Notes under the pieces: generated by a model
The model's input: only the letters and a program-made list of their open reading frames with translations
What the model was told of the DNA's origin: nothing
Database searches by the model: none
Shown: piece by piece, positions 1 to 64,000 of the stretch
Layout: each line of letters starts with the position of its first letter
How positions within the stretch are numbered: the stretch's first letter is position 1
DNA from: a virus
IMG/VR virus record: IMGVR_UViG_3300017829_000024
Coordinates: 1,157 to 65,156 of that record
Reading direction: 5' to 3' (one strand)
Length of the DNA: 64,000 nt
Position numbers and translations under genes: made by a program

Positions 1-837
1 GTAACCGGGAAAACGGATACGCACACGCGCGATCGCATTCTTCATGACCTCAAGACAGGCCGTTTGCGCGCCGTGACCAACGCAGACATCTTGACCGTCG
101 GATTCGACTGCCCACGAATCGATTTCATTGGCCTTCTTCGCCCCACGCTTTCGCCGGGACTCTTCGTTCAGATGGTGGGGCGCGGTCTTCGGCTTCATCC
201 AGACAAGGCCGACACCCTCATTCTCGACTACGGAGGCAACATTCAAAGACACGGAACGCTCGATGCGATCCGAATGCGTGAGCCCGGCGACAAGAAGGGA
301 ACTGCGCCCACGAAGGTCTGCCCCGTCTGTACGGCTGAGATCCCTCTGGCGGCCACAGAGTGCCCCGAGTGCCATGCCGATATCCGCAGCGAAGAGAGGC
401 CCAAGCCGAAACACGACGCAGAGGCCTCTGAGCAGGAGATCATTGGCACAGGCGCGCCCATAGAGGCGGTGAATGAAACTGTCACCGAGGTCCAGTATGC
501 CTATCATCGCGGCCGAAACGGAAAACCCCCGACCATGAAGGTCACCTATCGGCTCCAAGGCAAGCCTGCGCCCGTGTCCGAATGGGTCTGCATCGAGCAT
601 GATGGGTGGGCTCGGACGAGGGCCGAAAGCTGGTGGTTGCGTCGCTCCCTCGATAAGAAACACGCACCCGAAACGATTGAAGAAGCCCTCGCCCGAGCAC
701 CGGGCCTTCTTCAGCCACGGATCTTGGCCGTCGTCTACCCGCCTGATAGCTATCCAAAGATACGATGGGCAAAACGATTCATCGACCCGATCGGTCGACC
801 CGGGATGGAGAATGTGCGTCGGCTCAAACCAGTGTAG
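1..837 (+). CDS. SF2 (DEAD/DEAH, RadD/YejH-like) helicase, C-terminal part; 5' end outside window
   Basis: Frame open from base 1; motif V TNADILTVGFDCP, motif VI FVQMVGRGLR, LILDYGGNIQRHG, Zn ribbon CPVC..CPEC. Confidence 0.88.
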   Translation, partial: VTGKTDTHTRDRILHDLKTGRLRAVTNADILTVGFDCPRIDFIGLLRPTLSPGLFVQMVGRGLRLHPDKADTLILDYGGNIQRHGTLDAIRMREPGDKKGTAPTKVCPVCTAEIPLAATECPECHADIRSEERPKPKHDAEASEQEIIGTGAPIEAVNETVTEVQYAYHRGRNGKPPTMKVTYRLQGKPAPVSEWVCIEHDGWARTRAESWWLRRSLDKKHAPETIEEALARAPGLLQPRILAVVYPPDSYPKIRWAKRFIDPIGRPGMENVRRLKPV

Positions 838-1096
838 AGCACTATTATCATTGGCTCAAAGACGGCACGCGACTAGAACTTCTAGAGTGGGTTGGCGCAC
901 CGCTGGTCAGCTTTGAAGAGCTTGAAGAGATGGGCTACACGGTCATCATTGATAAGCGACTCGAGGTAACTCCTGGATTTGAACAGATGTAACGGGCCTC
1001 GGCATGCGGAAGCGGCGCGTTAAATGGCACAAGTTTACAGCATGCAATGGTATAGGCTTGACAGCGAAGCGAGGCGCCGCATACAGCGGTTTGCGG

Positions 1097-1768
1097 ATGA
1101 CAAAATCACAGCTTGCGGCGCCTCGTCGCATGAAGATCTCAACCGAATGCGCATTCACAATCAAGGGGCAAATAGACTGCCCCTTGCTGATGCACGCGCC
1201 GACAACCGTTGACCCGCTGAACCCATATTCAGTGAAGATGCGTAAGGTCTCTACAAAGCGCCAGAAAACCGAAGATGATTACGAGGCTATCTCTCGGATT
1301 GAGTTTCTTGCAGGGCTCTATTTCGAGGACGGAACCGGTCCGTACATTCCAAGTCGGGTCATTTCCGCGTGTTTGATTGATGGCGCTAAGAAGTTCAGGC
1401 TCGGTCGCGCCGCCCGTGCCGGCATTACGCCTAAATCGCCCCGGTTCTTCTTCAAGAAGTGGCGCGGACCCAAGACCGCCGAGGCGCTCTTTGAGTCTCG
1501 GCTCAAAGACGGAACACAGCGGTATGTTGATAAGCGATGCGTTCGCGTTACAACCAGCCGGATCATGAGGACGCGCCCCCGGTTTGACGCCTGGGAGATC
1601 GACGTAAGCCTCATCATTGACGCGACCGCATTTGATCCCGAGCGAATAGAAGACATCGTGCATGCCGCGGGCACGCTCGTCGGCATCTGCGATAATCGAC
1701 CCGAATGCGGACGATTTGAGCTCGATGGCGACATTGTCTTGACAGAAAACACACTCAAGATGGCCTAA
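1097..1768 (+). CDS. Small Cas7/RAMP-like RNA-binding protein (Vipr-like effector); start at 1097 or 1130
   Basis: FTIKGQ..PLLMH, YIPSRVISACL, R.RPRFDAW and C-terminal G-rich loop AGTLVGICDNRPECGRF typical of RAMP folds; lies upstream of a GGY-NN array. Confidence 0.72.
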   Translation: MTKSQLAAPRRMKISTECAFTIKGQIDCPLLMHAPTTVDPLNPYSVKMRKVSTKRQKTEDDYEAISRIEFLAGLYFEDGTGPYIPSRVISACLIDGAKKFRLGRAARAGITPKSPRFFFKKWRGPKTAEALFESRLKDGTQRYVDKRCVRVTTSRIMRTRPRFDAWEIDVSLIIDATAFDPERIEDIVHAAGTLVGICDNRPECGRFELDGDIVLTENTLKMA

Positions 1769-1781
1769 AAGGAGAACATCA

Positions 1782-2267
1782 ATGAATGCAGCAGAGAGGC
1801 GTCAACACGCACTTTCCCCGAAGGACCGAGCCATTGAGCGCGCTCATGTTCTCGCCGAGAAGATGATGGACTCACCCGGCGTAAGCTGGCCGGTTGACAC
1901 TGTCTGTCGCGAGCTTCAGATCCCCAAATGCAGAACGCATGACAGATACATACTGAGCGGATTCGAGGCGCTCTATCTGCATTCGGAGCTCGAACGTCAC
2001 GGTCATTACCTTGTGCCGGCTCGATCGGGAAACCGTGTGCAGTCCTACCATCTGGCAGATGATCGCGAAAAAGAACTGGTTGTCGCCAAGAAGTACGAGC
2101 AAAAGTCCATAACCTGCCTTGAAAAGCGCGTTCGCATCCTTGGTCAGGTTGTCAACTCGGACTACAACTCCGAGGAGAGAAAAAGATTAGAGGCCACGCG
2201 CCGCATCGCTTCCGCCGAGCTTGATGCGATAAAGCGCGCAAGAAAGCGCCACAAAGACGGCATCTGA
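1782..2267 (+). CDS. Accessory protein between RAMP-like gene and repeat array (function unknown)
   Basis: 161 aa ORF with RBS AAGGAG; stop codon 4 nt before the first pentamer. Confidence 0.75.
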   Translation: MNAAERRQHALSPKDRAIERAHVLAEKMMDSPGVSWPVDTVCRELQIPKCRTHDRYILSGFEALYLHSELERHGHYLVPARSGNRVQSYHLADDREKELVVAKKYEQKSITCLEKRVRILGQVVNSDYNSEERKRLEATRRIASAELDAIKRARKRHKDGI

Positions 2268-2271
2268 TCTT

Positions 2272-2850
2272 GGTTTGGCAGGGCATGGCCGGGCAAAGCC
2301 CGATCAGGCGCGGCCGGGTCAGTTGTGGCAAGGCTTGGCAGGGCTGGGCATGGCTAGGCATGGCAGGGCAGGGATTTGATCTGAATGTTTTACGGGGCCA
2401 GGCTCGGCAAGGCCCGGTGTGGCGTGGCAGGGCACGGTTCGGCACGACTTGGCACGGCAAGGCAAGGATTTGAATTCTAGATTTTTTCGGGGCATGGCAT
2501 GGCCAGGCTGGGCAAGGCAAGGATTTGAGTTTCAGAATTTAAACGCGGCCCGGCTCGGTGGGGTTCGGTGGGGCAAGGCACGGCGTGGCATGGCGAGGCA
2601 TGGATTTGAATTCTAAATTTAGATGCGGCTAGGCATGGCCTGGCTGGGCGCGGTCGGGCTCGGCCCGGCACGGTGCGGCATGGCCTGGCTGGGCTGGGCA
2701 AGGCAAGGATTTGAGTTCTAGGTTTTCACCAAGGCCGGGTTAGGCATGGCAGGAATTTGAGTTCTCAGTTTACGCGAGGCATGGCCGGGCGAGGCTCGGC
2801 GGGGCGCGGTATGGTGAGGCCAGGCGAGGCGCGACAAGGCAAGGGTTTGA
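2272..2850 (+). ncRNA. GGY-NN pentamer array, 7 units (20,14,6,11,16,4,13 pentamers), putative guide-RNA array
   Basis: Strict 5-nt periodicity; units at 2272-2371, 2396-2465, 2491-2520, 2547-2601, 2627-2706, 2733-2752, 2778-2842; each ends in GGATTTGA (variants GAATTTGA, GGGTTTGA); units separated by 24-26 nt AT-rich linkers. Confidence 0.9.
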
Positions 2851-2856
2851 GTGGAT

Positions 2857-3252
2857 ATGACACGCATTGAAACGATTGATCCGTCTCGGTTTGACGGCCG
2901 CCTTCGCCATCTTCCGCAGCCCAATGAAGACCTTCCCGTCCGTGCGTTTTGGGCAGACTATCTTGGTCAACCCAAAGGCCCCAAATGGAGGGGGCGCTTC
3001 GTTGACTGCGGAGACTATCGAGTCGAGCTTGTGCTTGATGATCAACAGTACCCAGACACGGTCAATCGATGTCCTCCGGGATGGTGGGATCGCCGCACCG
3101 GTCGGCCCTGCGGTGTGCCGGCGGATGTGGCATCGTTTCGGTTCGAGCTCATTCCAGCCGGCGAAACGCACTGGAGACAAGATGGCCAAAAGAAGCTTGA
3201 AGCGACGACGCATGACGAAGAAGAAGGCGCGTCAAAGCCTCCGAGACGGTGA
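2857..3252 (+). CDS. Hypothetical protein
   Basis: ORF starts right after the array; no recognised motif. Confidence 0.55.
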   Translation: MTRIETIDPSRFDGRLRHLPQPNEDLPVRAFWADYLGQPKGPKWRGRFVDCGDYRVELVLDDQQYPDTVNRCPPGWWDRRTGRPCGVPADVASFRFELIPAGETHWRQDGQKKLEATTHDEEEGASKPPRR

Positions 3253-3373
3253 CCCGCTAACCGACGAGCACCTCAAGACGCTCGAGATGCCCCGCGAGGC
3301 CTGGTGGGCCTATCGAGACATGCCTAAGCGATCGAAGCATGCCTTTGCTTGCGCGCTCGCCCAGCTCTTCTGA
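3182..3373 (+). CDS. Small basic hypothetical protein
   Basis: RBS GGAGA before ATG 3182; MAKRSLKRRR... Confidence 0.5.
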   Translation: MAKRSLKRRRMTKKKARQSLRDGDPLTDEHLKTLEMPREAWWAYRDMPKRSKHAFACALAQLF

Positions 3374-3393
3374 TGCGGGGTAGAAGAGACTTC

Positions 3394-3984
3394 ATGAAGC
3401 ATCTTCTGCTGTTCGCTCTTCTGCTTCTTTCCCCTCTCGCCTGCGGCTCCGATGAAGTCGATGCGGTCCTTGATGGGGGACTGCTCTCGCCTGATGCTCA
3501 AGTCGATGCCGGGCCGCTGCCCGAGCCCGACGCGGGTCCTGATGCCGGTGTGTCCGTCGAGTGCGCGTTCGCCACGTACTTTCGTGCCGATGCACCCCTC
3601 CCCTATGGGCCTGTGACGTACACATCGACGTCCGTGTCTGTGCTTTGCGATCTGCTTGTTTTCGGAGCGCCTTCGCCTCAAACCCTGATCGGCGGCGATG
3701 TCAGTCACTTCTTCGGTGCGCCTCGCGGCGAGGGGTTCTGGGTCGAGAGCCTGAATGCGCCCGATATTGTCGGCGGGCCCGAGACATCGACCGTCACCGC
3801 GCTCGTCCCCGCAGGCTTCAGCCCGGGCGAGTGGTCCATGCTCGAGCCCGATTGCTACGCGGCCGAGCTCGACGTGTGGATCGTGACCGCCTCCATCACT
3901 CCAGACCAGGAGGTCTCTCGAGGGACCGCCCGGGTATGGACGCGGCCTGACCGGCATGCCGCAGGCGATTGTCCGGGCCTCTGA
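3394..3984 (+). CDS. Lipoprotein with myxobacterial-style DAG repeats
   Basis: Signal peptide MKHLLLFALLLLSPLAC (lipobox LAC); DAGPLPEPDAGPDAG linker. Confidence 0.7.
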   Translation: MKHLLLFALLLLSPLACGSDEVDAVLDGGLLSPDAQVDAGPLPEPDAGPDAGVSVECAFATYFRADAPLPYGPVTYTSTSVSVLCDLLVFGAPSPQTLIGGDVSHFFGAPRGEGFWVESLNAPDIVGGPETSTVTALVPAGFSPGEWSMLEPDCYAAELDVWIVTASITPDQEVSRGTARVWTRPDRHAAGDCPGL

Positions 3985-3987
3985 CCC

Positions 3988-4383
3988 GTGTGGTTTTGGG
4001 CCTCGACGGAGCGGATGACGGTCGGGTTCGAGGTTGTCCGTGAGCGCGTTGTGACCGCGCCGCCCATCATCCGTCGCTTTGTAGGGCAACCCTGGGCCAA
4101 CCTGACCGACTGGCTCGAGAAGCAGCCCGGGTACCTTCTCGAGCGCACGGACCGCTTGATCGTCCCCCCGCCGCTCGGCCGCCCCTGCGACCAGTGTGGG
4201 TGCCCTCAGCCGCCCCACAGGTGCTTCTGCAGCCTTTGCCAGGGCTGGACCCATGACCGGCGCTGGCGCGCCGTCCTGGCCGAGGAAGCCAACGAGATCC
4301 CGCATAAGGACGGAAAGAACGTCCAAACGCTCTGGCCCGAGATCGCAGCCTCCTACGTCCATCCGTTACGTCGCCGTACGTAG
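3988..4383 (+). CDS. Hypothetical protein with Cys cluster
   Basis: CDQCGC..HRCFCSLC; start uncertain. Confidence 0.45.
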   Translation: MWFWASTERMTVGFEVVRERVVTAPPIIRRFVGQPWANLTDWLEKQPGYLLERTDRLIVPPPLGRPCDQCGCPQPPHRCFCSLCQGWTHDRRWRAVLAEEANEIPHKDGKNVQTLWPEIAASYVHPLRRRT

Positions 4384-4438
4384 CCCTCGCCCGCGGCGAG
4401 AGGAGGATAAGGGACGATCTGTGCCTACATTTTGCCTG

Positions 4439-4716
4439 TGGACCGGCTGGACCGGGGTGGACCAGAGGTCGCGGTCCACACTTTTCTCAGTGCTTTCATA
4501 TACATACCTTCTTGGACCGTTGGACCAAGTAATGTCTATATATAAGAGGGGGTGCGCGCTCCCTAAAAAAAAGAGGGGGGGAGGAGTCAACACATAGTGG
4601 TGAGCGGTTTTTTGCTGGTCCACATCAGGTTTCAAGCTAAACGCCTGAAATAATTGAAGATTTCCCGGACCACGGGTCGCGGTCCAGGCGCGGTCCACCC
4701 CGGTCCAGCCGGTCCA
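4439..4716. promoter_or_regulatory. Putative replication origin with GGACC/GGTCC iterons
   Basis: Perfect 25-bp inverted repeat 4439-4463 / 4692-4716; about 12 GGWCC motifs in both orientations; AT-rich core; directly downstream of primase-helicase. Confidence 0.7.
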
Positions 4717-4755
4717 GGCCAGGTTTTTGAAGGGTATGCCCGAAGAAAAGTAGGG

Positions 4756-7398
4756 CTAACGAAGGGTCAGCGTAGACCAGTTTTCGTCCATGGACCACCG
4801 CTCTGGGTGCTCAAAGTTCGGGGGAAGGTAAATCCTGGGTCGGGCCCCATTGGAGAGCCGGGGCCGATGAAAGGTCCATCCGAGCTCGGCCAGCGTGTTT
4901 TCGATCTCAAGCCGGTCTCGCTTCGTCCATTTGCCCTTTTCGAGGCCGACCGCGGTCAGGCAGGCGGACATGGTGACCGGGATGGGGCGCTCTTTGAGCG
5001 CGGACTCGAAGAGCTCGAACCAGGGATGGCGCGATCGGCGGCTGTCCCACACCTCTTCGATCTCCTGTTCGAACACCTCATCATCCTTGCTGGGCCACCA
5101 CTTCGCGCCGTTCTGAAGCTCATACACCGCCTCTGCGAAGATTTGGTCACGATGCGCCTCGACCCAAGGCACATCAATTTCCCTTTCGCCGAAAGGGACG
5201 CACCACATCCGTCTCGATCCGGTCGGGTCTTGAAGATAGCGCCGATCGTTGGTCGAGCCCCCAAAGACAACCCGTCTCGGGACGATGACCTCTTTGACGG
5301 CATAGGGGGGTCGAAAGTGGTCGGTCGCTTCGCTCAAAAAGGCCTTCGTGGCTTCAGTGCCTGCTCGGCCCGACTGAAGGAGTTCCCCGATCTCGATAAT
5401 GACTTTTCCGCAGAGGTGAATGAGGGAGTCCTTGCTTTGAAAGTCCGGGCTTCGACCCGAATACCACCGGGGTTCTTTGGCCATCGCCTTAAAGAACTGC
5501 GACTTTCCAATGCCCTGATCGCCCTCGAGCACAAGCATGTGATCAACCTGAGACCCGGGGCAAAAGGCTCTCGCCACGATGCTTATGGGCCACCACCGCC
5601 CCACCTGAATGAGGTACTCGCTTCGCGGAAGCCCCGTCAGATGAGGTAGCCAAGTATCAAGGATGGTCGGTGCTTCGGGGTCGTGCTCAAGGCTTTCAAG
5701 GTATTGCTTAAAAGGATCAAAAGGTCTCCTCATGGCCTCCGAGACAATCAGCTCGTAGAAGGTTCTTGTGGTGAAGTTTGTGCGAAGCATTTTGGTGCAC
5801 AAACGCAAAAGTCGCGTAACGCCTTGAGCCTGAAGTATCCCGGCGGGTATGCCGGCCACGCGTTGCTCAAGAACAACGATGTCTTGGGCGCGTTCGTCGA
5901 AGCCCAAAAGACCCTTCATCATGGGCTCTTCTTCGAGGAAGATGGCAGCATTATGCAAAAGCTGTTTGATCGTGCCCTTGTCGTTATACAGGTACTCCCC
6001 ATGAAGATGTCGCTGATTAGAAGATGACGATTGCTCCTCGGCTTTTTCGTCCTCGACGGCTTTTCGGGTATGTTGAGCGATGGCGCTTCGAATCTCTTTG
6101 AGGGGCAACTTGAAGCGGTTTTTGACCGCTCGCATATAGCTTTCGCGCTCCGTAAAGCGATCCCCGCGAAGCGCTTCACCCATCATCTTGAATATGGGGG
6201 AAAGCTTCTTCGTCAGCTTTGCGCCCTTAAGGTCGCGGTCTATGTCTTCAATGAGCCATTCGACATATGAGACCGCTTCACCCACAAAGCGCTCATCGAA
6301 GGACGCTTTGCTGTGCGCTTGAAGATAGGCCGCCGCGTCGGTCTTTTCGTCGGCCTGATGGGTCAGGATGCAAACCGATGTTTCACGCTCCGCACGAAAC
6401 AGCGCTTCGCCCACGATTCGTGCGGATTTGACTCCCGATCCGTTTGGCTCGATGTCCGGAACCAAGACAAGGCTGGTGCCTTCGCTCTTCTTGACGAGCG
6501 CCTTGACGCGCCCGGTGTTCCCGCCGAGCCCGCTGAGGGCGACCGCCGGCCAGCCGGCCTGTTCGATCGCCATCGCATCGAACTGGCCTTCGACCACGCC
6601 CAGGATGACCCCCGCACGACGCGCCCGGGCGAAGGCGTCCTCGTTGAAGAGGACCTGAGCATCGATCGCCGGAGAGATGCGCCGGTCGGTCTGAGACGTA
6701 CCGAGCATCCGGTATTTCGGCTCAACATCGGCCTTCATCGTTCGACCGGTCATGAACATGCACCGATCCCCTCGCCAGTAAGGGATCGTAATGCGGTGCA
6801 TCATGGTCTCGTATGTATGGCCCTTTTGGCTCTTTGAAAGCAGTCCAGCGCGCCAAGCCCATCGCTCTTCGATCCCTCGCTCCTTGAGCATGTCGAAGAG
6901 CCCACCTCCGATCCCGAGCTTGAAGCGATCGATTGTTTCATCCGTGAAGCCTCGACCATGCAGATACGACCGGCCTTCCTCGGTGAGGTTCTCGTGGTAG
7001 AAGAGGGCCGCAGCCGTCAGGGTTTCGATCGTGTTCTTCGCGTCCCAGTGTGCATCGGCCAGCCGCTTCTTCTCTTGGGGGCTGCGCGCAGGCCGACCAC
7101 CGGTGAGCTGAAACAGCATGTCGATGGCCTCACGCATCGTCATGCCTTGCTCTTTGGTCACGAAGTCGAGGAATGTTCCCCCTTCGCCGGCCATGTCGTG
7201 GTAAATGCCATAGCCATCCCCACGATCAGGAATGTATGTGAATGAGGGGTGCGACTCGCCCCGATGAACAGCCAAACCCGTCCAGTTGCCGCTGGCGGGC
7301 TTGTGATTGAACTGAACGAGACCTTCTCGTTCGAGCCACTCTCCAAAATTCAGTTTCCGTAGGGCTTCGAGGATCTCAGGATCGCGTTGTTTGCCCAT
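4756..7398 (-). CDS. DNA primase (Toprim) fused to VapE-like P-loop helicase
   Basis: DnaG-like N-terminus, Toprim VVEGQFDAM, Walker A LVLEGDQGIGKS, VFGGSTNDRRYLQDPTGSRR. Confidence 0.92.
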   Translation of the reverse strand: MGKQRDPEILEALRKLNFGEWLEREGLVQFNHKPASGNWTGLAVHRGESHPSFTYIPDRGDGYGIYHDMAGEGGTFLDFVTKEQGMTMREAIDMLFQLTGGRPARSPQEKKRLADAHWDAKNTIETLTAAALFYHENLTEEGRSYLHGRGFTDETIDRFKLGIGGGLFDMLKERGIEERWAWRAGLLSKSQKGHTYETMMHRITIPYWRGDRCMFMTGRTMKADVEPKYRMLGTSQTDRRISPAIDAQVLFNEDAFARARRAGVILGVVEGQFDAMAIEQAGWPAVALSGLGGNTGRVKALVKKSEGTSLVLVPDIEPNGSGVKSARIVGEALFRAERETSVCILTHQADEKTDAAAYLQAHSKASFDERFVGEAVSYVEWLIEDIDRDLKGAKLTKKLSPIFKMMGEALRGDRFTERESYMRAVKNRFKLPLKEIRSAIAQHTRKAVEDEKAEEQSSSSNQRHLHGEYLYNDKGTIKQLLHNAAIFLEEEPMMKGLLGFDERAQDIVVLEQRVAGIPAGILQAQGVTRLLRLCTKMLRTNFTTRTFYELIVSEAMRRPFDPFKQYLESLEHDPEAPTILDTWLPHLTGLPRSEYLIQVGRWWPISIVARAFCPGSQVDHMLVLEGDQGIGKSQFFKAMAKEPRWYSGRSPDFQSKDSLIHLCGKVIIEIGELLQSGRAGTEATKAFLSEATDHFRPPYAVKEVIVPRRVVFGGSTNDRRYLQDPTGSRRMWCVPFGEREIDVPWVEAHRDQIFAEAVYELQNGAKWWPSKDDEVFEQEIEEVWDSRRSRHPWFELFESALKERPIPVTMSACLTAVGLEKGKWTKRDRLEIENTLAELGWTFHRPRLSNGARPRIYLPPNFEHPERWSMDENWSTLTLR

Positions 7399-7400
7399 AT

Positions 7401-7649
7401 TTATGACGCTTGTCCGTTCTTAATGGCCTGCCGGACGCTTCGCACAGTCTTCATGGCGTCGATGAGAACTTGCTCAAAGGTCATGTGTCGAGGAGGGACA
7501 TAGCGCTCGAGGCCATTTGTCACGAGCAGTCGTACGGCATCCGATCGGGACTCGAGCTGAAGCTCTTCCTGAAAAGCTTCGATCGCCTGCAGCATCTCAG
7601 GCGAGAACCGGCATGATACGGAGATGAAGTCTCCGGGGCGATTTGACAT
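7401..7649 (-). CDS. Ribbon-helix-helix (CopG-like) regulator
   Basis: ISVSCRFSPEMLQAIEAF...SRSDAVRLLV pattern. Confidence 0.7.
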   Translation of the reverse strand: MSNRPGDFISVSCRFSPEMLQAIEAFQEELQLESRSDAVRLLVTNGLERYVPPRHMTFEQVLIDAMKTVRSVRQAIKNGQAS

Positions 7650-7670
7650 GCGTGTGCATAATGCACACGC
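7650..7670. promoter_or_regulatory. Palindromic operator candidate
   Basis: GCGTGTGCAT-A-ATGCACACGC perfect 10-bp inverted repeat abutting the RHH start codon. Confidence 0.6.
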
Positions 7671-7711
7671 GGATTGGACACAAGACCAAAAGCGTGTTTA
7701 CGGTCCGGACC

Positions 7712-8188
7712 ATGCCGTACGTCGTTCGCCGACCCGAGGGCCTACCGCCCGGACCTGTTGTCTATGTGCCCAACGTGGGAGACAACCGCCTCGATCTTGA
7801 GGACCCGTTTCGTTGCGAGATCCATCCCATCTCATATGAAGAGATCGGCGGCTTGGTGGCGATGACACCGCCCGACCTGAGTGACGATGCCGTCCTTGAG
7901 GTCGACGGAAAAAAGCAGCTCAGCGAACAGGGTCAGGTGGCCACAGGAAATCACCTTTTTGAGCTCCATATCCTGAAGTCTGTCAAAGCTGTTTGGTCTG
8001 GTTCGTTCGAAGAAGCCAAGACCGGCACGATGCTTTCACCTACGGATGGAGAGTCATTGCTTCATGCGCTCAAGCGGACATTTCCTCGTGAGGCCATGGA
8101 TGTGATGACTGATCTTGGGCGCGCCTGCACGAACATGCACCATCTTCAGCAGGGGGATTACGATTTTTTAAAATCGTCTCAGCCATAG
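7712..8188 (+). CDS. Tail assembly chaperone (gpG-like)
   Basis: Upstream of tape measure; ends just after slippery heptamer. Confidence 0.7.
   Translation: MPYVVRRPEGLPPGPVVYVPNVGDNRLDLEDPFRCEIHPISYEEIGGLVAMTPPDLSDDAVLEVDGKKQLSEQGQVATGNHLFELHILKSVKAVWSGSFEEAKTGTMLSPTDGESLLHALKRTFPREAMDVMTDLGRACTNMHHLQQGDYDFLKSSQP
8164..8170 (+). other. -1 programmed ribosomal frameshift site T TTT TTA
   Basis: X XXY YYZ heptamer in correct phase; -1 frame is stop-free to 8589. Confidence 0.85.
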
Positions 8189-8589
8189 CGTTCGACGTAT
8201 GGCCTGAGGCACGAAGATGGAGCTGCACCAAGTGTCGAACATCGGACATCGAGGAAGTGAACGTCAGGGGCGACGCCTGGCGCGCGAAGCGTGGATGCGA
8301 CAAGCCCGCCGATACTCCGTGCCACATATTACCCGATGGGACAAAAATCTTCCGCTGTCCGAACACTATCCACTCATCGTATTGGCAAGCTTTGATCGCT
8401 TGGCAGGACTACAAAGCATTGACCTTGAGGCCTTTCGGCGTCTCCGATATCAACAAGGCTCCAAACTGGATCGTCCAGTGCTTCCGGACCTTCGAATTGC
8501 ATCGAGCCGAGGCGAAGATGTTTCACATGCAAAAGATGGAACAGGACATGAAGACAAAGTCCCGTAAGGCACAGGCAGGCCGGCGATGA
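8167..8589 (+). CDS. Frameshifted extension of tail chaperone (gpGT-like)
   Basis: -1 frame reads KIVSAIAFDVWPEARRWSCTKC... and joins ORF 8257-8589; overlaps tape-measure start (ATGA). Confidence 0.75.
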   Translation, partial: FKIVSAIAFDVWPEARRWSCTKCRTSDIEEVNVRGDAWRAKRGCDKPADTPCHILPDGTKIFRCPNTIHSSYWQALIAWQDYKALTLRPFGVSDINKAPNWIVQCFRTFELHRAEAKMFHMQKMEQDMKTKSRKAQAGRR

Positions 8590-10520
8590 CAGCAGGAACC
8601 GAAACGATTGGCCTCGATATCGAGTCAAAGGACCGAGGCGCACAGGACAATCTTCAGCGCACCCGACAAGGTGTGCGCGATCTAGGGCGCGCCGTCGACA
8701 AGGCCAAACAGAGCACAACAGATTTCGCGAAGAGCTCGGCCGGGCTTTTGGATGTCATCACGAACACGAAGCGCGTTTTCTCTGGCAATCTTGAGAGTGT
8801 TGCCGGTTTGGCAAGAGGCTTTGGTGCGCTTAGCACATCAGCAGGCGCAGCGGGCGTTGCGGTGGGCGCTGTGGGCGCAGCCGCGGCAGCGGGCGCCGTC
8901 ATCATTGGCGGACTGGCCGTCGCCACAGCAGCCTCTGGGGTCGCCCTTTTTCAGTTTGCTAACAAGTCAAAGCGCCGCGTTCGAGAGCTCGACGACTCTT
9001 TTAAGAGCATGAACGAGGCCATAAACAGGCTTCGGTTTTCCATTCTCCGAGACCTCGCGCCCACCCTGATTCGACTTGCCGATATCGTGACAGAGGTGAC
9101 CAAAGAGTTCACAAAATGGTTTGATTCGTTGGAGTTCCCTCCAGACTTCGTTAACACATTAATCAATCTATTTTCAGAAATCGTGCCTTTGGGCATCAGA
9201 GTGATTGGTGATCTGACCGCCCAGTTCATCGGCTTCTTCAGCCCACTGATCAACATTGCCGCCGGCATATCTGTAGCGGCGGGAGGCCTGGCCGGACTGT
9301 TTGAGCTCGCGGGAAGCGAGGGCGCAAAGAACTTGCGCAAGCTTTTCGTTGACATCGGGATGGGCCTATCAAGCATCGCGACCAACTCGAACCAGGTTCG
9401 TGAGGCAGCCAACAATGCGGCCGGCGCCATTGAGCGCGCCATTCAAAAGGCGCGCGAGTTCAACATGACGTCACCGGAGAACCTGGGCATAGTCCCCGCC
9501 GGTCTTGGTCCGGTGCGCGATCTCGATCCGCAGCGGCTTGCGCACGAACGAGCTGTTGCGGAAGCAAGGATTGAAAAAGAGAAGCAAGAGGCGCTTGAAA
9601 AACTCAGAAAAGAAGCCGCCAAGAAGGCCGCGGAGCTCGTTAAAAACAACCTACAGACCATTGAAGACATCAGAACGGGTGAGATCGCCAAAGCCAAAGA
9701 AAGATTTGAGGCTTTACAGGAGATATCGGAACAAGCCGCCCAGGCCCGTGCTGATCTAGAAGAGATGAGGGTCGAAAAGCTAGAGGAGCTGGTCGATCGT
9801 GTTGTTAAAGCCAGATTCGGCGCTACGATGATGATACTCAACAATGAGCTTGAGGCCATTGAAAAGCTCGACAAGGAATATGATCGCCAACAAAAAGAAT
9901 CTGAGCGCCGCGCCAAAGAAATGGCAGAGCAACATGCTGCGGCATTCTTGCAGATTGCGGAGGCGGGAGGACGAGCATTCGCAGCGCTGATCAAGGGCGG
10001 AGACTCTGCACAGGATGGCGTAAAGGCCTTTGTGAACGCCGTGATTGGCGCAATGCGTCAAGCGATCTCGGCCTATGCTGCAGCCGCGGCGGCCGGCGCA
10101 GCCGTCTCGCAATCACCGATCCCGATCGCTGGCCCTGTGTTGGCTGCAGCGGCGGCTACGGCGATGCTGGGGCTTGTTCAGGGTCTTCTGTCCGAGTTTC
10201 ACGAGGGTGGGATCGTGGGCCCGGGCGGCCGACGCATTCCGCTTCCGGCTTCGGCGCGGGCGTCAGGTCTTGCGCCCGACGAGGCGATCGCGCGCGTTCA
10301 GACGGGCGAGGTCATCCTTCCTCGCGGCGCCATGGCGGACATGGCCGGCGGTGGATCGCTCAATGTGAACCTCACGGCTTCGGTTTTGACCTCGGCCGAT
10401 GTGAGCCGCGGTCAGTTCGAGCGCATCATGGAAGGCGATTGGATCCCCGGCATTCGACGTGCAGTTCGACGCGGGTTCGAGCTTCAGAATCCGCGTGAGA
10501 TCGGAAGACATAGACGATGA
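8586..10520 (+). CDS. Tail tape measure protein
   Basis: Ala/Gly-rich helical, coiled-coil segment, C-terminal FHEGGIVG...EAIARVQTGEVILP motif. Confidence 0.85.
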   Translation: MTAGTETIGLDIESKDRGAQDNLQRTRQGVRDLGRAVDKAKQSTTDFAKSSAGLLDVITNTKRVFSGNLESVAGLARGFGALSTSAGAAGVAVGAVGAAAAAGAVIIGGLAVATAASGVALFQFANKSKRRVRELDDSFKSMNEAINRLRFSILRDLAPTLIRLADIVTEVTKEFTKWFDSLEFPPDFVNTLINLFSEIVPLGIRVIGDLTAQFIGFFSPLINIAAGISVAAGGLAGLFELAGSEGAKNLRKLFVDIGMGLSSIATNSNQVREAANNAAGAIERAIQKAREFNMTSPENLGIVPAGLGPVRDLDPQRLAHERAVAEARIEKEKQEALEKLRKEAAKKAAELVKNNLQTIEDIRTGEIAKAKERFEALQEISEQAAQARADLEEMRVEKLEELVDRVVKARFGATMMILNNELEAIEKLDKEYDRQQKESERRAKEMAEQHAAAFLQIAEAGGRAFAALIKGGDSAQDGVKAFVNAVIGAMRQAISAYAAAAAAGAAVSQSPIPIAGPVLAAAAATAMLGLVQGLLSEFHEGGIVGPGGRRIPLPASARASGLAPDEAIARVQTGEVILPRGAMADMAGGGSLNVNLTASVLTSADVSRGQFERIMEGDWIPGIRRAVRRGFELQNPREIGRHRR

Positions 10521-11233
10521 TAGAGGCAGAGTACCGATACTGTGGTTCTTGTGGGGCGAAAGAAGGAGAGGATGACGGCTCCGGAAAGCCCATACAGCTT
10601 GTATGGGTAGACAACTCGAAGATTTACAATGGATGCGAAAAGGTTCTCGGGCCAATCGGAAGACTATGCCCATCGTGCACGGGAGAGATGTTTGGCAAAC
10701 GAAGTCGCGACGCCACACTTGACGATTGGACCGTGAAAAATGCATCGAACATCTTCTTTGATGATGCCGACGTAATGTATCAGGTCGAGTCTGCGCTCTC
10801 ATCATGCGGCATTCCGTTTTGGTCGGTTCGTTATGGGGCAATTCTTTTGCGTCAGTATGGCAGTGTTGCCTGCCACTCAGTCAAGTTCTGGTTGCGAGGC
10901 GTGACAAAGGCTGTTCGATTCAGCATCAACGAGGACTCGCCGTGGCTAAATGGCGACCAGTTCGGTGATGGAAGGCCGTTAATCCATATGGCCGATGGCC
11001 CCAAAATGGATCTTACTGTGCTTCTGTCCGAGGTTCATGACTGGGTCTACGAATTCGCGCACATGGTACGAGAGGGCAAAGACCGCTTTGAGCCCCCTAC
11101 TTCAATCGCCGAACAATACAAAGAGAACTGGGAGAACATCTGGAAAAAAGAAGGCAGTGTCTACGTTTGGACCGAGGCGGGGAGAGTCCAGGGCGACCGG
11201 CTCGAGAGCACGCATTACGGTGCATCCACATGA
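10517..11233 (+). CDS. Hypothetical protein with split Zn ribbon
   Basis: CGSC...CPSC; ATGA overlaps at both ends. Confidence 0.65.
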   Translation: MIEAEYRYCGSCGAKEGEDDGSGKPIQLVWVDNSKIYNGCEKVLGPIGRLCPSCTGEMFGKRSRDATLDDWTVKNASNIFFDDADVMYQVESALSSCGIPFWSVRYGAILLRQYGSVACHSVKFWLRGVTKAVRFSINEDSPWLNGDQFGDGRPLIHMADGPKMDLTVLLSEVHDWVYEFAHMVREGKDRFEPPTSIAEQYKENWENIWKKEGSVYVWTEAGRVQGDRLESTHYGAST

Positions 11234-11514
11234 GGCTGATGGCCGCATGGTTAATGCTTTGCGTGAGCTGCGCTACGGCGCCGCTTCCTTTGCCTGAGGA
11301 GTGCGCGGATCCGCCCACGCTTGAGACCCAGGCCCTGTGCATCGACGTCAAGCGCAACCGGCAGATCGACATGATGATCGAAAACCAACGAAGGTTTATC
11401 AATGCGTTGGGCGGTGTAGCGCTCTTCACGGGTCTGACAGTCGTGTTTTTGGGCGTCATCATTGCGCAGGCGAACACCATCCAAGACGAGCTCGAGGGAG
11501 ACCTGCTCCAATGA
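11230..11514 (+). CDS. Small membrane lipoprotein
   Basis: Signal/lipobox-like LCVSC and a C-terminal TM helix. Confidence 0.55.
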   Translation: MRLMAAWLMLCVSCATAPLPLPEECADPPTLETQALCIDVKRNRQIDMMIENQRRFINALGGVALFTGLTVVFLGVIIAQANTIQDELEGDLLQ

Positions 11515-11648
11515 AGCCCCAGGGTCGCCGCCGCCCACGTCGACACGGCATGCGCTATACGCACTGCCCATGCTGCAGGGACGCCCCCCCCAACCCGTGG
11601 GCGCGAAAAGCGCCGCGTTAAAAAGGAGATCGAAATCGAATGGAAGCA

Positions 11649-11846
11649 ATGGACAAGTTTCAAATCCTGAAACACTTCAAATACGATCATTTGCCGGCCT
11701 ACCTTCAGGAGGTGTCCAAGCCGTTTTGCGAGCTGGCGCATGCGCTTGCGGCTCGCGATGACGTTCATGATCGCGCAGAGCAGGCGACAGCGCTTCGAAA
11801 GCTTTTGGAGGCCAAAGACGCTGCTGTTCGGTGCGTCATCCAGTAA
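11649..11846 (+). CDS. Small conserved phage helical-hairpin protein
   Basis: F.YDHLP..LQ.VSKPF....ALRKLLEAKDAAVR, recognised as a widespread phage family. Confidence 0.7.
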   Translation: MDKFQILKHFKYDHLPAYLQEVSKPFCELAHALAARDDVHDRAEQATALRKLLEAKDAAVRCVIQ

Positions 11847-11847
11847 G

Positions 11848-12759
11848 ATGGCGACCGCGGTTCCCATACCCGCCAACGAGCTTGCCGCATGGAATGCCGG
11901 CGGTGCTGCGTTTATTGGTCGGAACCTTCTCCAGGAGGGTGCCGCCGGCCAACCGCAACCAAGCGTCACGCCCTCGGTGAACTATCCTGCCGCGAATCTG
12001 ATCGACTATTCGTTTGCGCACTGGACGACCGACGATGACGACGCGCACGTGGGCAGCGTTTCCGGCACCATCAACCCGCCGGCCGCGGTCGACACGGTGA
12101 TCGCGTACGTCTATCCCCAGGTGGCCGGCGGGACCGCGAGTCTTTCTCTGGACGGCGTTCAACTGGGACAGATTACGGGCATTGACCGGCCCCGGCGGCT
12201 CATCTGGTCCACCCCCGGAATGCGCTACGAAGACACTTCGACCGTAACGCTTACGCTCGGCGGGCTCATGTGGCCGGCAGAGCTGTGGGCGGGAAGGCGC
12301 CTGCAGCTCTCGCAACCTTTTCAGCCCGGATGGGACGATCGGCCGCTCATGGGTGAATCGGAAGACTTTGTAAGCCCCGGTCGATCCCGGTCTCAAGTGA
12401 TCTATTCGTGGGGCTTTCAAGATCACATTGGAAGTTTTCAGTTCTGCGGACAAGATCAGTTTGGGCTGAATGACCTTCAGACGCTTCGCACGCTTCAAGA
12501 AGAGAGCATGGGCGGAGCGCGCCCAGTGCTAATGCGTCCATTCGCCGGTGACGTATGGCTTCTTGGGCGGCTCGGTGGAATCGATCGGCTCGCATTGACC
12601 GGTTGGATCATGAGGCAGTGGTCGATGGAGTTCATGGAGGATGCCCCGCCGGCCTTTCAGGAGCGTGACGGCCAAGGCAACCCGGTCAATTTGCCGCAGC
12701 TCCCGCCGAATTTTGGGGATAGCGGATTCCGTCCATTCAATCCGGGCTTTCTCCCTTAA
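11848..12759 (+). CDS. Minor tail protein, paralog A
   Basis: Follows tape measure; clear homology to 12770-13651. Confidence 0.65.
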   Translation: MATAVPIPANELAAWNAGGAAFIGRNLLQEGAAGQPQPSVTPSVNYPAANLIDYSFAHWTTDDDDAHVGSVSGTINPPAAVDTVIAYVYPQVAGGTASLSLDGVQLGQITGIDRPRRLIWSTPGMRYEDTSTVTLTLGGLMWPAELWAGRRLQLSQPFQPGWDDRPLMGESEDFVSPGRSRSQVIYSWGFQDHIGSFQFCGQDQFGLNDLQTLRTLQEESMGGARPVLMRPFAGDVWLLGRLGGIDRLALTGWIMRQWSMEFMEDAPPAFQERDGQGNPVNLPQLPPNFGDSGFRPFNPGFLP

Positions 12760-12769
12760 AGCAAGAACC

Positions 12770-13651
12770 ATGGCAACCGAACTTGCATTTACAGATCTTG
12801 AGCGCCTGGCAGAGGCCGCAGGTGGGGCGCTCTTTTTGGCGGAATCGTTTGCGGACGACTCGGCCTTATCGCCGCCGCACATTTCGGACGTTTCGGGCAC
12901 AAGCGATTGCACGGATCGTCTTTGCCCGGCACCTGCACTTTGGGATCGGAACCTCGGCATTTTCGCCAAGGCTCAAGAGGGGACCGGCGCAAATGCGGTC
13001 TTCTGCCAGCTTTCTGAGCCCAAGACCATCGACACGGTGATGGCGTACGTGGACCCGCATGGCTCATCTACGGTGGTCACCGTTCAGCTTGACGATGTGA
13101 CGATCGGAAGCTTCAGCGTCAACTCGGCCCGCCGGATCGTGGCTATGCCTGCCACACGCTACGAAAACGTATCGCGCGTTGTCGTGTCGTTCGGGGCTGG
13201 TGTCGAAATGTGGTGCTCGGAGCTCATGGCCGGCAGTCGGATTCGGCTCTCTCGGCCGCCCACAGAATGGGACGATCGACCGTATGCCTCGGAGATGCGC
13301 GAGTTCGTTTCGCCCGCGCGCGCGCGACATCAGTACGCGTACGGCTCGGGCTACCAAGACCATGCGGGCATGTTCGTGTTCACCGGAGCGGATCAGTACG
13401 GCCATGACGACCTCGCAGCGCTTCGACGGCTTCAGTGGGAAAGCCGCGGCGGCGTGCGCCCTGTGCTCTTTCGGCCGCCCTATCGACCACCCGGGCCGCC
13501 CGGGCCCTGGCTCATGGGGCGGATTGGCGGCATCCAACAGCTCCCCCTTCAGGGCTTTGTGCGCCGAGAGTTTCGATTCTCGTTTGAGGAGGACACTCCG
13601 CCGGCTTTACGAGAATTCGATGGGGCAACGGGCGCGCCGCTCAACATTTAA
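12770..13651 (+). CDS. Minor tail protein, paralog B
   Basis: Shared motifs DTV.AYV.P, ELxAG.R..LS, WDDRP, FVSP.R.R, YQDH.G/FQDH.G, ESxGG.RPVL.RP. Confidence 0.65.
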   Translation: MATELAFTDLERLAEAAGGALFLAESFADDSALSPPHISDVSGTSDCTDRLCPAPALWDRNLGIFAKAQEGTGANAVFCQLSEPKTIDTVMAYVDPHGSSTVVTVQLDDVTIGSFSVNSARRIVAMPATRYENVSRVVVSFGAGVEMWCSELMAGSRIRLSRPPTEWDDRPYASEMREFVSPARARHQYAYGSGYQDHAGMFVFTGADQYGHDDLAALRRLQWESRGGVRPVLFRPPYRPPGPPGPWLMGRIGGIQQLPLQGFVRREFRFSFEEDTPPALREFDGATGAPLNI

Positions 13652-13652
13652 A

Positions 13653-13687
13653 TGAGCCCGGGGGCCGTAGCACCACCCCCGGGCTCA
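13653..13687. other. Strong GC-rich hairpin between tail genes
   Basis: TGAGCCCGGGGG / CCCCCGGGCTCA 12-bp stem, 11-nt loop, no U-tract. Confidence 0.6.
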
Positions 13688-13801
13688 CCATGAACAGGAA
13701 CACGGATTTCTCAGCGGGCGGGCTGAGTGCGCAGTCCGAGGCCGGGTTGTGGGACCCTTGCCACCCAAGGCAGGCCTCTTCCCGCGCAGGGAGAGCCTAC
13801 C

Positions 13802-16800
13802 ATGCGCGAGCTTGGCGACCGATTGCGAAAACTCCTGGCCCTGCAGGGCGTAACGCCCGTGATGCGGCTCCTGGTGCAGGTGCCGCAGGAGACGGTGCTT
13901 CGTGTGACGGACGTCGCCGCGACGGGCCCAACAGTCTCCATCGTGGATCGGGAGGGGATGATCCAAACAGCGGACGCCGCCGCGGGCGCGTCCGACGTTC
14001 TTGTACGCACGCCGGCCGACCGGGCAAAGGCAATCGCCAAGGCCATCCAGGACGCCGAGGTAGAGGGCCTTTGGGCGAATTCGGATGCGGATCGGTCCGA
14101 CGTGGGCTTTGTCCGCATCGTCGTTGCGCCCGAGCTCAACCAGCTTCCGCAGATCTTGGCGGGCGGGACTGAGGTGGTCGATACGCCCGCGACGCCAGGC
14201 GCGGTCCGCTTCGTCGAGCTCAATTCGAGCGATGTACCGATGAGCGCGATTGGGGGCGCGGTCGGCGAAGTCGATCAGCCTTCTGGCTTTGGGACGATCG
14301 TCGAGGCCGAATCCCTCAAGACCGCGATCGATGTTCGCTCTCGAGAGCCGATCGGCGCCGCATTCCTAATCCGCGTAGCCGGCGGCGAGGGCATCCGGCG
14401 TCTGTTTCTCGTTCACCCGCCGCAATCGCTAAGACTGAACCTCTTTCTTGGCGCATATCACGCGAGAGATGAAGTACGCGTAGCCGCGGCCAACCAGTTC
14501 ATCGGCCCGGCCGTTCCTGAGTTTGAATCGTTTGGTCAATGGTATGTCAGTGAAGAGCCTGTCGGGCATCCAGATGGAACCGTTACGCTGACGATCATTG
14601 ACGAAATATCGCGACTCGCAAACCTCAAGCTTCAGCCTCTTCAGTTTCGATACCTTCACCCGTATCAGGCAATTGAAGAGCATCTCGAAACGATCGGCCT
14701 GCGTTCAGGCGCAGGCTATGCGCCAGGCACATTCAACCCCACCAGAAACCCGACGAAGGGTCATTTCATCGTCGGCAACTACAATCTAGATCAGAACTAC
14801 ATTGTCGAATCACCTCGAGACGCACAAGAGCGATCGATTTCGTTCACAAAGACCCTTCAGGATCTCCTTGTCACCACCGGCGATGCGCTCCGCATTAATG
14901 ACGAGGGCAACCTCGAGCTCATTCTTTATGACCCTACGACGGAGCCGGTACGTCATTTTAGAGCAGGTCCCGATACTGGTTTTGACGCAACCGTGCCAGA
15001 GCTCGTCAGTCCGCACATGTACAACCGGATTGTTTGGGATGTGCCCATCAGCCTGCTTACGCCGGCCAATCGGGACGGTGTCGACCAGAAGTACCCCGAG
15101 CGCATATCTCAGAAGTTCGAAAGCGAAGCCTCTAGAATATGGCTGCGTAAGATTGAAGATCTAAGCATCGAGAATCCCTATATTGGTCGCGCCACGAGCG
15201 GCGGTCGGCCCGTCACAGGCTCAGTGTGGAACACCTTCGTCCCGCTGAACTACGGCCAGGACTCTATGGTCTTTGAGCCCTATACGGACTCGGCAGGTGG
15301 CTTGATTGCGGGATCGGATCGGGTCCGAGTAAAGCATCCTCACGTAAGCAACTGGTGCGGCCTTCGCGTTGTTATGCCAGATTACAATCTGGAAGAGCCT
15401 GCGAACGACGAAAGATACGACCGCTTATACGATCCGGACTTTAAGAACCCGTTTACCGGTTCCTATCCCGCCTTTGAGTACGATGAGCTTGTCTATGAGG
15501 ACGATGTTGCAAACCTAAATCCCGAAGAAGGGCGAATCGCGTTCATCCGATTTGATCCCCCTGGCGGCCGAAAGCGCGTTCTCGATCTCCCTGTGGCAGA
15601 GATGAGCGGCCTGTTTCAGTTTGAAGGCCGAGAGATTATTCCGGACGAACCAGAGTTCTTGCCGGAGGTCATTGCGATCGACGAGTGGATCGTTCTTCTG
15701 GGTGACGAGCCGGGTAATGTCCATCAGATCCGCACGCACGCAAGGGCGGTGCTGCTGAACCGATTCGACGCGTCACTGGCCGAGCGCGAGAACCTGCCCG
15801 AGTTTATTCGGGTCGATCCATACATCCGTGAAGCGGTTCTTGAGGACCTGCAGTTTCATATTGCAGGGGATTTCATGCAGCTCGATCCCGAAGAGTTCCC
15901 TCAATACCGGCGGATCATTTCAACACGCGGCGACGGCCGGGGCATCAACAACACTCTCGTCCCTCACGCTTGGGCGCTTCGTCCGGCCCCCAATCCTCGT
16001 GCGCCCAAAGATGTCGCGACGATGTCGGACATTACGATTGCGACGTATCGATCCGCGGAGCTCCTCAACCGATTCGAATTCGGTGCGCCCGAGATTCGGT
16101 TCGACGTCAGAATCTCAAACCTGGACCTTCAGCTCGCTGATGTCATCACGATTGATGACCCGAGCTATGTGGGCTATCGCCGATCAGGCCTCGACCGGAC
16201 GGTTACGTTTGAAATCACAGGCCTAGAATACCACTGGCTCGCCGATCAGCCGCGCATCACAATCACGGCGGTCCAGCTTGCTGACAACGGCAACACGTCG
16301 CCCTATGCGCTCAAGCCCACCCGGCTTGTGCCTGAGAACATGGTCCCGCGTAATCGCGGCGTTGAATATCTTCGTCGTTCAGAGGACTTCTCTCCGGATG
16401 CCGAGATCGGCTTTTCGGCCAGCACGCTCACCGCGGAATGGAAGCGCACGAACTCCGCACAATCGAGTCTTGAGGCTGAATTCCGGGTAATGAGGTGGCG
16501 GCCCGTCAAGAACTACACGCACGTCCTGGGTCGATTTGTGGCGACCGGAATCGTCTATAACGCGGTCACGCAAAACTATCGAACATTTCGTGTCGAGACC
16601 GACTACACCTTCGATTACCAGGGCGTTCTTTCGCTCCGATCCACCGGTCAAGCATCCAAACTCCGCGAGAGCGGCGCCCTGCCCGAGGACATGGAGATCC
16701 GCCTCGATGCAGTAAACAATGCGCTTGAAGTCTGGGCCATTGGTACGGAGGGCGAGCAAAAGGAAGCCCAGGTCAATGCTGAGCTTCACGCTATCGAACA

Positions 16801-19800
16801 GAGCGCACTGATTGAGCCGCCTGATCAGGTATCTTCGATATTTGAGTGTGACACATTTGCCGAATGTGAGTTTATCGGCCTCGAGTTCATTGAGGGCGAG
16901 TTTGAGTGTGATGCTTTTTCAGAGTGTGAGTTCATTGGGGCGGTGGATGACGTTGTTCAGGACGTCGTCTCGACCTTTGATTGCGAGGCTCGGACAGAAT
17001 GCGAGTTTGAAGGCGTAGTCCAGGCGCCGCCAGAATGCCGGGTGGCCGCCGACGGCTTTCAGGATGGCGATGTCATTGTCCGGGGCGACACCCAGACTTT
17101 GAGCTTCGAGGCGCGCGATGACGTCGGCGTTGTGCGGGCTGAGCTCTATATCAACCGAAACCTGGTCCAGACTTGGCCGCCGGCCACGCCTCCAGCGCTG
17201 CCTTCTGATCCCGACACTTGGGTGCGGTTCGATTATCAGTGGGACACCAGCAATTACACCGGTGATGGAGCAGTCGTCACATTTGTTGCTTTTGATGCCG
17301 GCGATCGGGAATGCGCCGAAACGATCAAGGCCGATTTTGAGGATGCCCCGGCCGATTTCGTCTGCACCGTAACCGGCTTGACCGATGGCGATGTAGTGTC
17401 TGGGACTGAGCGGCTCGTCATCAGCGTGACAAACACTCCAGGGCTTGCTGAGGCCAGGCTGACCATCGACAACATTCTTGTCCGGAAATGGCCGCCTCCG
17501 CCCGATCAGGTCATTCAGGGTGTGGCGCAGCCTGACTTGCCCACCACCCGATCACAGAGCGAGCGGACCTTTACGTTCACTTATGACTGGAACACCACCG
17601 CCTCGCCGAACGAATCGGTCGTGATTCGTTTCATGGCCACGGATCTCGACGGTCGTTCGTGCGACCTCATTGCCAAGGCGGTCATTGAAAACCCGACGGC
17701 CGCTCCTGGCCGGGTCACATGCGCGCTTCAGGCCCAGACCGCAGCCGGTGGAGGGCAGCCCGCGATTTCGGATGGCTCGACGGTCACCGGCAACGTCTGG
17801 TTCCGAATCACCGCCAGCGCACCCACAGGAGGGCCTCTCCTTCGCCAGGCCGCGCTCACCATTGACGGGGACGACTTCTGGTTCGACAGCTTCCCAGGGC
17901 CGCAGAACGCCCTCTCCATTGTCGTGGGCCCATGGGACTCGGCGCCCAAGGCGGGCTCGAGCGTCATCGTGCGGCTCGAGGTGGTCGATGTGAACGGTGG
18001 GGTTTGCGTCAACTTCCTGAAGCTCGAGGTGGGCGGGACGGCGCCTCCGCCGGTTGAGGATGTGCCCTTCAACTGCGGTCTCTTCCTCTTCGCGAACAAC
18101 ATGGAGGTGAGCGACGGGGACGAGGTCACTGGGGAAATCGAGATTCGCTATAACGCCGAGTACGCCGCGGGGATCGCCGGCTTTGAGCTTTCGATTAATG
18201 GGTCGGTGCAGGACTCGGGCACCTTCGGGCCAACGCCGCCCATGACGCGTCTGCCGGCCACGCCGGCCGCTCCGGCGAACCTGGGGTTTGAGACGTTCAC
18301 TTGGAACACCTCGGCCCAAGGGGGCTCGGATGGCGTCTTGATTCGCCTGGATGTGGTCGGCCTCGATGGTCGGACCTGCACCGAGTTTTTCAAGGTCGAC
18401 GTGGGAGGCGTTGCCCCGCCGCCCATGGACGTTGCCCCGCCAGAATGCCGACTCGATGCGCGGATTGATGCTTCGAACCCCATCAATGACGGCGATACGG
18501 TCTCCGGAACGATTCAGCTCCTTGTGCGCGGTCGGGATCCGGCCGGGATCGCCGGCTACACCATCACGGCCGACGGCCGGACCATTGGCGGGCGAGACTT
18601 TCCGCCCGAGGCCATGACCACGCAATTCGGGTTCGACAGCGAAGGCAACCCGGATCCGACGGTCTTCAACTTTGATACGACGATCCTCGAGAACGGTCAG
18701 GATTTGATCTTCAAGCTTGAAGTGGTTGGGGTCAGCGGGCTGACGTGCCTGAGCTTTTTGAAGCTCACCGTAAACAACCCTGTCATTCCAGATGCGGACG
18801 TCCCGGTCTGCCGCATCAACTCTCCGCAGGATGGGGAAACGATTTCCGGAACGGAAACGCTCGTGGCAACAGCGAGCGACCCCGCGACCATCACGCGCAT
18901 AAGCTGGCAGATCGACAGCCAGCCGCCCATGGTGACCAACCTGGACATGCCTGAAGCGAGTCCAGATCCGTTCGAGCTCGAGCTCGACACAACGAGCCTC
19001 AGCAACGAAGGCCACATCATTCGGTTTGAGGCGACGAACGCCAATGGTGTCATGTGCCGCGACACGATCAAAGTCGAGGTGCAAAACGATCTGCCGACAT
19101 GTCAACTCACTCTGCCTGTCGCGGGTCAGTCATTTGTTGGGCCCTACGATATCGTCTTTCGTGTTCAGGCGCCTCGGGGTGTTCAGACAACACAGCTTTT
19201 CGTGGATGGTGTACCAATCGATTCGCGCACGTTTGACGACATGCCCACTGATACTGGATTTTTAACTTTTGGTGCATCGGTTGCGGATCTTTCAGTAGGC
19301 AACCACACTTTGAGACTATTGGCGGTCGACGCCAATAATGAAACGTGTGAGGAATCAGTTCAGTTTGTTCGGTCGGATGCAATACCTCCCACTGTTGATT
19401 TTTCTTTTCCAGGAGTAAATGTCACGGAATTCACTACGGCTGCGGCGGTCTCCTTTCGCGCCCGAATACGCACATCGGGCGGCCGTTTTGCTCGCCGAAT
19501 CCTGATGCTAAAAAACGGTGTTCAGGTAGGACAGGTTGGCGAAAGCTCTGCCAGCACTTCGCTGTTAGAAACCCCAGTATTCACGTTTCAGCCAGGCAAC
19601 GAACCGAATGGTCCGGTTGTTTTTACGGCAGTTGGAACCGATTCTGATGGCGTAACGAATCGATTTGAGCGCCGTTTTACGATCAATATCGGAGCAAATA
19701 GATTGCTTCGGATCACTCCATCAACCCCGCCTGCAAACCGGCTTGTCACCTACACCTCAAGCATCAGTCTTTTGGCTTCGATCCAACCCACGGGCTACAG

Positions 19801-21520
19801 CCTGAATCCGGACCTGGTCTCTCGCCGCATCTACATCGATGACGATCTCCTCATGGAGAATCGTTCGACATCTCAGATCAATCAAATTCGATTTAATTCC
19901 TGGAACCCAACTGCGGCCGGCCTGACGAATGGACAGCACATGGTTCGTTTTGAAGCAGAGACAAGCGATGGCCGAATTTGGTCTTCAGAGGTGCCTTTCG
20001 TCTTCAACGGCGCGACACCTGGCCCCACGATTGCGTTCACGCGGCCTGAGGCGAATGAGGTTGTATCTGGCTCTGTAACGGTTGATTTTGACCGAACCCT
20101 GCCGCCCGGTGCCATGTTCAATCGTCTCGAGTTTTTTGTGGATGACGAGACTGACCCAAGCCTCGAGTTCACGGAAGAGCCCACCAGCTTTCAATGGGAC
20201 ACTTCTTCGTCCGTCGATGGAGAGCACACACTTCGTTTGCGCATTACGGATTCAAACAACCGATCAGGTGAAGCAACACTTGAGGTCATTGTCCGCAATG
20301 CGGACACAACCCCGCCTCGGGTCACGTGGAACACACCGGCTGCCGATGCGGCACTGGGCTTTCCGCTGGCCAATGGGAATCCAAATCCGCAGCAGTCAAC
20401 CCCTCTTTCAGTTTCGGTCATCGACGATCAGAGCGAAGTGCGCCTTGTGGAGTTTTTGGTCGACGGCACGCTCATCGACTCCGAAACCGCCAACACGCGC
20501 GCTCCAAACTATTCGGGCACCTGGGAGTTTCGAAACTGGCCTGATGGGCCACATCTTTTGACGGTGCGCGCCACCGATGAGCACGGCAATCGAGGGGAGG
20601 CCACACGTCGAGTGTTCGTCCGGAGCGGCGGCGAGGGCGGCGCAATCCCGACCGCGCCCACGGTCGACATTCAACAGCCGACCACTGGATCCACGGTCTC
20701 TGGGGACATCCCAGTTCGAGCAACGGTTCTCGGCGACAACGTTCAGACCACGCAGCTTTTCGTGGACGGCACGATCTTCCGGACGAACCAGGGCCGAGAC
20801 GGGGCCTTCAGCCTTCCGACCGACGAGTTCACGAACGGTAACCACACACTCACGGTCCGGGCGGTGGATGCGCAGGGCAACGTGGGAACGGACTCGGTCG
20901 TCATCACAATCGCGAACGAAGCGGCGCCCGCGATCTCGGTGCGCATCGATTCGCCCATGGACGGATTCACGGTCACCGGAGACAGCGAGGACATCGCCTT
21001 TACGGTCACCGGCGGAACCGCGCCCTTTTCGGCGCAGCTCATTGTGGACGGAGCCAATGTCGGATCACCCGTGAATATCACCGGGGCCTCCGGCATGCTC
21101 ACGTGGCCGACGGCCGGCGCTTCGAATCGAGGCTACACGGTTTCGGTTCAGATCACAGACAACGCTTCGATGATGGCGTTCGACACCATCAAGCTCACCG
21201 TGAGCCGCCCCGACGGCGGACCCCGCATCACTTTCGTGGGCCCGACAAACATCCCCTCGAACAACATCAATGTGGTTGCGCAAATCCGCGTAGATGGCAC
21301 ACGCACAGTGACGCAAGCTTTCCTTCAGGCGGGCGCCGACGCCGCCATCACCCCAGACACCACCCTTCCCGCCGCTCCAGGTTCGATCATTCGGTTTACA
21401 TGGCCGATCCCGTCTTTCACCGGCGAGTCGCGACAGTACCCGTACACCTTTACGGCGCGCGATTCTGAAGGAAATCCAAGCAATGTGATCCGAGGGATCT
21501 GGACGATCGACCGAAGCTAG
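13802..21520 (+). CDS. Giant tail tip/adhesin protein: hub-like N-terminus plus about 14 tandem bacterial Ig-like domains
   Basis: About 2570 aa; repeats such as PTVDIQQP..GSTVSG...QLFVDG...TNGNHTLTVRAVD; RBS GGGAGAG before ATG 13802. Confidence 0.85.
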   Translation: MRELGDRLRKLLALQGVTPVMRLLVQVPQETVLRVTDVAATGPTVSIVDREGMIQTADAAAGASDVLVRTPADRAKAIAKAIQDAEVEGLWANSDADRSDVGFVRIVVAPELNQLPQILAGGTEVVDTPATPGAVRFVELNSSDVPMSAIGGAVGEVDQPSGFGTIVEAESLKTAIDVRSREPIGAAFLIRVAGGEGIRRLFLVHPPQSLRLNLFLGAYHARDEVRVAAANQFIGPAVPEFESFGQWYVSEEPVGHPDGTVTLTIIDEISRLANLKLQPLQFRYLHPYQAIEEHLETIGLRSGAGYAPGTFNPTRNPTKGHFIVGNYNLDQNYIVESPRDAQERSISFTKTLQDLLVTTGDALRINDEGNLELILYDPTTEPVRHFRAGPDTGFDATVPELVSPHMYNRIVWDVPISLLTPANRDGVDQKYPERISQKFESEASRIWLRKIEDLSIENPYIGRATSGGRPVTGSVWNTFVPLNYGQDSMVFEPYTDSAGGLIAGSDRVRVKHPHVSNWCGLRVVMPDYNLEEPANDERYDRLYDPDFKNPFTGSYPAFEYDELVYEDDVANLNPEEGRIAFIRFDPPGGRKRVLDLPVAEMSGLFQFEGREIIPDEPEFLPEVIAIDEWIVLLGDEPGNVHQIRTHARAVLLNRFDASLAERENLPEFIRVDPYIREAVLEDLQFHIAGDFMQLDPEEFPQYRRIISTRGDGRGINNTLVPHAWALRPAPNPRAPKDVATMSDITIATYRSAELLNRFEFGAPEIRFDVRISNLDLQLADVITIDDPSYVGYRRSGLDRTVTFEITGLEYHWLADQPRITITAVQLADNGNTSPYALKPTRLVPENMVPRNRGVEYLRRSEDFSPDAEIGFSASTLTAEWKRTNSAQSSLEAEFRVMRWRPVKNYTHVLGRFVATGIVYNAVTQNYRTFRVETDYTFDYQGVLSLRSTGQASKLRESGALPEDMEIRLDAVNNALEVWAIGTEGEQKEAQVNAELHAIEQSALIEPPDQVSSIFECDTFAECEFIGLEFIEGEFECDAFSECEFIGAVDDVVQDVVSTFDCEARTECEFEGVVQAPPECRVAADGFQDGDVIVRGDTQTLSFEARDDVGVVRAELYINRNLVQTWPPATPPALPSDPDTWVRFDYQWDTSNYTGDGAVVTFVAFDAGDRECAETIKADFEDAPADFVCTVTGLTDGDVVSGTERLVISVTNTPGLAEARLTIDNILVRKWPPPPDQVIQGVAQPDLPTTRSQSERTFTFTYDWNTTASPNESVVIRFMATDLDGRSCDLIAKAVIENPTAAPGRVTCALQAQTAAGGGQPAISDGSTVTGNVWFRITASAPTGGPLLRQAALTIDGDDFWFDSFPGPQNALSIVVGPWDSAPKAGSSVIVRLEVVDVNGGVCVNFLKLEVGGTAPPPVEDVPFNCGLFLFANNMEVSDGDEVTGEIEIRYNAEYAAGIAGFELSINGSVQDSGTFGPTPPMTRLPATPAAPANLGFETFTWNTSAQGGSDGVLIRLDVVGLDGRTCTEFFKVDVGGVAPPPMDVAPPECRLDARIDASNPINDGDTVSGTIQLLVRGRDPAGIAGYTITADGRTIGGRDFPPEAMTTQFGFDSEGNPDPTVFNFDTTILENGQDLIFKLEVVGVSGLTCLSFLKLTVNNPVIPDADVPVCRINSPQDGETISGTETLVATASDPATITRISWQIDSQPPMVTNLDMPEASPDPFELELDTTSLSNEGHIIRFEATNANGVMCRDTIKVEVQNDLPTCQLTLPVAGQSFVGPYDIVFRVQAPRGVQTTQLFVDGVPIDSRTFDDMPTDTGFLTFGASVADLSVGNHTLRLLAVDANNETCEESVQFVRSDAIPPTVDFSFPGVNVTEFTTAAAVSFRARIRTSGGRFARRILMLKNGVQVGQVGESSASTSLLETPVFTFQPGNEPNGPVVFTAVGTDSDGVTNRFERRFTINIGANRLLRITPSTPPANRLVTYTSSISLLASIQPTGYSLNPDLVSRRIYIDDDLLMENRSTSQINQIRFNSWNPTAAGLTNGQHMVRFEAETSDGRIWSSEVPFVFNGATPGPTIAFTRPEANEVVSGSVTVDFDRTLPPGAMFNRLEFFVDDETDPSLEFTEEPTSFQWDTSSSVDGEHTLRLRITDSNNRSGEATLEVIVRNADTTPPRVTWNTPAADAALGFPLANGNPNPQQSTPLSVSVIDDQSEVRLVEFLVDGTLIDSETANTRAPNYSGTWEFRNWPDGPHLLTVRATDEHGNRGEATRRVFVRSGGEGGAIPTAPTVDIQQPTTGSTVSGDIPVRATVLGDNVQTTQLFVDGTIFRTNQGRDGAFSLPTDEFTNGNHTLTVRAVDAQGNVGTDSVVITIANEAAPAISVRIDSPMDGFTVTGDSEDIAFTVTGGTAPFSAQLIVDGANVGSPVNITGASGMLTWPTAGASNRGYTVSVQITDNASMMAFDTIKLTVSRPDGGPRITFVGPTNIPSNNINVVAQIRVDGTRTVTQAFLQAGADAAITPDTTLPAAPGSIIRFTWPIPSFTGESRQYPYTFTARDSEGNPSNVIRGIWTIDRS

Positions 21521-21534
21521 GTTTGGATAGCGGT

Positions 21535-22056
21535 ATGCGTGCGCCCTTTGTGAGCTCCTACACCGCATTCCTTCTTGCGCTGACCTATCTGGCCTCGGCG
21601 GTCTTCATGGGCAGTGCCATCGGCATTGCGTTCGCGGATCAGCCGAAGCCGCCAAAGCCGAAAGTCATCGTTCCTATTGTCGACGATCTTGAGGACATCG
21701 ACACATTCAAAAAAGAGGGGTTCGGCAAGCTGATGCAGGCCGCCCGGTTCGGGGTGCTTCCGTATGGCGAGCTGAAGTCCGAGCTTCAGGGCACGTGCCT
21801 TGAAGCTCACCACCTGCTCGAGCAACGCTTCGCGCCGCAGCTTGGCCGCCGACCGCGGGACATGCTTTCGGTCGCAGTCACCGACGATGAGCACCAGGTC
21901 TTTACGAACGCCTGGCGAAAGGCCATTCCGTACGGCAAGAAGACGCGCAAGGCGACGCTCGACCAGATCCATGGCGCTGCGTGTCAGATCTACAAGGGAC
22001 ATCAAGCCTTCCTCGACGCACTGAACATCGATTGCCCGTACGACCGCGACCGATGA
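21535..22056 (+). CDS. Signal-anchored/secreted protein with HNH-superfamily polymorphic-toxin-like nuclease domain
   Basis: N-terminal hydrophobic segment; PYGELK..LEAHHLLEQRFA...MLSVAVTDDEHQVFTNAWRKAIPYG as seen in RHS toxin tips. Confidence 0.65.
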   Translation: MRAPFVSSYTAFLLALTYLASAVFMGSAIGIAFADQPKPPKPKVIVPIVDDLEDIDTFKKEGFGKLMQAARFGVLPYGELKSELQGTCLEAHHLLEQRFAPQLGRRPRDMLSVAVTDDEHQVFTNAWRKAIPYGKKTRKATLDQIHGAACQIYKGHQAFLDALNIDCPYDRDR

Positions 22057-22114
22057 CCTGTGGTCGGCGCGCCCGGGGACCGGGCGGATCTGCTACCCTG
22101 GTAATCTTGCGCAG

Positions 22115-23059
22115 ATGAAGTCACTAAACGCCAAGTTGATATGGATTCTGGGGCTGTTCGCCCTGATCGCCTGCGAAGCGCCGACGGAAACAGAGCTCGA
22201 CTCGAGCGAGGTCGTGGTCGACCCGGGCCTTGTGATCGTGCCGCACCCGGAGTGGGCGCGCCCGACGCTCGAGAGCCCCAACTTCGGCTTCGTCACGCCG
22301 GTCTGGAACTCGGTGCGCGTCGTTGCGTCCGCCCCGAATGGGGTCACAGGCGTGCTGTTCAAGTCGCCGACGGGTCGAATGGTGTTCGATGCGGTGCGTC
22401 CCTTTTCGGTGCGCTTCGATTCAACAAAGCTCCCGAACGGGCCGACTCAGGTGGCCGCCTGGGCGACCGAGGCGGACCCCGAGCATCACTTCGGGCAGGA
22501 CGGGGCCGTCACACAGCACTTTGGACCGGGTGTCACCTGGCAGTTTCAGGTCAACAACGCGCAGCATCCTGACAACCCCTGTCCGCACACGATTCAGACG
22601 CGCAAGAACGATTGCGGAAACCTTCAGCCGCAGCATGTCGACGAGATCTTTTCACACGATGGCGTTGACATTTCATACGTGATCGAGGGCCCGGTCAGCG
22701 ACACGACCGCGCAGATTAAGCGGCATTCCGATTTTGTCGGCGGGCAGACGAAGTTTCTGCTTATGGTTCCCGGCGAAGGACGGATCGCAAACCTCTGGCT
22801 CGATGCGCGAGGAACCCTCAGTCACCATCAGCACACTGCGACGGGATCACTGAAGGGGCCGGACGGATTCGAAATGCCCATCAACGTTCATACGTTTGGT
22901 GGGTCGAGCCGGTTCATGACGAACGCCCAAGAAAACCTCTCGTCCTTTTTTGGGCGAGAGGCGAAGGGTAAATGGATCCTGAAGCTTCAAACCCCGGAGG
23001 GCGGGCGCCTAGATCACTTTAGTCTCAGGCTGAAGACCGATTGCGTGTTCGTGCCCTAG
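22115..23059 (+). CDS. Lipoprotein with C-terminal proprotein-convertase P-domain-like module
   Basis: Lipobox LIAC; FFGREAKGKWILKL...GRLDHFSLRL. Confidence 0.65.
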   Translation: MKSLNAKLIWILGLFALIACEAPTETELDSSEVVVDPGLVIVPHPEWARPTLESPNFGFVTPVWNSVRVVASAPNGVTGVLFKSPTGRMVFDAVRPFSVRFDSTKLPNGPTQVAAWATEADPEHHFGQDGAVTQHFGPGVTWQFQVNNAQHPDNPCPHTIQTRKNDCGNLQPQHVDEIFSHDGVDISYVIEGPVSDTTAQIKRHSDFVGGQTKFLLMVPGEGRIANLWLDARGTLSHHQHTATGSLKGPDGFEMPINVHTFGGSSRFMTNAQENLSSFFGREAKGKWILKLQTPEGGRLDHFSLRLKTDCVFVP

Positions 23060-23462
23060 GCACAGGCGGAATGTCGGTCGAGAACGTTCGACCCGGTGTC
23101 AACGTATCTTCCAAATGCACGTCATCTGGACTTGCAGTCGGTAAATCCTCTGACAAATCGTTCAACTCGTAAACCCTGAGTCTGTCCTCGATTTTGGCGC
23201 AGCACACCATCAGAGCGCGCCGGTATCCGATCATGAAGTCCGACGAGACCGCCGGATGGTTGGGGATCCGGTTCGCCTCCCATTGGAGCTCTTTCAAAAG
23301 CTGCCGAAAGGTCGCTGCCGGCTGGCCCTCATAGACGGGGACCAGGGCTTTGCTTTCGCGGCGAGGAGGCCGATCGATGATCTCGGTGACGTCGCCCATC
23401 GCGAGATCGTCGGTGTCGGCCTCCTCGTTGACCCAGTCGATCACCTGTTCTTCGAAGCGCAT
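23025..23462 (-). CDS. Hypothetical protein
   Basis: TGATG coupling to the upstream lipoprotein gene. Confidence 0.5.
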   Translation of the reverse strand: MRFEEQVIDWVNEEADTDDLAMGDVTEIIDRPPRRESKALVPVYEGQPAATFRQLLKELQWEANRIPNHPAVSSDFMIGYRRALMVCCAKIEDRLRVYELNDLSEDLPTASPDDVHLEDTLTPGRTFSTDIPPVPRARTRNRSSA

Positions 23463-25132
23463 CAGTCTTCGCTCAGGTCGCAATCCGAGAGGTCGAACAA
23501 GAGCGCGAAATCAGTGAGGATGGCGTTCTTCGCGGTCGTCACGATCTCGGCGTTCCACTGGCCCTTGGCGCTCTGTCCAACGGCCGAGGTCATCTCGCCC
23601 GTCTTCGTCCACGTGTTAGTGCGCGCTTCTGCGCCCGGCGTTCGATTCATCGACCAGAACCCCCCTCCGGGCGAAGTCAAGCGAACGTCGGTCGTCGAAC
23701 CCTGCGGAAGGTTGTTGATCACTAGGAGAAGGTTTGCGGTCCGAATCGTGCCGCGGCCGCGGACGATGATTCGAACGCGGTTGGTCTGCCCCCTCAGGAG
23801 ACGAAGCGTACGGACGGGCAAGAGGTCGCCGCCTTGCGCGTCGCTCGAATAGACCGCGGCGACCTTCGTTCCGTCGTCGAAGACGGTTCCCGCGCACCGG
23901 TGCGTTTGCATATCGCTGATGAACACGGGCTGTGAGACGAGCGTGCTAAATCGGCTGTTGTCTTCGGCCGACCGGGCTCGAGCCTGAATCGTCTTGGCCC
24001 CATCGCCCGCAGCCTTGGCGCCAAAGCGCGCCTCGAAGGGCCGCATCTCATCAAGTACGACCTTCCCGCCGGGCAGCCTGAACTCGACTGCATCGACGCT
24101 CTCAGGCGCCGTAGCGCGCACGAGGACAGAGTTCCACATCAGGTTATTCGAACCGAAGCTCGGCCGCGTGATCGTCGGGACAGCGACAGCCTGCTGAGCC
24201 TGGGCAGTTTCCCGGCATTCGGTCGTTAGGGTCAGGCTGTAATTCGTGAGACGCGCGGCCGCGGCCGTCGTTTTGATGCGCAAAAGCCACTGACCTTGTG
24301 CGGCCTTCCCGTTGAAGGCGGTCGTGATCAATGGAGAGAAGTTAATAACAAACGTCCCGCGAAATCCCGGTTGAACGGTGGGATTTGGCACGGTTACGAC
24401 GGTTGTTTTATCCGGGCCACGAAGTTCGATGGAGGTGATCTGGTTAGCGTTTGTAAGCCCGGACATGCCGAGGTTGAGCTGAACTCTCTCAAGGGTGCCC
24501 TTGCCTCGAGCTTGGATGACAAACCTGTTCAGCTTGTTTTGAAGAAGGACGGACTCCCTCGCAGGAATCGCAATGCTCCGGCCGCCGCCGATAGCGACCG
24601 ACTGAGCGCTGGATGCATCTGAAGAGATGAGACGAACCTGTCCCGGCGTAATCCCGCCCGAGCCCGGGATGCCTACGCACTTGCCGGTCTGGTGCTGAGC
24701 AATGCGAAAATTGATATTGAGCGGCTCGCTATACGCGCCGTGGTTATTCGCCCGACGGGCGCGCACCTTCACGACCTGGGCGCCCGTGTGCTGGCCGTTC
24801 ACTGCATTGAAGCGAATGGTGAACGGGCGTTTCTGGTCGATCGCCTTGCGACCATTGGGCATCTCGAAAAGAACCGCGTCGACCGAATCGTCCGCAACTG
24901 CCACCTCGAACTTGATCGAGTTCCACATGAGGTTGGGGAGCGCCGAAGGTGTCGTATAGTTCGGCCGAACAACCGTAGGTTTCGTGATCGTTGCGTCGGT
25001 CGTGAAGGAAAAGTCGCGCGGCACAGTGCGCGCTTCACCAATGTCAATCTCTGTTGCAGGATCGCCGCCGCACCCGAAGAGCGCGGGAAAGAAGGAAAGG
25101 GTCGCCGTCGCGACCAGGGTCCGAAGCTTCAT
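23462..25132 (-). CDS. Lipoprotein with two tandem copies of a (WNS domain + P-domain-like) module
   Basis: Lipobox LFGC; NLMWNSIKF/NLMWNSVLV, FNGKAAQGQWLL/GQSAKGQWNA. Confidence 0.7.
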   Translation of the reverse strand: MKLRTLVATATLSFFPALFGCGGDPATEIDIGEARTVPRDFSFTTDATITKPTVVRPNYTTPSALPNLMWNSIKFEVAVADDSVDAVLFEMPNGRKAIDQKRPFTIRFNAVNGQHTGAQVVKVRARRANNHGAYSEPLNINFRIAQHQTGKCVGIPGSGGITPGQVRLISSDASSAQSVAIGGGRSIAIPARESVLLQNKLNRFVIQARGKGTLERVQLNLGMSGLTNANQITSIELRGPDKTTVVTVPNPTVQPGFRGTFVINFSPLITTAFNGKAAQGQWLLRIKTTAAAARLTNYSLTLTTECRETAQAQQAVAVPTITRPSFGSNNLMWNSVLVRATAPESVDAVEFRLPGGKVVLDEMRPFEARFGAKAAGDGAKTIQARARSAEDNSRFSTLVSQPVFISDMQTHRCAGTVFDDGTKVAAVYSSDAQGGDLLPVRTLRLLRGQTNRVRIIVRGRGTIRTANLLLVINNLPQGSTTDVRLTSPGGGFWSMNRTPGAEARTNTWTKTGEMTSAVGQSAKGQWNAEIVTTAKNAILTDFALLFDLSDCDLSED

Positions 25133-25358
25133 CCTCTTGGGATAGCGAGCATCGCCGGGGGGTTTCCACCCTAGCGCGTCGACTGGCCGCTCAACCGCAA
25201 TTCCCCATGCAGGTCACAATTGAAATGAGTGATGATTCGTCACCGTTTCACCCATCGCGTGCGTCGGCCCCGCGCGTTCTTGGCCGAGGCCGTGGCGAGG
25301 CGCGTCATATTGCGGCGCTTATGTCTCGAGGGCTTTGCAGGCTTGGGCTTTCGCATGG

Positions 25359-25868
25359 CTATGGGCCTCGATCGAGGATCGTCGCTTTGGCAAGCTCAAT
25401 GGAGCCAAATGCCAGACCGAACCCGATCGCCAGCGTCAAAAGCCGAGCCCACCAGGGATCGCCCACCTTGTTGAGCTTGAATCGGAGCTCAAGGTTTTCG
25501 TCGAAAAGCACATCGGCCCTGCGCTCCCACTTCGTCGCTCGCGCCCGCGCAGACGTTGCGGTCCCCACGGTGAGCTTCAAAGCGGCCCGCGTATCGGAAA
25601 GCTCGAACTTGAGGTTTCTGTTCTCTTCCTGAAGGGAGGGCATGCTGTCGTAGGCCAGCTCCATGTTTTCGAAGAGCCCGATCGGCACCCACATCCCCGG
25701 TGCGCCGGTTTTAGGGTGAGGCATGGACTGCACCCCGACCCCCTGCGAAGGCGGCGGACGCAAACTGAACGACGCCAAGCTAGGCCTCGGGGGCAATGAG
25801 CCCATGGCGAAGGTTAAAGCGGCGAGCGCGCTCATCGTTTTCGAGCTCTTGCGATAGTTCCCGGGCAA
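25359..25868 (-). CDS. Spanin-like partner (coiled coil with C-terminal TM)
   Basis: Overlaps upstream TM/coiled-coil gene; follows holin-like gene; no clear lipobox. Confidence 0.4.
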   Translation of the reverse strand: MPGNYRKSSKTMSALAALTFAMGSLPPRPSLASFSLRPPPSQGVGVQSMPHPKTGAPGMWVPIGLFENMELAYDSMPSLQEENRNLKFELSDTRAALKLTVGTATSARARATKWERRADVLFDENLELRFKLNKVGDPWWARLLTLAIGFGLAFGSIELAKATILDRGP

Positions 25869-26133
25869 GCTTCAACCTTTCTTCTTCAAGCTCAATACGT
25901 CGCGCGCGTGCTTCGGCGGCCTGACGCAATAGACGTTGCGCCTCGGAAAGGCTTGTCTCTTCCTCGGCGCGCTTTTCGTCGGATGCGGCCTTTGCCTTAT
26001 AGCGCTCCGCTCGGGCGCGCTTTTCGTCGGCAACGCCCATGCGATACCGCTTGCGGTCCCACCAGTACATACCGATGGCGGCCGAACCGAGCAGTCCCAA
26101 TACGGCCAAAACCCACATCACGAAAGCACGCAT
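25780..26133 (-). CDS. i-spanin (Rz)-like protein
   Basis: N-terminal TM helix then charged coiled coil. Confidence 0.5.
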   Translation of the reverse strand: MRAFVMWVLAVLGLLGSAAIGMYWWDRKRYRMGVADEKRARAERYKAKAASDEKRAEEETSLSEAQRLLRQAAEARARRIELEEERLKLARELSQELENDERARRFNLRHGLIAPEA

Positions 26134-26146
26134 AGGCCTTCACCGA

Positions 26147-26578
26147 TCAGGAGCCGTTCTTAAGCTCGTTGACTTTGGCCTCGACCATGGTCCCGACAAA
26201 GCTCTCGACTTCACGCTCGGTCTTTGGCGTGGCGCCAAACTCCGCGACGATCTTCATCAGCCCGGGCATGCCAAAGTAGCTGACGATCTTTTGAACCGCC
26301 TCGTCTCGAAGCTGCTTTGCCTCTTCTTTAGTGATGCTTGTTCCGCCCGGCGAATTCGGATCGCGCGCCTTCATCATCTCTCTTCGCGTAGTCTGAGCAA
26401 GCTCTCGCACCACCATGGTGGTTACGTTCTCGAGGCCCTGAACGCCCCGGTCGAGCAGGTCGTTCTTCGACTTGTCCTGGAGGAACTTCGATCCCCGCCG
26501 AATGCCCCAGATGATCGCTGTCGATGCGGCCAAGACCGCGAGTCCAACAAAGAACCAAACATCAATGATTTCAGGCAT
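26147..26578 (-). CDS. Holin-like protein (LL-H type)
   Basis: Single N-terminal TM, soluble tail with ITKEEAKQLRDEAV pattern. Confidence 0.55.
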   Translation of the reverse strand: MPEIIDVWFFVGLAVLAASTAIIWGIRRGSKFLQDKSKNDLLDRGVQGLENVTTMVVRELAQTTRREMMKARDPNSPGGTSITKEEAKQLRDEAVQKIVSYFGMPGLMKIVAEFGATPKTEREVESFVGTMVEAKVNELKNGS

Positions 26579-26584
26579 ACCCGC

Positions 26585-26977
26585 TCATCGCTCTAGCAGC
26601 CGGTCGAGGTCAAGGGTCGGGCGCACAATCTTGATGTCGAGCTCTTCAGCGCGCGCAGCACAGTCTGCAGTTCCCGTTCCGCCCGGGAAGACCACGCAAA
26701 CAATGCGCTCCCACGACTCTTGGGTCTGCATGGCGAGTGCTCGCTGAAGCATTCGCGCATTGCGGATCGGTCCGGCTTGATCGCCATACATGCGCCATTT
26801 GGCGTGCTCGATGTGGTGGGTGACCTCATGCGTTCGGCACCATGCCCGGACCGCATCGTCGGCACCCGTCGGACAGCAGCCGCAAAAGACGCAGGCGATC
26901 GGCATGAGCCCGCGAAGGGTCTCGTCCACAAGGCGTGCATTGGCCTGGTCTCTCCCTCCTGTCGTAATGACAATCAT
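26585..26977 (-). CDS. SLOG family protein (DUF2493/YspA-like)
   Basis: VITTGGRD, CPTGAD, W..YG..AGPIRNARML, VFPGGTGTADC. Confidence 0.85.
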   Translation of the reverse strand: MIVITTGGRDQANARLVDETLRGLMPIACVFCGCCPTGADDAVRAWCRTHEVTHHIEHAKWRMYGDQAGPIRNARMLQRALAMQTQESWERIVCVVFPGGTGTADCAARAEELDIKIVRPTLDLDRLLER

Positions 26978-27331
26978 GTTGCAGTCCTTTCATTGCCAGG
27001 TCTTTCGGGGTCCAATTTGACCGCAAGGCCATTGAGGCGGTTGGCTGCGTTGTCGAGCGAGCTCACGAAAAACTTCCAGTCTGGATGATCCGAGTAGTCA
27101 AGAAGAAGCATGGCAATATTATGAGCTCTCAGCGTCAACCGAATTGCCTCATCAGATGTCATCGTCTTGGCGCTCTCCATCACAAAGGCTCCTTGTCTTT
27201 GATCCTTGGCTCGAACACCCAATGAAAAAGCACGCAGAACAGAGGGCAAAAGTAGACATGAAAACCATCCGGCCTCTTGTCCCAAAACACCCCGATCCAG
27301 ATGTCTCTTGGCTCTATTTTGAACTCGAACC

Positions 27332-27724
27332 TCACGGCCCGCCCGCCCCTTCTTCGTTGCGACTTTCTTCTTTTATCCTGAACTGAACAACATGATTGGA
27401 CAACAAGCAGGCCATCCAATGCGCGCCGCCCACGAAATCACCAGAGTAAGGAGAAGACGGATCCACACGGTGCGGCATCACGACCGGACAATCCTGCCAT
27501 TCTTGACCCTCAAAACAAAGTCGGTACTGTATTTTGAACGTCTTGGATGCTTCGTCGTTCAGCCGATAAGTCTCATGCGTAGTGAATCGCCCGTCACATG
27601 CGCCACAGATGCGGCGACGACGAATGTAGCTGCCATCCTCCGACACCCTCGAGTCGATAACCTTTATTTTCCAGCAATCGCCGCAATGCACACAGCGTAT
27701 GCCGGCCCGGATCTGCCCGTTCAT
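27332..27724 (-). CDS. NrdR-like Zn-ribbon protein lacking ATP-cone
   Basis: CVHCG...[29 protein letters not shown]. Confidence 0.8.
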
Positions 27725-27742
27725 TCGCGCCTTCTTTCTGGC

Positions 27743-28288
27743 CTACAGTGGATAATCTACGCCATGAGCACGCCAATCTTTGGCCCATGCGAACTTGATA
27801 CCGCATGCCTCGGCGGCTGCCTGATCCTCCGGTCGATCGCCGACCATGACGGCGAGATGGGGTGGGTACTGCTCTGAGCCTCCGCGTTGAGCGGTTAGTT
27901 CGCTTCGAGCCGTAATGATGGCGCCAGGATGAGGCTTTCGGCACCAACAGTGCGCTTCGAGTGGGTCTTCGGCTTCGGGGTGATGCGGACACACATGGAT
28001 TGCGCTGAAAGCCCACCCCGTCAACCGGTTCGTCTCAAGTAATGCATGAACCATATCCATGACGCTCACATGCCTGAGCGCCACGCCACCCTGATTGGTG
28101 ACCCCGCAAATCAGTCCGCCTTTGCCTATCCACTCGTGCATGCGCTCAATGGCTGCCGGAAAAATCTTGACGTCTGTCGCCTTGTTAACGAATCGGCCGA
28201 GCTCGTCTTTTCCATGACGCACAGTGCCATCCACATCCAGATAAAGGACCGCTTTCGGTTTAAGGTCTTTCACCACAAGTCCCATCAT
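27743..28288 (-). CDS. HAD-IIIA phosphatase (GmhB/histidinol-phosphatase-like)
   Basis: YLDVDGTV, VTNQGG, CPHHP...CWCRKP.PG, MVGDRPED. Confidence 0.88.
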   Translation of the reverse strand: MMGLVVKDLKPKAVLYLDVDGTVRHGKDELGRFVNKATDVKIFPAAIERMHEWIGKGGLICGVTNQGGVALRHVSVMDMVHALLETNRLTGWAFSAIHVCPHHPEAEDPLEAHCWCRKPHPGAIITARSELTAQRGGSEQYPPHLAVMVGDRPEDQAAAEACGIKFAWAKDWRAHGVDYPL

Positions 28289-28542
28289 TTATCCTCCCGG
28301 ATTCGCATCATCTGTGCGTTTTGCTCGGCAAAGTTAAAGGCATCAAGAAGTTCTGCGGATCGACCCTCGATGTACACAAGGCCATTGCAGACCACATGCC
28401 ACTTGTAGCGGCCCCGGGGGTCAAACTCGGGATCGATCTTCACATAGACGCTATACTCTCTTCGTCGACGTGGCCGGCTGTCGACCTCTTGAACGCGTCG
28501 TTTGATGCGCGCTGTGGGCCCCGCCTCAACAAGGGCGCTCAT
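28285..28542 (-). CDS. Hypothetical protein
   Basis: ATGA-coupled in operon. Confidence 0.55.
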   Translation of the reverse strand: MSALVEAGPTARIKRRVQEVDSRPRRRREYSVYVKIDPEFDPRGRYKWHVVCNGLVYIEGRSAELLDAFNFAEQNAQMMRIREDK

Positions 28543-28826
28543 TGTCGAAACCTCCTTTTGGGATCGGAGCCCTTGTCAATGATGCTTGGCCCAGGTGCAC
28601 GCCCTGACATAAAAATACAGGCCATCTCTGCCATCCTATGGGCGTCTTTTTGTGAGTTGGCATATCCCTGGCAAACGGCCGTCATCGTGGGCACATTGGA
28701 GTGCCGCACCTCCCAGAAGTACGCCGGCATCCAGCGCGCCCAATAGATCTTGGCCTCTAGCTCTCCATGATAGAAGACATCCCCCTGGGGGGCGTCGATT
28801 TCATCTTCGATGATGATGTCTTTCAC
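28539..28826 (-). CDS. Hypothetical protein
   Basis: Coupled in operon. Confidence 0.55.
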   Translation of the reverse strand: MKDIIIEDEIDAPQGDVFYHGELEAKIYWARWMPAYFWEVRHSNVPTMTAVCQGYANSQKDAHRMAEMACIFMSGRAPGPSIIDKGSDPKRRFRQ

Positions 28827-29092
28827 GGCTTCTTCTCTTTGGGTAAGGGCCAGATTTTCTCGACTTCAACCACGAGCTGTTTTCGGTCTTCTCGAAGCCG
28901 GTGCGCCAATGTGTCAATGTCTTGACCGCAAATGTCCTTGTAGGCTAGCCAGAGTCCCGGCCCAATAATCCTATCTTCAAGAAGACCCAGCAAGAGATCT
29001 GGAGCATCAACCTGATGCATGAGCTCCATGCACACGTTCACGGCACCCGGGTTGTTTTGCGCGATCGTCATGATGGCTTGTTTGATGTCCAT
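28823..29092 (-). CDS. Conserved phage hypothetical protein
   Basis: MTIAQNNPGA.NV...IIGPGLWLAYKDICG pattern; coupled to Bet stop. Confidence 0.65.
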   Translation of the reverse strand: MDIKQAIMTIAQNNPGAVNVCMELMHQVDAPDLLLGLLEDRIIGPGLWLAYKDICGQDIDTLAHRLREDRKQLVVEVEKIWPLPKEKKP

Positions 29093-30415
29093 CTACCCAT
29101 CCTCTCCGGGTTCACGGCTGTTGCCATCGCCCCATGGAATGTCTTCATCGAAATTTTGCGCGGGATCGGGAAGCTGCCCGCTCACTGATCGAAGCCCCGA
29201 CTCGGACATCAGATCGTGTTCCGTTGCGCCCTCACTTGCTCGAGCAATCGCCTCCGGATCCATTTCGGGCTCTACCGGGATATCCCGCCCCTCAACGATG
29301 TCTTCGCTGACAATCGGATGACCATTTCCGTCGGGCTGGGCCTCAGGCGGTGTGGCTGCTCCAAGATCGCGATGATGCATACGCTCGATCGCGCAATGCT
29401 CGCAGCCGTTGCGCTCGAACTTCACCCGATCGATCGACCGCCCACACCCTGGGCACTTGACCGGTCCCCAGTCCTTCCCTCCAAAGTTCTCCGCTTTCGG
29501 ATTCGATTCGATTTGAGAGTCCGGCCCCCATGGCGTCCCGCGTTTCCTCAGGAGCTCAAGGAACCAGGCCAGACCCTTTCCGGTCTCTTCCTGGTTCATT
29601 TGACGGACGTGCTTGTAGATCTTCCCGAGTTTGTCGACATGCTCCGCGGTCATGGCCCAAGGATCGCCGCGGAGAAAGACATCGAGCATTTCGACTTCCA
29701 CGCCTTCGGCGTCAAAGAGCTCCACGCACTTTCGGACGCGGTTTTGGCGCTGCGCTTCCTCGGGGCTTACCGGCTCTTCAGGCGGCCCAACGATTGTCTC
29801 GGGCTCCTCGGCTTCACCATCAAGGATCTCGTCGCCCACGAATCCCGCAACGCGCCGAAGAAGCTCTTTGGGAAAGGCCTTGCGAAACGCAACGCCCTCC
29901 GCACGAAGACTGAGCATGTGCGCTCCGCCGCCTTTGGCCCACATGCCAGTTGGGCTCTGAGGGCGAAACTCGGCAGACGTCGCAACGCCGATGACGGGAT
30001 GCTTCCAGCCATGCCGATATACGGCGACGCGGGCGGCTTTCGGCGGGCCCTTGTCGCACCAGGCTTCGAACCAGTTGTTGCCGTCATTGGTCCAAAGCGT
30101 GGGCCCTTGGCCCCCATAAAGACCGGTTCGCTCTGCCAGCGACCGGTAACCATCCATCATCATCATGACCTGGAGATAGTGCTTATTATCTTTCTTGTTC
30201 CACTTCTGAAGGCCCTTGATTTGATCCATAAAGGGCGAAAGCTGAATGGCCTCAAGACGAGCGACATACTCGTCAAAAATGTGCTCCTGCCAATCTGCGC
30301 AGTGCGTCTTTCGCAGAATGCGCGCATGGCTTTTGTCAAAGACCCTGGGGGCTAGCGTCGGGTTTTCATTCCGAAGTTGTTCGACTGCCTGACTCACCAT
30401 GTACCTCGCCGTCAT
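29093..30415 (-). CDS. bet: Bet/RecT-family single-strand annealing protein with long acidic tail
   Basis: LSPFMDQI, MMMDGYRSLAERTGLYGG, PPKAARVAVYR, MW..GGAHML..RAE..AFRKAFP. Confidence 0.88.
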   Translation of the reverse strand: MTARYMVSQAVEQLRNENPTLAPRVFDKSHARILRKTHCADWQEHIFDEYVARLEAIQLSPFMDQIKGLQKWNKKDNKHYLQVMMMMDGYRSLAERTGLYGGQGPTLWTNDGNNWFEAWCDKGPPKAARVAVYRHGWKHPVIGVATSAEFRPQSPTGMWAKGGGAHMLSLRAEGVAFRKAFPKELLRRVAGFVGDEILDGEAEEPETIVGPPEEPVSPEEAQRQNRVRKCVELFDAEGVEVEMLDVFLRGDPWAMTAEHVDKLGKIYKHVRQMNQEETGKGLAWFLELLRKRGTPWGPDSQIESNPKAENFGGKDWGPVKCPGCGRSIDRVKFERNGCEHCAIERMHHRDLGAATPPEAQPDGNGHPIVSEDIVEGRDIPVEPEMDPEAIARASEGATEHDLMSESGLRSVSGQLPDPAQNFDEDIPWGDGNSREPGEDG

Positions 30416-30606
30416 TGGAGCGGTTCTTGGGCGCTCGGTTTGTGCCGCATGCTACCGATTCGATCTTCGAAAGCGCCCGAATGATAATGCCCGACTGCTG
30501 ACGGACGACGGCAGCAAGCTCGTCTCCCTGATCGTGCGCCCATAGTCGGCTCATGTGCACAAGGGACGTCCGAATGTCGAACGCGTGCTCAAAGACTGTC
30601 TTGCTG

Positions 30607-30888
30607 TTATCCGTATTGGCCATGAATGATGATGTCCCGATCGGGCTGTTCAATCGCGAAGAACCGGCCCGTATCGGCGTCCTCGCAAACGACGACCGCG
30701 CCACTGCGGTGCGGCCCCCAAGGCTCTGCCAGGCAGCTCACCCAGATGCGCTCATCGTCCGGATCCATCCCCGCGTCCATCACAATCTCGGCATTGAACT
30801 CGGGCCGACGCGGATCGTCATGCGTAACAACCTTGCTCAAGACCTCTCGATCTGCGTTGTAGGTGAATTCGTAAACGACAAACTTCAT
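30607..30888 (-). CDS. Hypothetical protein
   Basis: RBS AGGAGG; downstream of repeated 12-mer promoter. Confidence 0.6.
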   Translation of the reverse strand: MKFVVYEFTYNADREVLSKVVTHDDPRRPEFNAEIVMDAGMDPDDERIWVSCLAEPWGPHRSGAVVVCEDADTGRFFAIEQPDRDIIIHGQYG

Positions 30889-30906
30889 GGCTCGTCCCTC
30901 CTGATC

Positions 30907-30980
30907 GAATCATACGAACATCCGTACGAACATCAAGCGGAACATCCATAGAAAAGTCCATACAAACACCTGAACAAAAG
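30907..30980. repeat. Tandem degenerate 12-mer operator/promoter array, site 1
   Basis: CCGTACGAACAT CAAGCGGAACAT CCATAGAAAAGT CCATACAAACAC; minus strand TTGATG-N16-TATGAT. Confidence 0.7.
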
Positions 30981-30982
30981 AT

Positions 30983-31258
30983 CTAATCGTCCTGTTCGGT
31001 CTTGGTGTCGCCATGAACCGCGGCGGCAACACGCTTCCAGTTCGTGTCGTATCCGGGGGCGTTCTGGCGCCGAAGGGGCGGAAGAAGCGGGAGATTTTCC
31101 TCCTTGAGGTGTCGATTCACACGGCGCCTCCATTCATAGACCGTCGAAAGAGGCATACCGAGCACCCTGGAAAGATCGGGCACTGAGCCATCGGCGTCCT
31201 TCATCTCCCGCCAAGCCGCGGCAAACTCCTCGTATGTGAATGGGTGTCGCGGCGGCAT
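30983..31258 (-). CDS. HTH DNA-binding protein
   Basis: SVPDLSRVLGMPLSTVYEWRRR. Confidence 0.65.
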   Translation of the reverse strand: MPPRHPFTYEEFAAAWREMKDADGSVPDLSRVLGMPLSTVYEWRRRVNRHLKEENLPLLPPLRRQNAPGYDTNWKRVAAAVHGDTKTEQDD

Positions 31259-31537
31259 CTTGATTCTCAATCCCTTGGCGAGTCGGTGCTCACCTGTCAA
31301 AAGCATGCTTGGCGCTTTGTTCGTGTGGATCGTCCGTTAGGCCCTCGATCTGCGTGTCCGATGACGCGATCCGCTCAACAAACAGATAGACGTCTTCGAC
31401 GGGGATCACGAGCTGACCGGCCAGCCCTCCACGGTTCCAGATGCGAAGAATTGCGTGCGAGCCGCGATAAGAGATCTTGATGCTCGAAACGAGCGGTGAA
31501 GAATGCGGTGCGTCATGCTTGACCATCAAAGACTCCT

Positions 31538-31837
31538 TCATGATGCCTGCAGGATGAGCCCCACAACGACCGAGCATCCGCCTGCGAGCATGAGGGCCGT
31601 CAAAAAAACGGCAGCGACAAAGAGGGCAAACCAGGGGATCTGAAGAGGTTCTTCAGGGACGGGATCCTGTGTCCCCTGCCACCCCTCATAGGACGAGGCC
31701 CGCCATCGCGCCCCTCTTCGCCGGACCAGTTGCTCCTGAGCCTCATGGCGGCTGATGCCATCCACGTAGGCACGCTCAGTCCCAAGCTGGAAGATGTGCG
31801 TCATCAAAACAGATGGATCGTCTTGGTTGTGCATCAT
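31538..31837 (-). CDS. Hypothetical membrane protein
   Basis: RBS GGGAGAG; C-terminal TM segment. Confidence 0.55.
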   Translation of the reverse strand: MMHNQDDPSVLMTHIFQLGTERAYVDGISRHEAQEQLVRRRGARWRASSYEGWQGTQDPVPEEPLQIPWFALFVAAVFLTALMLAGGCSVVVGLILQAS

Positions 31838-31844
31838 CTCTCCC

Positions 31845-31923
31845 GAATCATACGAACATCCGTAGAAACATCAAGCGAAACATTTGCACAAAGTGTTGAC
31901 GAATCACCTACGGCGTTTACCAT
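31845..31923. promoter_or_regulatory. Divergent promoter region with 12-mer repeats, site 2
   Basis: 39-nt near-copy of 30907-30945; rightward TTGACG-N16-TACCAT at 31896-31923. Confidence 0.65.
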
Positions 31924-31947
31924 GTGTTTGGAAGGGAGAATTGAACC

Positions 31948-32241
31948 ATGACCTTACTTCTTTCGAAGGCGATCGAGTTCGCCAAAGGGCACGAGGGTCA
32001 CGAGCCCTGTGTGGTTGAGGGCTACATGGCGGGCGTGGCTATGGTATACGCCTTGGTGGTCGCCGTTTCAAAGGACGAATCTATGTCCCAAGAAACGAAG
32101 GGTGAAATCTACAAGGCCATACGAAGCGAAATCGATGCGGCCGGCTTTGATGTCAAGATCAACGTGGTCCAGGTCGAAACGATGCAAGAACTGATGGCAT
32201 TTAAGCAAATGCCGTCAATTGACCCAAAGGATGCAAACTAG
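31948..32241 (+). CDS. Hypothetical protein
   Basis: RBS GGGAGA. Confidence 0.6.
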   Translation: MTLLLSKAIEFAKGHEGHEPCVVEGYMAGVAMVYALVVAVSKDESMSQETKGEIYKAIRSEIDAAGFDVKINVVQVETMQELMAFKQMPSIDPKDAN

Positions 32242-32573
32242 TGGAATCAGTCAACACGGAAGCTGCAACAAAGGCCATGAAGGAGGCGGTGGGCCATTTG
32301 AAGGCCGAACGTTCGGAGCTTGATGTGCGCATCGCATTTATCGAGGGCGAGATCAGCAAGATGAACGGATCGGGGTCGATTCGTCGCGGACCCGGTCGAC
32401 CGCCGGGCTCCAAGAACAAGCCGAAGGCAGCCGCCAAGACCATGGCTTCAGGCACGAAGAAAAAGAAAAAGCGCAATTGGTCTCCGGAGGCTCGGGCAGC
32501 GGCAGCAGAACGCATGCGCAAGACCTGGGCAAAGCGGAAGCGTGCTGCTGCGAAGGAGGCTCGAGGGGGCTGA
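32241..32573 (+). CDS. Basic nucleoid-associated/histone-like protein with AT-hook
   Basis: Coiled coil, RRGPGRPPGSK, KKKKRNWSPEARAAAAERMRKTWAKRK. Confidence 0.7.
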   Translation: MESVNTEAATKAMKEAVGHLKAERSELDVRIAFIEGEISKMNGSGSIRRGPGRPPGSKNKPKAAAKTMASGTKKKKKRNWSPEARAAAAERMRKTWAKRKRAAAKEARGG

Positions 32574-32801
32574 AGGAGGGGACGTCGTCGACCACGTGGC
32601 GGGACAATGTTTCCTGCGACATGGGGGGCCGGCGACCCGAAAAAAGAGCAAGCCGTGGCGGCTCTTCTTGGCGCACGTCAATGGATTCAGGAGGGTGCGC
32701 GAAAAAGGGCCGCCTACGGCTGGCTTTGTTTGATATGCCGAGAGCTGGGTCTCGATCCATTTTCGAATCAGGGTTGATTCCGTTTTCTGCGCTCTCCTTT
32801 C

Positions 32802-33392
32802 CTACGCGCCCACGCGTCGTTTCATGACCGGAACCCGGTCTGTGTCTTGAATCGTCACCGACTCAGGGGTCGTCCGCAGATCTCCGACCGGGATCGAACG
32901 CATTGCGGTTCCGGCGTAGAAGAGCGGTGCAGGCTCGAGCTCGAGCTTGGCGATCGCCGTAGCCGGTAGATCGGCTGTGACCGCTTCGAGCTCAAGCGTC
33001 GGACCAGCGGCCGTGAAAAGCGCACGGGCTTCATCGCTCGCCGCTGTTTGATCTCTCTGCTGGGCTTCGACCGCCGGTCCATGTCGAGACTGCCCGAGGA
33101 TGACGCGGTCGAGAATCTTGACGAAGTTTTCCCCAAGGAAAGCACACCAGAGGCCCGCGGCCACCTTGATGGCGGCCGGCTGCCCGTCGACCACGGGAAG
33201 GCCTCCGGCGAACGCCGCAGCGATGCCTAGGGCCTCCGGAACGAAGGGGAGCAGTCGCCGGGTCACCGGATTGCGCGCAAACCAGGGCGCATCATCGAGT
33301 GCCCGCGCCAGGAAGAAGATGCCGCCGGCCACAAAAAGCGTCCACTTGTTCAGTGCCAGCTCGGCCAGCCCCATCACGAGTGTTTCGTCCAT
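32802..33392 (-). CDS. Multi-TM membrane protein, possible second holin
   Basis: Three hydrophobic segments followed by soluble tail. Confidence 0.45.
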   Translation of the reverse strand: MDETLVMGLAELALNKWTLFVAGGIFFLARALDDAPWFARNPVTRRLLPFVPEALGIAAAFAGGLPVVDGQPAAIKVAAGLWCAFLGENFVKILDRVILGQSRHGPAVEAQQRDQTAASDEARALFTAAGPTLELEAVTADLPATAIAKLELEPAPLFYAGTAMRSIPVGDLRTTPESVTIQDTDRVPVMKRRVGA

Positions 33393-33976
33393 GCGCATTC
33401 GTGAACGAAGACGCTTTTCTGTGACCAAGGTCGTGTGATGCCGGCGTCACGCGCTGTGTCAGGCGCCGCGTAAACGCTGCGCGATTGAAGATCAGGGAGG
33501 GCTGTGATCCGTCATTGCCCTGCTTCGGTTCAGCCGCGCACGGAGCTCAGACCGGAGGACGGCCTCGGCTCGATTCTTTTCGGCTATCGCGAGCCAGTGC
33601 CGGCGGGTCGCCCGAGCTTCGCGGGCCTGTGTCTTCTTTCGCTTTGACCAGGTCTCGAGGCCAGTGGCGCGGCGCCTTTGAGCGGCTGCCATCTTCATCC
33701 GCATGCGATCAGCCAAGAAAAGCTTTCGCGCTTCTTCGCGCGCATGCCATCGCGTGTCGCTCGTCCAAGTGCTCATGTGGTGACAAACCGCATTGTGCAT
33801 CAGAGGTGAAGGGCAAAGAGCGACCGAAGACCACGCTCCCCAGCGGGAATCCTTCGGCCGCTCTTCATGGACCGTTTTTTTGTTGATGGTCGCCCGGTAC
33901 GCCCCATCCCCCCGTCCGCCGATCCCCTACGGTTCACAACAGATGGTGTTCAAGCCGCACAGAACGAGGCTCGAGC

Positions 33977-35536
33977 CTACAGCACCACGACTTCTTCGTC
34001 ACTAAGTTCTGCAAACGCATAGCACATCGCATCGAGGTTATCGCAGGATCGCCCAATGCCATCCCGCCGAGTTCGAAACTTCTCTTTCGACTCAATCTGA
34101 ATTTGACCGTTTTCAAGAACACGATACCGAAGACTGTGAAGCTCTTTGATGAGGTCCTTGTCGCCGGGGTCGATATCTATCTCTCCCGCCATAAAACGCT
34201 CTCGAAGCCCCCAGTAGAGCTCGGCCCTGCGGTTCTTGTAGATCTCTTCTTCCGAGGCTTTTTCGGCGAAGTTGACCGGGCAAACGCTGACCTCTCGTCC
34301 GCGCGATTCATCCCAAATAGATTCATCGGCCAACCAATTGTAGGGGCCTAGTCCAATGCCAATGTTGTCTATGTTGATGGCCCACGGTGGATCCTTTGAA
34401 GCACGAGCCGTTACCGCAATCAGCATGGGCAACTTTCGCATGTTGCTCTTCTGTTCTTTGCGGATTCGCCGGTAGTATCCGGATGCCCACGCTTCACCAA
34501 TGATTGAGGGATCAGGACCGGTGCCACCCAGGTCGACGCCCCATCGATGCCAGCCCTTCCGCGGCAGGCTCCGTGCAATGGCCTCCCGGATCGTATGCGC
34601 TGGAATGAGGGCGTCCTCACCGACAGGCGGGAACTCAGCGAGAACACGCGCTTGAAAGGCGGGATGGTGAAGGCCCCACCCGCGAAGGCGGCCTTCGGCC
34701 CATAGCGCATGAACCAGATAGGGCGCCGGCCACGGGATCTCGTCGTCTCGAGGAAGATAGCCGAGCTTGGCCTCTACCTTTTGTCTCCAGGTCTTATTGA
34801 CGAGATCCTCAAGCTTGATCCCGTAATGCATAAAATTGGGCGTCTGAAAGACGTCCATCTGAAAGTGACGATAACCAAGCTCTTCGTCTTCGCAGGCTCT
34901 TCGAAAGTCCCCCTCGACAGACACAGGGTTGGAGATCATGACGACCTTCGATCCAACGGAGCTCGTCACGCCCTCCATCTGTTCGTAGATGAGCTCGGGA
35001 ATGCCGGCCGCTTCATCAATGATCAGCAGGTTCGTTCCGGATTGCGGGTGAAGGCCCACGAAGGCACTTCCGCCCTCCGAGTTTGGGGATGCGGTATAGC
35101 CGATGCCATACCAGTTGTCCTTTTCCGGCTCGCCCGGTATTCGCCTCGGCCCAAGGTGCCAGGAGTTCTTTGTAAACCGCCCGCCCAGATAGCACCGCGA
35201 TTTTGCGGCTGCAGTCCGGATCTCCTTCCACAGAACGTGTACCACCTGACGATAGGTGGGCGCCGTAGTGATGAGCTCGGATTCGACGTTGCAGCACAGA
35301 AACCATGGCGCCAGCATTCCGCCGGCCCATCTGGACTTCCCGATCCCGTGGCAGGACCGGATCGCGACTCGAGGGTGGTCTCGGACCGCATATAGCCAAT
35401 CAAGCTGGTAATTGAACGGCCTTTGCCCGAGAACCTCCTCGACGAACCATTGCGGGTCCTCACGCCCCGCCTCAAAAATAAAGTCCCGATCCCGAAGGGA
35501 TATATGCTCTACGAGTCCCATTCTTCGTTCTCCCAA
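33977..35536 (-). CDS. terL: Terminase large subunit
   Basis: VAIRSCHGIGKS, LIIDEAAG, nuclease GVDLGG.G.D, DNLDAMCYAF. Confidence 0.93.
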   Translation of the reverse strand: MGERRMGLVEHISLRDRDFIFEAGREDPQWFVEEVLGQRPFNYQLDWLYAVRDHPRVAIRSCHGIGKSRWAGGMLAPWFLCCNVESELITTAPTYRQVVHVLWKEIRTAAAKSRCYLGGRFTKNSWHLGPRRIPGEPEKDNWYGIGYTASPNSEGGSAFVGLHPQSGTNLLIIDEAAGIPELIYEQMEGVTSSVGSKVVMISNPVSVEGDFRRACEDEELGYRHFQMDVFQTPNFMHYGIKLEDLVNKTWRQKVEAKLGYLPRDDEIPWPAPYLVHALWAEGRLRGWGLHHPAFQARVLAEFPPVGEDALIPAHTIREAIARSLPRKGWHRWGVDLGGTGPDPSIIGEAWASGYYRRIRKEQKSNMRKLPMLIAVTARASKDPPWAINIDNIGIGLGPYNWLADESIWDESRGREVSVCPVNFAEKASEEEIYKNRRAELYWGLRERFMAGEIDIDPGDKDLIKELHSLRYRVLENGQIQIESKEKFRTRRDGIGRSCDNLDAMCYAFAELSDEEVVVL

Positions 35537-35895
35537 GGGACAAGTTCAGGATCATCTTTCGCCAGCTCGGCCACTTCTTTCTGGGACTTGTTGCTTCGCT
35601 GCTCTTTTTCCCAGTTCTCAATGGCCTCAACCGCTTCCCCAGTCACATGGGCGCACCATTCTTGATCATTCAGCTTGGCGAAGCGGCTGTCACAGGCAAT
35701 GTCGAAAGGCAAAAAATCGGGCTCCCCGGTCGACATCCCGAACCTCTGATAAGACTTCGGAACATCTGGAGCCCGAACCACATCTGCCGCTCGAACCTGA
35801 AGGCCGCTTCCAATCTGGATCTGCACGACATAGCCGCTCGGAAGACGGCTTCGCTCATTGATCATTGTCTGTTCGTTCACGGTTTCGCTCTCCAT
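35509..35895 (-). CDS. Hypothetical protein
   Basis: ORF between terS and terL. Confidence 0.55.
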   Translation of the reverse strand: MESETVNEQTMINERSRLPSGYVVQIQIGSGLQVRAADVVRAPDVPKSYQRFGMSTGEPDFLPFDIACDSRFAKLNDQEWCAHVTGEAVEAIENWEKEQRSNKSQKEVAELAKDDPELVPWENEEWDS

Positions 35896-36349
35896 TTTTC
35901 AGCCTCTCTCGCGCAGAGAGCGCGAGCTCGGCCCATGATGTGTATTGGCTTCCTCGGCCTTCTTCTTCGAGCTGATAAATGACGCGATCCAGGGCAATAT
36001 CCGTTTGAAGTTTCGCCCAAATCGCCATGTAGCCGCGCCGTGCTGTGTGATCCATTCCGGCCTGCATCATGAGGATCGATAGGGATCGGACGCGCTCGAC
36101 CGCGTCATCGTCTGATGCGTCCGCGAAGGCGAGCGCATCGACCGTGCGAAGGCGTTTGGCCTCATAGAGCGCCGCCTCTTGCCTCCAGGCCTGAAGGAGT
36201 CGCGGGTGGTCCTTCATGCGCTTTGCGAGCGTCGTTCGCGCCATCATGAGGGTGTCCGCGATTTGGGCGGGCCGAAGACCCTGACCCGCAAGGACGCGGA
36301 TGCGCGACTCGAGAAGCCGCACATCCTTGTGCCATGGCCGAGGAATCAC
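35855..36349 (-). CDS. terS: Terminase small subunit candidate
   Basis: N-terminal HTH (GLRPAQIADTLMMARTTL); GTGA overlap start; upstream of terL. Confidence 0.6.
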   Translation of the reverse strand: MIPRPWHKDVRLLESRIRVLAGQGLRPAQIADTLMMARTTLAKRMKDHPRLLQAWRQEAALYEAKRLRTVDALAFADASDDDAVERVRSLSILMMQAGMDHTARRGYMAIWAKLQTDIALDRVIYQLEEEGRGSQYTSWAELALSARERLKNGERNRERTDNDQ

Positions 36350-46401: not shown

Positions 46402-49400
46402 CTATGTGGCCGAGCAGGGGCTTCGAAAGATAGCCGATGCCATTCAGATCCACGCTCGGGCAGAGCAGGCGAAGGCCGAGGTGCTGCGAGACTTTTTCAA
46501 TCGGATCGCAACGTCTGTTGAGCGTGTCGTGGCCATCATCGAAAAGGAGCATGCGGATGACCGATGAACTGAAGCCCTTTTGGGTGCGCTTCAAGACGAG
46601 CATGGGGCACTTTGAATATGAGGGCCCATGGTGGTGCTCGGGACTTGTCGGCGATGAGCGCGACCCCAAGCCGGACATCATCGTCGCGGCGGTGATGGCC
46701 TACTCGGAGGAGGCGGCAAAATCCATCCTGCGCGGCACGCACGATGACGGATACGAGCCAGCTTTCGACTATGTGTCTCGTCGCAACAAGAACTGGTCGC
46801 CGTTTTCGGAGCGCTTTCCGCGGCGGGATTGGATGAGGTGGCCGCACCCTGATGACGAAAAAATACAAGTCAGTTAGAGTCGAGTGTCCGGTGTGTGGCC
46901 GGGAGGTGGGCGGCCTCAAGACGGAGGCGCCCGGATACTTTCGGCCCCGCCGGCATACCGATCTTCGGTTCGGTCAAGGGCAAAAGCAGTGTGCCGGATG
47001 GGAGTATCTTGTGGGTCGGTCAAAGGCAAAGAGAGGAGCACGAAACGATGGAACACAATATTGATGCGAGGATCTACACAAACGGCTTTAAGCCTGAGCC
47101 CACACGCGCGCTTCGCACAGACACGCTCTGGGCGCTTCTCGAGGACGCGATTGACGACGCGGAGTTCATGAGCGGCGTCATTCACAGGCTTCCAGACCAC
47201 TTCTCGTGGAAAATGAGCACGTATGTCTCTACCTACGAAAAACCATACATTCGAGGAGAGCTCGGAACGCCCGCGCAAAGTGTTGATAAGCCAGCCCATT
47301 GCGCGATGTGTGTGGCGGGCGCATGCATGATTCGACGCGGTGTGACCTATTCATCCGGGGTTGATGCGCCTATCGACTGGAACGACGCCGTCGATCAGAT
47401 GCGTACCGGCGATTTTGTCAGCGCCTATGAGGTCATGTACGGTGATGAACCCGTCGGCTCGCATCTGGCCGCTTTAGAGCGGATCGCTGACCTCTACAAC
47501 CAGATCTACCTTCATGAAGGCCCAGAGCGAAAGCAGCACGGCCCGCCCCCTTCAGAGTGTTTGAGCTGGGAGGGGTATCGGAAGGTCATCACAGCCCTCA
47601 GGGAGCATGACCTATGAGTGAGCATGCCTGGCCGGCATCAGATCCCGGCACAAACGATACGCAACCAAGCAACCTGACGCTTCAGAACGAGCGCGTTGCG
47701 CGAAGCATGCAGCCCCCGGAGGACCATGATGCATGCATTGAGTGGTCGGCTAGAGCGCTTTTTGCGTTCGACAAGATCCAGAACATCTTTCTTGCGGATG
47801 CCTATGCGGCTCGCAATCCGCTCAAGATGGACCGGGTTCGCATGCTCGTGCTGTCTGTGGGTGAAGATCCGAGAGGGCTATGAGCAACCTGAAAAACTAC
47901 AAGATCGAATTCAAGCTGCTTGACGGCTATGCTTATGCGCGCGTCCTTCGGAACGTCACGTACGAGCAAGCGCAGTCCGAGTTACTGAAGGCGATCGCCA
48001 TGATGATGCGGAAATGCTCCGTGGAAGAGATCAAGGGTGACACAGCGGATCTCCGACAGTCTCTTGTTGAGGAGCCAATCATTCGAGAGGGGTCGTAAAT
48101 GACAAAAGCAGACTGGGTATGGCCGGCATGGTTTGTCATGATAGCCATGGTCGGATCTTGCGTGGGGCAAGCATGTTAGACAGTGAAGTGGTCATTTTGG
48201 GGTGGCAGCTTTTCCGGTTCCTTCTCGTCATGGGCTGGGGCATGGTCGCCGGGCTTCTTCTCGGGCGCCTTTGGCTCAGGAACGTCTGGACCGATGCGTT
48301 GATGGCAGAGCGTGCGGCATACAAAATCATCATAGAGTTTCAAGAGAAGATGAAGCTCATGGAGAACGCCGGGCGCGCCAGGCCGAACGCAGAGCGTTTC
48401 ATGGACAAAACGATGAGCTGATGGACCCGTTCAGCCCCTATGCGGTCGCGCGTGCGCATGTAAACGATCTGCTGGTTGCGGCGGATCGGCATGTGCAGGC
48501 GGGCCGTCCTGCGGCGGCGTATCGTGCGCTATGGGCGGTCTTCAAGAACGTGTGGGACAACGAAAACGGGATCACATGGACGGGCGTTGACGCCCGCAAT
48601 ATAACCGACAGATACGCGCTCTTACGCGCCGAAGTGCTCGAGGCCGAGCCCGATCTGTTTTTGCCGGAGGCACCTGATGGACGACCAACCGAAGACCTCA
48701 AACCCCCATGAAGAGATATGGGACCGCCTCTCTCGCCGCGACCAGCTGCGTCGCGACCGAAAGCGCATCAATGAGGAGCTCGACGAGCTCGAGCGGCATG
48801 CGCCAGCCTGGGTCGTATGGTTGCGCGACCGCGGCATCCTGGCGCTTCTTGCCCTTCCAGCAATCATGTTGATTGCTTTAGCTGCTGGATTGGCAATGAT
48901 TCTGCTTTGGCCTTTCGTCTATCTTGAGCGCCTTGCGGGCAACGAAAAGGATGAGAAATGAGGGCCAACAGCCGATCGCAATCCAACCCCAGATATGTGG
49001 AGGCCTACTTTCAGGACGTCCTGAAGATTGCCCGAAAGGAAGGCCTTGAGGACAGCGAACACATGATGCGTGCGCTTTTCTTTTTAGGCTATAGCGCATG
49101 CATTCACACGTTTCATGGTTCACTTGGCGAGTTTGCGATTGCAATCACCAAAGATCAGTCTCTTGAGATTTTCCAGTTCTTTGCGAAGGCCGCGGCTGAC
49201 GCAGAGAAAGAAGGAGAATTGACCGCTCGCTTTGCTTCGGCAGCAAGCGGCTTTCCTCCAGACCTAAAAGGGGTAGAAGACGATGATGGAAACGGATGAA
49301 ACGCTCCCCAAGGAGCAAGAAACAAAGTCACCCGAGGAATTGGGTGTAGCCCTCCGGAGCGGCGCAGTGGTTCATGCCGAACCGGAGGACGATGATGATG

Positions 49401-49945
49401 AAAAACCAGAAGAAGAAAAGCCCAGCGATGAAGGGGCCCAATAAGTGAGCCCCGCTTCTGATCATGCGGATCAAGACTCCCCGGGCGCTCAGGCCGGCGG
49501 GCCGGGCGGACAGGGTCCCGTGGATCTCCGCGTCCGTGTGTCGGAAGCGCTCAAAGATTACCTCGGGGGGCGGACGTTGTCCGTTGCGGTGGAGTCCGTC
49601 TTGAACGCCATCGATCCGCCCCTCGAGCGTTCCCGGTGGAAATCGATGCACCAGCTTGCCACAGGCATGCTTCAGCTTCTCGAGGCAGAGACGCGAGGTG
49701 CCCGCTCTTTCGATCCGATTGCGGCGGCTGAGGGCCGCAGAGCCCTTGAGGCGCGCTGGCGAGGCCAAGGACCCATTGCCCCTGTCGATCGAACCGATTT
49801 CGATGAAGCCGAAGACATCGACACCCTATTGAAGGTCGACGCACGAATCGCCGAGGTTGTTCCGGATGTCGCCGAATCAGACCTCGAGCGCGCTTTTCGT
49901 CAGGAGGACGACGACCCCGCAGACGAGCTCGAATCGACCGATTGA
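46391..49945 (+). other. Operon of about 12 small hypothetical early-type ORFs (e.g. 46557-46877, 46852-47064 Zn finger, 47048-47617, 47614-47883, 47880-48098, 48421-48711, 48677-48961, 48958-49299, 49445-49945)
   Basis: Continuous ATGA/TGATG-coupled ORFs. Confidence 0.6.
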
Positions 49946-49961
49946 CCCACATCCCAATCGG

Positions 49962-49982
49962 TATGTAGCCAGCCCTTTACGC
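49962..49982 (+). promoter_or_regulatory. 21-bp element copy 1, candidate late promoter
   Basis: TATGTAGCCAGCCCTTTACGC, identical at 55486; both precede structural operons. Confidence 0.7.
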
Positions 49983-50033
49983 TTTTTTCGGCCTCAGGTT
50001 TCGCCCTGAGGCTGGCCTGGGCATGCTCGCGGC

Positions 50034-50429
50034 ATGGCCAATACGCGCATAATCGAGCTCTCAGCGCCGGCCAACACGCAATTCACGGGGTCTGAGTCCG
50101 GCTGGGTCATGCACCCCACGGTCGGGAACCGCCTCTACCTCGCCGAGGTGAACCTGATCATGGGGGAGGAAGCGAAGCGGTTCGAGGTCCGAAAGGTTTT
50201 TCCGAGCGGACGCTTTCTTCGGCTCTACCGATCAGTCAATCGGGTCTCCGGAGCGCCCGATGAAACAACCGACTCCGACTTCTACGCCGGCATTCAAGAC
50301 ATCGGATCGTTCCTCGACAAAGGGGAGTACATCACGATTAGGACTGAAAGCTCGTCCAGTGAAATGTTTGCAAAAATATATTATTTGGACGGCAGTCTTG
50401 CAGAAATCTCAAGATACATAGCAGGATAG
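50034..50429 (+). CDS. Probable virion structural protein
   Basis: First gene of fibre-portal operon. Confidence 0.55.
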   Translation: MANTRIIELSAPANTQFTGSESGWVMHPTVGNRLYLAEVNLIMGEEAKRFEVRKVFPSGRFLRLYRSVNRVSGAPDETTDSDFYAGIQDIGSFLDKGEYITIRTESSSSEMFAKIYYLDGSLAEISRYIAG

Positions 50430-50431
50430 AA

Positions 50432-52108
50432 ATGGGAATAACGCAAGGCGGCAGAAGTCTCCGGGCAACGCGGCGGGCCTCGGTCGGTGGCGAGCTCATC
50501 ATCGGTGTCGAGGGCACGGGCGTTGCGCTCGAGCCCGGGTCAGGCGGTAGCCCTTCGGGCGCGGCCGATGGCCCGGACATCACCGGCACCTATCCCGATC
50601 AGCTCGCGCTGAAGCCCATCACCGGTCTTTCGCCGGGCGCACGTGTCTTCCCAGCTTCCGTAACGATCGACGGAAAAGGTCGTGTCACGGCGATTGTTGC
50701 GGGCTCTCAGCCGCTTCTTCTTTCGGCGCGCGGAGCCGCGGGTGGCGTCGCAGGGCTAGGCGCGAACCAGAAGATCCTCCCCGAGAACCTTCCGGACGGT
50801 GAGCTCAATTTCAAGGACACCTGGGACCCGTCGATCGCCTCTTCGCGGCCCCAGCTCGTGGCTACGGGCGTTCAGCTCACCGAAGGTTCAGACGATGTCA
50901 CGACACCCTCGGAGGGCGATATTTACATCGCCTCCTCGGGAATGAATAGCTCGGACATTTTCGCGGACGGTCCGGGCCAACGAATCCGCGGCCGAGACTG
51001 GGCCATCTGGGTCAATAATGGCTGGGACCATATCAATCGCTCTTCCGCCGGCATCGCCTCGATCAATGGAGACGAAGGCCCGGCAGTTGACTTTGGAATC
51101 GAAGACCTGGACCCGAATCGAAGCGACCTCGCCAAGCTCAACACAGTTCTGGGTGTCACGCTCGATACGGCCGGCACGCCTCGCCCTCCGGCCGGCACGG
51201 TTTCGGGCGACCTGACTGGGGCGGCAACGTCGCCAACGCTCACGAAGATCATGGGGCGCGCCTTGGCGACGACGGCGCCGCTCGCGCTTCAGGTGCTGTC
51301 CTGGGATCCGGCCGCAGAAAACGGGGCCGGACGTATTGTCTGGAGAACTGTTGGGTCGGTTTTCGCCACGGTCCAGCGCTTCGGCACAACGGTGCCGGCG
51401 CATGTTGAGCCCGGTCAGGACATGACCGCGGGCAACCCGTATACGATCGAGTACTTCCTCACACACGCCTCGCAGATCGCTCGCGCAAGACTTGTTGCGC
51501 GCCGTGTAACGCCCACACCCATGGTGGGGTCTACAGTCGACACCGAGATCGTCGCCTCGCTTCCGATCCAGGAGGGATCGAACATGGCGACATTCAATCT
51601 ACCAGCCAGCTTTGAGCTCGACAGTGCAGGTGATCGCATTGACCTGGTTGCCCAGTTCTATCGAGCGGACGAAACGCCAGCCGACAACGCGAATCCTGAT
51701 CTTGTGGCAAGCGAAAGCGTGACAGCAAGTGCAGCCCCACCTGCGGGGCATGTCTACTTTGGGATGGTCGATCCTGATAACGGGATGCGCCCTGCCGCTG
51801 CCGCGTCACTGCTCAATGATGCCGGCGGAGCCAGCTCGCTTCTTCAGGGCTTTACGAAGCAGTCGGGCGACTACACGGTGCCAACCTATACGGGGCAAAA
51901 GTATTTGATCTATGCGTTTCCGCAATCCCAGCACGACGTTCTTTCGCTTACGATTGGTGCCAGCACGAATCAGATCCAGGGCTTTACACGGACTGAGGAC
52001 ATCGAAGTAGGGTCACCGGCTGTCGATTACATCTTCTACATCTCGAACCAGCCGCAGATCGGAAGCACGCTCAGTGGAATGGTCGTACACATCGAACGCA
52101 GAGGCTGA
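50432..52108 (+). CDS. Tail fibre protein
   Basis: Fibre motifs GPDITGTYP, VTIDGKGRVT, GVAGLGANQKI, GDLTGAATSPTL. Confidence 0.75.
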   Translation: MGITQGGRSLRATRRASVGGELIIGVEGTGVALEPGSGGSPSGAADGPDITGTYPDQLALKPITGLSPGARVFPASVTIDGKGRVTAIVAGSQPLLLSARGAAGGVAGLGANQKILPENLPDGELNFKDTWDPSIASSRPQLVATGVQLTEGSDDVTTPSEGDIYIASSGMNSSDIFADGPGQRIRGRDWAIWVNNGWDHINRSSAGIASINGDEGPAVDFGIEDLDPNRSDLAKLNTVLGVTLDTAGTPRPPAGTVSGDLTGAATSPTLTKIMGRALATTAPLALQVLSWDPAAENGAGRIVWRTVGSVFATVQRFGTTVPAHVEPGQDMTAGNPYTIEYFLTHASQIARARLVARRVTPTPMVGSTVDTEIVASLPIQEGSNMATFNLPASFELDSAGDRIDLVAQFYRADETPADNANPDLVASESVTASAAPPAGHVYFGMVDPDNGMRPAAAASLLNDAGGASSLLQGFTKQSGDYTVPTYTGQKYLIYAFPQSQHDVLSLTIGASTNQIQGFTRTEDIEVGSPAVDYIFYISNQPQIGSTLSGMVVHIERRG

Positions 52109-52110
52109 TC

Positions 52111-53820
52111 ATGACCATTTTCTTTCTCGATAAGCTCGGCAAAAGCTTTCCGGGTCCGCTCGTTGACCAGGCGGATCTGGAGGCCATCCCAGCGCATCGG
52201 ACGGTCTATGTTTCAAACTCCGGGGACGACTCGAACTCGGGCAGCGAAAACAGCCCGGTTGCCACCCTGGCAAATGCAATTCAAAAAGTAACCGCGCTGA
52301 CCGGGACCGCAGATCGCGCCATCGTATGCAAGGACGCCTCGGTCTTTCCAGGGTTCAACGTGTTGCCGCTTGCCGTTGCGCAAACCACGTTTTTCGACAT
52401 GCCCCAGGCGACCATCAGGTTCAATGGAGCATTCATTCCTGGGATTGGCGTCCGAATGCGCCTTGGAAAGCTCGAGGGCGCGCTAGGGCCGGCTCGCGAC
52501 GGAAAATTCGAGATCGATCACATCACCGACGGGATTCTTTTCGAGCCGGGGGCGCATGCCACAACGAGCATCCGGTGCAGGATTCTCAACACCGACATTG
52601 ACATCCCGGGCGCGACAACCGGGGTTGCACACCTCGAGCTTACGCATCACGACGGCGTCATCAATGACTATGACCAAGAAGCGCTGACGCTGAAGGGGTC
52701 ACGGAACGACCTGCCGTTTGTCCCCATCCCGCAGGCGAACCTCAACATTACCGCGCTGCCGCAAGCGAGCCTCGTGGGCATCGCCTCGCACCGGGTCATC
52801 TATGTCTCAAACGCGGGTGACGACGATGACAGCGGGATGCATCCCAACCTGCCCAAGCAAACGCTCATGGCGGCCATCACCGCGGCCATCACGTTTCAGG
52901 GCTTTCAGCCCGCCGATGACGGGCAGTTCCCGCCAGCCGCGGTCGTCTGTCTGGACAGCTCGACGTTCAACGAAACCATTCCCTTGGGAAATGGATACGG
53001 GAACATTCAATTCTGGATGCCGCATGCCGAGATCCAGGGCCTTACCATCACGCCCGGGGTGACGCTCTACGTTCGCACCATCAATAGCAGTTTCGTCATA
53101 CCGCGGAATGCACACGTCGAAGCCCAGCGCATCCAGGGCAACGTCACCATCGGCTCAGGCGCGCATGCTCGAACCGTCCTTCGCTGCAATCGGGTGACGG
53201 GCTCGCTCGTGATCGATCCGGGCGCTACCGGAACCGCACACATTGAGGCCGCGGAAACCGGCACCGAGTTCTTCTACAACGATGACGGCAACCTAGCCGT
53301 CACAGGTTTCATCAGGGGCGTAAGCCTGTCACGTGTTGCGACGCGGACGCCTGAGCAGTTCTATTCGGTGCGTGCGGCCAACACGAACCCCGGCGGCGCT
53401 GCGCGCCAGCTCGAGGTCGGCGAGGCTGTCATCTTCACTGGGACGCCCCATGAAGTGGAGCCGCACAACGCGACGACCACCGGCCGATGGGGCAAAACGA
53501 ACACCATAGGCCGGCCTGAAGCAGTGGTCTCCAGAGCCATTCCTGCCGGGGGCGTAGGCGAGGTGCTCACGTTTGGCGATCTCGTGGTGCCGGTAGCCAA
53601 AAAGGATAGCCAGGATGATGACGACCTGCTTCAGGTTCGAGACATTGTTCGATACTCAGGTGTCGATGCCATTATGAACGCGCAAAACGTGGCCACGCAC
53701 TGGCAGGTGAAGGAGATATTGACCGAGCCAGGCTTTGGATACGTTCGCGAGCTCAATATCAACGAACAAAGCGCCACCGCGCGGGTACGTTTCGACTTCC
53801 GAGGAAAGTCCGCACTATGA
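52111..53820 (+). CDS. Tailspike/fibre with duplicated pectate-lyase-like (DUF1565-type) module
   Basis: Two copies: HRTVYVSNSGDDSNSG..PVATLANA and HRVIYVSNAGDDDDSG..PKQTLMAA. Confidence 0.7.
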   Translation: MTIFFLDKLGKSFPGPLVDQADLEAIPAHRTVYVSNSGDDSNSGSENSPVATLANAIQKVTALTGTADRAIVCKDASVFPGFNVLPLAVAQTTFFDMPQATIRFNGAFIPGIGVRMRLGKLEGALGPARDGKFEIDHITDGILFEPGAHATTSIRCRILNTDIDIPGATTGVAHLELTHHDGVINDYDQEALTLKGSRNDLPFVPIPQANLNITALPQASLVGIASHRVIYVSNAGDDDDSGMHPNLPKQTLMAAITAAITFQGFQPADDGQFPPAAVVCLDSSTFNETIPLGNGYGNIQFWMPHAEIQGLTITPGVTLYVRTINSSFVIPRNAHVEAQRIQGNVTIGSGAHARTVLRCNRVTGSLVIDPGATGTAHIEAAETGTEFFYNDDGNLAVTGFIRGVSLSRVATRTPEQFYSVRAANTNPGGAARQLEVGEAVIFTGTPHEVEPHNATTTGRWGKTNTIGRPEAVVSRAIPAGGVGEVLTFGDLVVPVAKKDSQDDDDLLQVRDIVRYSGVDAIMNAQNVATHWQVKEILTEPGFGYVRELNINEQSATARVRFDFRGKSAL

Positions 53821-55451
53821 GTTGGTTCTCCAGGGTCTTTGGCCGAAAAAAGGAGCCCAGCCCAGATAGCTCAGAAGCGAAAGCCGGGCTTGTTGAGGGC
53901 GAAACCAAAATCTTTGAGAGTTCGAACTTTCTTGCGGAGCTCATGGGTGAGCTTTCAAGCGAGATCAGGCGTGAAGACCAGCGCATGCTGGAGGCCTACA
54001 ATCAAAACCCTTGGCTCAATGCGGTTGCCGGCAAAATAAAAGATGATGTTGGAAGAGCCAACTGGCGTGTCTTTCGTGTCCAAGAGGCGCCAGATGGACG
54101 ACCGAGCAATCCTGTTCCGAGGGCTTATGTTCGCGCTAAGCGGCTTCGGGCTGAACTCCGCTCTATCCATCCCACAAAGCGGGCCGCCTTCATGCATAAG
54201 CAGATGGATAGTGATCTTCTGGAAGAGGTCGAAAACCATCCGGTGGTCCAACTGCTTGAGCGAGGACACTCCCGCCCGCTGCCCATGAGCGGGATGACAG
54301 TGCGGTCGACCATTCAACTCTACCTCGACTTGACGGGCGTAGCCCTGCTTGGCGTTGAGGGGTCGTCCACAGTCCAAAACGGAGACCGATCCGCACCGGC
54401 GGAGCTCTACCCCTTTCCACGGCACTTCATTGATCAGAATCAGACGACAGAGAGCACGGTCGTTTTTCGAGACCCCAAAAAAAGAAACCAAAGATGGGAG
54501 TTTCCGGCTGATAGGGTGATTCTCTTTCGGCAGATTGACCCGACGAATCCCTACTCGCTCATTGGCTCAAGCCCTGCAAAGTCTGTCGCAACAGAGATTA
54601 CCACATACGAGTTTGCCGGGCTTACATCAGCTGCGCGATTCAAAAACTTCGGTGTGCCCACGTGGGTGTGGGTGGCCAAAGGCCTGAGCAAGAGCGGCCT
54701 CAACACGCTCAAGGCCGAAGTGGTTAAGCCTGGCGGATCCATGCGGAACGCCAAGACGATGCACTTCACGAACGTCAAAGATCTCGATCTTCATAAGCTC
54801 GATGACACGATCGTGGAGATGGCCATTCAAGAGCTTCAGGACTTCACAGCGAAAGTCATCCGTCATGTGTTTGGTGTCCCGGATGAGATTCTCGGAATCT
54901 CTGACAACAGCAATCGAGCAACGTCTGTCACGGCTGAGCGCCGCTACCATGCGGGCACCGTCGATCCGCGCCTTCGGTTCATAGAGGAAACGCTTCAGTG
55001 CTTCTTGATGCCGATGTTTCCGGGAACCGAAAACGAAGTTCTGACCTATGATTCGACTGTCCCGGACGATGTCGACTTTCAGCTGGAGGTCATCAAAGCC
55101 ATGCCGGGAACGGCCGTTCGAGAAGAGGCGCGATCACTAGCAGGACTTCCAAATATGGAGCTCGAGCCCGTGGCCTTTTTGAACAGCAAGATCCCGGACA
55201 AGGCGGGCGCGGTCATCACCCAATTCAACATGGGTGCGCTCTCCGAGCCGCAGGCCCGGGCGTATCTCAAGTTCTATTTCGACGTTCCGGACAACATGCT
55301 CGAGGCCATGCTCACGAAGCCAGAAGTGATGGTGCAGCCGCCTTCGCCGATGCCGGGCCAGCCGCCCGCGCCCGAGCCCGAAGACGATCAGGACAACGAA
55401 AACGGCGAGGGTGACGATTCTTCACCCTCGGAGCCGGTCGGAGACGAGTAG
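53817..55451 (+). CDS. Portal protein (HK97 family)
   Basis: NPWLNAV, YLDLTG.ALL, IRHVFGVP..ILG, N.ATS pattern; acidic tail. Confidence 0.92.
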   Translation: MSWFSRVFGRKKEPSPDSSEAKAGLVEGETKIFESSNFLAELMGELSSEIRREDQRMLEAYNQNPWLNAVAGKIKDDVGRANWRVFRVQEAPDGRPSNPVPRAYVRAKRLRAELRSIHPTKRAAFMHKQMDSDLLEEVENHPVVQLLERGHSRPLPMSGMTVRSTIQLYLDLTGVALLGVEGSSTVQNGDRSAPAELYPFPRHFIDQNQTTESTVVFRDPKKRNQRWEFPADRVILFRQIDPTNPYSLIGSSPAKSVATEITTYEFAGLTSAARFKNFGVPTWVWVAKGLSKSGLNTLKAEVVKPGGSMRNAKTMHFTNVKDLDLHKLDDTIVEMAIQELQDFTAKVIRHVFGVPDEILGISDNSNRATSVTAERRYHAGTVDPRLRFIEETLQCFLMPMFPGTENEVLTYDSTVPDDVDFQLEVIKAMPGTAVREEARSLAGLPNMELEPVAFLNSKIPDKAGAVITQFNMGALSEPQARAYLKFYFDVPDNMLEAMLTKPEVMVQPPSPMPGQPPAPEPEDDQDNENGEGDDSSPSEPVGDE

Positions 55452-55485
55452 GTACTTCTGCCCAATCAACGGCCTTTGTTTACCC

Positions 55486-55506
55486 TATGTAGCCAGCCCT
55501 TTACGC
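55486..55506 (+). promoter_or_regulatory. 21-bp element copy 2, candidate late promoter
   Basis: Identical to 49962-49982; 45 nt upstream of protease gene. Confidence 0.7.
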
Positions 55507-55551
55507 CTACAGGGGTTCCACAGTTTCACGTGAAACGGCATCGTCTTCGCC

Positions 55552-56598
55552 GTGGATCTTGCGGCCCAGCTCGGCGCGACATGGGTCTCCCGATATGAGC
55601 TGCGCGAGCACCTGACGCACCAAAAGGCGGGCTCGATCGCGACGCTTCAGCCTGGCATCACGCAGTCTGCCCGTCTCACGCCACGAAGAGCCGAAAAGCT
55701 AGGCATTCCGTTCGTCGAAAACGCTTTCGAAACGACGATGTCGAGCGATCGGGTCGACCGCCATGGCGACACGATCCAGGTCCCGGGCTGGAAGCATGGG
55801 GCGTTTCGAAAGGCCGGCGCGCCACTTCTGTGGTCGCACCTCAGCTTCATGCCGCCCATCGGCAACATGAAGGCTCTGTGGGCGGAGACGAAGGACGAGG
55901 GCTTCAGGTCGAACCGCTATCGAGGCGTCGAGGCCTATCACCTCAAAACACGCCTCTCCGAAGATACGTACCGGTTGGTCGATGGAGACCATCTCCGGTC
56001 AGGGTCTGTGGGCTTCATTCCGCTCAAATGGGGTGATCGGAAGTCCGAAGATGGATCGCGTTGGCTCGGCTTCAACTTCACCGAGCAAGAACAGCTTGAG
56101 TACTCAAAGACCCCGATCCCCGCCAATCCTGATGCTCTGAACGGCAAATCGGCCGAGTTCCCCGGCTTCTTCAAAGCCATGGAGGAAACGCTCGATCGAA
56201 AGCCGAACCAATGGACCGCACTCGAGCGGGCCTACTTCGCCATGAAAGCTGGAGGACAGCGGATGCAAGTGCACCTCGTGAACGCGGGCTATGAGCCCGA
56301 CGAAAACGACGATGGCGAAGACAGAGACGAGGGACAGACCGCCGCCGATCCGGGCCCTGTCGATCCGCCGGCCGGCCAAGAGAAGAAAGACAAGGGCGAT
56401 GCGCTCGAGCGCTTGTTCGATCGCGCTGAAAAAGTCGCGACCCGGCTTGAAGCTGCGGTCAGTCGACTCGATGGCGGAGAAGACAAAACGCCGCCTCCGT
56501 CCAATGACGACACCCCCGCCGACCCGCCGCCCGCGGAACCTCCGGCGAACAAACAAGACGAGCCCGAGCGTCGGTTTCGGCTTCGGATCAACGGTTAG
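55552..56598 (+). CDS. Prohead protease (HK97 type) with scaffold-like tail
   Basis: SSDRVDRHGD, PLLWSH, LRSGSVGF, LEYSKTPIPANPDA. Confidence 0.92.
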   Translation: MDLAAQLGATWVSRYELREHLTHQKAGSIATLQPGITQSARLTPRRAEKLGIPFVENAFETTMSSDRVDRHGDTIQVPGWKHGAFRKAGAPLLWSHLSFMPPIGNMKALWAETKDEGFRSNRYRGVEAYHLKTRLSEDTYRLVDGDHLRSGSVGFIPLKWGDRKSEDGSRWLGFNFTEQEQLEYSKTPIPANPDALNGKSAEFPGFFKAMEETLDRKPNQWTALERAYFAMKAGGQRMQVHLVNAGYEPDENDDGEDRDEGQTAADPGPVDPPAGQEKKDKGDALERLFDRAEKVATRLEAAVSRLDGGEDKTPPPSNDDTPADPPPAEPPANKQDEPERRFRLRING

Positions 56599-56613
56599 CA
56601 AGGGAGATTGCAG

Positions 56614-58074
56614 ATGTCTGGGACCGATAATGCGGTAGACGTTGGACTCAAAGAGATTCGCGGCATCGTGGGCGACATGATGGACGCGAAGAGCGATGAG
56701 CAATGGAAGGAGCGCAAGGTCGAGCTCGAGCGCGGCTTTGATGAGCGGCTTAAGAATTTCGAGACCGAAATCAAGAGCTCCTTTAACAAGCTCCAAAAAG
56801 AGCCCGCAGAAGGCCGTCAGCGTTTCCATCCGACCAACAAAGACCATCCCTACGTTGCGCAGAACTGGGCCCAGATCCAGGCCGACCGCATCAAGGTGGC
56901 CGGCCGAAAAGACCGCGAGGTCGAGGCTAAGGGCGCAGGGCTTCTTTATGCCCGCCTCGTTCGCGCGAATGTGATCGCATGGCGCAAGGGCCATCACGAT
57001 GTTCGTCGCGTCTTAAATGACTGGGGCGACACATGGATGGTCAAAGATCTGGATGCCCAAGCCGAAAAGGTCTACGGCTCCGTCGACAAGGCCGCAGGCG
57101 CGGACATCTTCGACACCGGCGCCGCGCTCATCCCGCAAGACTATACGGGCCCATTTATTGAGGCCCTTCGGCCGGCCGTCGTCGTACGTGCTGCAGGCGC
57201 ACAAGAGATCGACATGCCACAAGGCAATGTCACCTTCAGCCGGCAGACCGGAACCTCCACGCTTCAGTATGCGCCCGAGTCGAGCAACGTTCGGGCGAGC
57301 GGGCTGCGCTTCGACCAGATCCGCATGGTCAGCAAAGAGCTGCGCGGCGTGGTTCCGATCAGCAATGCCCTTCTCGAGAACCCTTCGGCATCCGCCGATA
57401 TCCGGTTCCGAAACGACCTCACGCGTCGCCTGGCTCAGCGCGAGGACGAAGCCTTCATCCGGGGAGACGGCAAGCTCAACTCTCCGCTGGGCATTCGATT
57501 CCGCGGCACGCTCGATGTCGCCAGCGATGCAAGCAACGCCAATGTTCACGCCTCCAGCGGTAATGAACTGGCCGACATGGTCATCAATCTCAAACGCTTG
57601 CTCACGGTGTTTGCCGAGCGCAACGTGACGTCAACTTCGTTTGCGCTTCTCATCAATCCGCGAAACCGCATCAATATGCAGTGGGTCCGAGGCGACGAGA
57701 TGGACGCGATGTTCCCCTTCCGTCTTGAGATTCAGGGCGGAACGATCGGCGGCATTCCGTGGTTCGAAACGACTTCTGTGCCGGCGAATTTCGCGGCGCC
57801 TTCGGGCACCGATCCGAACAAGGTGGCCGACGATGACCCGTCCGGAGTCGGCGCGGGCAACACGGAAATGATCATGTGCGCTATGGATGAGTTCTATATC
57901 GGCGATCAGACGATGGCTGAGCTGAGCTTCTTCCCGGGCGGCGCATATCATGACGGTGCCAACGTTCAGTCTGGCATCTCCCGTGGCGAGTCGGTCATCG
58001 CGATCACGGCGCGCCATGACTGTAACCTCACGCGCGCAGAGTACGCCCACACCCTCGCGGGCATCACGTACTAA
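56614..58074 (+). CDS. Major capsid protein (HK97 fold) with N-terminal delta-domain-like coil
   Basis: GAALIPQDY..FIEALR...VVRAAG, ISNALLE, FIRGDG...PLGI. Confidence 0.95.
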   Translation: MSGTDNAVDVGLKEIRGIVGDMMDAKSDEQWKERKVELERGFDERLKNFETEIKSSFNKLQKEPAEGRQRFHPTNKDHPYVAQNWAQIQADRIKVAGRKDREVEAKGAGLLYARLVRANVIAWRKGHHDVRRVLNDWGDTWMVKDLDAQAEKVYGSVDKAAGADIFDTGAALIPQDYTGPFIEALRPAVVVRAAGAQEIDMPQGNVTFSRQTGTSTLQYAPESSNVRASGLRFDQIRMVSKELRGVVPISNALLENPSASADIRFRNDLTRRLAQREDEAFIRGDGKLNSPLGIRFRGTLDVASDASNANVHASSGNELADMVINLKRLLTVFAERNVTSTSFALLINPRNRINMQWVRGDEMDAMFPFRLEIQGGTIGGIPWFETTSVPANFAAPSGTDPNKVADDDPSGVGAGNTEMIMCAMDEFYIGDQTMAELSFFPGGAYHDGANVQSGISRGESVIAITARHDCNLTRAEYAHTLAGITY

Positions 58075-58098
58075 AGAGAAAGGAAGGAGGACTTTCAA

Positions 58099-58575
58099 AT
58101 GACTGGACGCATGGAGCTGCATCCCGAATTCCTTTTTCAGCACGCTCAGGTAGCCTCCGGCGCCTCAAATGCTGGAGATGGGCTCATAATCGGAACGTTC
58201 GAACGCAATGGCGAGGGGACTCGCCCGGTGAACGAGGACTTTCCGAATCCCGCTGAGGGCACAGCAGGTGTTCGTTCGGAGAAGCTGACGACGCTTGAGG
58301 ACGATGAGGTCGCAAACCACAACATCGGCGCGATTCTCTTCGTTATGACGACCCCTGCGGGCGTCACCGGGACCTTGAGTCTTGACGAAAGCACCGACGG
58401 CAACACTTGGACCCAGGTGCCTGAGTCCCGGGCCAAGCGCATTGCGCTAGCGGCGAATGAAACCAAGTGGGGCAGCATCTTGGCGCGCAATACGCAGCGT
58501 CACTTGCGCCTCGTGTTCGACGGAAGCGCTGCCACTGCGGTTCGTGGTGCAGCCTTTGCGACGCGGGAGGGATAA
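58099..58575 (+). CDS. Capsid-associated/decoration protein candidate
   Basis: RBS AGGAGG; directly after MCP; beta-rich. Confidence 0.55.
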   Translation: MTGRMELHPEFLFQHAQVASGASNAGDGLIIGTFERNGEGTRPVNEDFPNPAEGTAGVRSEKLTTLEDDEVANHNIGAILFVMTTPAGVTGTLSLDESTDGNTWTQVPESRAKRIALAANETKWGSILARNTQRHLRLVFDGSAATAVRGAAFATREG

Positions 58576-58578
58576 GGC

Positions 58579-58779
58579 ATGCCTTCACGAGACAGAATGG
58601 TCGTTGAGCTTCTTTGCTATATGAATGGCGCAAACCCCGGGGAGCGCGTCATCCTGAGCAAGAAGGAGGCAAAGGACATGATCGAAAAGGGTCATGCCCG
58701 CGCGCCTTCAGGGCCCCCTCAACCCGACCCCACGAAGGAAGACCACGAGACCGAGAACCCGAACCCGCCCGCAGGCTAG
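58579..58779 (+). CDS. Small head-associated protein
   Basis: Position; V.LL......PGE.V.L...EA..MI.KG.A pattern. Confidence 0.55.
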   Translation: MPSRDRMVVELLCYMNGANPGERVILSKKEAKDMIEKGHARAPSGPPQPDPTKEDHETENPNPPAG

Positions 58780-58789
58780 GAGATGACGT

Positions 58790-59470
58790 GTGGTTTTGCG
58801 CTCAAGTGCCCTTACGACGGTCGAGGCCGTCAAGGCGGACCAGGGTTCGGCCTCCGGGCTTGAAGCGCGCACGCGTCAGGACAATGTCGACAGCCGACTC
58901 GAACGCCTGATCGAAGCAAGCTCCGAAGAGATTCGGAACTATTGCAATCGAAACTTCGAACACGTCGAAGACCATCAGGAGTTCGTTTCCTCGTCTGGAA
59001 ATCGCTATATCCGGTTGATGCATGCTCCGATCGAATCGGTCGACAAGATCGAGTGGGTCGATCGATCGACGGGCGATGTCATCCAAGAGATCGAGCGATG
59101 GGGCATCGAAGACGCCGAGGCTGGGCTGATCTATCGGCCCGAGCTCTTTCCGTTTTACGTCGGAGCGCAAGGCTTTGACCTCTTGGTCTCGGATCGCATC
59201 AATGCTCGCCTTCGTGTGACCTACACGGGCGGATTCGTGACACCGACACAGGCCGCGGTCATGACAGACCCGCCCGATCGCACGCTTCCCTTCGCTGTTG
59301 AGGAGGTCTGCGTTCGTGAGGTCATTACGCGCTTTTGGGGTCGAAACCGAAACCGCGAGATCGAGACCTCAACGAGCAACAATGCGACTTCGGTTTATCG
59401 GGAACGGCGCGGCCTTCTTCCAAGCTCCCAGGGCGCGCTTCAGCCCTTCTGGTTGGGCCTTCCGTCATGA
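58790..59470 (+). CDS. Head-tail connector/adaptor
   Basis: LTTVEAVK, RLIEASSEEIRNYCNR, VTYTGG, LP.AVEE.C. Confidence 0.85.
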   Translation: MVLRSSALTTVEAVKADQGSASGLEARTRQDNVDSRLERLIEASSEEIRNYCNRNFEHVEDHQEFVSSSGNRYIRLMHAPIESVDKIEWVDRSTGDVIQEIERWGIEDAEAGLIYRPELFPFYVGAQGFDLLVSDRINARLRVTYTGGFVTPTQAAVMTDPPDRTLPFAVEEVCVREVITRFWGRNRNREIETSTSNNATSVYRERRGLLPSSQGALQPFWLGLPS

Positions 59471-60333
59471 CGGATGTCCCCGCCATCTTCGTCAATGATC
59501 TGGGTCGATCCCAGATACGACGCACCATCTTTCAGGCGCTGCTTCGCATTCAGCCGGAGAATCGCCCGGACAATTCGAACCGAAACTTTGGGACCGCCGT
59601 TCAGCTCGTGACCGATGCCTGGGTGACCCCCGAAGAAGTCACGGATCTACCAGCGGTTCAGCTCAGGTTCAGCCGAACAAATTACCATAGCCGTCAAAGC
59701 GAAACACTGAACGCGCAACTCTTCTTTCAACTTCGCTGCATTGTGGGCCTGGATGACTGGACGGACGAATCGCTTTTGGGCGCTCGCCTGGACCTTCTGA
59801 TGGATGACGTCATCGCCGCGATGTACTCGAACTATCGCGCGGCCGGCTTCGCCTATGAGGTGTCCTTGCTCGAGGACTTCGAAGAAGAGCCGATCGAAGG
59901 CGGCAAGCGATCGGCGGTCATGCATTGGCAGATGCATTACACCCGGTCGTACGGCCTTGATGCGCGCGAGGGTGGCGACGATCCGATCCCTGATCCGTCG
60001 GACAGCTTCCGATGCGCACTGGCCTCGCCTGTGGCCTCGGCCCAGGTGACCGGCGAGCAGGTGATCGCCATGTGGGCGCTTTCCGAGCTCGGGCTCGACC
60101 GCGCGGAGCTCTTCATCAACGACATTCGGGTCAAAGAGTGGCCGCCCAATGATGCCCCGAACTCGGCGCAGCCTCCGCTTCCTGTGGGCCCCAGAAGCAA
60201 CCCCTCCCGTACGAACTTCCGCTACGTGTGGGACACGTCCACTTCGGCCTTGGGCAACGCTCGGCTTCGATTCGTGGCTTTCGAGCCCAATGGGGCGATG
60301 TGCGACGCCTCGGTCACGGTGGAGGTGACCTGA
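59467..60333 (+). CDS. Tail terminator/completion protein fused to C-terminal Ig-like domain
   Basis: DLPAVQL, LDLLMDDVIAA; C-terminal FRC...RAELFIND..VKEWPP...YVWDTS...FVAF...MC. Confidence 0.7.
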   Translation: MTDVPAIFVNDLGRSQIRRTIFQALLRIQPENRPDNSNRNFGTAVQLVTDAWVTPEEVTDLPAVQLRFSRTNYHSRQSETLNAQLFFQLRCIVGLDDWTDESLLGARLDLLMDDVIAAMYSNYRAAGFAYEVSLLEDFEEEPIEGGKRSAVMHWQMHYTRSYGLDAREGGDDPIPDPSDSFRCALASPVASAQVTGEQVIAMWALSELGLDRAELFINDIRVKEWPPNDAPNSAQPPLPVGPRSNPSRTNFRYVWDTSTSALGNARLRFVAFEPNGAMCDASVTVEVT

Positions 60334-60896
60334 TGCCCGTTCAGCTCCGACTTCGCGATCGCGGTCTCAAGGGCGCCGAAGCCTGGGTGAACAACATCCG
60401 GCTCGGCCTTCGCCGCGGCCTGTCGGATCGGTCCATACGTCGCGCCGCGACCCGGGCCGGTGATATCATGCTCGAAGAGATCGAGCGGTCTTCGAACCAG
60501 CGGTTCGAACGCCCCACGGGCCGGCTCGCCGGCTCTTTTCGGGTCCGCATTGAACGCAGCGGGCGGTCCCTGTTCAACACACGCGTGTTCAGCAGGCTGC
60601 CCTATGCCGGGATCCAGGAGCGCGGCGGACTGATTGTTCCGAGGACCTCTCGCTATCTCACGGTTCCGTTGAATCAGCCGGCACGCAACAGACGTGCTCG
60701 CGACATTCAAGGACTCCACCGCCGGGGGCGGGCGCTCTTCCTTCGCAATACCGCGATGTACGCGCTCGTGAGGAGCGTCCGTATCCCGGCCACCTTCTAC
60801 TTTTCGGAGGCCATTCGGGCCGCCCGGCCAAAGCTTCGAGAAGCGCTTCGCGTGAGCGTTCTGAGGATGGTGCGCGAAGCGCGCCGGAGAGGATAG
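60333..60896 (+). CDS. Neck/virion morphogenesis protein (HK97 gp10/Mu gpG-like)
   Basis: Arg-rich; TGRLAGS, PYAGIQERGG, IPATFYF. Confidence 0.75.
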   Translation: MPVQLRLRDRGLKGAEAWVNNIRLGLRRGLSDRSIRRAATRAGDIMLEEIERSSNQRFERPTGRLAGSFRVRIERSGRSLFNTRVFSRLPYAGIQERGGLIVPRTSRYLTVPLNQPARNRRARDIQGLHRRGRALFLRNTAMYALVRSVRIPATFYFSEAIRAARPKLREALRVSVLRMVREARRRG

Positions 60897-60898
60897 CC

Positions 60899-62269
60899 AT
60901 GGGACTCGTTCAGCCGCATGCCCTACAGCGAACCGTTCGATCGCTCGCCCAATTGCTCGACTTCGAGACAATGGGTGGCGATGCCATCACTGAGATCGCC
61001 GAGCGGGCCGCCTATTTTGGCAATCCGGAGCATGCTGACTTTGAGGCCGTAAACGCATTTCGGGTGCTCGAAGGATACACGGTGGATGCCGCCCAGGCGC
61101 GCGAGCCGCGCATTGATGCTCGGCAGATGCGCGGTCATCGCCAGCGCTTGCCCCGTCGAACTCAGACCACGGCGAACTTCACCACATACATTGACCTTCC
61201 GACGGCCGGAAACTTCGTGCCCGAGCAAGATCTTCTGCTTCGCGCGGCGCTCGGAAACAATGTCACCAGCGCTTCCGGCGGCACCTCTTATGCGGTCGCC
61301 GAAATCCCGCCCGCGCTCAACCTGCTTTTCGAGACCGCGAACATCATGGGCGATGGGGTGTTCGGATGGGGCTGCGATCAGCTCACCATCAACATCCCCA
61401 GCACCGAAGAGCCCACGTTTGAATTCTCGGGCCCGGCCAAGCTGAACACGAGCTCGGCACGCGTTCGAGGAACTATTGCCGAAGCCGTCTTTTCGGTCAC
61501 TGGCCCCGCTATTCGCGCATTCGGTCTCGAGGTCGGCGCTCTTGTCGACGGGTTCAATGCTGCAGGCACGCGGATCGGATCGCCCACCCGCGTCGTTTCT
61601 CGAAGCCTTGGCAACGGCGCAGACGGCGCCGGTCGCATCACGCTCGCGGCAACGATTGCTGGAGCGGTCGAGCTTGCGCCTTCGATTGAGGGCTACAGCG
61701 AAGCCCCTGGGGCTGCGAACGCGTTTCCTGGCACCAGCCGCCCCGCCTACACGGCGCAGGCCTTCATGTGGATGGTCCCGAATCCTCCTGCAAGCGCAGC
61801 GACCGGGCTCATCACGGCGCCCACGCTTGCCGGCAACAACACGGCGAATCGGTTTGAGTTTCAAGAGGCCAGCATCACCATCAACAACAATCTGATGCTG
61901 AAGGAGCCGGCCTCGGAGCCCACGTTGACCGACTTCTGCCCGGACTATCGAGATGTGGGGGGCAGCTTCACCTTTTTCGCCGGACAGCAAGAGCTCTTGC
62001 ACAAAGTCATCAACAAGACCTTCAACCGCGAACCCGGGTTCGAAGAGGTGACGTTCTTTGTGAGACTTCGGCTCGGCGGCGCTATCGTGGGCGATCCCCA
62101 GCTCGTGATCGACATGCCGCGCGTGCAGTTCGATCGAGGCGCACTCGAGCTTGCGGCCGGCGCGCTTGGATCCTTCACGTTGCCATACATGGCGCTTTCG
62201 CAGCCCGCATTGAATGCGGCCGACAACGAAATCGGCCTGGCTTACGGCGCGCGGCCGGCGGACGCATAG
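60899..62269 (+). CDS. Major tail tube protein
   Basis: Position and tube pattern (ASITINNNL, RDVGGSFTF, LVIDMPRVQF). Confidence 0.8.
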   Translation: MGLVQPHALQRTVRSLAQLLDFETMGGDAITEIAERAAYFGNPEHADFEAVNAFRVLEGYTVDAAQAREPRIDARQMRGHRQRLPRRTQTTANFTTYIDLPTAGNFVPEQDLLLRAALGNNVTSASGGTSYAVAEIPPALNLLFETANIMGDGVFGWGCDQLTINIPSTEEPTFEFSGPAKLNTSSARVRGTIAEAVFSVTGPAIRAFGLEVGALVDGFNAAGTRIGSPTRVVSRSLGNGADGAGRITLAATIAGAVELAPSIEGYSEAPGAANAFPGTSRPAYTAQAFMWMVPNPPASAATGLITAPTLAGNNTANRFEFQEASITINNNLMLKEPASEPTLTDFCPDYRDVGGSFTFFAGQQELLHKVINKTFNREPGFEEVTFFVRLRLGGAIVGDPQLVIDMPRVQFDRGALELAAGALGSFTLPYMALSQPALNAADNEIGLAYGARPADA

Positions 62270-62280
62270 GAGCCCTTCAG

Positions 62281-62886
62281 GTGTCTCTTCTATTTCAGCG
62301 CGCACACCGATCGATGATCGGCGGTCACCATATGCTGGGTGCCCTTCAGATCACGAAAAATGTTGGATTCATGTCGCCCACCACCGAGGCGATCAACACA
62401 AGAGAGGGGCTAAGGACGGCGAGAGGGGCCGGGAACAATCTCGGATATGACCCATTGGATTTTGGCTTCTGGGTTGAAGAGCCAGGCCTGATTGCGCCGA
62501 CCGAGCTCATAGAGCAAGAAGTCATATATCCGCCCCCAAGGGGGCTATTCGTCGCGATTGCCTCAAGCACATCCGGCGTCGTAGAGGGTCGAGATCAGTA
62601 TGTCGACATGACGCTCTATCAAGCGGATGATGTATCAGACAGTTCTTCATTCGAGAGGATGCCTGGGGTTCCATGGAGAAGATTTACGAGACCCGCAGAT
62701 CTTGGCGCACGTGCTGAGGGGCTTTGGGCTTGCGTTTTCGACCTCAGCGGATCGACGAAGGAGTATGGAGTCGTCGCGCTTCGAACCAGCCTGATCCCGA
62801 CCGCCGAAGAGATCAGAACAGGCGCCGTTGTTCCCGACCCGTCGCAATTCCTTGCATTTGGCGGCTTTTACTTCTTTACGGCGTGA
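62281..62886 (+). CDS. Hypothetical, probably virion-associated protein
   Basis: Follows tail tube; start uncertain. Confidence 0.55.
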   Translation: MSLLFQRAHRSMIGGHHMLGALQITKNVGFMSPTTEAINTREGLRTARGAGNNLGYDPLDFGFWVEEPGLIAPTELIEQEVIYPPPRGLFVAIASSTSGVVEGRDQYVDMTLYQADDVSDSSSFERMPGVPWRRFTRPADLGARAEGLWACVFDLSGSTKEYGVVALRTSLIPTAEEIRTGAVVPDPSQFLAFGGFYFFTA

Positions 62887-62888
62887 CG

Positions 62889-63149
62889 ATGAACGACGAA
62901 ACACGTGCTCAGGTCCGGCGCGCCGCGGCCCGCGGCATGGATCGCGATTGGATCGCTCGCATCTGTGCGGTCTCGAGAGAGGACGTAGACGCCGAGCTCG
63001 GCGACTTCCCCGTTCAGTGCGTCCATAGTTGGGAGGTGCTCGAGCACACCCGGCGATGCACAAAGTGCGGCTTCGCAGAGCCTACGGGCGACATGGTGCA
63101 GCGCATTCGCCGCGAGGACATGCCGACGAAGAAGCGGGGCATGGTATAG
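62889..63149 (+). CDS. HTH plus Zn-ribbon small protein
   Basis: GMDRDWIARICAVS; C.H.W....RCTKCG. Confidence 0.6.
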   Translation: MNDETRAQVRRAAARGMDRDWIARICAVSREDVDAELGDFPVQCVHSWEVLEHTRRCTKCGFAEPTGDMVQRIRREDMPTKKRGMV

Positions 63150-63154
63150 CTTCA

Positions 63155-63220
63155 GGGCGCACGAGACGGCCCTTGAGCTCTATAGGTCCCCCGGGGAGGG
63201 GACGGATCGTGCGCCCGCCA
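63155..63220 (+). ncRNA. tRNA-like small RNA ending in CCA
   Basis: 10-bp terminal stem GGGCGCACGA/TCGTGCGCCC followed by GCCA; inner GTCCCC/GGGGAC hairpin; no canonical anticodon or T loop. Confidence 0.35.
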
Positions 63221-63317
63221 AGTGTACTTTGCACATCCTGAAAGCCGGGGAGGTGTCGGGTGAGAGACCCGGCGGCGGTCTTTGATGTGACGTCGCGTCC
63301 GAGTCGGTACGCAGATT

Positions 63318-63391
63318 TGGTGCAAGCCGGATTTGAACCGGCAACCCATCGGTTAACAGCCGATTGCTCTACCAAAGTGAGCTATTGCGTG
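63318..63391 (-). tRNA. tRNA-Asn(GTT) with defective or short acceptor stem
   Basis: ATCGG-CTGTTAA-CCGAT anticodon arm, GCTC/GAGC D arm, TTCAAAT T loop; only 4 acceptor pairs. Confidence 0.75.
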
Positions 63392-63419
63392 TAGGCGCAT
63401 CCTTGGAGGATGCGACGTC

Positions 63420-63491
63420 TAGCACAGGAGGGACTCGAACCCCCGACCTTCAGATTATGAGACTGAAAAGCTGCCGCTGCTCCACTGTGCT
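63420..63491 (-). tRNA. tRNA(CAT), initiator-Met-like body; CCA not encoded
   Basis: Acceptor AGCACAG/CTGTGCT, loop CTCATAA, T loop TTCGAGT, D arm GGAGCAGCGGCAGCT. Confidence 0.85.
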
Positions 63492-63528
63492 ATGCGCTCG
63501 AAACGAGTTGTGCAGCATGAATTGCAAA

Positions 63529-63606
63529 CCGCGCTCTAACCATCTGAGCTACACCCCGACACCGGGGTGACAGGATTCGAACCTGCGACCTCGGGCTCCC
63601 AAAGCC
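63529..63606 (-). tRNA. tRNA-Pro(TGG) halves in permuted order (3' half precedes 5' half)
   Basis: 3' half 63605-63562, 5' half 63558-63529; joining gives a full cloverleaf with a perfect CGGGC/GCCCG anticodon stem. Confidence 0.6.
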
Positions 63607-63855
63607 AATGCGTGTAAGCTGCACACGGGGTCTCAAGCGCGGCGAGCCTACCTTGATCTTCGCCGCGATGCATGCACGATTCGGCATGCGTCCTGTGCGC
63701 GCCCGGTCTGGATGTGCCTCAACGCTGTCGCATGCATGACGATACGCCGCTCCCCCCAGGCTAGACCGGGACTCTGCGCTCATGGAGGGGGTTCCGCAGC
63801 ATGCCGGCGCGGGCACGCGTCGTGAGGAGGCCTGTCAGAAGGTCGCCACAGTGCG

Positions 63856-64000
63856 TCAGATCGGAAGAAGAGGCTGCACACAAAGCGATGCTATCTCATC
63901 TTCAATCCGCTCGAGCTCGGCTTCAGCAAGCTTGACTGCCTCTTCGGCGAGCTCGAGGTCGGCATCAAGCGCGGCCTGCTCGAGCGCAATGTCTCGAGTC
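63856..64000 (-). CDS. Partial coiled-coil protein (5' end outside window)
   Basis: Reads TRDIALEQAALDADLELAEEAVKLAEAELERIEDE... to TGA at 63858-63856. Confidence 0.6.
   Translation of the reverse strand, partial: TRDIALEQAALDADLELAEEAVKLAEAELERIEDEIASLCVQPLLPI

What the first reader, a model, noticed from the sequence alone, without database searches (positions are those of the whole stretch)
70..111. The phage's own helicase carries a diverged copy of the unit-2 target (possible self-avoidance)
Own motif V codons (76-111), positions 1-2, are AC AA GC GA AT TT AC GT GG TT GA TG (TNADILTVGFDC). The guide-specified string is GT AA GT GA GT CT AC AC GG TT GA TG. 7 of 12 dinucleotides match exactly, 3 have one mismatch and 2 have two. 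The substitutions (NAD, IL, TVG) also depart from the usual NVDVLTTGFD consensus as I recall it. Inference: the guide targets close relatives sharing this helicase, while this phage escapes by non-synonymous change.
Basis: partly seen in the sequence, partly recalled or inferred. Interest (0 to 1): 0.8.

Follow-up and report, generated by a model that had tools for sequence, protein, structure and literature searches.

The report
Phage helicase near-match to its own guide
A phage with a recently described CRISPR-like silencing system (VIPR) has one guide RNA that spells a conserved helicase motif of rival phages; its own helicase holds a diverged copy that the guide should not bind, but there is only weak evidence that the phage mutated in order to escape.

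Summary
Window 76-111 holds motif V of the phage's own RadD-like SF2 helicase (TNADILTVGFDC). At codon positions 1-2 it matches the unit-2 guide at 7 of 12 dinucleotides (17/24 nt), or 8/13 (19/26, 73%) with the next Pro codon. This is the best unit-2 site in the 65.5-kb genome, and it exists because the genes are homologous.

The array is a VIPR system, described in 2026 preprints. The adjacent protein matches the solved SUSP1 Vipr (E 7e-23).

The self-avoidance reading is partly supported.
- **For:** 73% is below the 80% cut-off used in the VIPR papers. VIPR has no PAM, so mismatches are the only protection. All five mismatches lie at the tail-proximal end, where R-loop formation starts. The closest relative (74% identical) would score 81-85%; own-lineage V->I and T->V, and perhaps the TTG Leu codon, pull the self site below 80%.
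- **Against:** T and A of "TNAD" are shared with that relative and common across the clade. The own site sits at the family median. Footprint divergence is not in excess (3 differences against 2.0 expected). The only perfect target is 41% identical, so not a close relative.

Other windows of this scan show similar near-self VIPR guides. This is a new example of a known kind.

The parts
1..837 (+). 3' part of the phage's own RadD-like SF2 helicase gene. The full gene is genome 281-1993, 570 aa (P0002), and starts 876 nt upstream of the window.
   Evidence: ORF and translation. Pfam ResIII, DEAD and Helicase_C. 639 homologues with E<=1e-30, some named RadD or DEAD/DEAH helicase.
76..114 (+). Motif V codons TNADILTVGFDCP: the diverged self copy of the unit-2 target. 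It matches 8/13 dinucleotides and 19/26 informative nt. The mismatches are at codons 1, 3, 5, 6 and 8.
   Evidence: Genome-wide scans. Homologous position in the alignment with the perfect-target helicase.
1130..1768 (+). vipr gene (RAMP-type guide-binding protein). The ORF may start at 1004.
   Evidence: phmmer hit to PDB 36pp_D 'SUSP1 Vipr protein', E 7e-23, residues 17-199. 18 homologues, several next to NNGGY arrays.
1782..2267 (+). 161-aa accessory (vap-like) gene between vipr and the array. Function unknown.
   Evidence: ORF. No Pfam hit. Its position matches the vipr-vap-vrRNA layout in the VIPR paper.
2270..2866 (+). Array of seven vrRNA units. Each is a run of NNGGY pentamers that mostly ends AAGGC AAGGA, followed by a conserved TTTGA(A/G)TTCTA-type tail.
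   Evidence: Pentamer parsing. The array finder also detects it.
2394..2490 (+). Unit 2 vrRNA: 13 variable dinucleotides, 2 constant AA units and the tail. It is antisense to V-N-V-D-V-L-T-T-G-F-D-C-P codons.
   Evidence: Decoding. Perfect 13/13 target in L001, and at least 80% NN identity in 8 of 30 family members from IMG/VR.

Best explanation
Unit 2 of this phage's VIPR array is transcribed into a vrRNA. Vipr protomers coat it, hide each GGY and present the 13 variable dinucleotides. The filament binds double-stranded DNA whose codon positions 1-2 spell V-N-V-D-V-L-T-T-G-F-D-C-P, the motif V coding region of RadD-like replication helicase genes in rival phages, and blocks their transcription.

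The phage's own helicase gene carries the homologous motif as TNADILTVGFDCP. Five of the 13 guide dinucleotides (7 of 26 nt) cannot pair with it. All five lie in the eight tail-proximal units, where VIPR R-loop formation begins. VIPR has no PAM, so this sequence difference is the only thing that can spare the own gene. The own site is therefore a tolerated near-target.

The divergence has two layers:
- T1 and A3 are inherited and common in the surrounding helicase clade.
- I5 and V8 arose on the phage's own branch, and the TTG Leu codon may have too (the relative's codon is unknown). These are what take the site from about 81-85% to 73% identity.

Shown here: the anatomy, the counts, the homology and the phylogenetic distribution. 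Inferred from the SUSP1 and P. fulva papers: binding, silencing, directionality and the relevance of the 80% level. Open: whether the own-branch changes were selected by the guide, or the guide was simply retained because the own allele already differed.
For: - VIPR identity: Vipr homology to the solved SUSP1 protein, the GGY/NN array with tails, and the published mechanism and 1-nt-skip rule.
- Targets: a perfect 13/13 target in L001, an 11/11 match in more than 120 IMG/VR contigs, and 8 of 30 family members found by homology at 81% or more.
- Self site: 19/26, best in the genome, next best 16.
- No PAM, and no self hit at or above 80% in the published sets.
- Assembly and R-loop run 3'-to-5' from the tail, and the own mismatches are at codons 1, 3, 5, 6 and 8, which pair with tail-proximal units.
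- The nearest relative P0005 (74% identity) has TNADVLTTGFDGP.
- T325V is one of only two own-derived departures among 83 columns that are at least 90% conserved.
- TTR codons are 10.6% of Leu codons in this genome.
- The own contig has no DnaB_C or UvrD domain, so unit 2 is the only helicase-motif guide with a self homologue.
- A second phage contig with a motif-V guide (L158) has a RadD-like ORF that lacks the motif-V domain altogether.
Against: - No binding or silencing data exist for this system. The 80% level is a bioinformatic convention, and no mismatch-tolerance measurement was found in the three VIPR papers.
- The own site's identity to the guide equals the family median.
- The footprint shows 3 differences from the nearest relative against 2.0 expected.
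- The chance that one of the two rare own-derived changes falls in the footprint is about 0.14, and the TTG codon about 0.11. Neither is significant.
- T1 and A3 are clade-level states.
- Cys12, which the own gene shares with the guide, goes the wrong way for an escape.
- The nearest relative's DNA and VIPR status could not be obtained.
- The contig is only about 81% complete.
Confidence: 0.7

Rival explanations
1. Adaptive escape. After the phage acquired a motif-V guide aimed at helicases like its own, selection fixed changes in its own essential helicase (V->I, the double-nucleotide T->V, and the CTN->TTG Leu switch) to lift it out of its own guide's reach.
For: - The inferred ancestor and the nearest relative would score 81-85% to the guide, against 73% for the own gene.
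- Both own-branch amino-acid changes lower complementarity.
- T->V needs two nucleotide changes, removes both paired bases, and hits a 92%-conserved residue. It is one of only two such own-derived departures in 83 highly conserved columns.
- The Leu codon belongs to the rare TTR class, 10.6% genome-wide.
- No PAM exists, so only mismatches can protect.
- Self-targeting would hit a site about 1 kb upstream of vipr on the same strand.
Against: - None of the tests is significant (p about 0.14 and 0.11; 3 against 2.0 expected differences).
- I at position 5 and V at position 8 both occur in family members whose held loci carry no arrays.
- Cys12 moves toward the guide.
- Two of the five mismatches predate the split from the nearest relative.
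- The order of events (guide first or divergence first) cannot be read from one genome.
Confidence: 0.25
2. Pre-existing difference only. The own helicase belonged to a TNAD-type lineage that already differed enough. The guide was acquired or kept because it did not match self, and the own-branch changes are neutral drift unrelated to the guide.
For: - About 73% of family members (22 of 30) already fall below the 80% level, and the own site is at the median.
- TNA[ND] is widespread in the 99%-supported clade that holds the own gene.
- Footprint divergence is not in excess.
- The guide's perfect target lies in a different clade at 41% identity.
Against: The nearest relative's motif would still pass the 80% cut-off. 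The changes that bring the own gene below it are own-branch, and one hits a nearly invariant residue.
Confidence: 0.45
3. Weak self-binding is functional. Partial pairing of unit 2 with the own motif V tunes down transcription of the own helicase-vipr operon (autoregulation).
For: The own site is the best unit-2 match in the genome, with five contiguous matched dinucleotides at the tail-distal end. It lies upstream of vipr on the same strand.
Against: - Identity is 73%, with mismatches clustered where assembly starts.
- The published systems show no self hits, and disturbing NN pairing abolishes silencing.
- No promoter or terminator signal defines an operon here.
Confidence: 0.05

Closest known systems
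Type II VIPR systems of Escherichia phage SUSP1 and the Pseudomonas fulva prophage (bioRxiv 10.64898/2026.04.26.720920 and 10.64898/2026.04.26.720927)
   Same: A Vipr RAMP protein (E 7e-23 to the solved SUSP1 Vipr), a small accessory gene, and vrRNAs made of GGY/NN pentamers with a constant 3' tail. Targets are read with one skipped base that falls on the codon wobble position. Targets lie in competing mobile elements, and no self site reaches 80% NN identity.
   Different: Here the guide aims at a near-universal catalytic motif (SF2 motif V) of a replication helicase, not at satellite or prophage regulators. The carrier phage itself encodes a homologue of the target. The tail is short and differs in sequence. 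Nothing has been tested experimentally for this system.
Self versus non-self discrimination by vrRNA-targeting vrRNAs in SUSP1-family phages (bioRxiv 10.64898/2026.10.15.759431)
   Same: A phage's guide matches rivals' homologous locus better than its own, which the authors read as avoidance of autoimmunity while targeting competitors.
   Different: There the homologous self locus is a non-coding vrRNA gene. Here it is an essential protein-coding motif, where escape at informative positions needs amino-acid changes or a six-fold-codon switch.
CRISPR self-targeting avoidance (PAM or repeat-flank discrimination; established knowledge, not tested here)
   Same: An RNA-guided system must spare the DNA of its own carrier.
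   Different: CRISPR spares its array through a missing PAM or through repeat pairing. VIPR is reported to have no PAM, so only guide-target mismatches can protect a homologous self gene.

Membership tests
VIPR system | Vipr protein (minimal RAMP) encoded next to the array | tested here: met
   P0124 (window 1130-1765) matches PDB 36pp_D 'SUSP1 Vipr protein', E 7e-23, over residues 17-199.
VIPR system | vrRNA genes made of tandem GGY/NN pentamers followed by a constant 3' tail | tested here: met
   Seven units at 2270-2866, mostly ending AAGGC AAGGA plus a TTTGA(A/G)TTCTA-type tail.
VIPR system | Guide dinucleotides match natural targets under the 1-nt-skip rule, with the skipped base at the codon wobble position | tested here: met
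   Unit 2 matches L001 motif V codons 13/13 in frame and matches 11/11 in more than 120 IMG/VR contigs.
VIPR system | No self site at or above 80% NN identity | tested here: met
   The best self site of unit 2 is 19/26, or 73%. The long guides (units 1, 2, 4, 5, 7) have no self site above background, and the 5-dinucleotide units 3 and 6 are too short to be informative.
VIPR system | Vipr-vrRNA filament binds dsDNA and silences transcription | not testable with these tools
   Known only for SUSP1 and P. fulva.
RadD-like SF2 helicase (the own gene) | SF2 motor domains with motif I and motif V | tested here: met
   Pfam ResIII, DEAD and Helicase_C. It has PTGSGKS and LTVGFD motifs. Homologues are named RadD or DEAD/DEAH helicase.
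Adaptive self-escape of the carrier's own gene | Mismatches to the guide are specific to the carrier's lineage and absent from relatives without the guide | tested here: inconclusive
   I5 and V8 are own-branch, while T1 and A3 are shared with the nearest relative and the clade. The relative's DNA and VIPR status are unavailable.
Adaptive self-escape of the carrier's own gene | More change in the guide footprint than expected from the conservation of those columns | tested here: not met
   3 differences observed against 2.0 expected. The own site is at the family median of guide identity.

The most novel reading that the evidence does not exclude
The phage's own weapon has shaped a catalytic motif of its own essential enzyme. 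After it gained a wobble-blind guide against helicase motif V, its own helicase was driven to ILTVGFD with a TTG Leu codon. That includes a two-nucleotide T->V change at a 92%-conserved residue, and it drops the site below the guide's binding threshold. A second phage with a motif-V guide (L158) solved the same problem by losing the motif-V domain of its helicase. This would be the first case of VIPR-driven co-evolution between a guide and the carrier's own protein sequence.
Probability: 0.25. Interest if true: 0.6.

Novelty: new member of a known kind. Interest (0 to 1): 0.35.

Why it matters
VIPR reads only codon positions 1-2 and has no PAM. A guide aimed at a conserved protein motif is hard for rivals to escape, but it is equally dangerous for a carrier that has the same gene family. 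This locus is a natural test case for that conflict. It pairs one guide with four kinds of site: a perfect foreign target, a graded series of family members at 62-100% identity, a nearest relative at about 81-85%, and a self site at 73%. Measuring binding across this series would give the first natural calibration of VIPR mismatch tolerance and of any positional (tail-proximal) weighting. It would also show whether carrying such a guide constrains or drives the evolution of the carrier's own replication enzyme. As it stands, this is an example of a published principle (self-match lower than rival-match), not a new mechanism.

Tried and rejected
- **Nearest relative's DNA (P0005, 74% identity, 3.1-kb JGI contig).** The exact-product look-up found nothing. 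Its Leu codon and VIPR status therefore stay unknown. Absence of vipr is only inferred, because no Vipr homologue above 41% identity exists in the protein collection.
- **Vipr relatives in IMG/VR by peptide patterns.** None found.
- **Reciprocal warfare.** None of the guides of L001, the contig with the perfect target and its own VIPR, matches this phage above a shuffled-guide null.
- **Guides from other VIPR loci.** Guides of L030, L035, L036, L038, L073, L095, L106 and L140 do not decode to motif V and hit nothing informative. No replicate test of self-avoidance came from them.
- **Other motif-V guides.** An antisense LTTGFD guide pattern has no match in IMG/VR. The sense pattern gave the single contig L158.
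- **The idea that the guide targets the own helicase's sister lineage because both share the rare Cys12.** Rejected. IQ-TREE places the L001 helicase outside the 99%-supported clade that holds the own gene, although FastTree had put them weakly together.
- **Own Walker A versus unit 4.** Only 5/12 dinucleotides match, which is background.
- **Unit 5.** A 12-dinucleotide core of its target pattern has no exact match in IMG/VR.
- **Promoter and terminator scan of 1-3000.** At shuffle level, so it gives no evidence on co-transcription.

Full report
**1. What is at the coordinates**

The window starts inside a gene. Frame 1 of the + strand is open from base 1 to 837. The window is bases 1157-65156 of a single 65,515-bp virus record, classed as linear and about 81% complete. 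Reading upstream gives a 570-aa protein, P0002. It has Pfam ResIII, DEAD and Helicase_C domains. It has hundreds of homologues that sources name DEAD/DEAH helicase or RadD, and this helicase type is common in cultured phages.

Window 76-114 reads ACC AAC GCA GAC ATC TTG ACC GTC GGA TTC GAC TGC CCA. This is TNADILTVGFDCP, motif V of the helicase.

**2. The guide**

Window 2270-2866 holds seven units of NNGGY pentamers. Each unit ends in a conserved tail. The reverse complement of unit 2's variable dinucleotides is GT AA GT GA GT CT AC AC GG TT GA TG CC. As codon positions 1-2, this spells V-N/K-V-D/E-V-L-T-T-G-F/L-D/E-C/W-P.

The literature search shows this is a VIPR system, in which:
- Vipr, a minimal RAMP protein, polymerises on a vrRNA of alternating GGY and NN.
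- The NN bases pair with double-stranded DNA while every third target base is skipped.
- The skipped base usually falls on the wobble position.
- There is no PAM.
- Binding silences transcription, and natural targets are competing mobile elements.

The protein encoded at 1130-1765 matches the solved SUSP1 Vipr protein (PDB 36pp_D, E 7e-23). Earlier notes of this scan on the same genome reached the same identification.

**3. Check of the observation**

With the Pro codon it is 8/13 and 19/26, or 73%.

This site is the best unit-2 match on either strand of the genome. The next best has 6 dinucleotides or 16 nt.

The number alone is only modestly beyond chance for 131,000 positions. I calculate about 0.25 sites expected at 7/12 or better, and 4.3% of shuffled guides reach 19/26 somewhere. 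What makes it real is its location. It sits in register on the codons that align with the guide's perfect target in a homologous gene. So 'diverged copy of the target' is correct, and the cause is homology.

None of the longer guides (units 1, 2, 4, 5, 7) has a self site above background. The own contig has no DnaB_C or UvrD domain. Unit 2 is therefore the only helicase-motif guide whose target family is also present in the carrier.

**4. Who is targeted**

- The 13-dinucleotide pattern has a single exact match in IMG/VR, on contig L001. It lies in the motif V codons of a helicase that is 41% identical to the own one over its whole length.
- No exact 12-dinucleotide match exists in 185,579 prokaryote genomes.
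- Among 30 relatives found by protein homology, without regard to the motif, identity to the guide runs from 16/26 to 26/26. The median is 19/26, and eight relatives are at 81% or more.

The guide is therefore broad within one motif variant. It is not aimed at close relatives.

L001 itself carries a Vipr homologue (32% identical) and at least eight vrRNA units. Four other target-bearing contigs also have arrays near the helicase. The rivals include other VIPR carriers. Their guides do not hit this phage.

**5. Is the own copy protected?**

The VIPR papers call targets at 80% NN identity or more, and they report no self hit at that level for any system. The own site is at 73%, or 67% if the two constant AA units are counted.

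No measurement of mismatch tolerance exists in the three papers. One paper states only that disturbing NN pairing abolishes silencing.

The structural paper shows that filament assembly and R-loop formation run 3'-to-5' along the vrRNA, starting from the tail. The own mismatches are at codons 1, 3, 5, 6 and 8, which pair with the eight tail-proximal guide units. The five tail-distal units all match. If the SUSP1 directionality holds here, the mismatches are placed where they block binding most effectively. This is an inference.

A bound complex at 76-114 would sit about 1 kb upstream of vipr on the same strand. The promoter and terminator scan says nothing either way about co-transcription.

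**6. Did the own gene evolve away from the guide?**

The closest homologue in 5.8 billion proteins is P0005, at 74% identity. The next is 45%. Its motif is TNADVLTTGFDGP.

- **Own-branch:** I5 and V8.
- **Position 12:** Cys in the own gene, which matches the guide, and Gly in P0005.

An IQ-TREE tree puts own+P0005 (support 100) inside a clade of 36 sequences (support 99) in which TNA[ND]VLTTGFD is common. The L001 helicase lies outside this clade. T1 and A3 are therefore clade-level states, and the shared Cys is convergent. The earlier FastTree grouping with L001 was weak.

From its amino acids, P0005 would score 21-22/26 to the guide (81-85%), which is above the published cut-off. The own-branch changes bring the own gene to 73%. 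These are V->I, T->V, and possibly CTN->TTG, since the relative's Leu codon is unknown.

T->V needs two nucleotide changes and hits a 92%-conserved column. It is one of only two own-derived departures among 83 columns that are at least 90% conserved. TTR codons make up 10.6% of Leu codons in this genome and occur at this Leu in 4 of 30 relatives.

Against an adaptive reading:
- The footprint shows 3 own-versus-P0005 differences where 2.0 are expected from column conservation.
- The chance that one of the two rare changes falls in the six highly conserved footprint columns is about 0.14.
- I5 and V8 each occur elsewhere in the family.
- Of 30 homology-found loci, only L001 and L030 carry arrays.
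- The own site sits at the family median of guide identity.

P0005's contig could not be fetched. Its lack of vipr is inferred only from the absence of any Vipr homologue above 41% identity.

**7. A second case**

A search for arrays whose guide spells L-T-T-G-F-D found one more IMG/VR contig, L158. It has a Vipr homologue (27% identical) and dispersed vrRNAs. A sense-orientation guide for V-N-V-L-T-T-G-F-D-A lies directly upstream of its own RadD-like ORF.

That ORF aligns with the own helicase only over residues 17-249, the first motor domain. No Helicase_C or motif V exists in any frame of the 5.7-kb contig. Its best self match is 15/24.

This is a single case on a short contig. It fits the idea that carriers of a motif-V guide do not keep a matching motif V, but it proves nothing alone.

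**8. Verdict**

- **Observation:** confirmed.
- **Interpretation:** partly supported. The own site is a homologous near-target that the guide most likely does not bind (confidence about 0.7). In a PAM-less system, mismatches are the only available protection.
- **Adaptive escape:** the claim that the phage escaped by mutation is possible (about 0.25) but not demonstrated. Two of the five mismatches are inherited, and no test shows excess change.
- **'Close relatives':** the claim that the guide targets them is not supported for the perfect target, though the nearest known relative would pass the published threshold.

The principle of a self-match lower than the rival-match is already published for vrRNA-targeting vrRNAs. 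Other windows of this scan show similar near-self guides. This is a new example of a known kind. Its main value is as a ready-made natural series for measuring VIPR mismatch tolerance.

Noticed in passing
L001:3484-5621 (minus strand): The only IMG/VR contig with a perfect unit-2 target carries its own VIPR system. It has a partial Vipr gene (32% identical to this phage's) and at least eight vrRNA units with a TTGGA(C/G)(T/A)TTTT...GTACAAC-type tail, interspersed with small ORFs upstream of an ATPase gene and the targeted helicase. None of its guides matches this phage above a shuffled null.
   Followed up: partly
L158:3352-4513: A second viral contig has a guide that spells helicase motif V (sense orientation, V-N-V-L-T-T-G-F-D-A). 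The RadD-like ORF directly downstream keeps only the first motor domain and has no motif V. The vrRNA is followed by a sequence with a tRNA-like T-arm (GGTTCGAGTCCTGCC), but ARAGORN calls no tRNA.
   Followed up: partly
L073, L095, L106, L140, L030 (coordinates): Several phage contigs with RadD-like helicases have multi-unit NNGGY arrays within a few kb of the helicase gene. Their tails resemble this phage's (AAGGATTTGAAAC...). VIPR cassettes seem to recur in this replication module.
   Followed up: no
window 2625-2709: Unit 5, read antisense, decodes to [IM]-A-V-G-[DE]-R-A-[HQ]-[RS]-[IM]-Y-A. From memory this resembles UvrD/PcrA-type motif III (VGDxxQSIY). A 12-dinucleotide core has no exact match in IMG/VR, and the phage has no UvrD domain.
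   Followed up: partly
window 2270-2374, 2489-2523, 2731-2754: Units 1, 3 and 6 do not decode to a motif I recognise. Unit 1 has two off-pattern pentamer pairs and may be two guides. Units 3 and 6 have only about five variable dinucleotides.
   Followed up: no
genome 65,116-65,515 (just beyond the window's 3' end): The last 400 bases of the contig contain tRNA-like T-arm sequences on the minus strand (for example GGATTTGAACC and GGACTCGAACCCC). The contig is linear and about 81% complete, so genes could be missing from the self-target survey.
   Followed up: no

What the first reader, a model, noticed from the sequence alone, without database searches (positions are those of the whole stretch)
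1097..2850. RAMP/Cas7-like gene plus GGY-NN pentamer guide array: a VIPR-type RNA-guided system in a phage
Seen: 84 pentamers, 79 of them exact GGY-NN, with a constant GGY and variable NN. They form 7 units, each closed by GGATTTGA and separated by 24-26 nt AT-rich linkers that often begin RTTYY. The array follows a two-gene operon whose first product has RAMP hallmarks (N-terminal beta strand, YIP motif, C-terminal G-rich loop AG..VGI.D.RP..GRF). Recalled knowledge, not checked here: the recently reported VIPR systems pair an ancestral RAMP protein with GGY/NN RNAs that recognise dsDNA while skipping every third target base. Inference: each unit is processed into one guide on which the RAMP protein oligomerises, one subunit per pentamer. 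No cas1/cas2 or nuclease is present, so silencing rather than cutting is likely.
Basis: partly seen in the sequence, partly recalled or inferred. Interest (0 to 1): 0.95.

Follow-up and report, generated by a model that had tools for sequence, protein, structure and literature searches.

The report
Phage VIPR guide-RNA system
This uncultivated phage carries a complete VIPR system, a CRISPR-related, RNA-guided DNA-silencing system first described in 2026; two of its seven guides spell conserved motifs of replication helicase genes, so it is a new example of a known kind.

Summary
Window 2272-2850 (+) has 84 in-register pentamers, 79 of them exact GGYNN, in 7 units. Each unit ends in GGATTTGA or a one-base variant plus a short AT-rich tail.

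The upstream gene (most likely 1130-1768, 212 aa) is a homologue of the solved SUSP1 Vipr protein (PDB 36pp; phmmer 7e-23, family profile 4.7e-66). Its RNA-contact residues H22, R149, D188 and R190 are kept. Its high-confidence model matches only Cas7-type RAMPs.

VIPR is already published (three bioRxiv preprints, April to October 2026). This scan has noted it in at least 22 other genomes, so this is a new member of a known kind.

Applying the published rule of skipping every third base:
- Guide 7 matches the DnaB motif IRESGAIEQDA exactly and in codon register in 64 viral contigs. It also matches dnaB with 3 or fewer mismatches in 196 of 201 sampled proteobacterial genomes.
- Guide 2 matches motif V of SF2 helicases orthologous to the phage's own neighbouring helicase, whose own copy is diverged (18/28).
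- No guide matches the phage's own genome above chance.
- Guides 1, 4 and 5 have no convincing target.

The accessory gene has no detectable homologue. The tails lack the SUSP1 pseudoknot. Expression, processing and silencing are untested.

The parts
1130..1768 (+). vipr gene: 212-aa RAMP protein.
   Evidence: phrog_4652 E 3.5e-40. tblastn to phiSUSP1 E 2e-22. PDB 36pp_D 'SUSP1 Vipr protein' phmmer 7e-23, profile 4.7e-66. H22/R149/D188/R190 correspond to SUSP1 H17/R138/D177/R179. AF2 pLDDT 96.7, and the top 50 PDB fold matches are all Cas7-type RAMPs.
1782..2267 (+). Candidate vipr-accessory gene (vap), 161 aa, with a strong AGGAG ribosome-binding site.
   Evidence: It sits between vipr and the array, as in SUSP1 and other loci. 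No Pfam or PHROG hit and no sequence homologue was found. hhalign against a 4-sequence vap1 profile was negative. The Atlas fold search gave TM 0.54 to viral hypothetical proteins and about 0.4 to MarR-type winged-helix regulators. The single-sequence AF2 model is poor.
2272..2395 (+). vrRNA unit 1: 20 pentamers (17 exact; degenerate at pentamers 6, 7 and 11), then tail from 2372.
   Evidence: The seed from pentamers 12-20 found only chance-level, non-extending matches.
2396..2490 (+). vrRNA unit 2: 14 pentamers, then tail from 2466. The guide spells, antisense, SF2 helicase motif V (VNVDVLTTGFDC).
   Evidence: Three exact viral matches (24 specified bases), all in codon register in helicases 35-41% identical to the phage's own. 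Up to 27/28 NN match.
2491..2546 (+). vrRNA unit 3: 6 pentamers, then tail from 2521. Too short to search.
2547..2626 (+). vrRNA unit 4: 11 pentamers, then tail from 2602. It decodes to a Walker A loop, PSGSGKTV[IM][DE][IM].
   Evidence: Decoding. No exact target in viral or metagenome contigs. Seed hits and the bacterial sample were at chance level.
2627..2732 (+). vrRNA unit 5: 16 pentamers, then tail from 2707. No target found.
2733..2777 (+). vrRNA unit 6: 4 pentamers, then tail from 2753 (GAATTTGA). Probably a remnant.
2778..2850 (+). vrRNA unit 7: 13 pentamers, then closer GGGTTTGA at 2843. The guide spells, sense, the DnaB motif (I/M)R(E/D)SGAIEQDA.
   Evidence: 64 exact viral contigs, all in frame. 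At least 120 bacterial contigs, 119 of 120 in frame on the motif. 196 of 201 sampled genomes match with 3 or fewer mismatches; the reversed control gave 0.
1..837 (+). Context: 3' part of the phage's own SF2 DNA helicase. It is an orthologue of the unit-2 targets but diverged at the target site (about 70-110).
   Evidence: Helicase_C and phrog_16. Own motif V reads TNADILTVGFDC and scores 18/28 NN, at chance level.

Best explanation
Window 1130-2850 is a VIPR (Viral Interference Programmable Repeat) locus in the replication module of an uncultivated tailed phage. It consists of vipr, a small accessory gene and an array of seven vrRNA genes.

Shown here:
- The protein is a homologue of the solved SUSP1 Vipr and keeps the residues that hold the GGY bases.
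- The array has constant GGY and hypervariable NN.
- Read as NN-x-NN-x (skipping every third base), guide 7 equals codon positions 1-2 of the DnaB helicase motif IRESGAIEQDA. Guide 2 equals, on the opposite strand, motif V of a phage SF2 helicase family.
- The phage has no DnaB. Its own SF2 helicase is diverged at the guide-2 site, and no guide matches its own genome above chance.

Inferred from the SUSP1 work:
- The three parts are transcribed together from upstream of 1130.
- The transcript is cut in the AU-rich linkers into separate guides.
- One Vipr protomer binds each pentamer to form a filament that presents the NN bases.
- The filament binds double-stranded DNA carrying the gapped match and blocks transcription. 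No nuclease was found next to the locus.

The likely purpose is to stop rival phages or prophages in the same cell from expressing their replication helicases. Skipping the wobble base makes synonymous escape impossible.
For: - Array anatomy and statistics.
- Homology to characterised Vipr. The family has 2244 clusters at E<=1e-3.
- RAMP fold.
- Every relative's locus examined also carries GGYNN arrays beside vipr.
- Exact, in-frame, wobble-skipping targets.
- Targets of guide 2 are orthologues of the phage's own helicase, and one target contig (L068) carries its own VIPR.
- No self-match at 80% or more.
- No DnaB in the phage record.
- No CRISPR array and no Rfam ribozyme.
- Published mechanism.
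Against: - Nothing here shows transcription, processing, RNP formation or silencing.
- SUSP1 W178, which stacks on G2, is N189 here, although other family members also have N or Y.
- K33 is R38 here.
- The tail is short and has no stable or covarying structure, unlike the SUSP1 pseudoknot.
- Units 3 and 6 (6 and 4 pentamers) are shorter than the published 9-16 repeats, and unit 1 has three degenerate pentamers.
- Three of the five long guides have no convincing target.
- The accessory gene could not be tied to any published vap.
- Guide 7 also matches bacterial dnaB almost universally, so its intended target is ambiguous.
Confidence: 0.88

Rival explanations
1. The machinery is the same VIPR system, but its main job is host take-over rather than inter-phage conflict. 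Guide 7 would silence the host's own dnaB while the phage replicates with its own primase-helicase and SF2 helicase.
For: The guide-7 code matches chromosomal dnaB with 3 or fewer mismatches out of 22 (at least 86%) in 196 of 201 evenly sampled genomes of one phylum. It matches exactly in at least 120 bacterial contigs from many phyla. The phage has no DnaB_C domain, and no integrase was found. It encodes a primase-VapE helicase.
Against: Most chromosomal genes carry 1-2 mismatches (L for I, S for A), whereas exact matches are common in viral contigs. Existing DnaB protein would outlast a transcriptional block within one infection (inference). Guide 2 is clearly aimed at a phage-type helicase found in few bacterial genomes (7 of 201, all with 3 mismatches). 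The host is unknown.
Confidence: 0.2
2. The locus is a decaying or inactive VIPR remnant, with the guide array no longer used.
For: There are five degenerate pentamers and two very short units. The G-loop has N in place of W. The accessory gene has no relatives. Three long guides are orphans.
Against: Both ORFs are intact. The residues shown to be essential in SUSP1 (R138, D177) are kept. 79 of 84 pentamers are perfect. Two guides retain 100% matches to real genes over 22-24 specified bases, which drift would erase. The paper itself notes frequent internal degeneracy of vrRNAs.
Confidence: 0.07
3. The pentamer tract is not a guide array. It could be a DNA-level element (G-rich iterons or a G-quadruplex-forming tract) or a translated repeat peptide, with the RAMP-like gene unrelated to it.
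For: GG every 5 nt could form two-tetrad quadruplexes. ORFs of 65-67 aa can be drawn across parts of the tract.
Against: The same GGYNN arrays sit beside vipr homologues in five unrelated loci. The NN strings spell conserved helicase motifs exactly. Each linker places stops in two or three frames (one frame in unit 6's linker). The 5-nt period is out of phase with codons.
Confidence: 0.02

Closest known systems
Type II VIPR system of Escherichia phage SUSP1 (Vipr + vap1 + vrRNAs; bioRxiv 10.64898/2026.04.26.720920 and 10.64898/2026.04.26.720927; PDB 36pp)
   Same: Homologous Vipr protein (29% identity over 86% of its length, E 2e-22) with H, R, D and R contacts conserved. A two-gene operon followed by a downstream array. 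GGY/NN repeats with a constant 3' tail. Phage-borne. Targets are coding sequences read at codon positions 1-2.
   Different: There are seven guides in one tight array, against one upstream plus three downstream. The tail is 24-26 nt, AU-rich and without predicted structure, against a roughly 40-nt pseudoknot. Guide lengths run from 4 to 20 repeats. The accessory protein shows no detectable similarity to vap1. W178 is N. Targets are replication helicases, not a satellite recombinase. Assignment to type II is my inference; the types could not be checked because the classification tables are not held.
Uncultivated VIPR locus on IMG/VR contig 3300024512_000152 (L068)
   Same: Vipr 32% identical. 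Multi-unit array with a short T-rich tail beginning GGA. Orthologous SF2 helicase (41% identity) within 4 kb. GC 63% against 59% here.
   Different: The tail sequence differs (GGACTTTTTT..CGTACAACT). Units are interleaved with small ORFs. The gene order differs. It is itself a target of this phage's guide 2 (26/28 NN).
Cas7-family RAMPs of class 1 CRISPR-Cas (Csm3, Cmr4, type VII Cas7)
   Same: RRM core, thumb hairpin and glycine-rich loop. Best PDB fold matches have E 1.9e-6 and TM 0.42-0.52.
   Different: No CRISPR repeat-spacer array, no other cas genes and no adaptation module. The guide is read as two of every five bases rather than five of every six.

Membership tests
VIPR system | Vipr protein: a small single-RRM RAMP with thumb and G-loop, homologous to characterised Vipr | tested here: met
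   phmmer 7e-23 and profile 4.7e-66 to PDB 36pp 'SUSP1 Vipr protein'. The fold matches Cas7 RAMPs. Beta-hairpin at 133-152 and loop GICDNRPECGR at 185-195.
VIPR system | Residues that bind the GGY bases (SUSP1 H17, R138, D177, W178, R179) and the backbone (K33) | tested here: inconclusive
   H22, R149, D188 and R190 are identical. K33 is R38 and W178 is N189, but N or Y also occur in other family members.
VIPR system | Adjacent tandem YNNGG (GGY/NN) repeats, at least 4 units, with constant GGY and hypervariable NN | tested here: met
   84 pentamers, 79 exact. Entropy is 0.09, 0.31 and 0.65 bits at GGY against 1.90 and 1.99 at NN.
VIPR system | Invariable 3' tail after each repeat tract | tested here: met
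   GGATTTGA(R)TTCTAG-like tail after all 7 units. No stable or covarying fold was found, so the SUSP1-clade pseudoknot is not shared.
VIPR system | vipr-accessory (vap) gene in the operon | tested here: inconclusive
   A 161-aa gene sits in the expected position. No homology to vap1 or to any family was found. There is only a weak fold-level resemblance to winged-helix regulators.
VIPR system | Natural targets obey the 1-nt skip rule, with the skipped base on the codon wobble position and either strand allowed | tested here: met
   Guide 7: 64 viral contigs match exactly, sense, in frame. Guide 2: 3 match exactly, antisense, in frame. Guides 1, 4 and 5 have no target.
VIPR system | No self-targeting at 80% or more NN match | tested here: met
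   The best own-genome scores are 58-68% NN for the five long guides, no higher than in shuffles.
VIPR system | Viral or proviral context | tested here: met
   The record is a virus record with portal, tail, primase-helicase and tRNA genes.
VIPR system | vrRNAs are expressed, bound by Vipr, and repress matching DNA | not testable with these tools
   This needs sRNA-seq, pull-down and reporter assays.
CRISPR-Cas class 1 (Cas7 effector) | CRISPR repeat-spacer array and further cas genes | tested here: not met
   The only short-range direct repeats in the window are the pentamer array and a 24-nt element. No Rfam match. No cas domain was found in the neighbours searched.

The most novel reading that the evidence does not exclude
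Guide 7 would be a natural broad-spectrum guide. By reading only codon positions 1-2 of an almost universal DnaB motif, one 11-unit RNA could address the replicative helicase gene of most bacteria and of many phages. This phage would then use VIPR both to shut off host dnaB and to block DnaB-dependent rivals, while it replicates with DnaB-independent enzymes. That would extend VIPR from element-specific targeting (satellite recombinase, prophage regulators) to protein-motif-level targeting of a universal essential gene.
Probability: 0.3. Interest if true: 0.65.

Novelty: new member of a known kind. Interest (0 to 1): 0.45.

Why it matters
VIPR is a months-old discovery, and its natural targets have been worked out mainly for the SUSP1 and Pseudomonas fulva clades. 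This locus adds a distant member (29% identity to SUSP1 Vipr) from an uncultivated phage.

It differs in three ways: the array is compact, its tails are short and unstructured, and two guides are aimed at catalytic-core motifs of replication helicases. One targeted helicase family includes the phage's own diverged gene, and one targeted contig carries its own VIPR.

The DnaB guide also shows how far the wobble-skipping code can generalise. One guide reaches at least 86% match in 196 of 201 sampled bacterial genomes. That bears on how specific VIPR really is, on whether phages use it against hosts, and on off-target risk if VIPR is used as a tool.

Tried and rejected
- **Guide 4:** the exact search found nothing in viral or metagenome contigs. 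A 9-NN seed gave 2 hits with no extension, as chance predicts. A bacterial sample gave 1 of 101 against 2 for the control. The Walker A decoding stays suggestive only.
- **Guide 5:** exact 14-NN, 12-NN and 9-NN searches all found nothing.
- **Guide 1:** the seed from pentamers 12-20 gave 92 hits. They come mostly from one redundant AT-rich prophage family, do not extend (4 of 22) and are not in an ORF, so I rejected them as chance.
- **Sibling arrays with the same tail string:** more than 119 hits, none beside GGYNN repeats.
- **Co-occurrence of the guide-7 target on guide-2 target contigs:** none. The DnaB target loci share no other genes with this phage.
- **Reciprocal targeting by L068's guides:** chance level, from a rough parse.
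- **Accessory gene:** BLASTP, hhalign and the word-indexed search were all negative. The single-sequence AF2 model was too poor for a fold search.
- **RNA and regulatory signals:** no Rfam family, including hammerhead. No convincing sigma-70 promoter or terminator inside the locus.
- **VIPR type assignment:** the paper's tables are not held as text.
- **Host identification:** failed. There is no near relative among 50,697 phage records, and the portal protein is at most 27% identical to any.

Full report
**1. The observation**

I read window 900-3300 and walked back in 5-nt steps from each closing motif. The tract 2272-2850 on the + strand consists of seven units of 20, 14, 6, 11, 16, 4 and 13 pentamers.
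- That makes 84 pentamers in all, and 79 fit GGYNN exactly.
- Positions 1-3 are nearly invariant (entropy 0.09, 0.31 and 0.65 bits; 67 GGC and 12 GGT).
- Positions 4-5 are close to maximal entropy (1.90 and 1.99 bits), and all 16 dinucleotides are used.
- Runs of four or more GGYNN occur nowhere else in the 64 kb on either strand. Shuffled sequence gives 0.5 such runs.
- Each unit ends in GGATTTGA (five units), GAATTTGA or GGGTTTGA. An AT-rich stretch follows, and the next unit starts 24-26 nt after the start of the closer.
- The pentamers are 72% GC and the tails 35% GC.

**2. What the class is**

Three bioRxiv preprints of 2026 describe them.
- The discovery paper (10.64898/2026.04.26.720920) describes a Vipr RAMP protein, a vap accessory gene and vrRNAs made of 9-16 YNNGG repeats plus an invariable 3' tail.
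  - The systems are mostly phage-borne.
  - They recognise double-stranded DNA by pairing only the NN bases and skipping one target base.
  - They act as transcriptional silencers of rival mobile elements.
- The structural paper (10.64898/2026.04.26.720927) shows one protomer per repeat. It names the contacts H17, R138, D177, W178, R179 and K33.
- The third paper (10.64898/2026.10.15.759431) shows that the skipped base coincides with the codon wobble position of an active-site segment of a satellite recombinase, which blocks synonymous escape.

**3. The protein**

- **Family.** The ORF matches phrog_4652 (unknown function) at E 3.5e-40 and has no Pfam hit.
  - tblastn against phage genomes finds 131 records, including Escherichia phage phiSUSP1 itself (E 2e-22, 29% identity over 86%) and phages of Gordonia, Mycobacterium and Pseudomonas.
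  - An exhaustive search finds 2244 clusters at E<=1e-3. The best is only 43% identical, so this is a divergent member of a large family.
- **Solved relative.** The solved-structure sequence library contains 'SUSP1 Vipr protein' (36pp). The query alone hits it at 7e-23, and a 68-sequence family profile hits it at 4.7e-66.
- **Residues.** In the alignment, SUSP1 H17, R138, D177 and R179 are H22, R149, D188 and R190 here, and all are invariant in the eight-sequence alignment. K33 is R38. W178 is N189, at a position that also varies (N or Y) in other members.
- **Start codon.** Homologues are about 190 aa and begin near residue 10-17 of the 1130 form. ATG 1130 is therefore the likely start, and the 254-aa gene call from 1004 is an over-extension.
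- **Fold.** An AlphaFold2 model built on 66 sequences has mean pLDDT 96.7. Its 50 best Foldseek matches in the PDB are all Cas7-type RAMPs (Csm3, Cmr4, type VII), with E down to 1.9e-6 and TM 0.42-0.52.

**4. The accessory gene and the tails**

The 161-aa gene at 1782-2267 has a strong AGGAG site and sits where vap sits in SUSP1, in Gordonia phage MakoManhole and in three metagenomic relatives. The evidence on what it is remains weak:
- No Pfam or PHROG hit and no sequence homologue in 5.8 billion proteins.
- No BLASTP or hhalign link to vap1.
- The ESM Atlas gives only fold-level leads: TM 0.54 to viral hypothetical proteins and about 0.4 to MarR-type winged-helix regulators.
- My single-sequence model was too poor to use.

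I call it a vap candidate by position only.

Every relative's locus I fetched carries GGYNN arrays beside vipr, but the tails differ:
- a pseudoknot in SUSP1;
- a hairpin plus about 60 nt in L071;
- a terminator-like hairpin in L072;
- a tRNA-like minihelix in the Gordonia phage.

Here the tail has no stable fold (0 to -3.7 kcal/mol), and the consensus fold is negligible (-0.84 kcal/mol) with essentially no covariation. No Rfam family, hammerhead included, matches. No promoter or terminator stands out inside the locus. Co-transcription with vipr and vap, followed by cutting in the AU-rich linkers, is therefore my inference and has not been shown.

**5. Targets under the published NN-x rule**

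I decoded each guide as codon positions 1-2, in both senses.

- **Guide 7** reads [IM]R[DE]SGA[IM][DE][HQ][DE]A.
  - Its 22 specified bases match 64 IMG/VR contigs exactly. All matches are in frame on (I/M)R(E/D)SGAIEQDA of DnaB-type helicases, on the coding strand.
  - The same code matches at least 120 bacterial contigs from many phyla, 119 of 120 on the motif.
  - In 201 evenly drawn genomes of one phylum, 196 have a match with 3 or fewer mismatches, typically at LRESG(A/S)IEQDA of chromosomal dnaB. The reversed control pattern gave none.
- **Guide 2** read antisense gives VNVDVLTTGFDC.
  - Its 24 specified bases match three viral contigs exactly, in frame on motif V of SF2 helicases, with up to 27 of 28 NN.
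  - These helicases are full-length orthologues (35-41% identity) of the phage's own SF2 helicase, which lies just upstream of the locus.
  - The phage's own motif V (TNADILTVGFDC) scores only 18 of 28, at chance level.
  - One target contig, L068, carries its own vipr homologue and a multi-unit array with a similar short T-rich tail.
  - Guide 2 is narrow: 7 of 201 bacterial genomes, all with 3 mismatches.
- **Self-targeting.** No guide matches the phage's own 65.5-kb record above shuffled expectation. The record has no DnaB domain.
- **Guide 4** decodes to a Walker A loop but has no real target in any collection.
- **Guide 5** has no target.
- **Guide 1's** seed hits are chance.
- **Guides 3 and 6** are too short to search.

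**6. Mechanism and its limits**

The best-supported reading is a working VIPR system that silences the replication helicase genes of competitors, with self-immunity through absence (DnaB) or divergence (SF2 helicase).

Filament assembly, gapped pairing and silencing rest on homology to SUSP1. Nothing here shows expression.

The near-universal match of guide 7 to bacterial dnaB leaves open a host-directed role, which I give about 0.2. For that reason I report the DnaB and SF2 matches as observations and price the broad-spectrum reading modestly.

**7. Novelty**

The class, its code, wobble alignment and active-site targeting are all in print. This scan has already noted VIPR in at least 22 other genomes. 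This locus is a new member.

Its particular features are:
- the compact seven-guide array;
- the short unstructured tails;
- an accessory gene with no relatives;
- the N for W substitution in the G-loop;
- helicase-motif guides.

The phage itself is distant from all cultured phages, and its host is unknown.

Noticed in passing
L002:2985-3025 and L002:3100-3140 (Gordonia phage MakoManhole, PQ184807.1): The tails of this phage's vrRNAs fold as an acceptor-like stem stacked on a T-arm (GGTTCGACTCC). This is a tRNA-like minihelix and might recruit tRNA-processing enzymes. ARAGORN calls no tRNA there.
   Followed up: partly
L068:3400-5621 (-), IMG/VR contig 3300024512_000152: A contig targeted by guide 2 carries its own vipr homologue and several GGYNN units with the tail GGACTTTTTT..CGTACAACT, interleaved with small ORFs. 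Its guides do not match this phage above chance (rough parse).
   Followed up: partly
window 4438-4463 and 4678-4717: Tandem and inverted GGTCC-type repeats flank an AT-rich core beside the primase-helicase gene. Another first-stage note reads this as a possible replication origin.
   Followed up: no
window 36256-36350 (-): ARAGORN calls a tRNA-Glu(CTC) that is 95 nt long, which is unusually long for a tRNA.
   Followed up: no
window 30946-30981 and 45193-45240: A 24-nt element, CCATACAAAAAGCTAGACAAAC-like, occurs as two adjacent copies at two distant places.
   Followed up: no
window 1004-1129; L072:10-195: Gene callers extend vipr ORFs upstream (254 aa against about 190-212 aa). In L072 the extension runs over an upstream GGYNN array.
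   Followed up: partly
window 13727-21520 (+): A 2597-aa ORF rich in bacterial Ig-like domains (Big_7, Big_13, Ig_J), presumably a giant tail fibre or host-recognition protein.
   Followed up: no

What the first reader, a model, noticed from the sequence alone, without database searches (positions are those of the whole stretch)
2778..2842. Unit 7 decodes to the DnaB helicase signature when every third base is skipped
NN string: AT CG GA TC GG GC AT GA CA GA GC AA AA. As codon positions 1-2 this reads [IM]-R-[DE]-S-G-A-[IM]-[DE]-[HQ]-[DE]-A. That matches the highly conserved DnaB motif LR(E/D)SG(A/S)IEQDAD for 10 consecutive codons. The skipped base falls on the wobble position, so the guide would be immune to most synonymous escape. 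No dnaB is present in this window, so the target would be a competing phage or the host replicative helicase.
Basis: partly seen in the sequence, partly recalled or inferred. Interest (0 to 1): 0.93.

Follow-up and report, generated by a model that had tools for sequence, protein, structure and literature searches.

The report
Phage VIPR guide aimed at DnaB
The seventh unit of this phage's pentamer-repeat array is a guide RNA of a VIPR system, a CRISPR-like system first described in 2026; its variable bases spell the most conserved motif of DnaB replicative helicases, so it is a new example of a known system with an unusually broad predicted target.

Summary
Window 2776-2845 is 14 NN-GGY pentamers, and the 12 variable dinucleotides read D-[I/M]-R-E-S-G-A-I-E-Q-D-A as codon positions 1-2.

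This is not chance:
- The gapped pattern has 60 exact 24/24 matches in IMG/VR viral contigs, all in frame in DnaB-type helicase genes. A shuffled-order control has 0.
- It has at least 120 exact matches in bacterial genomes.
- In one phylum, 192 of 201 genomes have a site with no more than 2 mismatches; a backwards control has 0.

The mechanism is already published. The locus is a VIPR system (bioRxiv 10.64898/2026.04.26.720920 and .720927):
- The gene at 1004-1768 matches the solved SUSP1 Vipr protein (PDB 36pp, E 1e-22).
- An accessory gene and 7 vrRNA units follow it.
- The skip-one-base, wobble-phased code was shown experimentally for SUSP1.

What is new is the target, an ultraconserved replicative-helicase motif. 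Unit 2 likewise matches SF2 helicase motif V perfectly in another VIPR-bearing phage. The phage has no DnaB; it carries a primase-VapE helicase.

I could not tell whether the natural target is a rival phage's dnaB (perfect match, Ile/Met variant) or the host's (usually 23/24, Leu). The host is unknown.

This scan has found VIPR arrays before on other DNA.

Verdict: a new member of a known kind, of moderate interest.

The parts
1..837 (+). C-terminal part of the phage's own SF2 DNA helicase. Its motif V lies at about 76-113.
   Evidence: Pfam Helicase_C and phrog_16 DNA helicase. It is 44% identical to the helicase of L188. Its own motif V matches unit 2 at only 19/26.
1004..1768 (+). vipr gene: a small RAMP-type protein that binds the guide RNA
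   Evidence: phmmer against PDB 36pp_D 'SUSP1 Vipr protein' gives E 1.1e-22, residues 59-241 against 12-188 of 202. tblastn hits phiSUSP1 at E 6e-22 and 131 phage records in all. It also matches phrog_4652.
1782..2267 (+). Accessory ORF in the vap position (161 aa), function unknown
   Evidence: It occupies the same place as vap1 in SUSP1 but has no blastp similarity to it. It has no Pfam or PHROG hit and no homologue in 181 viral loci. The only lead is a weak structural likeness to MarR-type regulators, TM about 0.4.
2270..2379 (+). vrRNA unit 1: 21 pentamers, 3 of them not GGY, possibly two fused guides, plus TTTGA
   Evidence: No target was found above shuffled controls.
2394..2473 (+). vrRNA unit 2: 13 variable and 2 constant pentamers. 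Read antisense it spells VNVDVLTTGFDCP, which is SF2 helicase motif V.
   Evidence: One exact 26/26 hit in IMG/VR (L188:494-531), in frame on the antisense strand of a ResIII+Helicase_C gene. Hits of 23/26 occur in two further VIPR-bearing loci, against a shuffle maximum of 20.
2489..2528 (+). vrRNA unit 3: a short unit of 7 pentamers
   Evidence: It is too short for a target search.
2545..2609 (+). vrRNA unit 4: 12 pentamers reading APSGSGKTV[IM][DE][IM], which resembles a P-loop
   Evidence: There is no exact match in IMG/VR or in the metagenome contigs, and nothing above shuffled controls locally.
2625..2714 (+). vrRNA unit 5: 15 variable and 2 constant pentamers
   Evidence: There is no exact match in IMG/VR, and nothing above shuffled controls locally.
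2731..2760 (+). vrRNA unit 6: a very short unit of 5 pentamers
2776..2835 (+). vrRNA unit 7, guide part: 12 NN-GGY pentamers whose NN spell D[IM]RESGAIEQDA, the DnaB motif
2836..2851 (+). Unit 7 constant end: AAGGC AAGGG TTTGAG. This is the short conserved 3' tail shared by all units.
   Evidence: Alignment A1 of the seven tails, consensus GGCAAGGCAAGGATTTGAGTTCTA. The AA AA positions do not match the DnaB targets.
2857..3252 (+). Downstream ORF (131 aa), unknown. It starts 6 nt after the last tail.
   Evidence: It has no Pfam or PHROG hit.
4756..7398 (-). The phage's own primase-helicase (a DnaG-type primase core plus a VapE/D5-type helicase domain), which is not of the DnaB family
   Evidence: Pfam VapE-like_dom E 2e-60 and DNAG_N E 2.8e-10. 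There is no DnaB_C anywhere in the record.

Best explanation
Unit 7 is one of seven guide RNAs (vrRNAs) of a phage-encoded VIPR system.

By analogy with the SUSP1 system, the mechanism would be as follows:
- The array is transcribed on the + strand behind vipr (1004-1768) and the accessory gene.
- One Vipr protomer binds each GGY triplet and presents the following NN.
- The filament pairs these NN with two of every three bases of a DNA strand, flipping out the third. This forms a gapped R-loop/triplex of 35 bp that blocks transcription.

The 12 NN of unit 7 have the sequence of the coding strand of the DnaB motif D-[I/M]-R-E-S-G-A-I-E-Q-D-A, with the skipped base on the wobble position. The guide would therefore pair with the template strand about four fifths of the way along any dnaB-type gene that encodes this peptide, whatever its synonymous codons.

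The most likely natural targets are the replicative helicase genes of rival phages or prophages in the same host, which must be expressed anew to replicate. The phage would not harm itself, because it replicates with a primase-VapE helicase and has no DnaB.

What is shown here: Vipr homology, the array anatomy, and perfect in-frame natural matches. What is inferred from the literature: RNP assembly, binding and silencing. What is inferred without a direct test: which dnaB is hit in nature.
For: - The Vipr homologue matches the solved SUSP1 Vipr at E 1.1e-22 and matches 131 phage records.
- The gene order vipr, accessory gene, array is the same as in SUSP1.
- 79 of 91 pentamers are NN-GGY, with variable NN and a conserved tail.
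- 64 of 120 viral loci found by the pentamer pattern alone carry a Vipr homologue.
- The published rule is a 1-nt skip, mostly wobble-phased, on either strand, with no PAM and acting by transcriptional silencing.
- Unit 7 has 60 exact 24/24 viral matches, all in frame in DnaB-type genes at 0.79-0.86 of ORF length. The shuffled control has 0.
- A second guide (unit 2) has a perfect, wobble-phased match in the SF2 helicase of another VIPR-bearing phage.
- There is no self-target: the best unit 7 match in the window is 16/24, which is shuffle level.
- The record has no DnaB, and its own helicase is VapE-type.
- Published natural targets are mostly competing mobile elements.
Against: - There are no expression or binding data for this locus.
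- The tail is much shorter than the SUSP1 tail, and its fold was not tested.
- The accessory ORF has no similarity to vap1.
- No single rival element was found on which several guides converge, unlike SUSP1, where 18 of 20 guides hit one satellite.
- Units 4 and 5 have no perfect match in any collection scanned.
- No other record carries the same guide.
- None of 298 guides from 120 other arrays hits DnaB loci above shuffled controls.
- The match is at motif level and occurs in many phyla, so it cannot point to a specific victim.
- The host is unknown.
- The target lies late in the gene (0.82), where a roadblock still allows most of the transcript to be made.
Confidence: 0.6

Rival explanations
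1. The same VIPR guide is aimed at the host's own chromosomal dnaB, either to shut off host replication or to remodel it, rather than at rival phages.
For: - In the phylum of genome G002, 192 of 201 genomes carry a site with no more than 2 mismatches. Nearly all of these have exactly one mismatch, a Leu codon against the guide's AT, which is 23/24 or 96%.
- Exact matches also occur in chromosomal-looking dnaB genes of several genera, for example about 10 Exiguobacterium species and Demequina.
- The published cut-off for a natural target is 80% NN identity or more.
- The phage has its own non-DnaB helicase, so it might dispense with host DnaB.
Against: - Silencing transcription of a gene whose stable protein is already loaded on forks should have little effect within one infection cycle (inference).
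- The perfect match needs Ile or Met, the variant seen in the viral DnaB genes. The cellular genes sampled mostly have Leu.
- Published natural targets are mostly mobile elements.
- In another phylum, only 9 of 61 genomes have a site with no more than 2 mismatches.
- The host is unknown.
Confidence: 0.2
2. The unit is a VIPR vrRNA, but the DnaB reading has no functional consequence. It could be a decayed or non-expressed unit, or a guide whose real target is something else and which resembles the DnaB motif by accident.
For: - It is the last unit of the array, and its tail deviates after TTTGAG.
- One GGY is GAC and the terminal one is GGG.
- No other array carries this guide.
Against: - The probability of these 12 NN given the array's composition is about 1e-14.
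- 60 viral and at least 120 cellular exact matches all lie in one protein motif and in frame, while shuffled and backwards controls give 0.
- The match spans exactly the variable part of the unit.
Confidence: 0.07
3. The guide acts as a decoy or parking site. It sends Vipr filaments to a harmless conserved host locus, as satellite solo vrRNAs send SUSP1 VIPR to REP elements, or it regulates the dosage of the system.
For: Decoy targeting of conserved host sequences by vrRNAs has been described (10.64898/2026.10.15.759431). The host dnaB would be a near-perfect site in many genomes.
Against: - Published decoys are encoded by the victim (the satellite), not by the owner of the VIPR system, and they aim at multi-copy repeats. 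dnaB is single-copy, with one site per genome.
- There is no evident benefit to the phage.
Confidence: 0.05
4. It is not a guide RNA at all. The pentamer array would instead be a protein-binding or structural repeat, such as TRAP-like triplet binding, a G-quadruplex, or origin iterons.
For: This was my first reading, before I saw the neighbouring gene. The pattern of triplets at 5-nt spacing recalls TRAP sites (from my own knowledge).
Against: The adjacent gene is a clear Vipr homologue. The architecture is the same as the experimentally characterised SUSP1 locus. Two units have perfect natural matches under the 1-nt-skip rule.
Confidence: 0.02

Closest known systems
VIPR type II system of Escherichia phage SUSP1 (Vipr, vap1 and vrRNAs; bioRxiv 10.64898/2026.04.26.720920 and .720927; PDB 36pp)
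   Same: - Homologous Vipr protein (29% identity, E about 1e-22).
- Same gene order: vipr, accessory gene, downstream vrRNA array.
- Guides are built of GGY/NN pentamers.
- Natural matches follow the 1-nt-skip, wobble-phased rule.
- The system is carried by a phage.
   Different: - The constant triplet is GGC rather than GGT.
- There are seven tightly packed units of 5 to 21 pentamers.
- The conserved tail is only about 20 nt (GGATTTGARTTCTA), not a tail of about 45 nt with a pseudoknot.
- The accessory ORF is unrelated in sequence to vap1.
- Vipr has an extra stretch of about 58 residues at its N-terminus.
- The predicted targets are ultraconserved helicase motifs, not a satellite's recombinase.
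VIPR of the Pseudomonas fulva prophage clade (same paper)
   Same: Its guides are aimed at genes of resident or competing phages, and some systems target relatives that also carry VIPR.
   Different: There, the targets are mainly lysis-lysogeny regulators of one prophage locus. Here, the targets are replication helicase motifs, and no single convergent target element was found.
Class 1 CRISPR effector complexes (Cas7 backbone, Cascade/Csm)
   Same: A RAMP-fold protein polymerises along a guide RNA, and a thumb flips out bases periodically. The outcome resembles CRISPRi roadblocking.
   Different: - The periodicity is 2 paired bases plus 1 skipped on the target and 3 sequestered on the guide, not 5 plus 1.
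- There is no CRISPR repeat-spacer array and there are no Cas1/Cas2.
- No PAM has been reported.
- The system is encoded by a virus.
   Same: It makes the same kind of prediction: a vrRNA whose NN spell a conserved helicase motif.
   Different: It concerns a different genome and a different constant triplet (G-R-A). It is an unchecked AI note that I did not re-test.

Membership tests
VIPR system | A Vipr protein (a small RAMP homologue) is encoded at the locus. | tested here: met
   Window 1004-1768 against PDB 36pp_D 'SUSP1 Vipr protein' gives E 1.1e-22 over residues 59-241. tblastn to phiSUSP1 gives E 6e-22.
VIPR system | vrRNAs are made of tandem GGY/NN pentamers (9-16 per guide in the characterised clades), with conserved GGY and hypervariable NN. 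| tested here: met
   79 of 91 pentamers are NN-GGY, and 16 different NN are used. Units 2, 4 and 7 have 12-15 pentamers. Units 1 (21) and 5 (17) are longer than the published range, and units 3 and 6 are shorter.
VIPR system | An invariant 3' tail caps each guide. | tested here: met
   All seven units end in G(G/A)(A/G)TTTGA, and most continue as RTTCTA..TTT. The tail is much shorter than in SUSP1, and its fold was not tested.
VIPR system | A vipr-accessory (vap) gene lies next to vipr. | tested here: inconclusive
   A 161-aa ORF sits in the vap position (1782-2267) but has no similarity to SUSP1 vap1 or to anything else in the loci held. There is a weak structural lead to MarR-like regulators.
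VIPR system | Natural targets obey the 1-nt-skip rule, with the skipped base mostly on the codon wobble position. | tested here: met
   Unit 7 has 60 of 60 viral hits in frame. Unit 2 has one exact hit, in frame on the antisense strand.
VIPR system | No self-targeting at 80% NN identity or more. | tested here: met
   The best self matches are at shuffle level. For unit 7 the best is 16/24. For unit 2 the best is 19/26 (73%), on the phage's own helicase motif V.
VIPR system | vrRNAs are expressed, co-purify with Vipr, and bind dsDNA and silence transcription. | not testable with these tools
   This has been shown only for the SUSP1 and P. fulva systems in the preprints.
DnaB-family replicative helicase (the predicted target) | The matched genes carry the DnaB_C domain, with or without the DnaB N-terminal domain. 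| tested here: met
   Six matched ORFs give Pfam DnaB_C at E 1e-72 to 1e-119, and five also carry the DnaB N-terminal domain. 47 complete ORFs are 422-495 aa long.
CRISPR-Cas | A repeat-spacer array and cas genes (cas1/cas2, effector modules). | tested here: not met
   No CRISPR-type repeats were found by TRF or Rfam. The only RAMP-type gene found at the locus (ORFs from 1 to 4383 were scanned) is vipr.

The most novel reading that the evidence does not exclude
VIPR guides can be addressed to a peptide motif rather than to one gene. By spelling only codon positions 1-2 of an invariant catalytic motif (the DnaB 'RESGAIEQDA' motif, or SF2 motif V), a single guide would recognise the replicative helicase genes of very many unrelated phages, and within one mismatch the dnaB of almost every bacterium in some phyla. 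This would give a broad-spectrum weapon that is nearly proof against escape, and possibly one directed at the host. Neither a helicase target nor a host essential-gene target is mentioned in the two VIPR preprints searched for these terms.
Probability: 0.35. Interest if true: 0.7.

Novelty: new member of a known kind. Interest (0 to 1): 0.45.

Why it matters
The VIPR preprints describe guides against satellites, prophage regulators and other VIPR loci. A natural guide that spells one of the most conserved motifs in bacterial replication would show that the wobble-skipping code is used to lock onto sequences that a victim cannot change even at the protein level. That gives breadth across unrelated competitors, and it raises the question of whether phages also use VIPR on essential host genes.

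It also offers a ready-made natural guide and target pair, 24/24 against 23/24 with a single Leu/Ile difference, for measuring mismatch tolerance. None of the three preprints reports mismatch tolerance in the text I could search.

Tried and rejected
1. My first readings were a TRAP-like triplet-binding RNA, a G-quadruplex, or origin iterons. I dropped these once the neighbouring gene proved to be Vipr and the literature was found.
2. Convergence of several guides on one element was not found. Within the 60 DnaB-bearing viral loci, no other unit scores above shuffled controls.
3. Reciprocal targeting was not found. The guides of L188, whose helicase unit 2 matches perfectly, do not hit the window above shuffled controls.
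4. Recurrence of a DnaB guide was not found. None of 298 guides from 120 other pentamer arrays hits the DnaB loci above shuffled controls. That run also shows the 80% NN criterion is at noise level for guides of 9-12 units on Mb-sized target sets (70 of 298 shuffled guides reach it).
5. Exact-match scans for unit 4 (IMG/VR and metagenomes) and unit 5 (IMG/VR) gave 0 hits.
6. The vrRNA-7 sequence itself was found in no other viral or metagenome record.
7. Host inference failed. The portal protein has only weak hits to phages of unrelated hosts.
8. The lifestyle is undetermined. No tyrosine integrase was found, in a record that is 81% complete.
9. No sigma-70-like promoters were found inside the array.
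10. Only one shuffled pattern was run on the big collection, because scans are capped. The backwards-pattern control on 262 genomes gave 0.

Full report
**The observation**

The intergenic region 2268-2856 of the window lies between two + strand ORFs. It consists of seven units. Each unit is a run of NN-GGY pentamers that ends in (AAGGC AAGG)ATTTGA and is followed by a short AT-rich linker. Of 91 pentamers, 79 are exact NN-GGY.

Unit 7 (2776-2845) reads GA AT CG GA TC GG GC AT GA CA GA GC AA AA at its NN positions. Taken as codon positions 1-2, the 12 variable dinucleotides give D-[I/M]-R-[D/E]-S-G-A-[I/M]-[D/E]-[H/Q]-[D/E]-A. The two final AA pentamers are constant in most units.

**Is it more than chance?**

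I searched public collections with the gapped pattern GANATNCGNGANTCNGGNGCNATNGANCANGANGC.
- IMG/VR viral contigs give 60 exact matches on 24 of 24 specified bases.
- All 60 are in frame at ..SD[I/M]R[E/D]SGAIEQDAD...
- They lie in ORFs of 422-495 aa, at 0.79-0.86 of the ORF length.
- Six matched ORFs (four of these viral ones and two from the genome scan) were checked, and all are Pfam DnaB_C, E 1e-72 to 1e-119.
- A control with the same dinucleotides in shuffled order gives no match in the same collection.

I then allowed up to 2 mismatches in whole genomes.
- In 201 genomes of one phylum (that of a 'Deltaproteobacteria' MAG), 192 have a site. Almost all have exactly one mismatch, a Leu codon where the guide has AT. 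The pattern read backwards has none.
- In another phylum (that of Exiguobacterium), only 9 of 61 genomes have such a site.
- About 0.02 hits per Gb with no more than 2 mismatches are expected by chance. The probability of this NN string given the array's own composition is about 1e-14.

**What it is**

The gene immediately upstream of the array region (1004-1768, 254 aa) matches the solved 'SUSP1 Vipr protein' (PDB 36pp chain D) with E 1.1e-22 by sequence alone. By tblastn it matches 131 phage records, including phiSUSP1, other Felix O1-like phages, Gordonia phage MakoManhole and Mycobacterium phage LittleE.

VIPR (Viral Interference Programmable Repeat) systems were described in 2026 preprints (10.64898/2026.04.26.720920.720927 and 10.64898/2026.10.15.759431). 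They report the following:
- A small RAMP protein, Vipr, polymerises on a vrRNA made of GGY/NN pentamers with an invariant 3' tail.
- Each GGY is sequestered and each NN is presented.
- The filament pairs with dsDNA, skipping every third target base. The skipped base mostly falls on the codon wobble position.
- Either strand can be targeted, and no PAM is needed.
- The result is transcriptional silencing of competing satellites, prophages or phages.

The SUSP1 locus has the same order as the window: vipr, accessory gene, downstream vrRNA array. Independently, 64 of 120 viral loci that I retrieved using only a (GGCNN)x8 pattern carry a Vipr homologue in the fetched flanks. The window itself is a virus record of 65.5 kb, with a portal protein, a 2597-aa Ig-domain-rich protein with a match to the tip-attachment protein J Ig-like domain (probably a tail-fibre-type protein), a RecT-like protein and a primase-helicase.

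The array is therefore a VIPR vrRNA array, and unit 7 is one of its guides. Four things differ from the type II exemplar:
- The constant triplet is GGC.
- The tail is much shorter.
- Unit lengths are heterogeneous.
- The accessory ORF (1782-2267) has no detectable similarity to vap1 or to anything in the loci held. It has only a weak MarR-like structural lead.

**How unit 7 most likely works**

Under the published register (guide 5'-GGYNN-3', target strand 3'-xNN-5'), the guide's NN equal the non-target strand. Here that is the dnaB coding strand, so the vrRNA would pair with the template strand over 35 bp. The flipped-out base would be the wobble base of each codon.

The guide therefore specifies a peptide motif rather than one nucleotide sequence. 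The 60 viral matches differ freely at third positions.

The phage has no DnaB_C domain and replicates with a DnaG-type primase fused to a VapE/D5-type helicase. Its best self-match is 16/24, which is shuffle level. It would therefore not target itself.

**Support from the neighbouring guides**

Unit 2, read antisense, spells SF2 helicase motif V. It has one exact 26/26 match in IMG/VR, in frame, in a ResIII+Helicase_C gene. That contig (L188) itself carries a vipr homologue and its own vrRNA arrays, and its helicase is 44% identical to the window's. The window's own motif V matches unit 2 at only 19/26. Two further VIPR-bearing loci match unit 2 at 23/26, against a shuffle maximum of 20.

At least two of the seven guides therefore spell conserved motifs of replication helicases.

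**What remains open**

I could not decide whether the natural victim is a rival phage or the host.
- A perfect match needs Ile or Met at the second position. That is the variant in all 60 viral hits and in some bacterial genera.
- Most chromosomal dnaB genes sampled have Leu, giving 23/24.
- None of the three preprints reports mismatch tolerance in the searchable text.

On general grounds, silencing a gene that a rival must express anew should be effective, whereas silencing host dnaB, whose protein is already present, should matter little within one infection. I therefore favour rival phages (0.6) over the host (0.2).

The evidence against a tidy picture is as follows:
- No single element was found on which several guides converge.
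- Units 4 and 5 have no exact match anywhere I could scan.
- No other record carries this guide.
- None of 298 guides from other arrays hits DnaB loci above shuffled controls.
- The host could not be inferred.

**Novelty and score**

The system, the gapped code and the argument that wobble skipping defeats synonymous escape are all published. This scan has already met VIPR arrays on other DNA. What is new here is a further, divergent member with an unusual predicted target class. Neither DnaB nor any replicative helicase is mentioned as a target in the two preprints I searched for these terms.

I classify it as a new member of a known kind, with interest 0.45. The most novel reading not excluded is that such guides are broad-spectrum weapons addressed to a peptide motif, possibly also used on essential host genes (probability about 0.35).

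Noticed in passing
L007:2415-2670 (Mycobacterium phage Saal, NC_023580 about 36,580-36,840): Fourteen records of Cheoctovirus (cluster F) mycobacteriophages (a few phages appear under two accessions) carry an NN-GGC pentamer array between gp50 and gp51. It is punctuated by a 4-nt step (GGC-a-GGC) about every 11 pentamers. The downstream gp51 (248 aa) has only faint similarity to Vipr (blastp E 0.048; PDB 36pp E 0.47). It may be a VIPR of another type with staggered guides.
   Followed up: partly
L188 (IMGVR_UViG_3300024512_000152): 3480-5080 and 5086-5607, minus strand: The contig whose SF2 helicase is perfectly matched by unit 2 is itself VIPR-bearing. It has a vipr homologue 33% identical to the window's. 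At least eight vrRNA units, with a different tail (TTGGACTTTTTTCGACTCGTACAACT), are interspersed among small ORFs. Its guides do not match the window above shuffled controls.
   Followed up: yes
window 76-113 (- strand reading): The phage's own SF2 helicase motif V (TNADILTVGFDC) is the diverged counterpart of the unit 2 target. It matches at 19/26, just above the 95th percentile of shuffles (18) but below the 80% cut-off. This is consistent with avoiding self-targeting.
   Followed up: partly
window 4438-4717: Tandem Repeats Finder reports 9-10-bp repeats (GTGGACCGG / CGCGGTCCAG) at 4438-4463 and 4678-4717, beside the primase-helicase gene.
   Followed up: no
window 13727-21520: A very large ORF (2597 aa) rich in bacterial Ig-like domains (Big_7 x4, Big_13, Ig_J). 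It is probably a tail fibre or host-recognition protein.
   Followed up: no
window 36256-36350, 63318-63391, 63419-63492 (all - strand): Three phage-borne tRNA genes: Glu(CTC), Asn(GTT) and Met(CAT).
   Followed up: no
In 64 of the 120, a Vipr homologue is detectable nearby. The other 56 either lack it in the fetched flank or carry more distant Vipr types. A few are simple repeats such as (GGCAC)n.
   Followed up: partly

What the first reader, a model, noticed from the sequence alone, without database searches (positions are those of the whole stretch)
2396..2465. Unit 2 decodes (antisense) to SF2 helicase motif V
NN string: CA TC AA CC GT GT AG AC TC AC TT AC AA AA. Its reverse complement with one-base gaps is TTn TTn GTn AAn GTn GAn GTn CTn ACn ACn GGn TTn GAn TG = [FL][FL]-V-[NK]-V-[DE]-V-L-T-T-G-[FL]-[DE]-[CW]. 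This is the VNVDVLTTGFDC motif of RadD/YejH-like phage helicases. Here the guide would pair with the coding strand, the opposite polarity to units 4 and 7, but still in codon register.
Basis: partly seen in the sequence, partly recalled or inferred. Interest (0 to 1): 0.9.

Follow-up and report, generated by a model that had tools for sequence, protein, structure and literature searches.

The report
Phage VIPR guide against helicase motif V
Unit 2 is one guide RNA gene in a phage-encoded VIPR array, a recently described RNA-guided DNA-silencing system, and its 12 variable dinucleotides match, codon by codon, the motif V coding sequence (VNVDVLTTGFDC) of RadD-like replication helicases in other phages but not in the phage's own helicase.

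Summary
The observation and the interpretation both hold. It is unit 2 of a 7-unit array (2268-2850) that follows a Vipr gene (1004-1768). That gene matches the solved SUSP1 Vipr protein at E=1e-22.

VIPR was described in three 2026 bioRxiv preprints. Each guide NN pairs with target DNA while one target base is skipped, usually the codon wobble base.

- **Target hits.** The 12 variable NN, read by this rule, have exact 24/24-base matches in 3 IMG/VR and 13 metagenome contigs. The backwards control pattern gave 0 hits.
- **Location of hits.** Every hit lies in frame on VNVDVLTTGFDC, which is SF2 motif V of a RadD-like phage helicase orthologous to the phage's own. All 11 skipped bases are wobble positions, and each varies among the hits.
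- **Near-hits.** Twelve prophage helicases in bacterial genome contigs match 11/12.
- **Self-avoidance.** The phage's own motif V (TNADILTVGFDC, window 76-111) matches 7/12, about the shuffle background.
- **A VIPR-bearing target.** One target clade carries its own VIPR.

Silencing is inferred from the literature and was not tested. This is a new member of a known kind, with a new target class.

The parts
1..837 (+). 3' part of the phage's own RadD-like SF2 helicase. The full gene is 570 aa and starts 876 bases upstream of the window (876 bases before window position 1), at L004:281-1993.
   Evidence: Searches give the translation. PDB 6jde RadD matches at E=8e-60. phrog_16 DNA helicase matches at E=2e-89.
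76..111 (+). The phage's own motif V codons (TNADILTVGFDC). This is the site homologous to the unit-2 target, but it is not matched by the guide.
   Evidence: It matches 7/12 NN and 17/24 bases, below the 80% threshold used in the VIPR papers and about the mean of shuffled-guide best scores. One mismatch is a synonymous Leu codon, TTG instead of CTN.
1004..1768 (+). vipr gene, encoding the RAMP-like guide-binding protein (254 aa).
   Evidence: phmmer against PDB 36pp_D 'SUSP1 Vipr protein' gives E=1.1e-22 over residues 59-241. SUSP1 GGY-contact residues H17, R138, D177 and R179 are conserved; W178 is N here (residues from bioRxiv 10.64898/2026.04.26.720927). phrog_4652 matches at E=5e-40.
1782..2267 (+). 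Candidate vap (vipr-accessory) gene, 161 aa, identified by position only.
   Evidence: It sits between vipr and the array, as in the SUSP1 and Gordonia phage MakoManhole loci. It has no Pfam, PHROG or PDB match and no BLASTP similarity to MakoManhole gp77.
2268..2850 (+). vrRNA array of seven units. Each is a run of GGY-NN pentamers followed by a conserved G(G/A)(A/G)TTTGA tail start and an AT-rich linker.
   Evidence: There is no Rfam family match.
2396..2455 (+). Unit 2 guide proper: 12 pentamers whose NN specify the target.
   Evidence: Exact gapped matches occur in 16 contigs on VNVDVLTTGFDC.
2456..2465 (+). Two GGCAA pentamers, probably part of a constant 3' handle rather than the guide.
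   Evidence: The same AA AA ending closes units 2, 3, 5 and 7. The distantly related clade-B arrays likewise all end in TT TT. In the target hits these two positions match only partly.
2466..2490 (+). 3' tail and linker of unit 2, starting GGATTTGAATTC. It may form a weak hairpin rich in G-U pairs.
   Evidence: It is conserved across the units. RNAalifold gives an 8-pair stem at only -4.3 kcal/mol with little covariation, so the structure is inconclusive.

Best explanation
Unit 2 is a vrRNA gene of a phage-encoded VIPR system made of vipr (1004-1768), a candidate vap (1782-2267) and a seven-unit array (2268-2850). By analogy with the published mechanism, Vipr protomers would bind one GGY each along the transcript and present the 12 variable NN dinucleotides. 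These would pair with DNA that carries complementary dinucleotides separated by one skipped base. For unit 2 that DNA is the coding strand of the 12 codons for VNVDVLTTGFDC, which is SF2 motif V of RadD-like replication-module helicases in other phages and prophages. Every skipped base is a wobble position, so the guide in effect reads a peptide motif and synonymous drift cannot break the match. The expected result is transcriptional silencing of the competitor's helicase gene and of whatever is co-transcribed downstream. The phage's own helicase has five non-matching codons in this motif and is spared. Three things are shown here: the array anatomy, the Vipr homology, and the exact in-frame natural targets together with their statistics. 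Three things are inferred from the literature: expression, RNP formation and silencing.
For: Anatomy of the array is shown. Vipr homology to a solved SUSP1 Vipr is E=1.1e-22, with 4 of 5 GGY-contact residues kept. The 1-nt skip rule, wobble alignment, use of both strands and phage-versus-phage role are published. Exact 12/12-NN hits number 3 in IMG/VR and 13 in metagenome contigs; the backwards control gave 0. All hits are in frame on motif V of full-length orthologues of the phage's own helicase, and all 11 skip positions vary among them. In the shuffle nulls the observed 22/24 exceeds a maximum of 20 in 400 shuffles, and only skip 1 stands out. The target is one specific variant and not simply the family consensus. 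Of the 111 nearest helicase clusters in which motif V was located, only 3 read VNVDVLTTGFDA, 13 could reach 10/12 or more, and none but the phage's own ends GFDC. There is no self-target: the phage's own site scores 7/12. The three genome-contig hits whose neighbours were scanned lie in prophage replication modules with Sak4-like, RusA, Cas4-type exonuclease and primase genes. Target clade B itself carries a Vipr (about 36% identity) and GGY-NN arrays, matching the published VIPR-versus-VIPR conflict.
Against: There are no expression data, and no sequencing run was listed for the window. The host is unknown. Co-occurrence with either target clade could not be tested. The exact-match clades are only 35-41% identical to the phage's own helicase and differ from it in GC content (46-49% and 62-63% against 58.7%), so they may not share a host. 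No second guide of this array hits the fetched parts of the same target contigs. The vap candidate has no recognisable homology. The tail is short and lacks the pseudoknot described for SUSP1. The G-loop Trp of SUSP1 Vipr is Asn here.
Confidence: 0.8

Rival explanations
1. The guide's real target is the host's chromosomal radD gene. The phage would silence a host DNA-repair helicase rather than a competing phage.
For: The target family is RadD. E. coli RadD motif V is VNVAVLTTGFDA, which is 10/12 at codon positions 1-2. Twelve bacterial genome contigs carry 11/12 matches.
Against: The three genome loci whose neighbours were scanned lie in prophage replication modules and not in chromosomal radD contexts. 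The only 12/12 matches end GFDC and are on viral or viral-like contigs. The first guide dinucleotide matches Cys specifically, which cellular-type GFDA lacks. The host is unknown.
Confidence: 0.08
2. The array is a genuine VIPR array, but unit 2's match is a coincidence or a relic and has no current target. It could be a decayed guide, or one whose natural target is extinct or unsampled.
For: No co-occurring target phage has been shown. No other guide converges on the same contigs. Units 3 and 6 are very short, which suggests some units may be decayed.
Against: The match is 24/24 specified bases in 16 contigs, against 0 for the control. From my own estimate, the expectation for 24 fixed bases in about 1e11 bases is on the order of 1e-3. 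All hits fall in frame on the same catalytic motif of the orthologue of the gene next to the VIPR locus. Unit 2 has 14 pentamers, within the published 9-16 range, and 13 of 14 keep GGY.
Confidence: 0.06
3. Unit 2 autoregulates the phage's own helicase gene through its imperfect match at 76-111.
For: The best unit-2 site in the phage's own record is its own motif V, tied with an unrelated site.
Against: The site matches only 7/12 NN (17/24 bases), about the mean of shuffled-guide best scores and below the 80% threshold. The five mismatches are spread along the site. The published systems show no self-targets.
Confidence: 0.02

Closest known systems
SUSP1 / Pseudomonas fulva type II VIPR systems (bioRxiv 10.64898/2026.04.26.720920 and 10.64898/2026.04.26.720927)
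   Same: A Vipr homologue is present (E=1e-22 to the solved SUSP1 protein). The gene order is vipr, a small accessory gene, then a downstream array on the same strand. The vrRNAs are GGY/NN pentamers with a conserved 3' extension. The system is phage-encoded. The target obeys the 1-nt skip rule and is wobble-aligned within a coding sequence. There is no self-target.
   Different: Vipr is only about 29% identical to SUSP1's and at most 41% identical to any protein found. It has an N-terminal extension of about 58 aa and Asn in place of the G-loop Trp178. The tail is a short AT-rich stretch of about 25 nt, not a pseudoknot. The accessory protein has no detectable homology. The VIPR type could not be assigned.
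SUSP1 vrRNA4 against the satellite excision recombinase active site (bioRxiv 10.64898/2026.10.15.759431)
   Same: The guide footprint lies on codons of a catalytic motif with skips on wobble positions, so neither synonymous nor most non-synonymous changes allow escape.
   Different: The target here is motif V of a RadD-like replication helicase. It is shared by phage lineages only 35-41% identical to one another and spanning 46-63% GC. In SUSP1 the target is one satellite family in one host genus. No experiment exists for this case.
Class 1 CRISPR Cas7 backbone (crRNA with every sixth base flipped out)
   Same: RAMP-fold protomers polymerise on a guide RNA, and their thumbs interrupt the guide-target duplex periodically (as stated in the VIPR papers).
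   Different: There are no CRISPR repeats, no spacers and no cas genes. Three guide bases and one target base are displaced per protomer, which gives a 2+1 code.
Gordonia phage MakoManhole gp78-gp77 locus (PQ184807.1)
   Same: Its Vipr is the closest in a cultured phage (34.7% identity over 91% of the query). It has the same order: vipr, an annotated DNA-binding protein, then GGY-NN tracts.
   Different: The tail is different and longer, with a GGTTCGACTCC T-loop-like element. The accessory proteins are not alignable. Its guides do not decode to the helicase motif.

Membership tests
VIPR system | Vipr protein (minimal RAMP with RRM core, G-loop and thumb) encoded at the locus | tested here: met
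   Window 1004-1768 matches PDB 36pp_D 'SUSP1 Vipr protein' at E=1.1e-22, covering 177 of 202 residues. H17, R138, D177 and R179 equivalents are conserved; W178 is N. The fold itself was not modelled.
VIPR system | vrRNA genes made of tandem GGY/NN pentamers (at least 4 units, typically 9-16) with constant GGY and variable NN | tested here: met
   There are seven units of 4-20 in-phase pentamers. Unit 2 has 14, of which 13 are GGY.
VIPR system | Invariant 3' tail after each repeat tract | tested here: met
   G(G/A)(A/G)TTTGA plus an AT-rich stretch of about 25 nt follows every unit.
VIPR system | Conserved secondary structure or pseudoknot in the tail | tested here: inconclusive
   RNAalifold predicts only a weak G-U-rich hairpin at -4.3 kcal/mol, with 2 pairs showing compensatory changes.
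VIPR system | Adjacent vipr-accessory (vap) gene | tested here: inconclusive
   A 161-aa ORF sits in the expected position. It has no Pfam, PHROG or PDB hit and no similarity to MakoManhole gp77.
VIPR system | Natural targets obey the 1-nt skip rule at 80% NN match or better, mostly wobble-aligned in coding sequences | tested here: met
   Sixteen contigs match 12/12 NN and 13 loci match 11/12, all in frame with the skip at codon position 3. Only skip 1 exceeds the shuffles.
VIPR system | No self-target in the source contig | tested here: met
   There is no site within 3 mismatches in the 65.5 kb record. The best site scores 7/12 NN.
VIPR system | vrRNAs are expressed, bound by Vipr, and repress the target | not testable with these tools
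RadD-like SF2 helicase (the target gene family) | SF2 motifs I, II, V and VI followed by a zinc ribbon, as in E. coli RadD. The targeted peptide is motif V. | tested here: met
   The phage's own orthologue hits 6jde RadD at E=8e-60, and the alignment places TNADILTVGFDC over VNVAVLTTGFDA. PTGSGKS, DEAH and QMVGRGLR motifs are present. Target-bearing ORFs of 577-586 aa have the same layout. Calling this segment 'motif V' rests on established SF2 nomenclature.

The most novel reading that the evidence does not exclude
A single VIPR guide may work as a peptide-motif reader with very broad reach. Because it reads only codon positions 1-2 of a catalytic helicase motif, one vrRNA could silence RadD-like replication helicases in phages that are only 35-41% identical to one another and span 46-63% GC. 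The phage that carries it would have reshaped its own motif V to stay immune, through five codons that include a synonymous Leu codon and a rare Thr-to-Val change. Together with unit 7, which matches the DnaB motif RESGAIEQDA, the array would be a toolkit aimed at the most conserved replication-NTPase motifs of rival phages.
Probability: 0.35. Interest if true: 0.65.

Novelty: new member of a known kind. Interest (0 to 1): 0.5.

Why it matters
VIPR was described only in 2026, and its natural targets have been mapped mainly for E. coli SUSP1-family and Pseudomonas systems: a satellite recombinase, lysogeny regulators and rival vipr genes. This locus is a very divergent Vipr lineage, at most 41% identical to anything found, from an uncultured phage. 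The published 1-nt skip, wobble-aligned code nevertheless predicts an exact, statistically clear target here. That is independent bioinformatic support for the generality of the code. It also adds a new target class, the catalytic motif V of a replication helicase. It gives a concrete testable pair: the 35-bp target site against the phage's own diverged site. That pair can be used to ask how many NN mismatches abolish VIPR binding.

Tried and rejected
- **My first reading.** I took the array for a TRAP-like protein-binding array (triplet plus 2-nt spacer) or a pac/par/ori site. I dropped this once the literature search and the Vipr match explained the array.
- **Coding potential of the array.** ORFs at 2270-2473 and 2419-2616 exist, but unit lengths are not multiples of 3 and have different remainders, so these ORFs were rejected.
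- **Rfam.** No family matched.
- **Promoter and terminator scans at 900-3000.** Nothing exceeded the shuffles.
- **Self-targeting.** None was found.
- **Convergence of other units on the unit-2 target contigs.** None was seen in the fetched parts. Unit 7 and Vipr are absent from the two held clade-A virus records. Metagenome records could not be searched whole.
- **Reciprocal targeting.** Guides called from clade B and L032 arrays do not match this phage above the shuffles.
- **Unit 4.** The 10-NN pattern gave 0 viral hits, and the best local score of 17/22 is within the null.
- **Co-occurrence.** No run was listed for the window. L002 occurs in riverine metagenomes.
- **Closer relatives.** None could be used to trace the guide's history. 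No close Vipr relative exists in IMG/VR. The best Vipr anywhere is 41% identical. The 74%-identical helicase P0003 has no retrievable contig.
- **Arrays beside the nearest Vipr relatives.** Loci L179-L183 do not decode to helicase motifs.
- **Not attempted.** I did not predict the Vipr or Vap structures.

Full report
**Observation.** Window 2396-2465 consists of 14 pentamers in a single phase: 11 GGC-NN, 2 GGT-NN and 1 GAC-NN. The tract is unit 2 of seven such units at 2268-2850, with 20, 14, 6, 11, 16, 4 and 13 pentamers. Each unit is closed by G(G/A)(A/G)TTTGA and an AT-rich linker of about 25 nt. No other array of this kind exists in the window. Rfam has no match.

**What the array is.** My first guess was a protein-binding array of triplets with 2-nt spacers. 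Viral Interference Programmable Repeat systems consist of a minimal RAMP protein, Vipr, and vrRNAs made of alternating GGY and NN. One Vipr protomer holds each GGY. The NN pair with the target strand while one target base per unit is skipped, which is the '1-nt skip rule'. Skips mostly fall on codon wobble positions, either strand can be targeted, and binding silences transcription. Natural targets are competing phages, satellites and rival VIPR systems.

The gene immediately upstream of the array (1004-1768, 254 aa) matches the solved 'SUSP1 Vipr protein' (PDB 36pp_D) at E=1.1e-22 over 177 of its 202 residues. In the alignment the SUSP1 residues reported to hold the two guanines and the pyrimidine (H17, R138, D177, R179) are conserved; W178 is Asn. 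It also hits phrog_4652 at E=5e-40. A 161-aa ORF (1782-2267) occupies the position of the accessory gene but has no detectable homology.

The window is part of a 65.5 kb IMG/VR virus record. The same vipr, small gene, array order is seen in Gordonia phage MakoManhole, whose gp78 is the closest Vipr in a cultured phage at 34.7% identity. Nothing in the 5.8-billion-protein collection is more than 41% identical to this Vipr.

**The target test.** Using the published rule, I searched with the reverse complement of the first 12 NN joined by single wildcards, which gives 24 specified bases.
- IMG/VR holds 3 exact matches and the JGI metagenome collection 13 more.
- The same pattern read backwards gave none in IMG/VR.
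- All 16 hits lie in frame on the peptide VNVDVLTTGFDC.
- All 11 skipped bases are codon position 3, and every one of them varies among the hits.
- The ORFs are full-length orthologues (577-586 aa where complete) of the helicase whose 3' end opens this window.
- That helicase hits E. coli RadD (PDB 6jde) at E=8e-60 and phrog_16. The alignment places the peptide on the segment VNVAVLTTGFDA of RadD, between the DEAH box and QxxGRGLR. By standard SF2 nomenclature this is motif V.
- An 11-NN pattern found 12 bacterial genome contigs: five Planctomycetota, plus Polyangiales, Iamiaceae, gammaproteobacteria and others. All encode VNVDVLTTGFDA.
- The three of these whose neighbours I scanned lie in prophage replication modules with a Sak4-like annealing protein, RusA, a Cas4-type exonuclease and a primase.

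**Statistics.** In 1.09 Mb of DNA that was not fetched with the unit-2 pattern, the best score of the real guide is 22/24. This hit is L025, reading VNVDVLTTGFDA. The maximum over 400 shuffled guides is 20, with a mode of 17. With the array masked, only the 1-nt skip spacing exceeds the shuffles (0 of 200 reach it). Skips of 0, 2 and 3 are at the null level. This independently reproduces the published rule in a Vipr lineage only about 29% identical to SUSP1's.

**Specificity.** The target is not simply the family consensus. Motif V could be located in 111 of the 120 nearest 90%-identity clusters of the phage's own helicase.
- The first five residues vary widely (VNCSI, ASMGV, TNANV and others).
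- Only 3 clusters read VNVDVLTTGFDA.
- Only 13 could reach 10/12 or more.
- None but the phage's own ends in GFDC.

The exact matches fall in two lineages.

| Lineage | GC | Contigs | Context peptide | Vipr and arrays |
|---|---|---|---|---|
| Clade A | 46-49% | 13 | ...RFLVNVDVLTTGFDCTRI | No Vipr in the two held virus records |
| Clade B | 62-63% | 3 (L002, L049, L052) | ...RWLVNVDVLTTGFDCPRV | Own Vipr (about 36% identity) and several GGY-NN arrays |

L002 of clade B occurs in riverine metagenomes. Clade B's arrays are interspersed among small genes upstream of its helicase. The phage's own helicase is 35-36% identical to clade A, 41% to clade B, and A is 41% identical to B.

**Self-avoidance.** The phage's own motif V (window 76-111, TNADILTVGFDC) matches 7/12 NN and 17/24 bases. 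This is about the mean of shuffled-guide best scores and below the 80% threshold used by the authors. One of the five mismatching codons is a synonymous Leu, TTG rather than CTN. No site within 3 mismatches exists in the whole record.

**Guide boundaries.** Units 2, 3, 5 and 7 all end with two xxxAA pentamers before the tail. All clade-B vrRNAs end with two xxxTT pentamers. In the target hits these two positions match only partly (13/14 in clade A, 12/14 in clade B). I therefore read the last two pentamers as part of a constant 3' handle and the guide proper as 12 NN (2396-2455). The tail may form a weak hairpin rich in G-U pairs, but the evidence is thin.

**Polarity.** The guide NN string is the reverse complement of the coding strand, so the vrRNA would pair with the coding (non-template) strand of the helicase gene. 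Unit 7 reads in the sense direction as (I/M)RESGAIEQDA, the DnaB-type helicase motif. Unit 4 could not be confirmed: there were 0 exact hits for 10 NN, and the best local score of 17/22 is within the null.

**Mechanism and its status.** Three things are shown here:
- the anatomy of the locus;
- homology of the protein to a structurally characterised Vipr, with the GGY-contact residues largely kept;
- exact, in-frame, wobble-skipping matches of the guide to a catalytic helicase motif in other phages, well beyond chance, with no self-match.

The rest is inferred from the three preprints. The array would be transcribed and processed into vrRNAs. Vipr would polymerise on them. The RNP would form a gapped R-loop/triplex over about 35 bp of the rival's helicase gene and block its transcription, crippling the competitor's replication.

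Several points remain unknown. They are the host, whether clade A or B phages meet this phage in nature, the role of the 161-aa protein, and whether an 11/12 match (GFDA prophages) is enough for binding.

**Rivals.**
- *Silencing of a host chromosomal radD.* This is possible because cellular RadD carries a near-identical motif (E. coli 10/12). It is disfavoured because the 12/12 matches require the rare Cys codon and are viral, and because the scanned genome hits are prophage-borne.
- *Coincidence or a relic guide.* This is unlikely given the statistics.
- *Autoregulation of the phage's own helicase.* This is rejected by the background-level match.

**Novelty.** The system type, the gapped code, the wobble alignment and the idea of aiming a guide at active-site codons are all published. 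New here are a very divergent VIPR lineage in an uncultured phage and a new target class: motif V of RadD-like replication helicases, and for unit 7 a DnaB motif. The matches span phage lineages of very different composition. I therefore class this as a new member of a known kind, of moderate interest.

Noticed in passing
window 2778-2842 (unit 7): Read in the sense direction, the first 11 NN give (I/M)RESGAIEQDA, a DnaB-type replicative helicase motif. A second guide of this array therefore also points at a conserved replication-helicase motif.
   Followed up: partly
window 2547-2601 (unit 4): The proposed Walker-A reading (PSGSGKTVI...) could not be confirmed. There were 0 exact IMG/VR hits for the first 10 NN. 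The best local score of 17/22, on PTGSGKTIIAG of a helicase in L046, is within the shuffle range.
   Followed up: partly
L002 3465-5080 (minus strand); also L049, L052: The target-bearing clade-B phage has a Vipr C-terminus followed by at least three separate GGY-NN arrays, interspersed with small ORFs. Its tail is GGAC/GGAG-TTTTT...CGTACAACTCAC, and every guide ends with TT TT. One tract shows a 1-nt phase shift inside a unit. None of its guides matches our phage above shuffles.
   Followed up: partly
L178 2960-3140 (Gordonia phage MakoManhole, PQ184807.1): Downstream of vipr (gp78) and a 'DNA binding protein' (gp77) lie two short GGY-NN tracts. Their long conserved tails contain a T-loop-like GGTTCGACTCC hairpin. 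ARAGORN calls no tRNA there. This may be a tRNA-like processing signal.
   Followed up: partly
L182 4988-6872 and L183 925-2809: A Vipr that is 37% identical to ours is flanked on both sides by vrRNA tracts of 11-22 pentamers. These share a tail of GGGCTACATAGCACC followed by a variable GC hairpin. A BrnT/BrnA toxin-antitoxin pair lies nearby.
   Followed up: no
window 1004-1180: This Vipr has about 58 N-terminal residues with no counterpart in SUSP1 Vipr (202 aa). The closest relatives in the protein collection are 187-219 aa long, so the extension, or the start codon, deserves checking.
   Followed up: no
window 36256-36350, 63318-63492: Three tRNA genes (Glu-CTC of unusual 95-nt length, Asn-GTT, Met-CAT) lie on the minus strand of the phage record.
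   Followed up: no

What the first reader, a model, noticed from the sequence alone, without database searches (positions are those of the whole stretch)
2547..2601. Unit 4 decodes to a Walker A P-loop
NN string CC TC GG TC GG AA AC GT AT GA AT reads P-S-G-S-G-[KN]-T-V-[IM], a canonical GxxGxGKT-type loop resembling SF2 motif I (PTGSGKTVI). None of the P-loops in this window (GDQGIGKS, CHGIGKS, GRAQSGKTT) match. With units 2 and 7, this suggests guides are selected against ultraconserved replication NTPase motifs.
Basis: partly seen in the sequence, partly recalled or inferred. Interest (0 to 1): 0.82.

Follow-up and report, generated by a model that had tools for sequence, protein, structure and literature searches.

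The report
Phage VIPR guide spelling a P-loop
One unit of this phage's pentamer-repeat array is a guide RNA of the recently described CRISPR-like VIPR system, and its variable bases spell the ATP-binding P-loop of some NTPase gene; this is a new example of a known system, and its actual target gene could not be identified.

Summary
Window 2547-2601 holds eleven GGY-NN pentamers whose NN string is exactly as reported, and under the published VIPR 1-nt-skip rule it reads P-S-G-S-G-[K/N]-T-V-[I/M]-[D/E]-[I/M].

The surrounding locus is a VIPR system. The upstream 254-aa protein matches SUSP1 Vipr (E 7e-31; PDB 36pp, E 1e-22). Seven GGY-NN units follow, each closed by GGATTTGA.

The P-loop reading is unlikely to be chance. 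A GxGK[ST] decode appears in only 0.2-0.5% of randomised arrays. The first nine NN have at least 120 exact matches in prokaryote genomes, against about 17 expected, and 115 of 120 lie in frame in long ORFs.

The assignment to SF2 helicase motif I or to replication NTPases is not supported:
- 82 of the 122 exact matches across both collections are VirB4/TrbE conjugation ATPases; the rest are ABC, KaiC, AAA+, RecA and a few ResIII helicases.
- Eighty relatives of the phage's own helicase score no better than shuffled guides.
- No full-length (11/11) match exists in the viral, genome or metagenome collections.
- No locus is hit by two different guides.

The phage does not target itself (best 15/22, its own helicase motif I). 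The host is unknown.

Other notes of this scan on the same window cover units 2 and 7, and I reproduced both. Verdict: a new member of a known kind.

The parts
1004..1768 (+). vipr gene (RAMP-family Vipr protein). The true start may be Met43 at 1130, which would give about 212 aa like its relatives.
   Evidence: BLASTP against SUSP1 Vipr: 29% identity over 182 aa, E 7e-31. PDB 36pp 'SUSP1 Vipr protein': E 1.1e-22. phrog_4652: E 5e-40. Relatives are 187-219 aa long. N-terminal sequence.
1782..2267 (+). Candidate vipr-accessory gene (vap) by position; 161 aa, no recognisable family.
   Evidence: It lies between vipr and the array, as vap1 does in SUSP1. No Pfam, PHROG or PDB match. No similarity to SUSP1 vap1.
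2272..2850 (+). vrRNA array: seven units of GGY-NN pentamers, each closed by GGATTTGA and an AT-rich linker of about 17 nt.
2547..2591 (+). Unit 4, pentamers 1-9: the likely guide proper. The NN string spells P S G S G [KN] T V [IM].
2592..2601 (+). Unit 4, pentamers 10-11 (GGCGA GGCAT): probably part of the constant handle rather than guide.
   Evidence: The last NN of all 7 units begins with A (P about 3e-4). Four units end in GGCAA GGCAA. The trailing AA AA is not matched in the 64 DnaB targets of unit 7. Relatives end in GGYAT before a GGAT tail.
2602..2626 (+). Unit 4 tail and linker (GGATTTGAATTCTAAATTTAGATGC).
   Evidence: Tail alignment. A local hairpin is predicted in units 2 and 4 only. 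There is no consensus structure across units.
2396..2465 (+). Unit 2: its antisense reading is FLVNVDVLTTGFDC, helicase motif V.
   Evidence: Three exact 24-base matches in viral contigs, in frame, in homologs of the phage's own helicase.
2778..2842 (+). Unit 7: its sense reading is IRESGAIEQDA, the DnaB motif.
   Evidence: 64 exact 22-base matches in viral contigs, all in frame in DnaB-like ORFs.
1..837 (+). C-terminal part of the phage's own SF2 helicase (570 aa in full, genome 281-1993). Its motif V is at window 70-110. Its motif I lies 740 bases upstream of the window.

Best explanation
Unit 4 is one guide RNA (vrRNA) of a phage-encoded VIPR system.

By analogy with the SUSP1 and P. fulva systems, Vipr protomers would bind one GGY per repeat. 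They would form a filament and present the NN dinucleotides, which pair with double-stranded DNA while skipping every third base. The bound complex would block transcription of the target.

The first nine NN of unit 4 specify codon positions 1-2 of the Walker A loop P-S-G-S-G-K-T-V-(I/M). The predicted target is therefore the P-loop-coding stretch of an NTPase gene in another genetic element, read in the sense orientation, with the guide pairing to the template strand.

Pentamers 10-11 are probably part of the constant handle. The phage's own P-loops differ enough to escape.

Shown here: the repeat anatomy, the Vipr homology, the decode, the enrichment of natural in-frame P-loop matches, and the absence of a self-target.
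Inferred: transcription and processing of the array, RNP formation, DNA binding and silencing, and the role of pentamers 10-11.
Not resolved: which NTPase family, and which competitor, is the target.
For: - Vipr homology: E 7e-31 to SUSP1 Vipr; PDB 36pp at E 1e-22.
- The locus order vipr, small ORF, array is the same as in SUSP1, and SUSP1 has GGY-NN runs in its flanks.
- Four distant Vipr homologs all sit beside GGY-NN arrays.
- Array statistics and the decode.
- Chance of a GxGK[ST] decode: 0.2-0.5%.
- The 9-NN pattern has at least 120 exact genome matches against about 17 expected, and 115 of 120 are in frame in ORFs of at least 200 aa.
- Pfam confirms P-loop NTPases.
- Mismatch-tolerant scans beat the reversed-pattern control: 20 against 1 and 42 against 6.
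- Sister units 2 and 7 have exact in-frame matches in helicase motifs, so guides of this array do derive from conserved coding motifs.
- No self-match reaches 80%, as reported for published VIPR systems.
Against: - No perfect 11-pentamer match in the viral, genome or metagenome collections, even with position 2 relaxed.
- In viral contigs the 9-NN pattern has only 2 hits, and the 3'-proximal 9-NN pattern only 1, atypical hit. By my own estimate of that collection's size, this is about chance level.
- In SUSP1, R-loop formation starts at the tail-proximal end. This argues that pentamers 10-11 might matter after all.
- No locus is hit by two guides, unlike the convergence seen for SUSP1.
- No expression data are available.
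- No promoter or terminator was recognised in the array.
- The tail has no conserved predicted structure, unlike the SUSP1 pseudoknot.
Confidence: 0.75

Rival explanations
1. One reading: the target is motif I (PTGSGKT-type) of an SF2 replication helicase in a competing phage. That could be the same kind of helicase that unit 2 hits at motif V.
For: - The best in-frame self-match of unit 4 is the phage's own helicase motif I (15/22, or 14/18 on nine pentamers).
- Unit 2's best self-match is motif V of the same gene.
- Five exact 9-NN genome hits are ResIII/DEAD helicases reading APSGSGKTVIGL.
- Three of 80 family members reach at least 15/18.
Against: - Across 80 relatives of that helicase family, motif I scores 11-16/22, within the range of shuffled guides.
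- The three helicases matched perfectly by unit 2 score at most 14/22 for unit 4.
- The family's motif I context, GK(S/T)(H/I)V(I/Q)A(D/E), differs from GKTVI(D/E)(I/M).
- Only 4% of the exact matches are SF2 helicases.
- The self-match of 14/18 is no higher than shuffled guides reach on the same genome.
Confidence: 0.2
2. The target is the Walker A of VirB4/TrbE-type conjugation ATPases, so the phage would silence the type IV secretion machinery of plasmids or integrative conjugative elements in its host.
For: - 82 of 122 exact 9-NN matches are VirB4/TrbE (PF03135) P-loops reading GPSGSGKTVI(V/L/I/Q)N. They come from Bartonella, Xanthobacter, sphingomonads and other Alphaproteobacteria, several from plasmid records, and score 19-20/22.
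- These genes belong to mobile elements, which is the class of target reported for VIPR.
Against: - The host is unknown. Head-protein relatives are equally distant in the Alphaproteobacteria and Myxococcota samples.
- The dominance of VirB4 may only reflect how many such genes the genome collection holds.
- Positions 10-11 mismatch by two bases.
- No other guide hits those loci.
- Conjugation genes have not been reported as VIPR targets in the papers read.
Confidence: 0.15
3. The Walker A reading is a coincidence. Unit 4 targets an unrelated sequence, or is a decayed or decoy guide with no P-loop target.
For: - No full-length match anywhere.
- Viral hits are at about chance level.
- Units 3 and 6 of the same array are too short to be specific.
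- Satellite-encoded decoy vrRNAs exist.
Against: - All nine consecutive decoded residues fit real P-loops exactly, and natural matches are seven-fold above expectation and in frame.
- Two sister units have unambiguous coding-motif targets.
- The antisense reading gives no recognisable motif.
Confidence: 0.08

Closest known systems
VIPR type II system of Escherichia phage SUSP1 (Vipr, vap1, vrRNAs; bioRxiv 10.64898/2026.04.26.720920 and 10.64898/2026.04.26.720927; PDB 36pp)
   Same: - A homologous Vipr protein (29% identity, E 7e-31).
- The gene order vipr, small accessory ORF, downstream array.
- vrRNAs built of GGY-NN pentamers followed by a constant tail.
- Guides that match coding DNA with the skipped base on the wobble position, on either strand.
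- No self-target at 80% or above.
   Different: - GGC rather than GGT repeats.
- A short tail of about 25 nt (GGATTTGARTTCTA...) with no predicted pseudoknot, against a tail of about 40 nt in SUSP1.
- Seven back-to-back units of 4-20 pentamers, and no clear upstream vrRNA.
- The accessory protein is unrelated to vap1.
- The guides do not converge on one element. Instead they spell near-universal NTPase motifs.
SUSP1 vrRNA4 targeting the catalytic core of a satellite recombinase (bioRxiv 10.64898/2026.10.15.759431)
   Same: The guide reads codon positions 1-2 of catalytically essential residues. Synonymous changes therefore cannot give escape, and non-synonymous changes damage the enzyme.
   Different: There the target is one gene family of one satellite lineage, with experimental proof. 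Here the decoded motif (the Walker A loop) occurs in many unrelated NTPase families, and no target element has been identified.
Class 1 CRISPR crRNA-Cas7 backbones
   Same: RAMP protomers polymerise along a guide RNA, and their thumb domains interrupt pairing periodically.
   Different: CRISPR skips one base in six and uses contiguous spacers acquired between repeats. This array has no CRISPR repeats, no cas genes, and a 2-in-5 guide code.

Membership tests
VIPR system | A Vipr protein (minimal RAMP) encoded at the locus | tested here: met
   Window 1004-1768 against SUSP1 Vipr: E 7e-31 over 182 aa, covering residues 13-188 of 195. PDB 36pp 'SUSP1 Vipr protein': E 1.1e-22. The fold itself was not confirmed, because the single-sequence model failed with pLDDT 28.
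VIPR system | vrRNA genes made of tandem GGY-NN pentamers with constant GGY and variable NN (9-16 repeats in the described clades) | tested here: met
   Seven units of 20, 14, 6, 11, 16, 4 and 13 pentamers, nearly all GGC or GGT, with NN using all 16 dinucleotides. Unit 4 has 11 pentamers.
VIPR system | A constant 3' tail after each repeat tract, structured (a pseudoknot in the SUSP1 clade) | tested here: inconclusive
   A constant GGATTTGA plus an AT-rich stretch follows every unit. No consensus secondary structure was found. Hairpins are predicted only in units 2 and 4. Relatives L301 and L303 also have short GGAT..TAA tails.
VIPR system | An adjacent vipr-accessory (vap) gene | tested here: inconclusive
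   A 161-aa ORF occupies the vap position, but it shows no similarity to SUSP1 vap1 or to any family.
VIPR system | Guides match natural DNA by the 1-nt-skip rule, gapless, mostly with the skip on the wobble position | tested here: met
   Unit 2: 3 exact 24-base hits. Unit 7: 64 exact 22-base hits. Unit 4, first nine NN: 2 viral and at least 120 genome hits. Almost all are in frame. For unit 4 the full 11-NN guide has no exact match.
VIPR system | No self-targeting at 80% NN match or above | tested here: met
   Best self-match over all 11 pentamers is 15/22 (68%), and over the first nine 14/18 (78%). Units 1, 2, 5 and 7 reach at most 64%. The very short units 3 and 6 have chance matches.
VIPR system | vrRNAs are expressed, bind Vipr, and direct DNA binding and silencing | not testable with these tools
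   No sequencing run was listed. This needs wet-lab work.
Walker A (P-loop) coding sequence as the target of unit 4 | The decoded string fits GxxxxGK[ST], and its natural matches are Walker A loops of NTPases | tested here: met
   The decode xPSGSGKT contains GxGKT. In natural hits the residue before P is G or A. Pfam assigns the hits to VirB4, ABC_tran, KaiC, AAA_5, ResIII/DEAD, T2SSE, Sigma54_activat and RecA.
SF2 helicase motif I as the target of unit 4 | The best matches fall in motif I of SF2 helicases, above what shuffled guides give | tested here: not met
   Five of 122 exact hits are SF2 helicases. Eighty relatives of the phage's own helicase score 11-16/22, against 14-17 for the maxima of shuffled guides.

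The most novel reading that the evidence does not exclude
This phage's VIPR array carries 'motif-level' guides rather than gene-level guides. Each guide spells codon positions 1-2 of a near-universal NTPase motif: Walker A, helicase motif V, or the DnaB signature. One guide could then silence a whole protein family across unrelated competitors. In this reading, unit 4 may be aimed at the VirB4/TrbE ATPases of conjugative elements, which would be RNA-guided phage-versus-plasmid interference.
Probability: 0.15. Interest if true: 0.6.

Novelty: new member of a known kind. Interest (0 to 1): 0.4.

Why it matters
VIPR systems were described only in 2026, and few natural guide-target pairs are known.

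A guide that spells a Walker A loop would be an extreme case of the published principle that VIPR reads amino-acid-determining codon positions of essential residues. The target could not escape without losing ATP binding, and one guide could reach many gene families.

It also raises a specificity problem that can be tested. At the published 80% threshold, a nine-pentamer P-loop guide has 4-14 near-cognate sites in each of five bacterial genomes examined. Measuring the real mismatch tolerance, and whether the two tail-proximal pentamers pair, would be informative for the system as a whole.

Tried and rejected
- I first considered origin iterons, a partition or packaging site, or a TRAP-like target for a ring-shaped RNA-binding protein. 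I dropped these once the Vipr homology and the VIPR papers explained the pentamers.
- Single-sequence AlphaFold model of Vipr: unusable, pLDDT 28.
- Megablast of window 1-9000 against phages and tblastn of window 50432-52108: no match.
- A search for close Vipr relatives in viral contigs found none.
- Full-length unit 4 pattern: no hit in the viral, genome or metagenome collections, nor with position 2 relaxed.
- The whole records of the three contigs hit by unit 2 hold no unit 4 site within 3 mismatches.
- Host identification failed. The head protein is at most 32-37% identical in 401 Myxococcota and 401 Alphaproteobacteria genomes. 'Relatives' are not defined for a virus record. No sequencing run was listed.
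- Rfam, promoter and terminator scans of the array found nothing useful.
- The tails have no consensus structure.
- The guides of four related loci showed no obvious NTPase motif on visual reading of the decoded strings.
- No locus is shared between the targets of different guides.
- The short ORFs that overlap the array (2270-2473, 2419-2616) are by-products of the repeat and were not pursued.

Full report
**What is there**

Between the stop of a 161-aa ORF (2267) and the next gene (about 2857) lies a 580-bp tract made almost entirely of 5-nt units of the form GGY-NN. It is split into seven units by a constant GGATTTGA motif and an AT-rich linker. Five consecutive GGCNN occur 38 times here against 0.01 expected. 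All are on the + strand, and there are none elsewhere in the window.

Unit 4 (2547-2601) has 11 pentamers.

**What kind of thing it is**

VIPR is a real system described in 2026. A minimal RAMP protein (Vipr) polymerises on vrRNAs made of alternating GGY and NN. The NN pair with double-stranded DNA while every third base is skipped. The skipped base mostly falls on the wobble position, either strand can be targeted, no PAM is needed, and natural targets are competing phages, satellites and prophages. Structures show one protomer per repeat, with unwinding that starts next to the 3' tail.

The 254-aa ORF at 1004-1768 aligns with SUSP1 Vipr over almost the full length of the latter (29% identity, E 7e-31). 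It also matches PDB 36pp, 'SUSP1 Vipr protein', at E 1e-22. The SUSP1 gene that it hits is flanked by GGY-NN runs and followed by a small ORF and a 530-bp gap, as in the paper.

The closest homologs among 5.8 billion proteins are at most 41% identical. All four of their loci that I fetched carry GGY-NN arrays, two of them with short GGAT..TAA tails like this one.

The 161-aa ORF in the vap position has no detectable relatives. The genome is a 65.5-kb virus record with head, portal, terminase, RecT-like, primase-helicase and SF2 helicase genes.

**Is the Walker A reading more than chance?**

Read by the 1-nt-skip rule in the sense direction, unit 4 gives P S G S G [KN] T V [IM] [DE] [IM]. The antisense reading gives nothing recognisable.

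A GxGK[ST] core appears anywhere in the array, in either direction, in 0.2-0.5% of arrays randomised in three ways. That figure must be discounted for the many motifs a reader might recognise. Two further results still support the reading.

First, the sister units behave the same way. Unit 2 (12 NN) has 3 exact 24-base matches in viral contigs. All are in frame, antisense, at FLVNVDVLTTGFDC in helicases 35-43% identical to the phage's own. Unit 7 (11 NN) has 64 exact 22-base matches, all in frame at IRESGAIEQDAD in DnaB-like ORFs.

A uniform model expects about 17. Of the 120, 115 lie in frame inside ORFs of at least 200 aa.

Mismatch-tolerant scans also beat the built-in reversed-pattern control: 20 sites against 1 in 401 Myxococcota genomes, and 42 against 6 in five genomes.

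**Which gene is the target?**

Pfam places the exact matches in many unrelated P-loop families. Of 122 exact matches (120 from genomes, 2 from viral contigs):
- 82 are VirB4/TrbE type IV secretion ATPases, from Bartonella, Xanthobacter, sphingomonads and other Alphaproteobacteria, and some sit on plasmid records.
- 12 are ABC-type and 11 are KaiC-like.
- 5 are ResIII/DEAD helicases.
- Single cases are AAA_5, T2SSE, a sigma-54 activator and RecA.

The best score over all eleven pentamers is 21/22, for an AAA_5 protein. VirB4, KaiC and ResIII sites reach 19-20/22.

No perfect 11-pentamer match exists in the viral, genome or metagenome collections, even when position 2 is relaxed to allow the canonical PTGSGKT. 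In viral contigs the nine-NN pattern has two hits: a RecA-like fragment and a short ORF. The tail-proximal nine-NN pattern has one hit, at an atypical site in a 34%-GC contig. By my own rough estimate of that collection's size, these numbers are about what chance gives.

The helicases that unit 2 matches perfectly score at most 14/22 for unit 4. Eighty further members of the phage's own helicase family score 11-16/22 at motif I, no better than shuffled guides. No fetched locus is matched at 80% or above by two different guides.

The host could not be determined.

**How long is the guide?**

Four of the seven units end in GGCAA GGCAA. The last NN of all seven begins with A (P about 3e-4 given the inner NN composition). 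The trailing AA AA of unit 7 is not matched in its 64 DnaB targets. Relatives end in GGYAT just before the tail. I therefore think pentamers 10-11 of unit 4 belong to the handle and that the guide proper is the nine pentamers spelling PSGSGKTV(I/M).

The counter-argument is that in SUSP1 the tail-proximal protomers engage DNA first. This point needs an experiment.

**Self-avoidance and specificity**

The best in-frame site in the phage's own genome is its helicase motif I (PTGSGKSIVQA). It scores 15/22, or 14/18 on nine pentamers. This is below the published 80% cut-off and no higher than shuffled guides reach on this genome. The phage's other P-loops score 9-12/22.

A nine-pentamer P-loop guide would meet 4-14 sites at 15/18 or better in each of five bacterial genomes examined, mostly other Walker A loops. 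Those five genomes were chosen because each holds an exact hit, so only the counts at 2-3 mismatches are unbiased.

**RNA features**

No sigma-70-like promoter, intrinsic terminator or Rfam family was found in the array. The tails share sequence but no covarying structure. The units are probably cut from one transcript that reads through from vipr and vap, but this is inference only. No sequencing run holding this phage was listed.

**Comparison and verdict**

This is a new, divergent member of the VIPR family, with GGC repeats, short tails and an unrelated accessory gene.

The reading 'Walker A' is supported. The narrower reading 'SF2 motif I / replication NTPase' is not shown and is only one of several possibilities. 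Other notes of this scan on the same window cover units 2 and 7, and I reproduced both results independently.

Noticed in passing
window 974-981: A lone GGATTTGA, the tail motif of the array, lies about 25 bp upstream of the vipr start. It is preceded by one GGTAA pentamer but no repeat tract. It could be a remnant of an upstream vrRNA, since SUSP1 has one upstream, or it could be chance (about 2 copies of an 8-mer are expected in 64 kb).
   Followed up: no
window 1004-1130: The vipr ORF is about 60 residues longer at its N-terminus than all relatives (187-219 aa). Met43 at 1130 (MKISTECAF...) would give a protein of the usual size. No clear ribosome-binding site precedes either start.
   Followed up: partly
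window 2491-2520 and 2733-2752: Units 3 and 6 have only 6 and 4 pentamers. They are too short to be specific, and both have perfect or near-perfect chance matches in the phage's own genome. They may be decayed or incomplete guides.
   Followed up: partly
window 2272-2371 and 2627-2706: Units 1 (20 pentamers, three of them degenerate) and 5 (16 pentamers) decode to no motif I could recognise.
   Followed up: no
L001, L003 against L002: The three viral helicases that unit 2 matches perfectly come from contigs of very different base composition: the target sites in L001 and L003 are AT-rich and that in L002 is GC-rich. Exact NN-level matches therefore arise across unrelated phages through protein-motif conservation alone.
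   Followed up: partly
window 13727-21520: A very long ORF of 2597 aa on the + strand. It was not annotated here.
   Followed up: no
L302:5611-6166: A related VIPR locus sits next to a BrnT/BrnA toxin-antitoxin pair and an AbrB-like gene.
   Followed up: no
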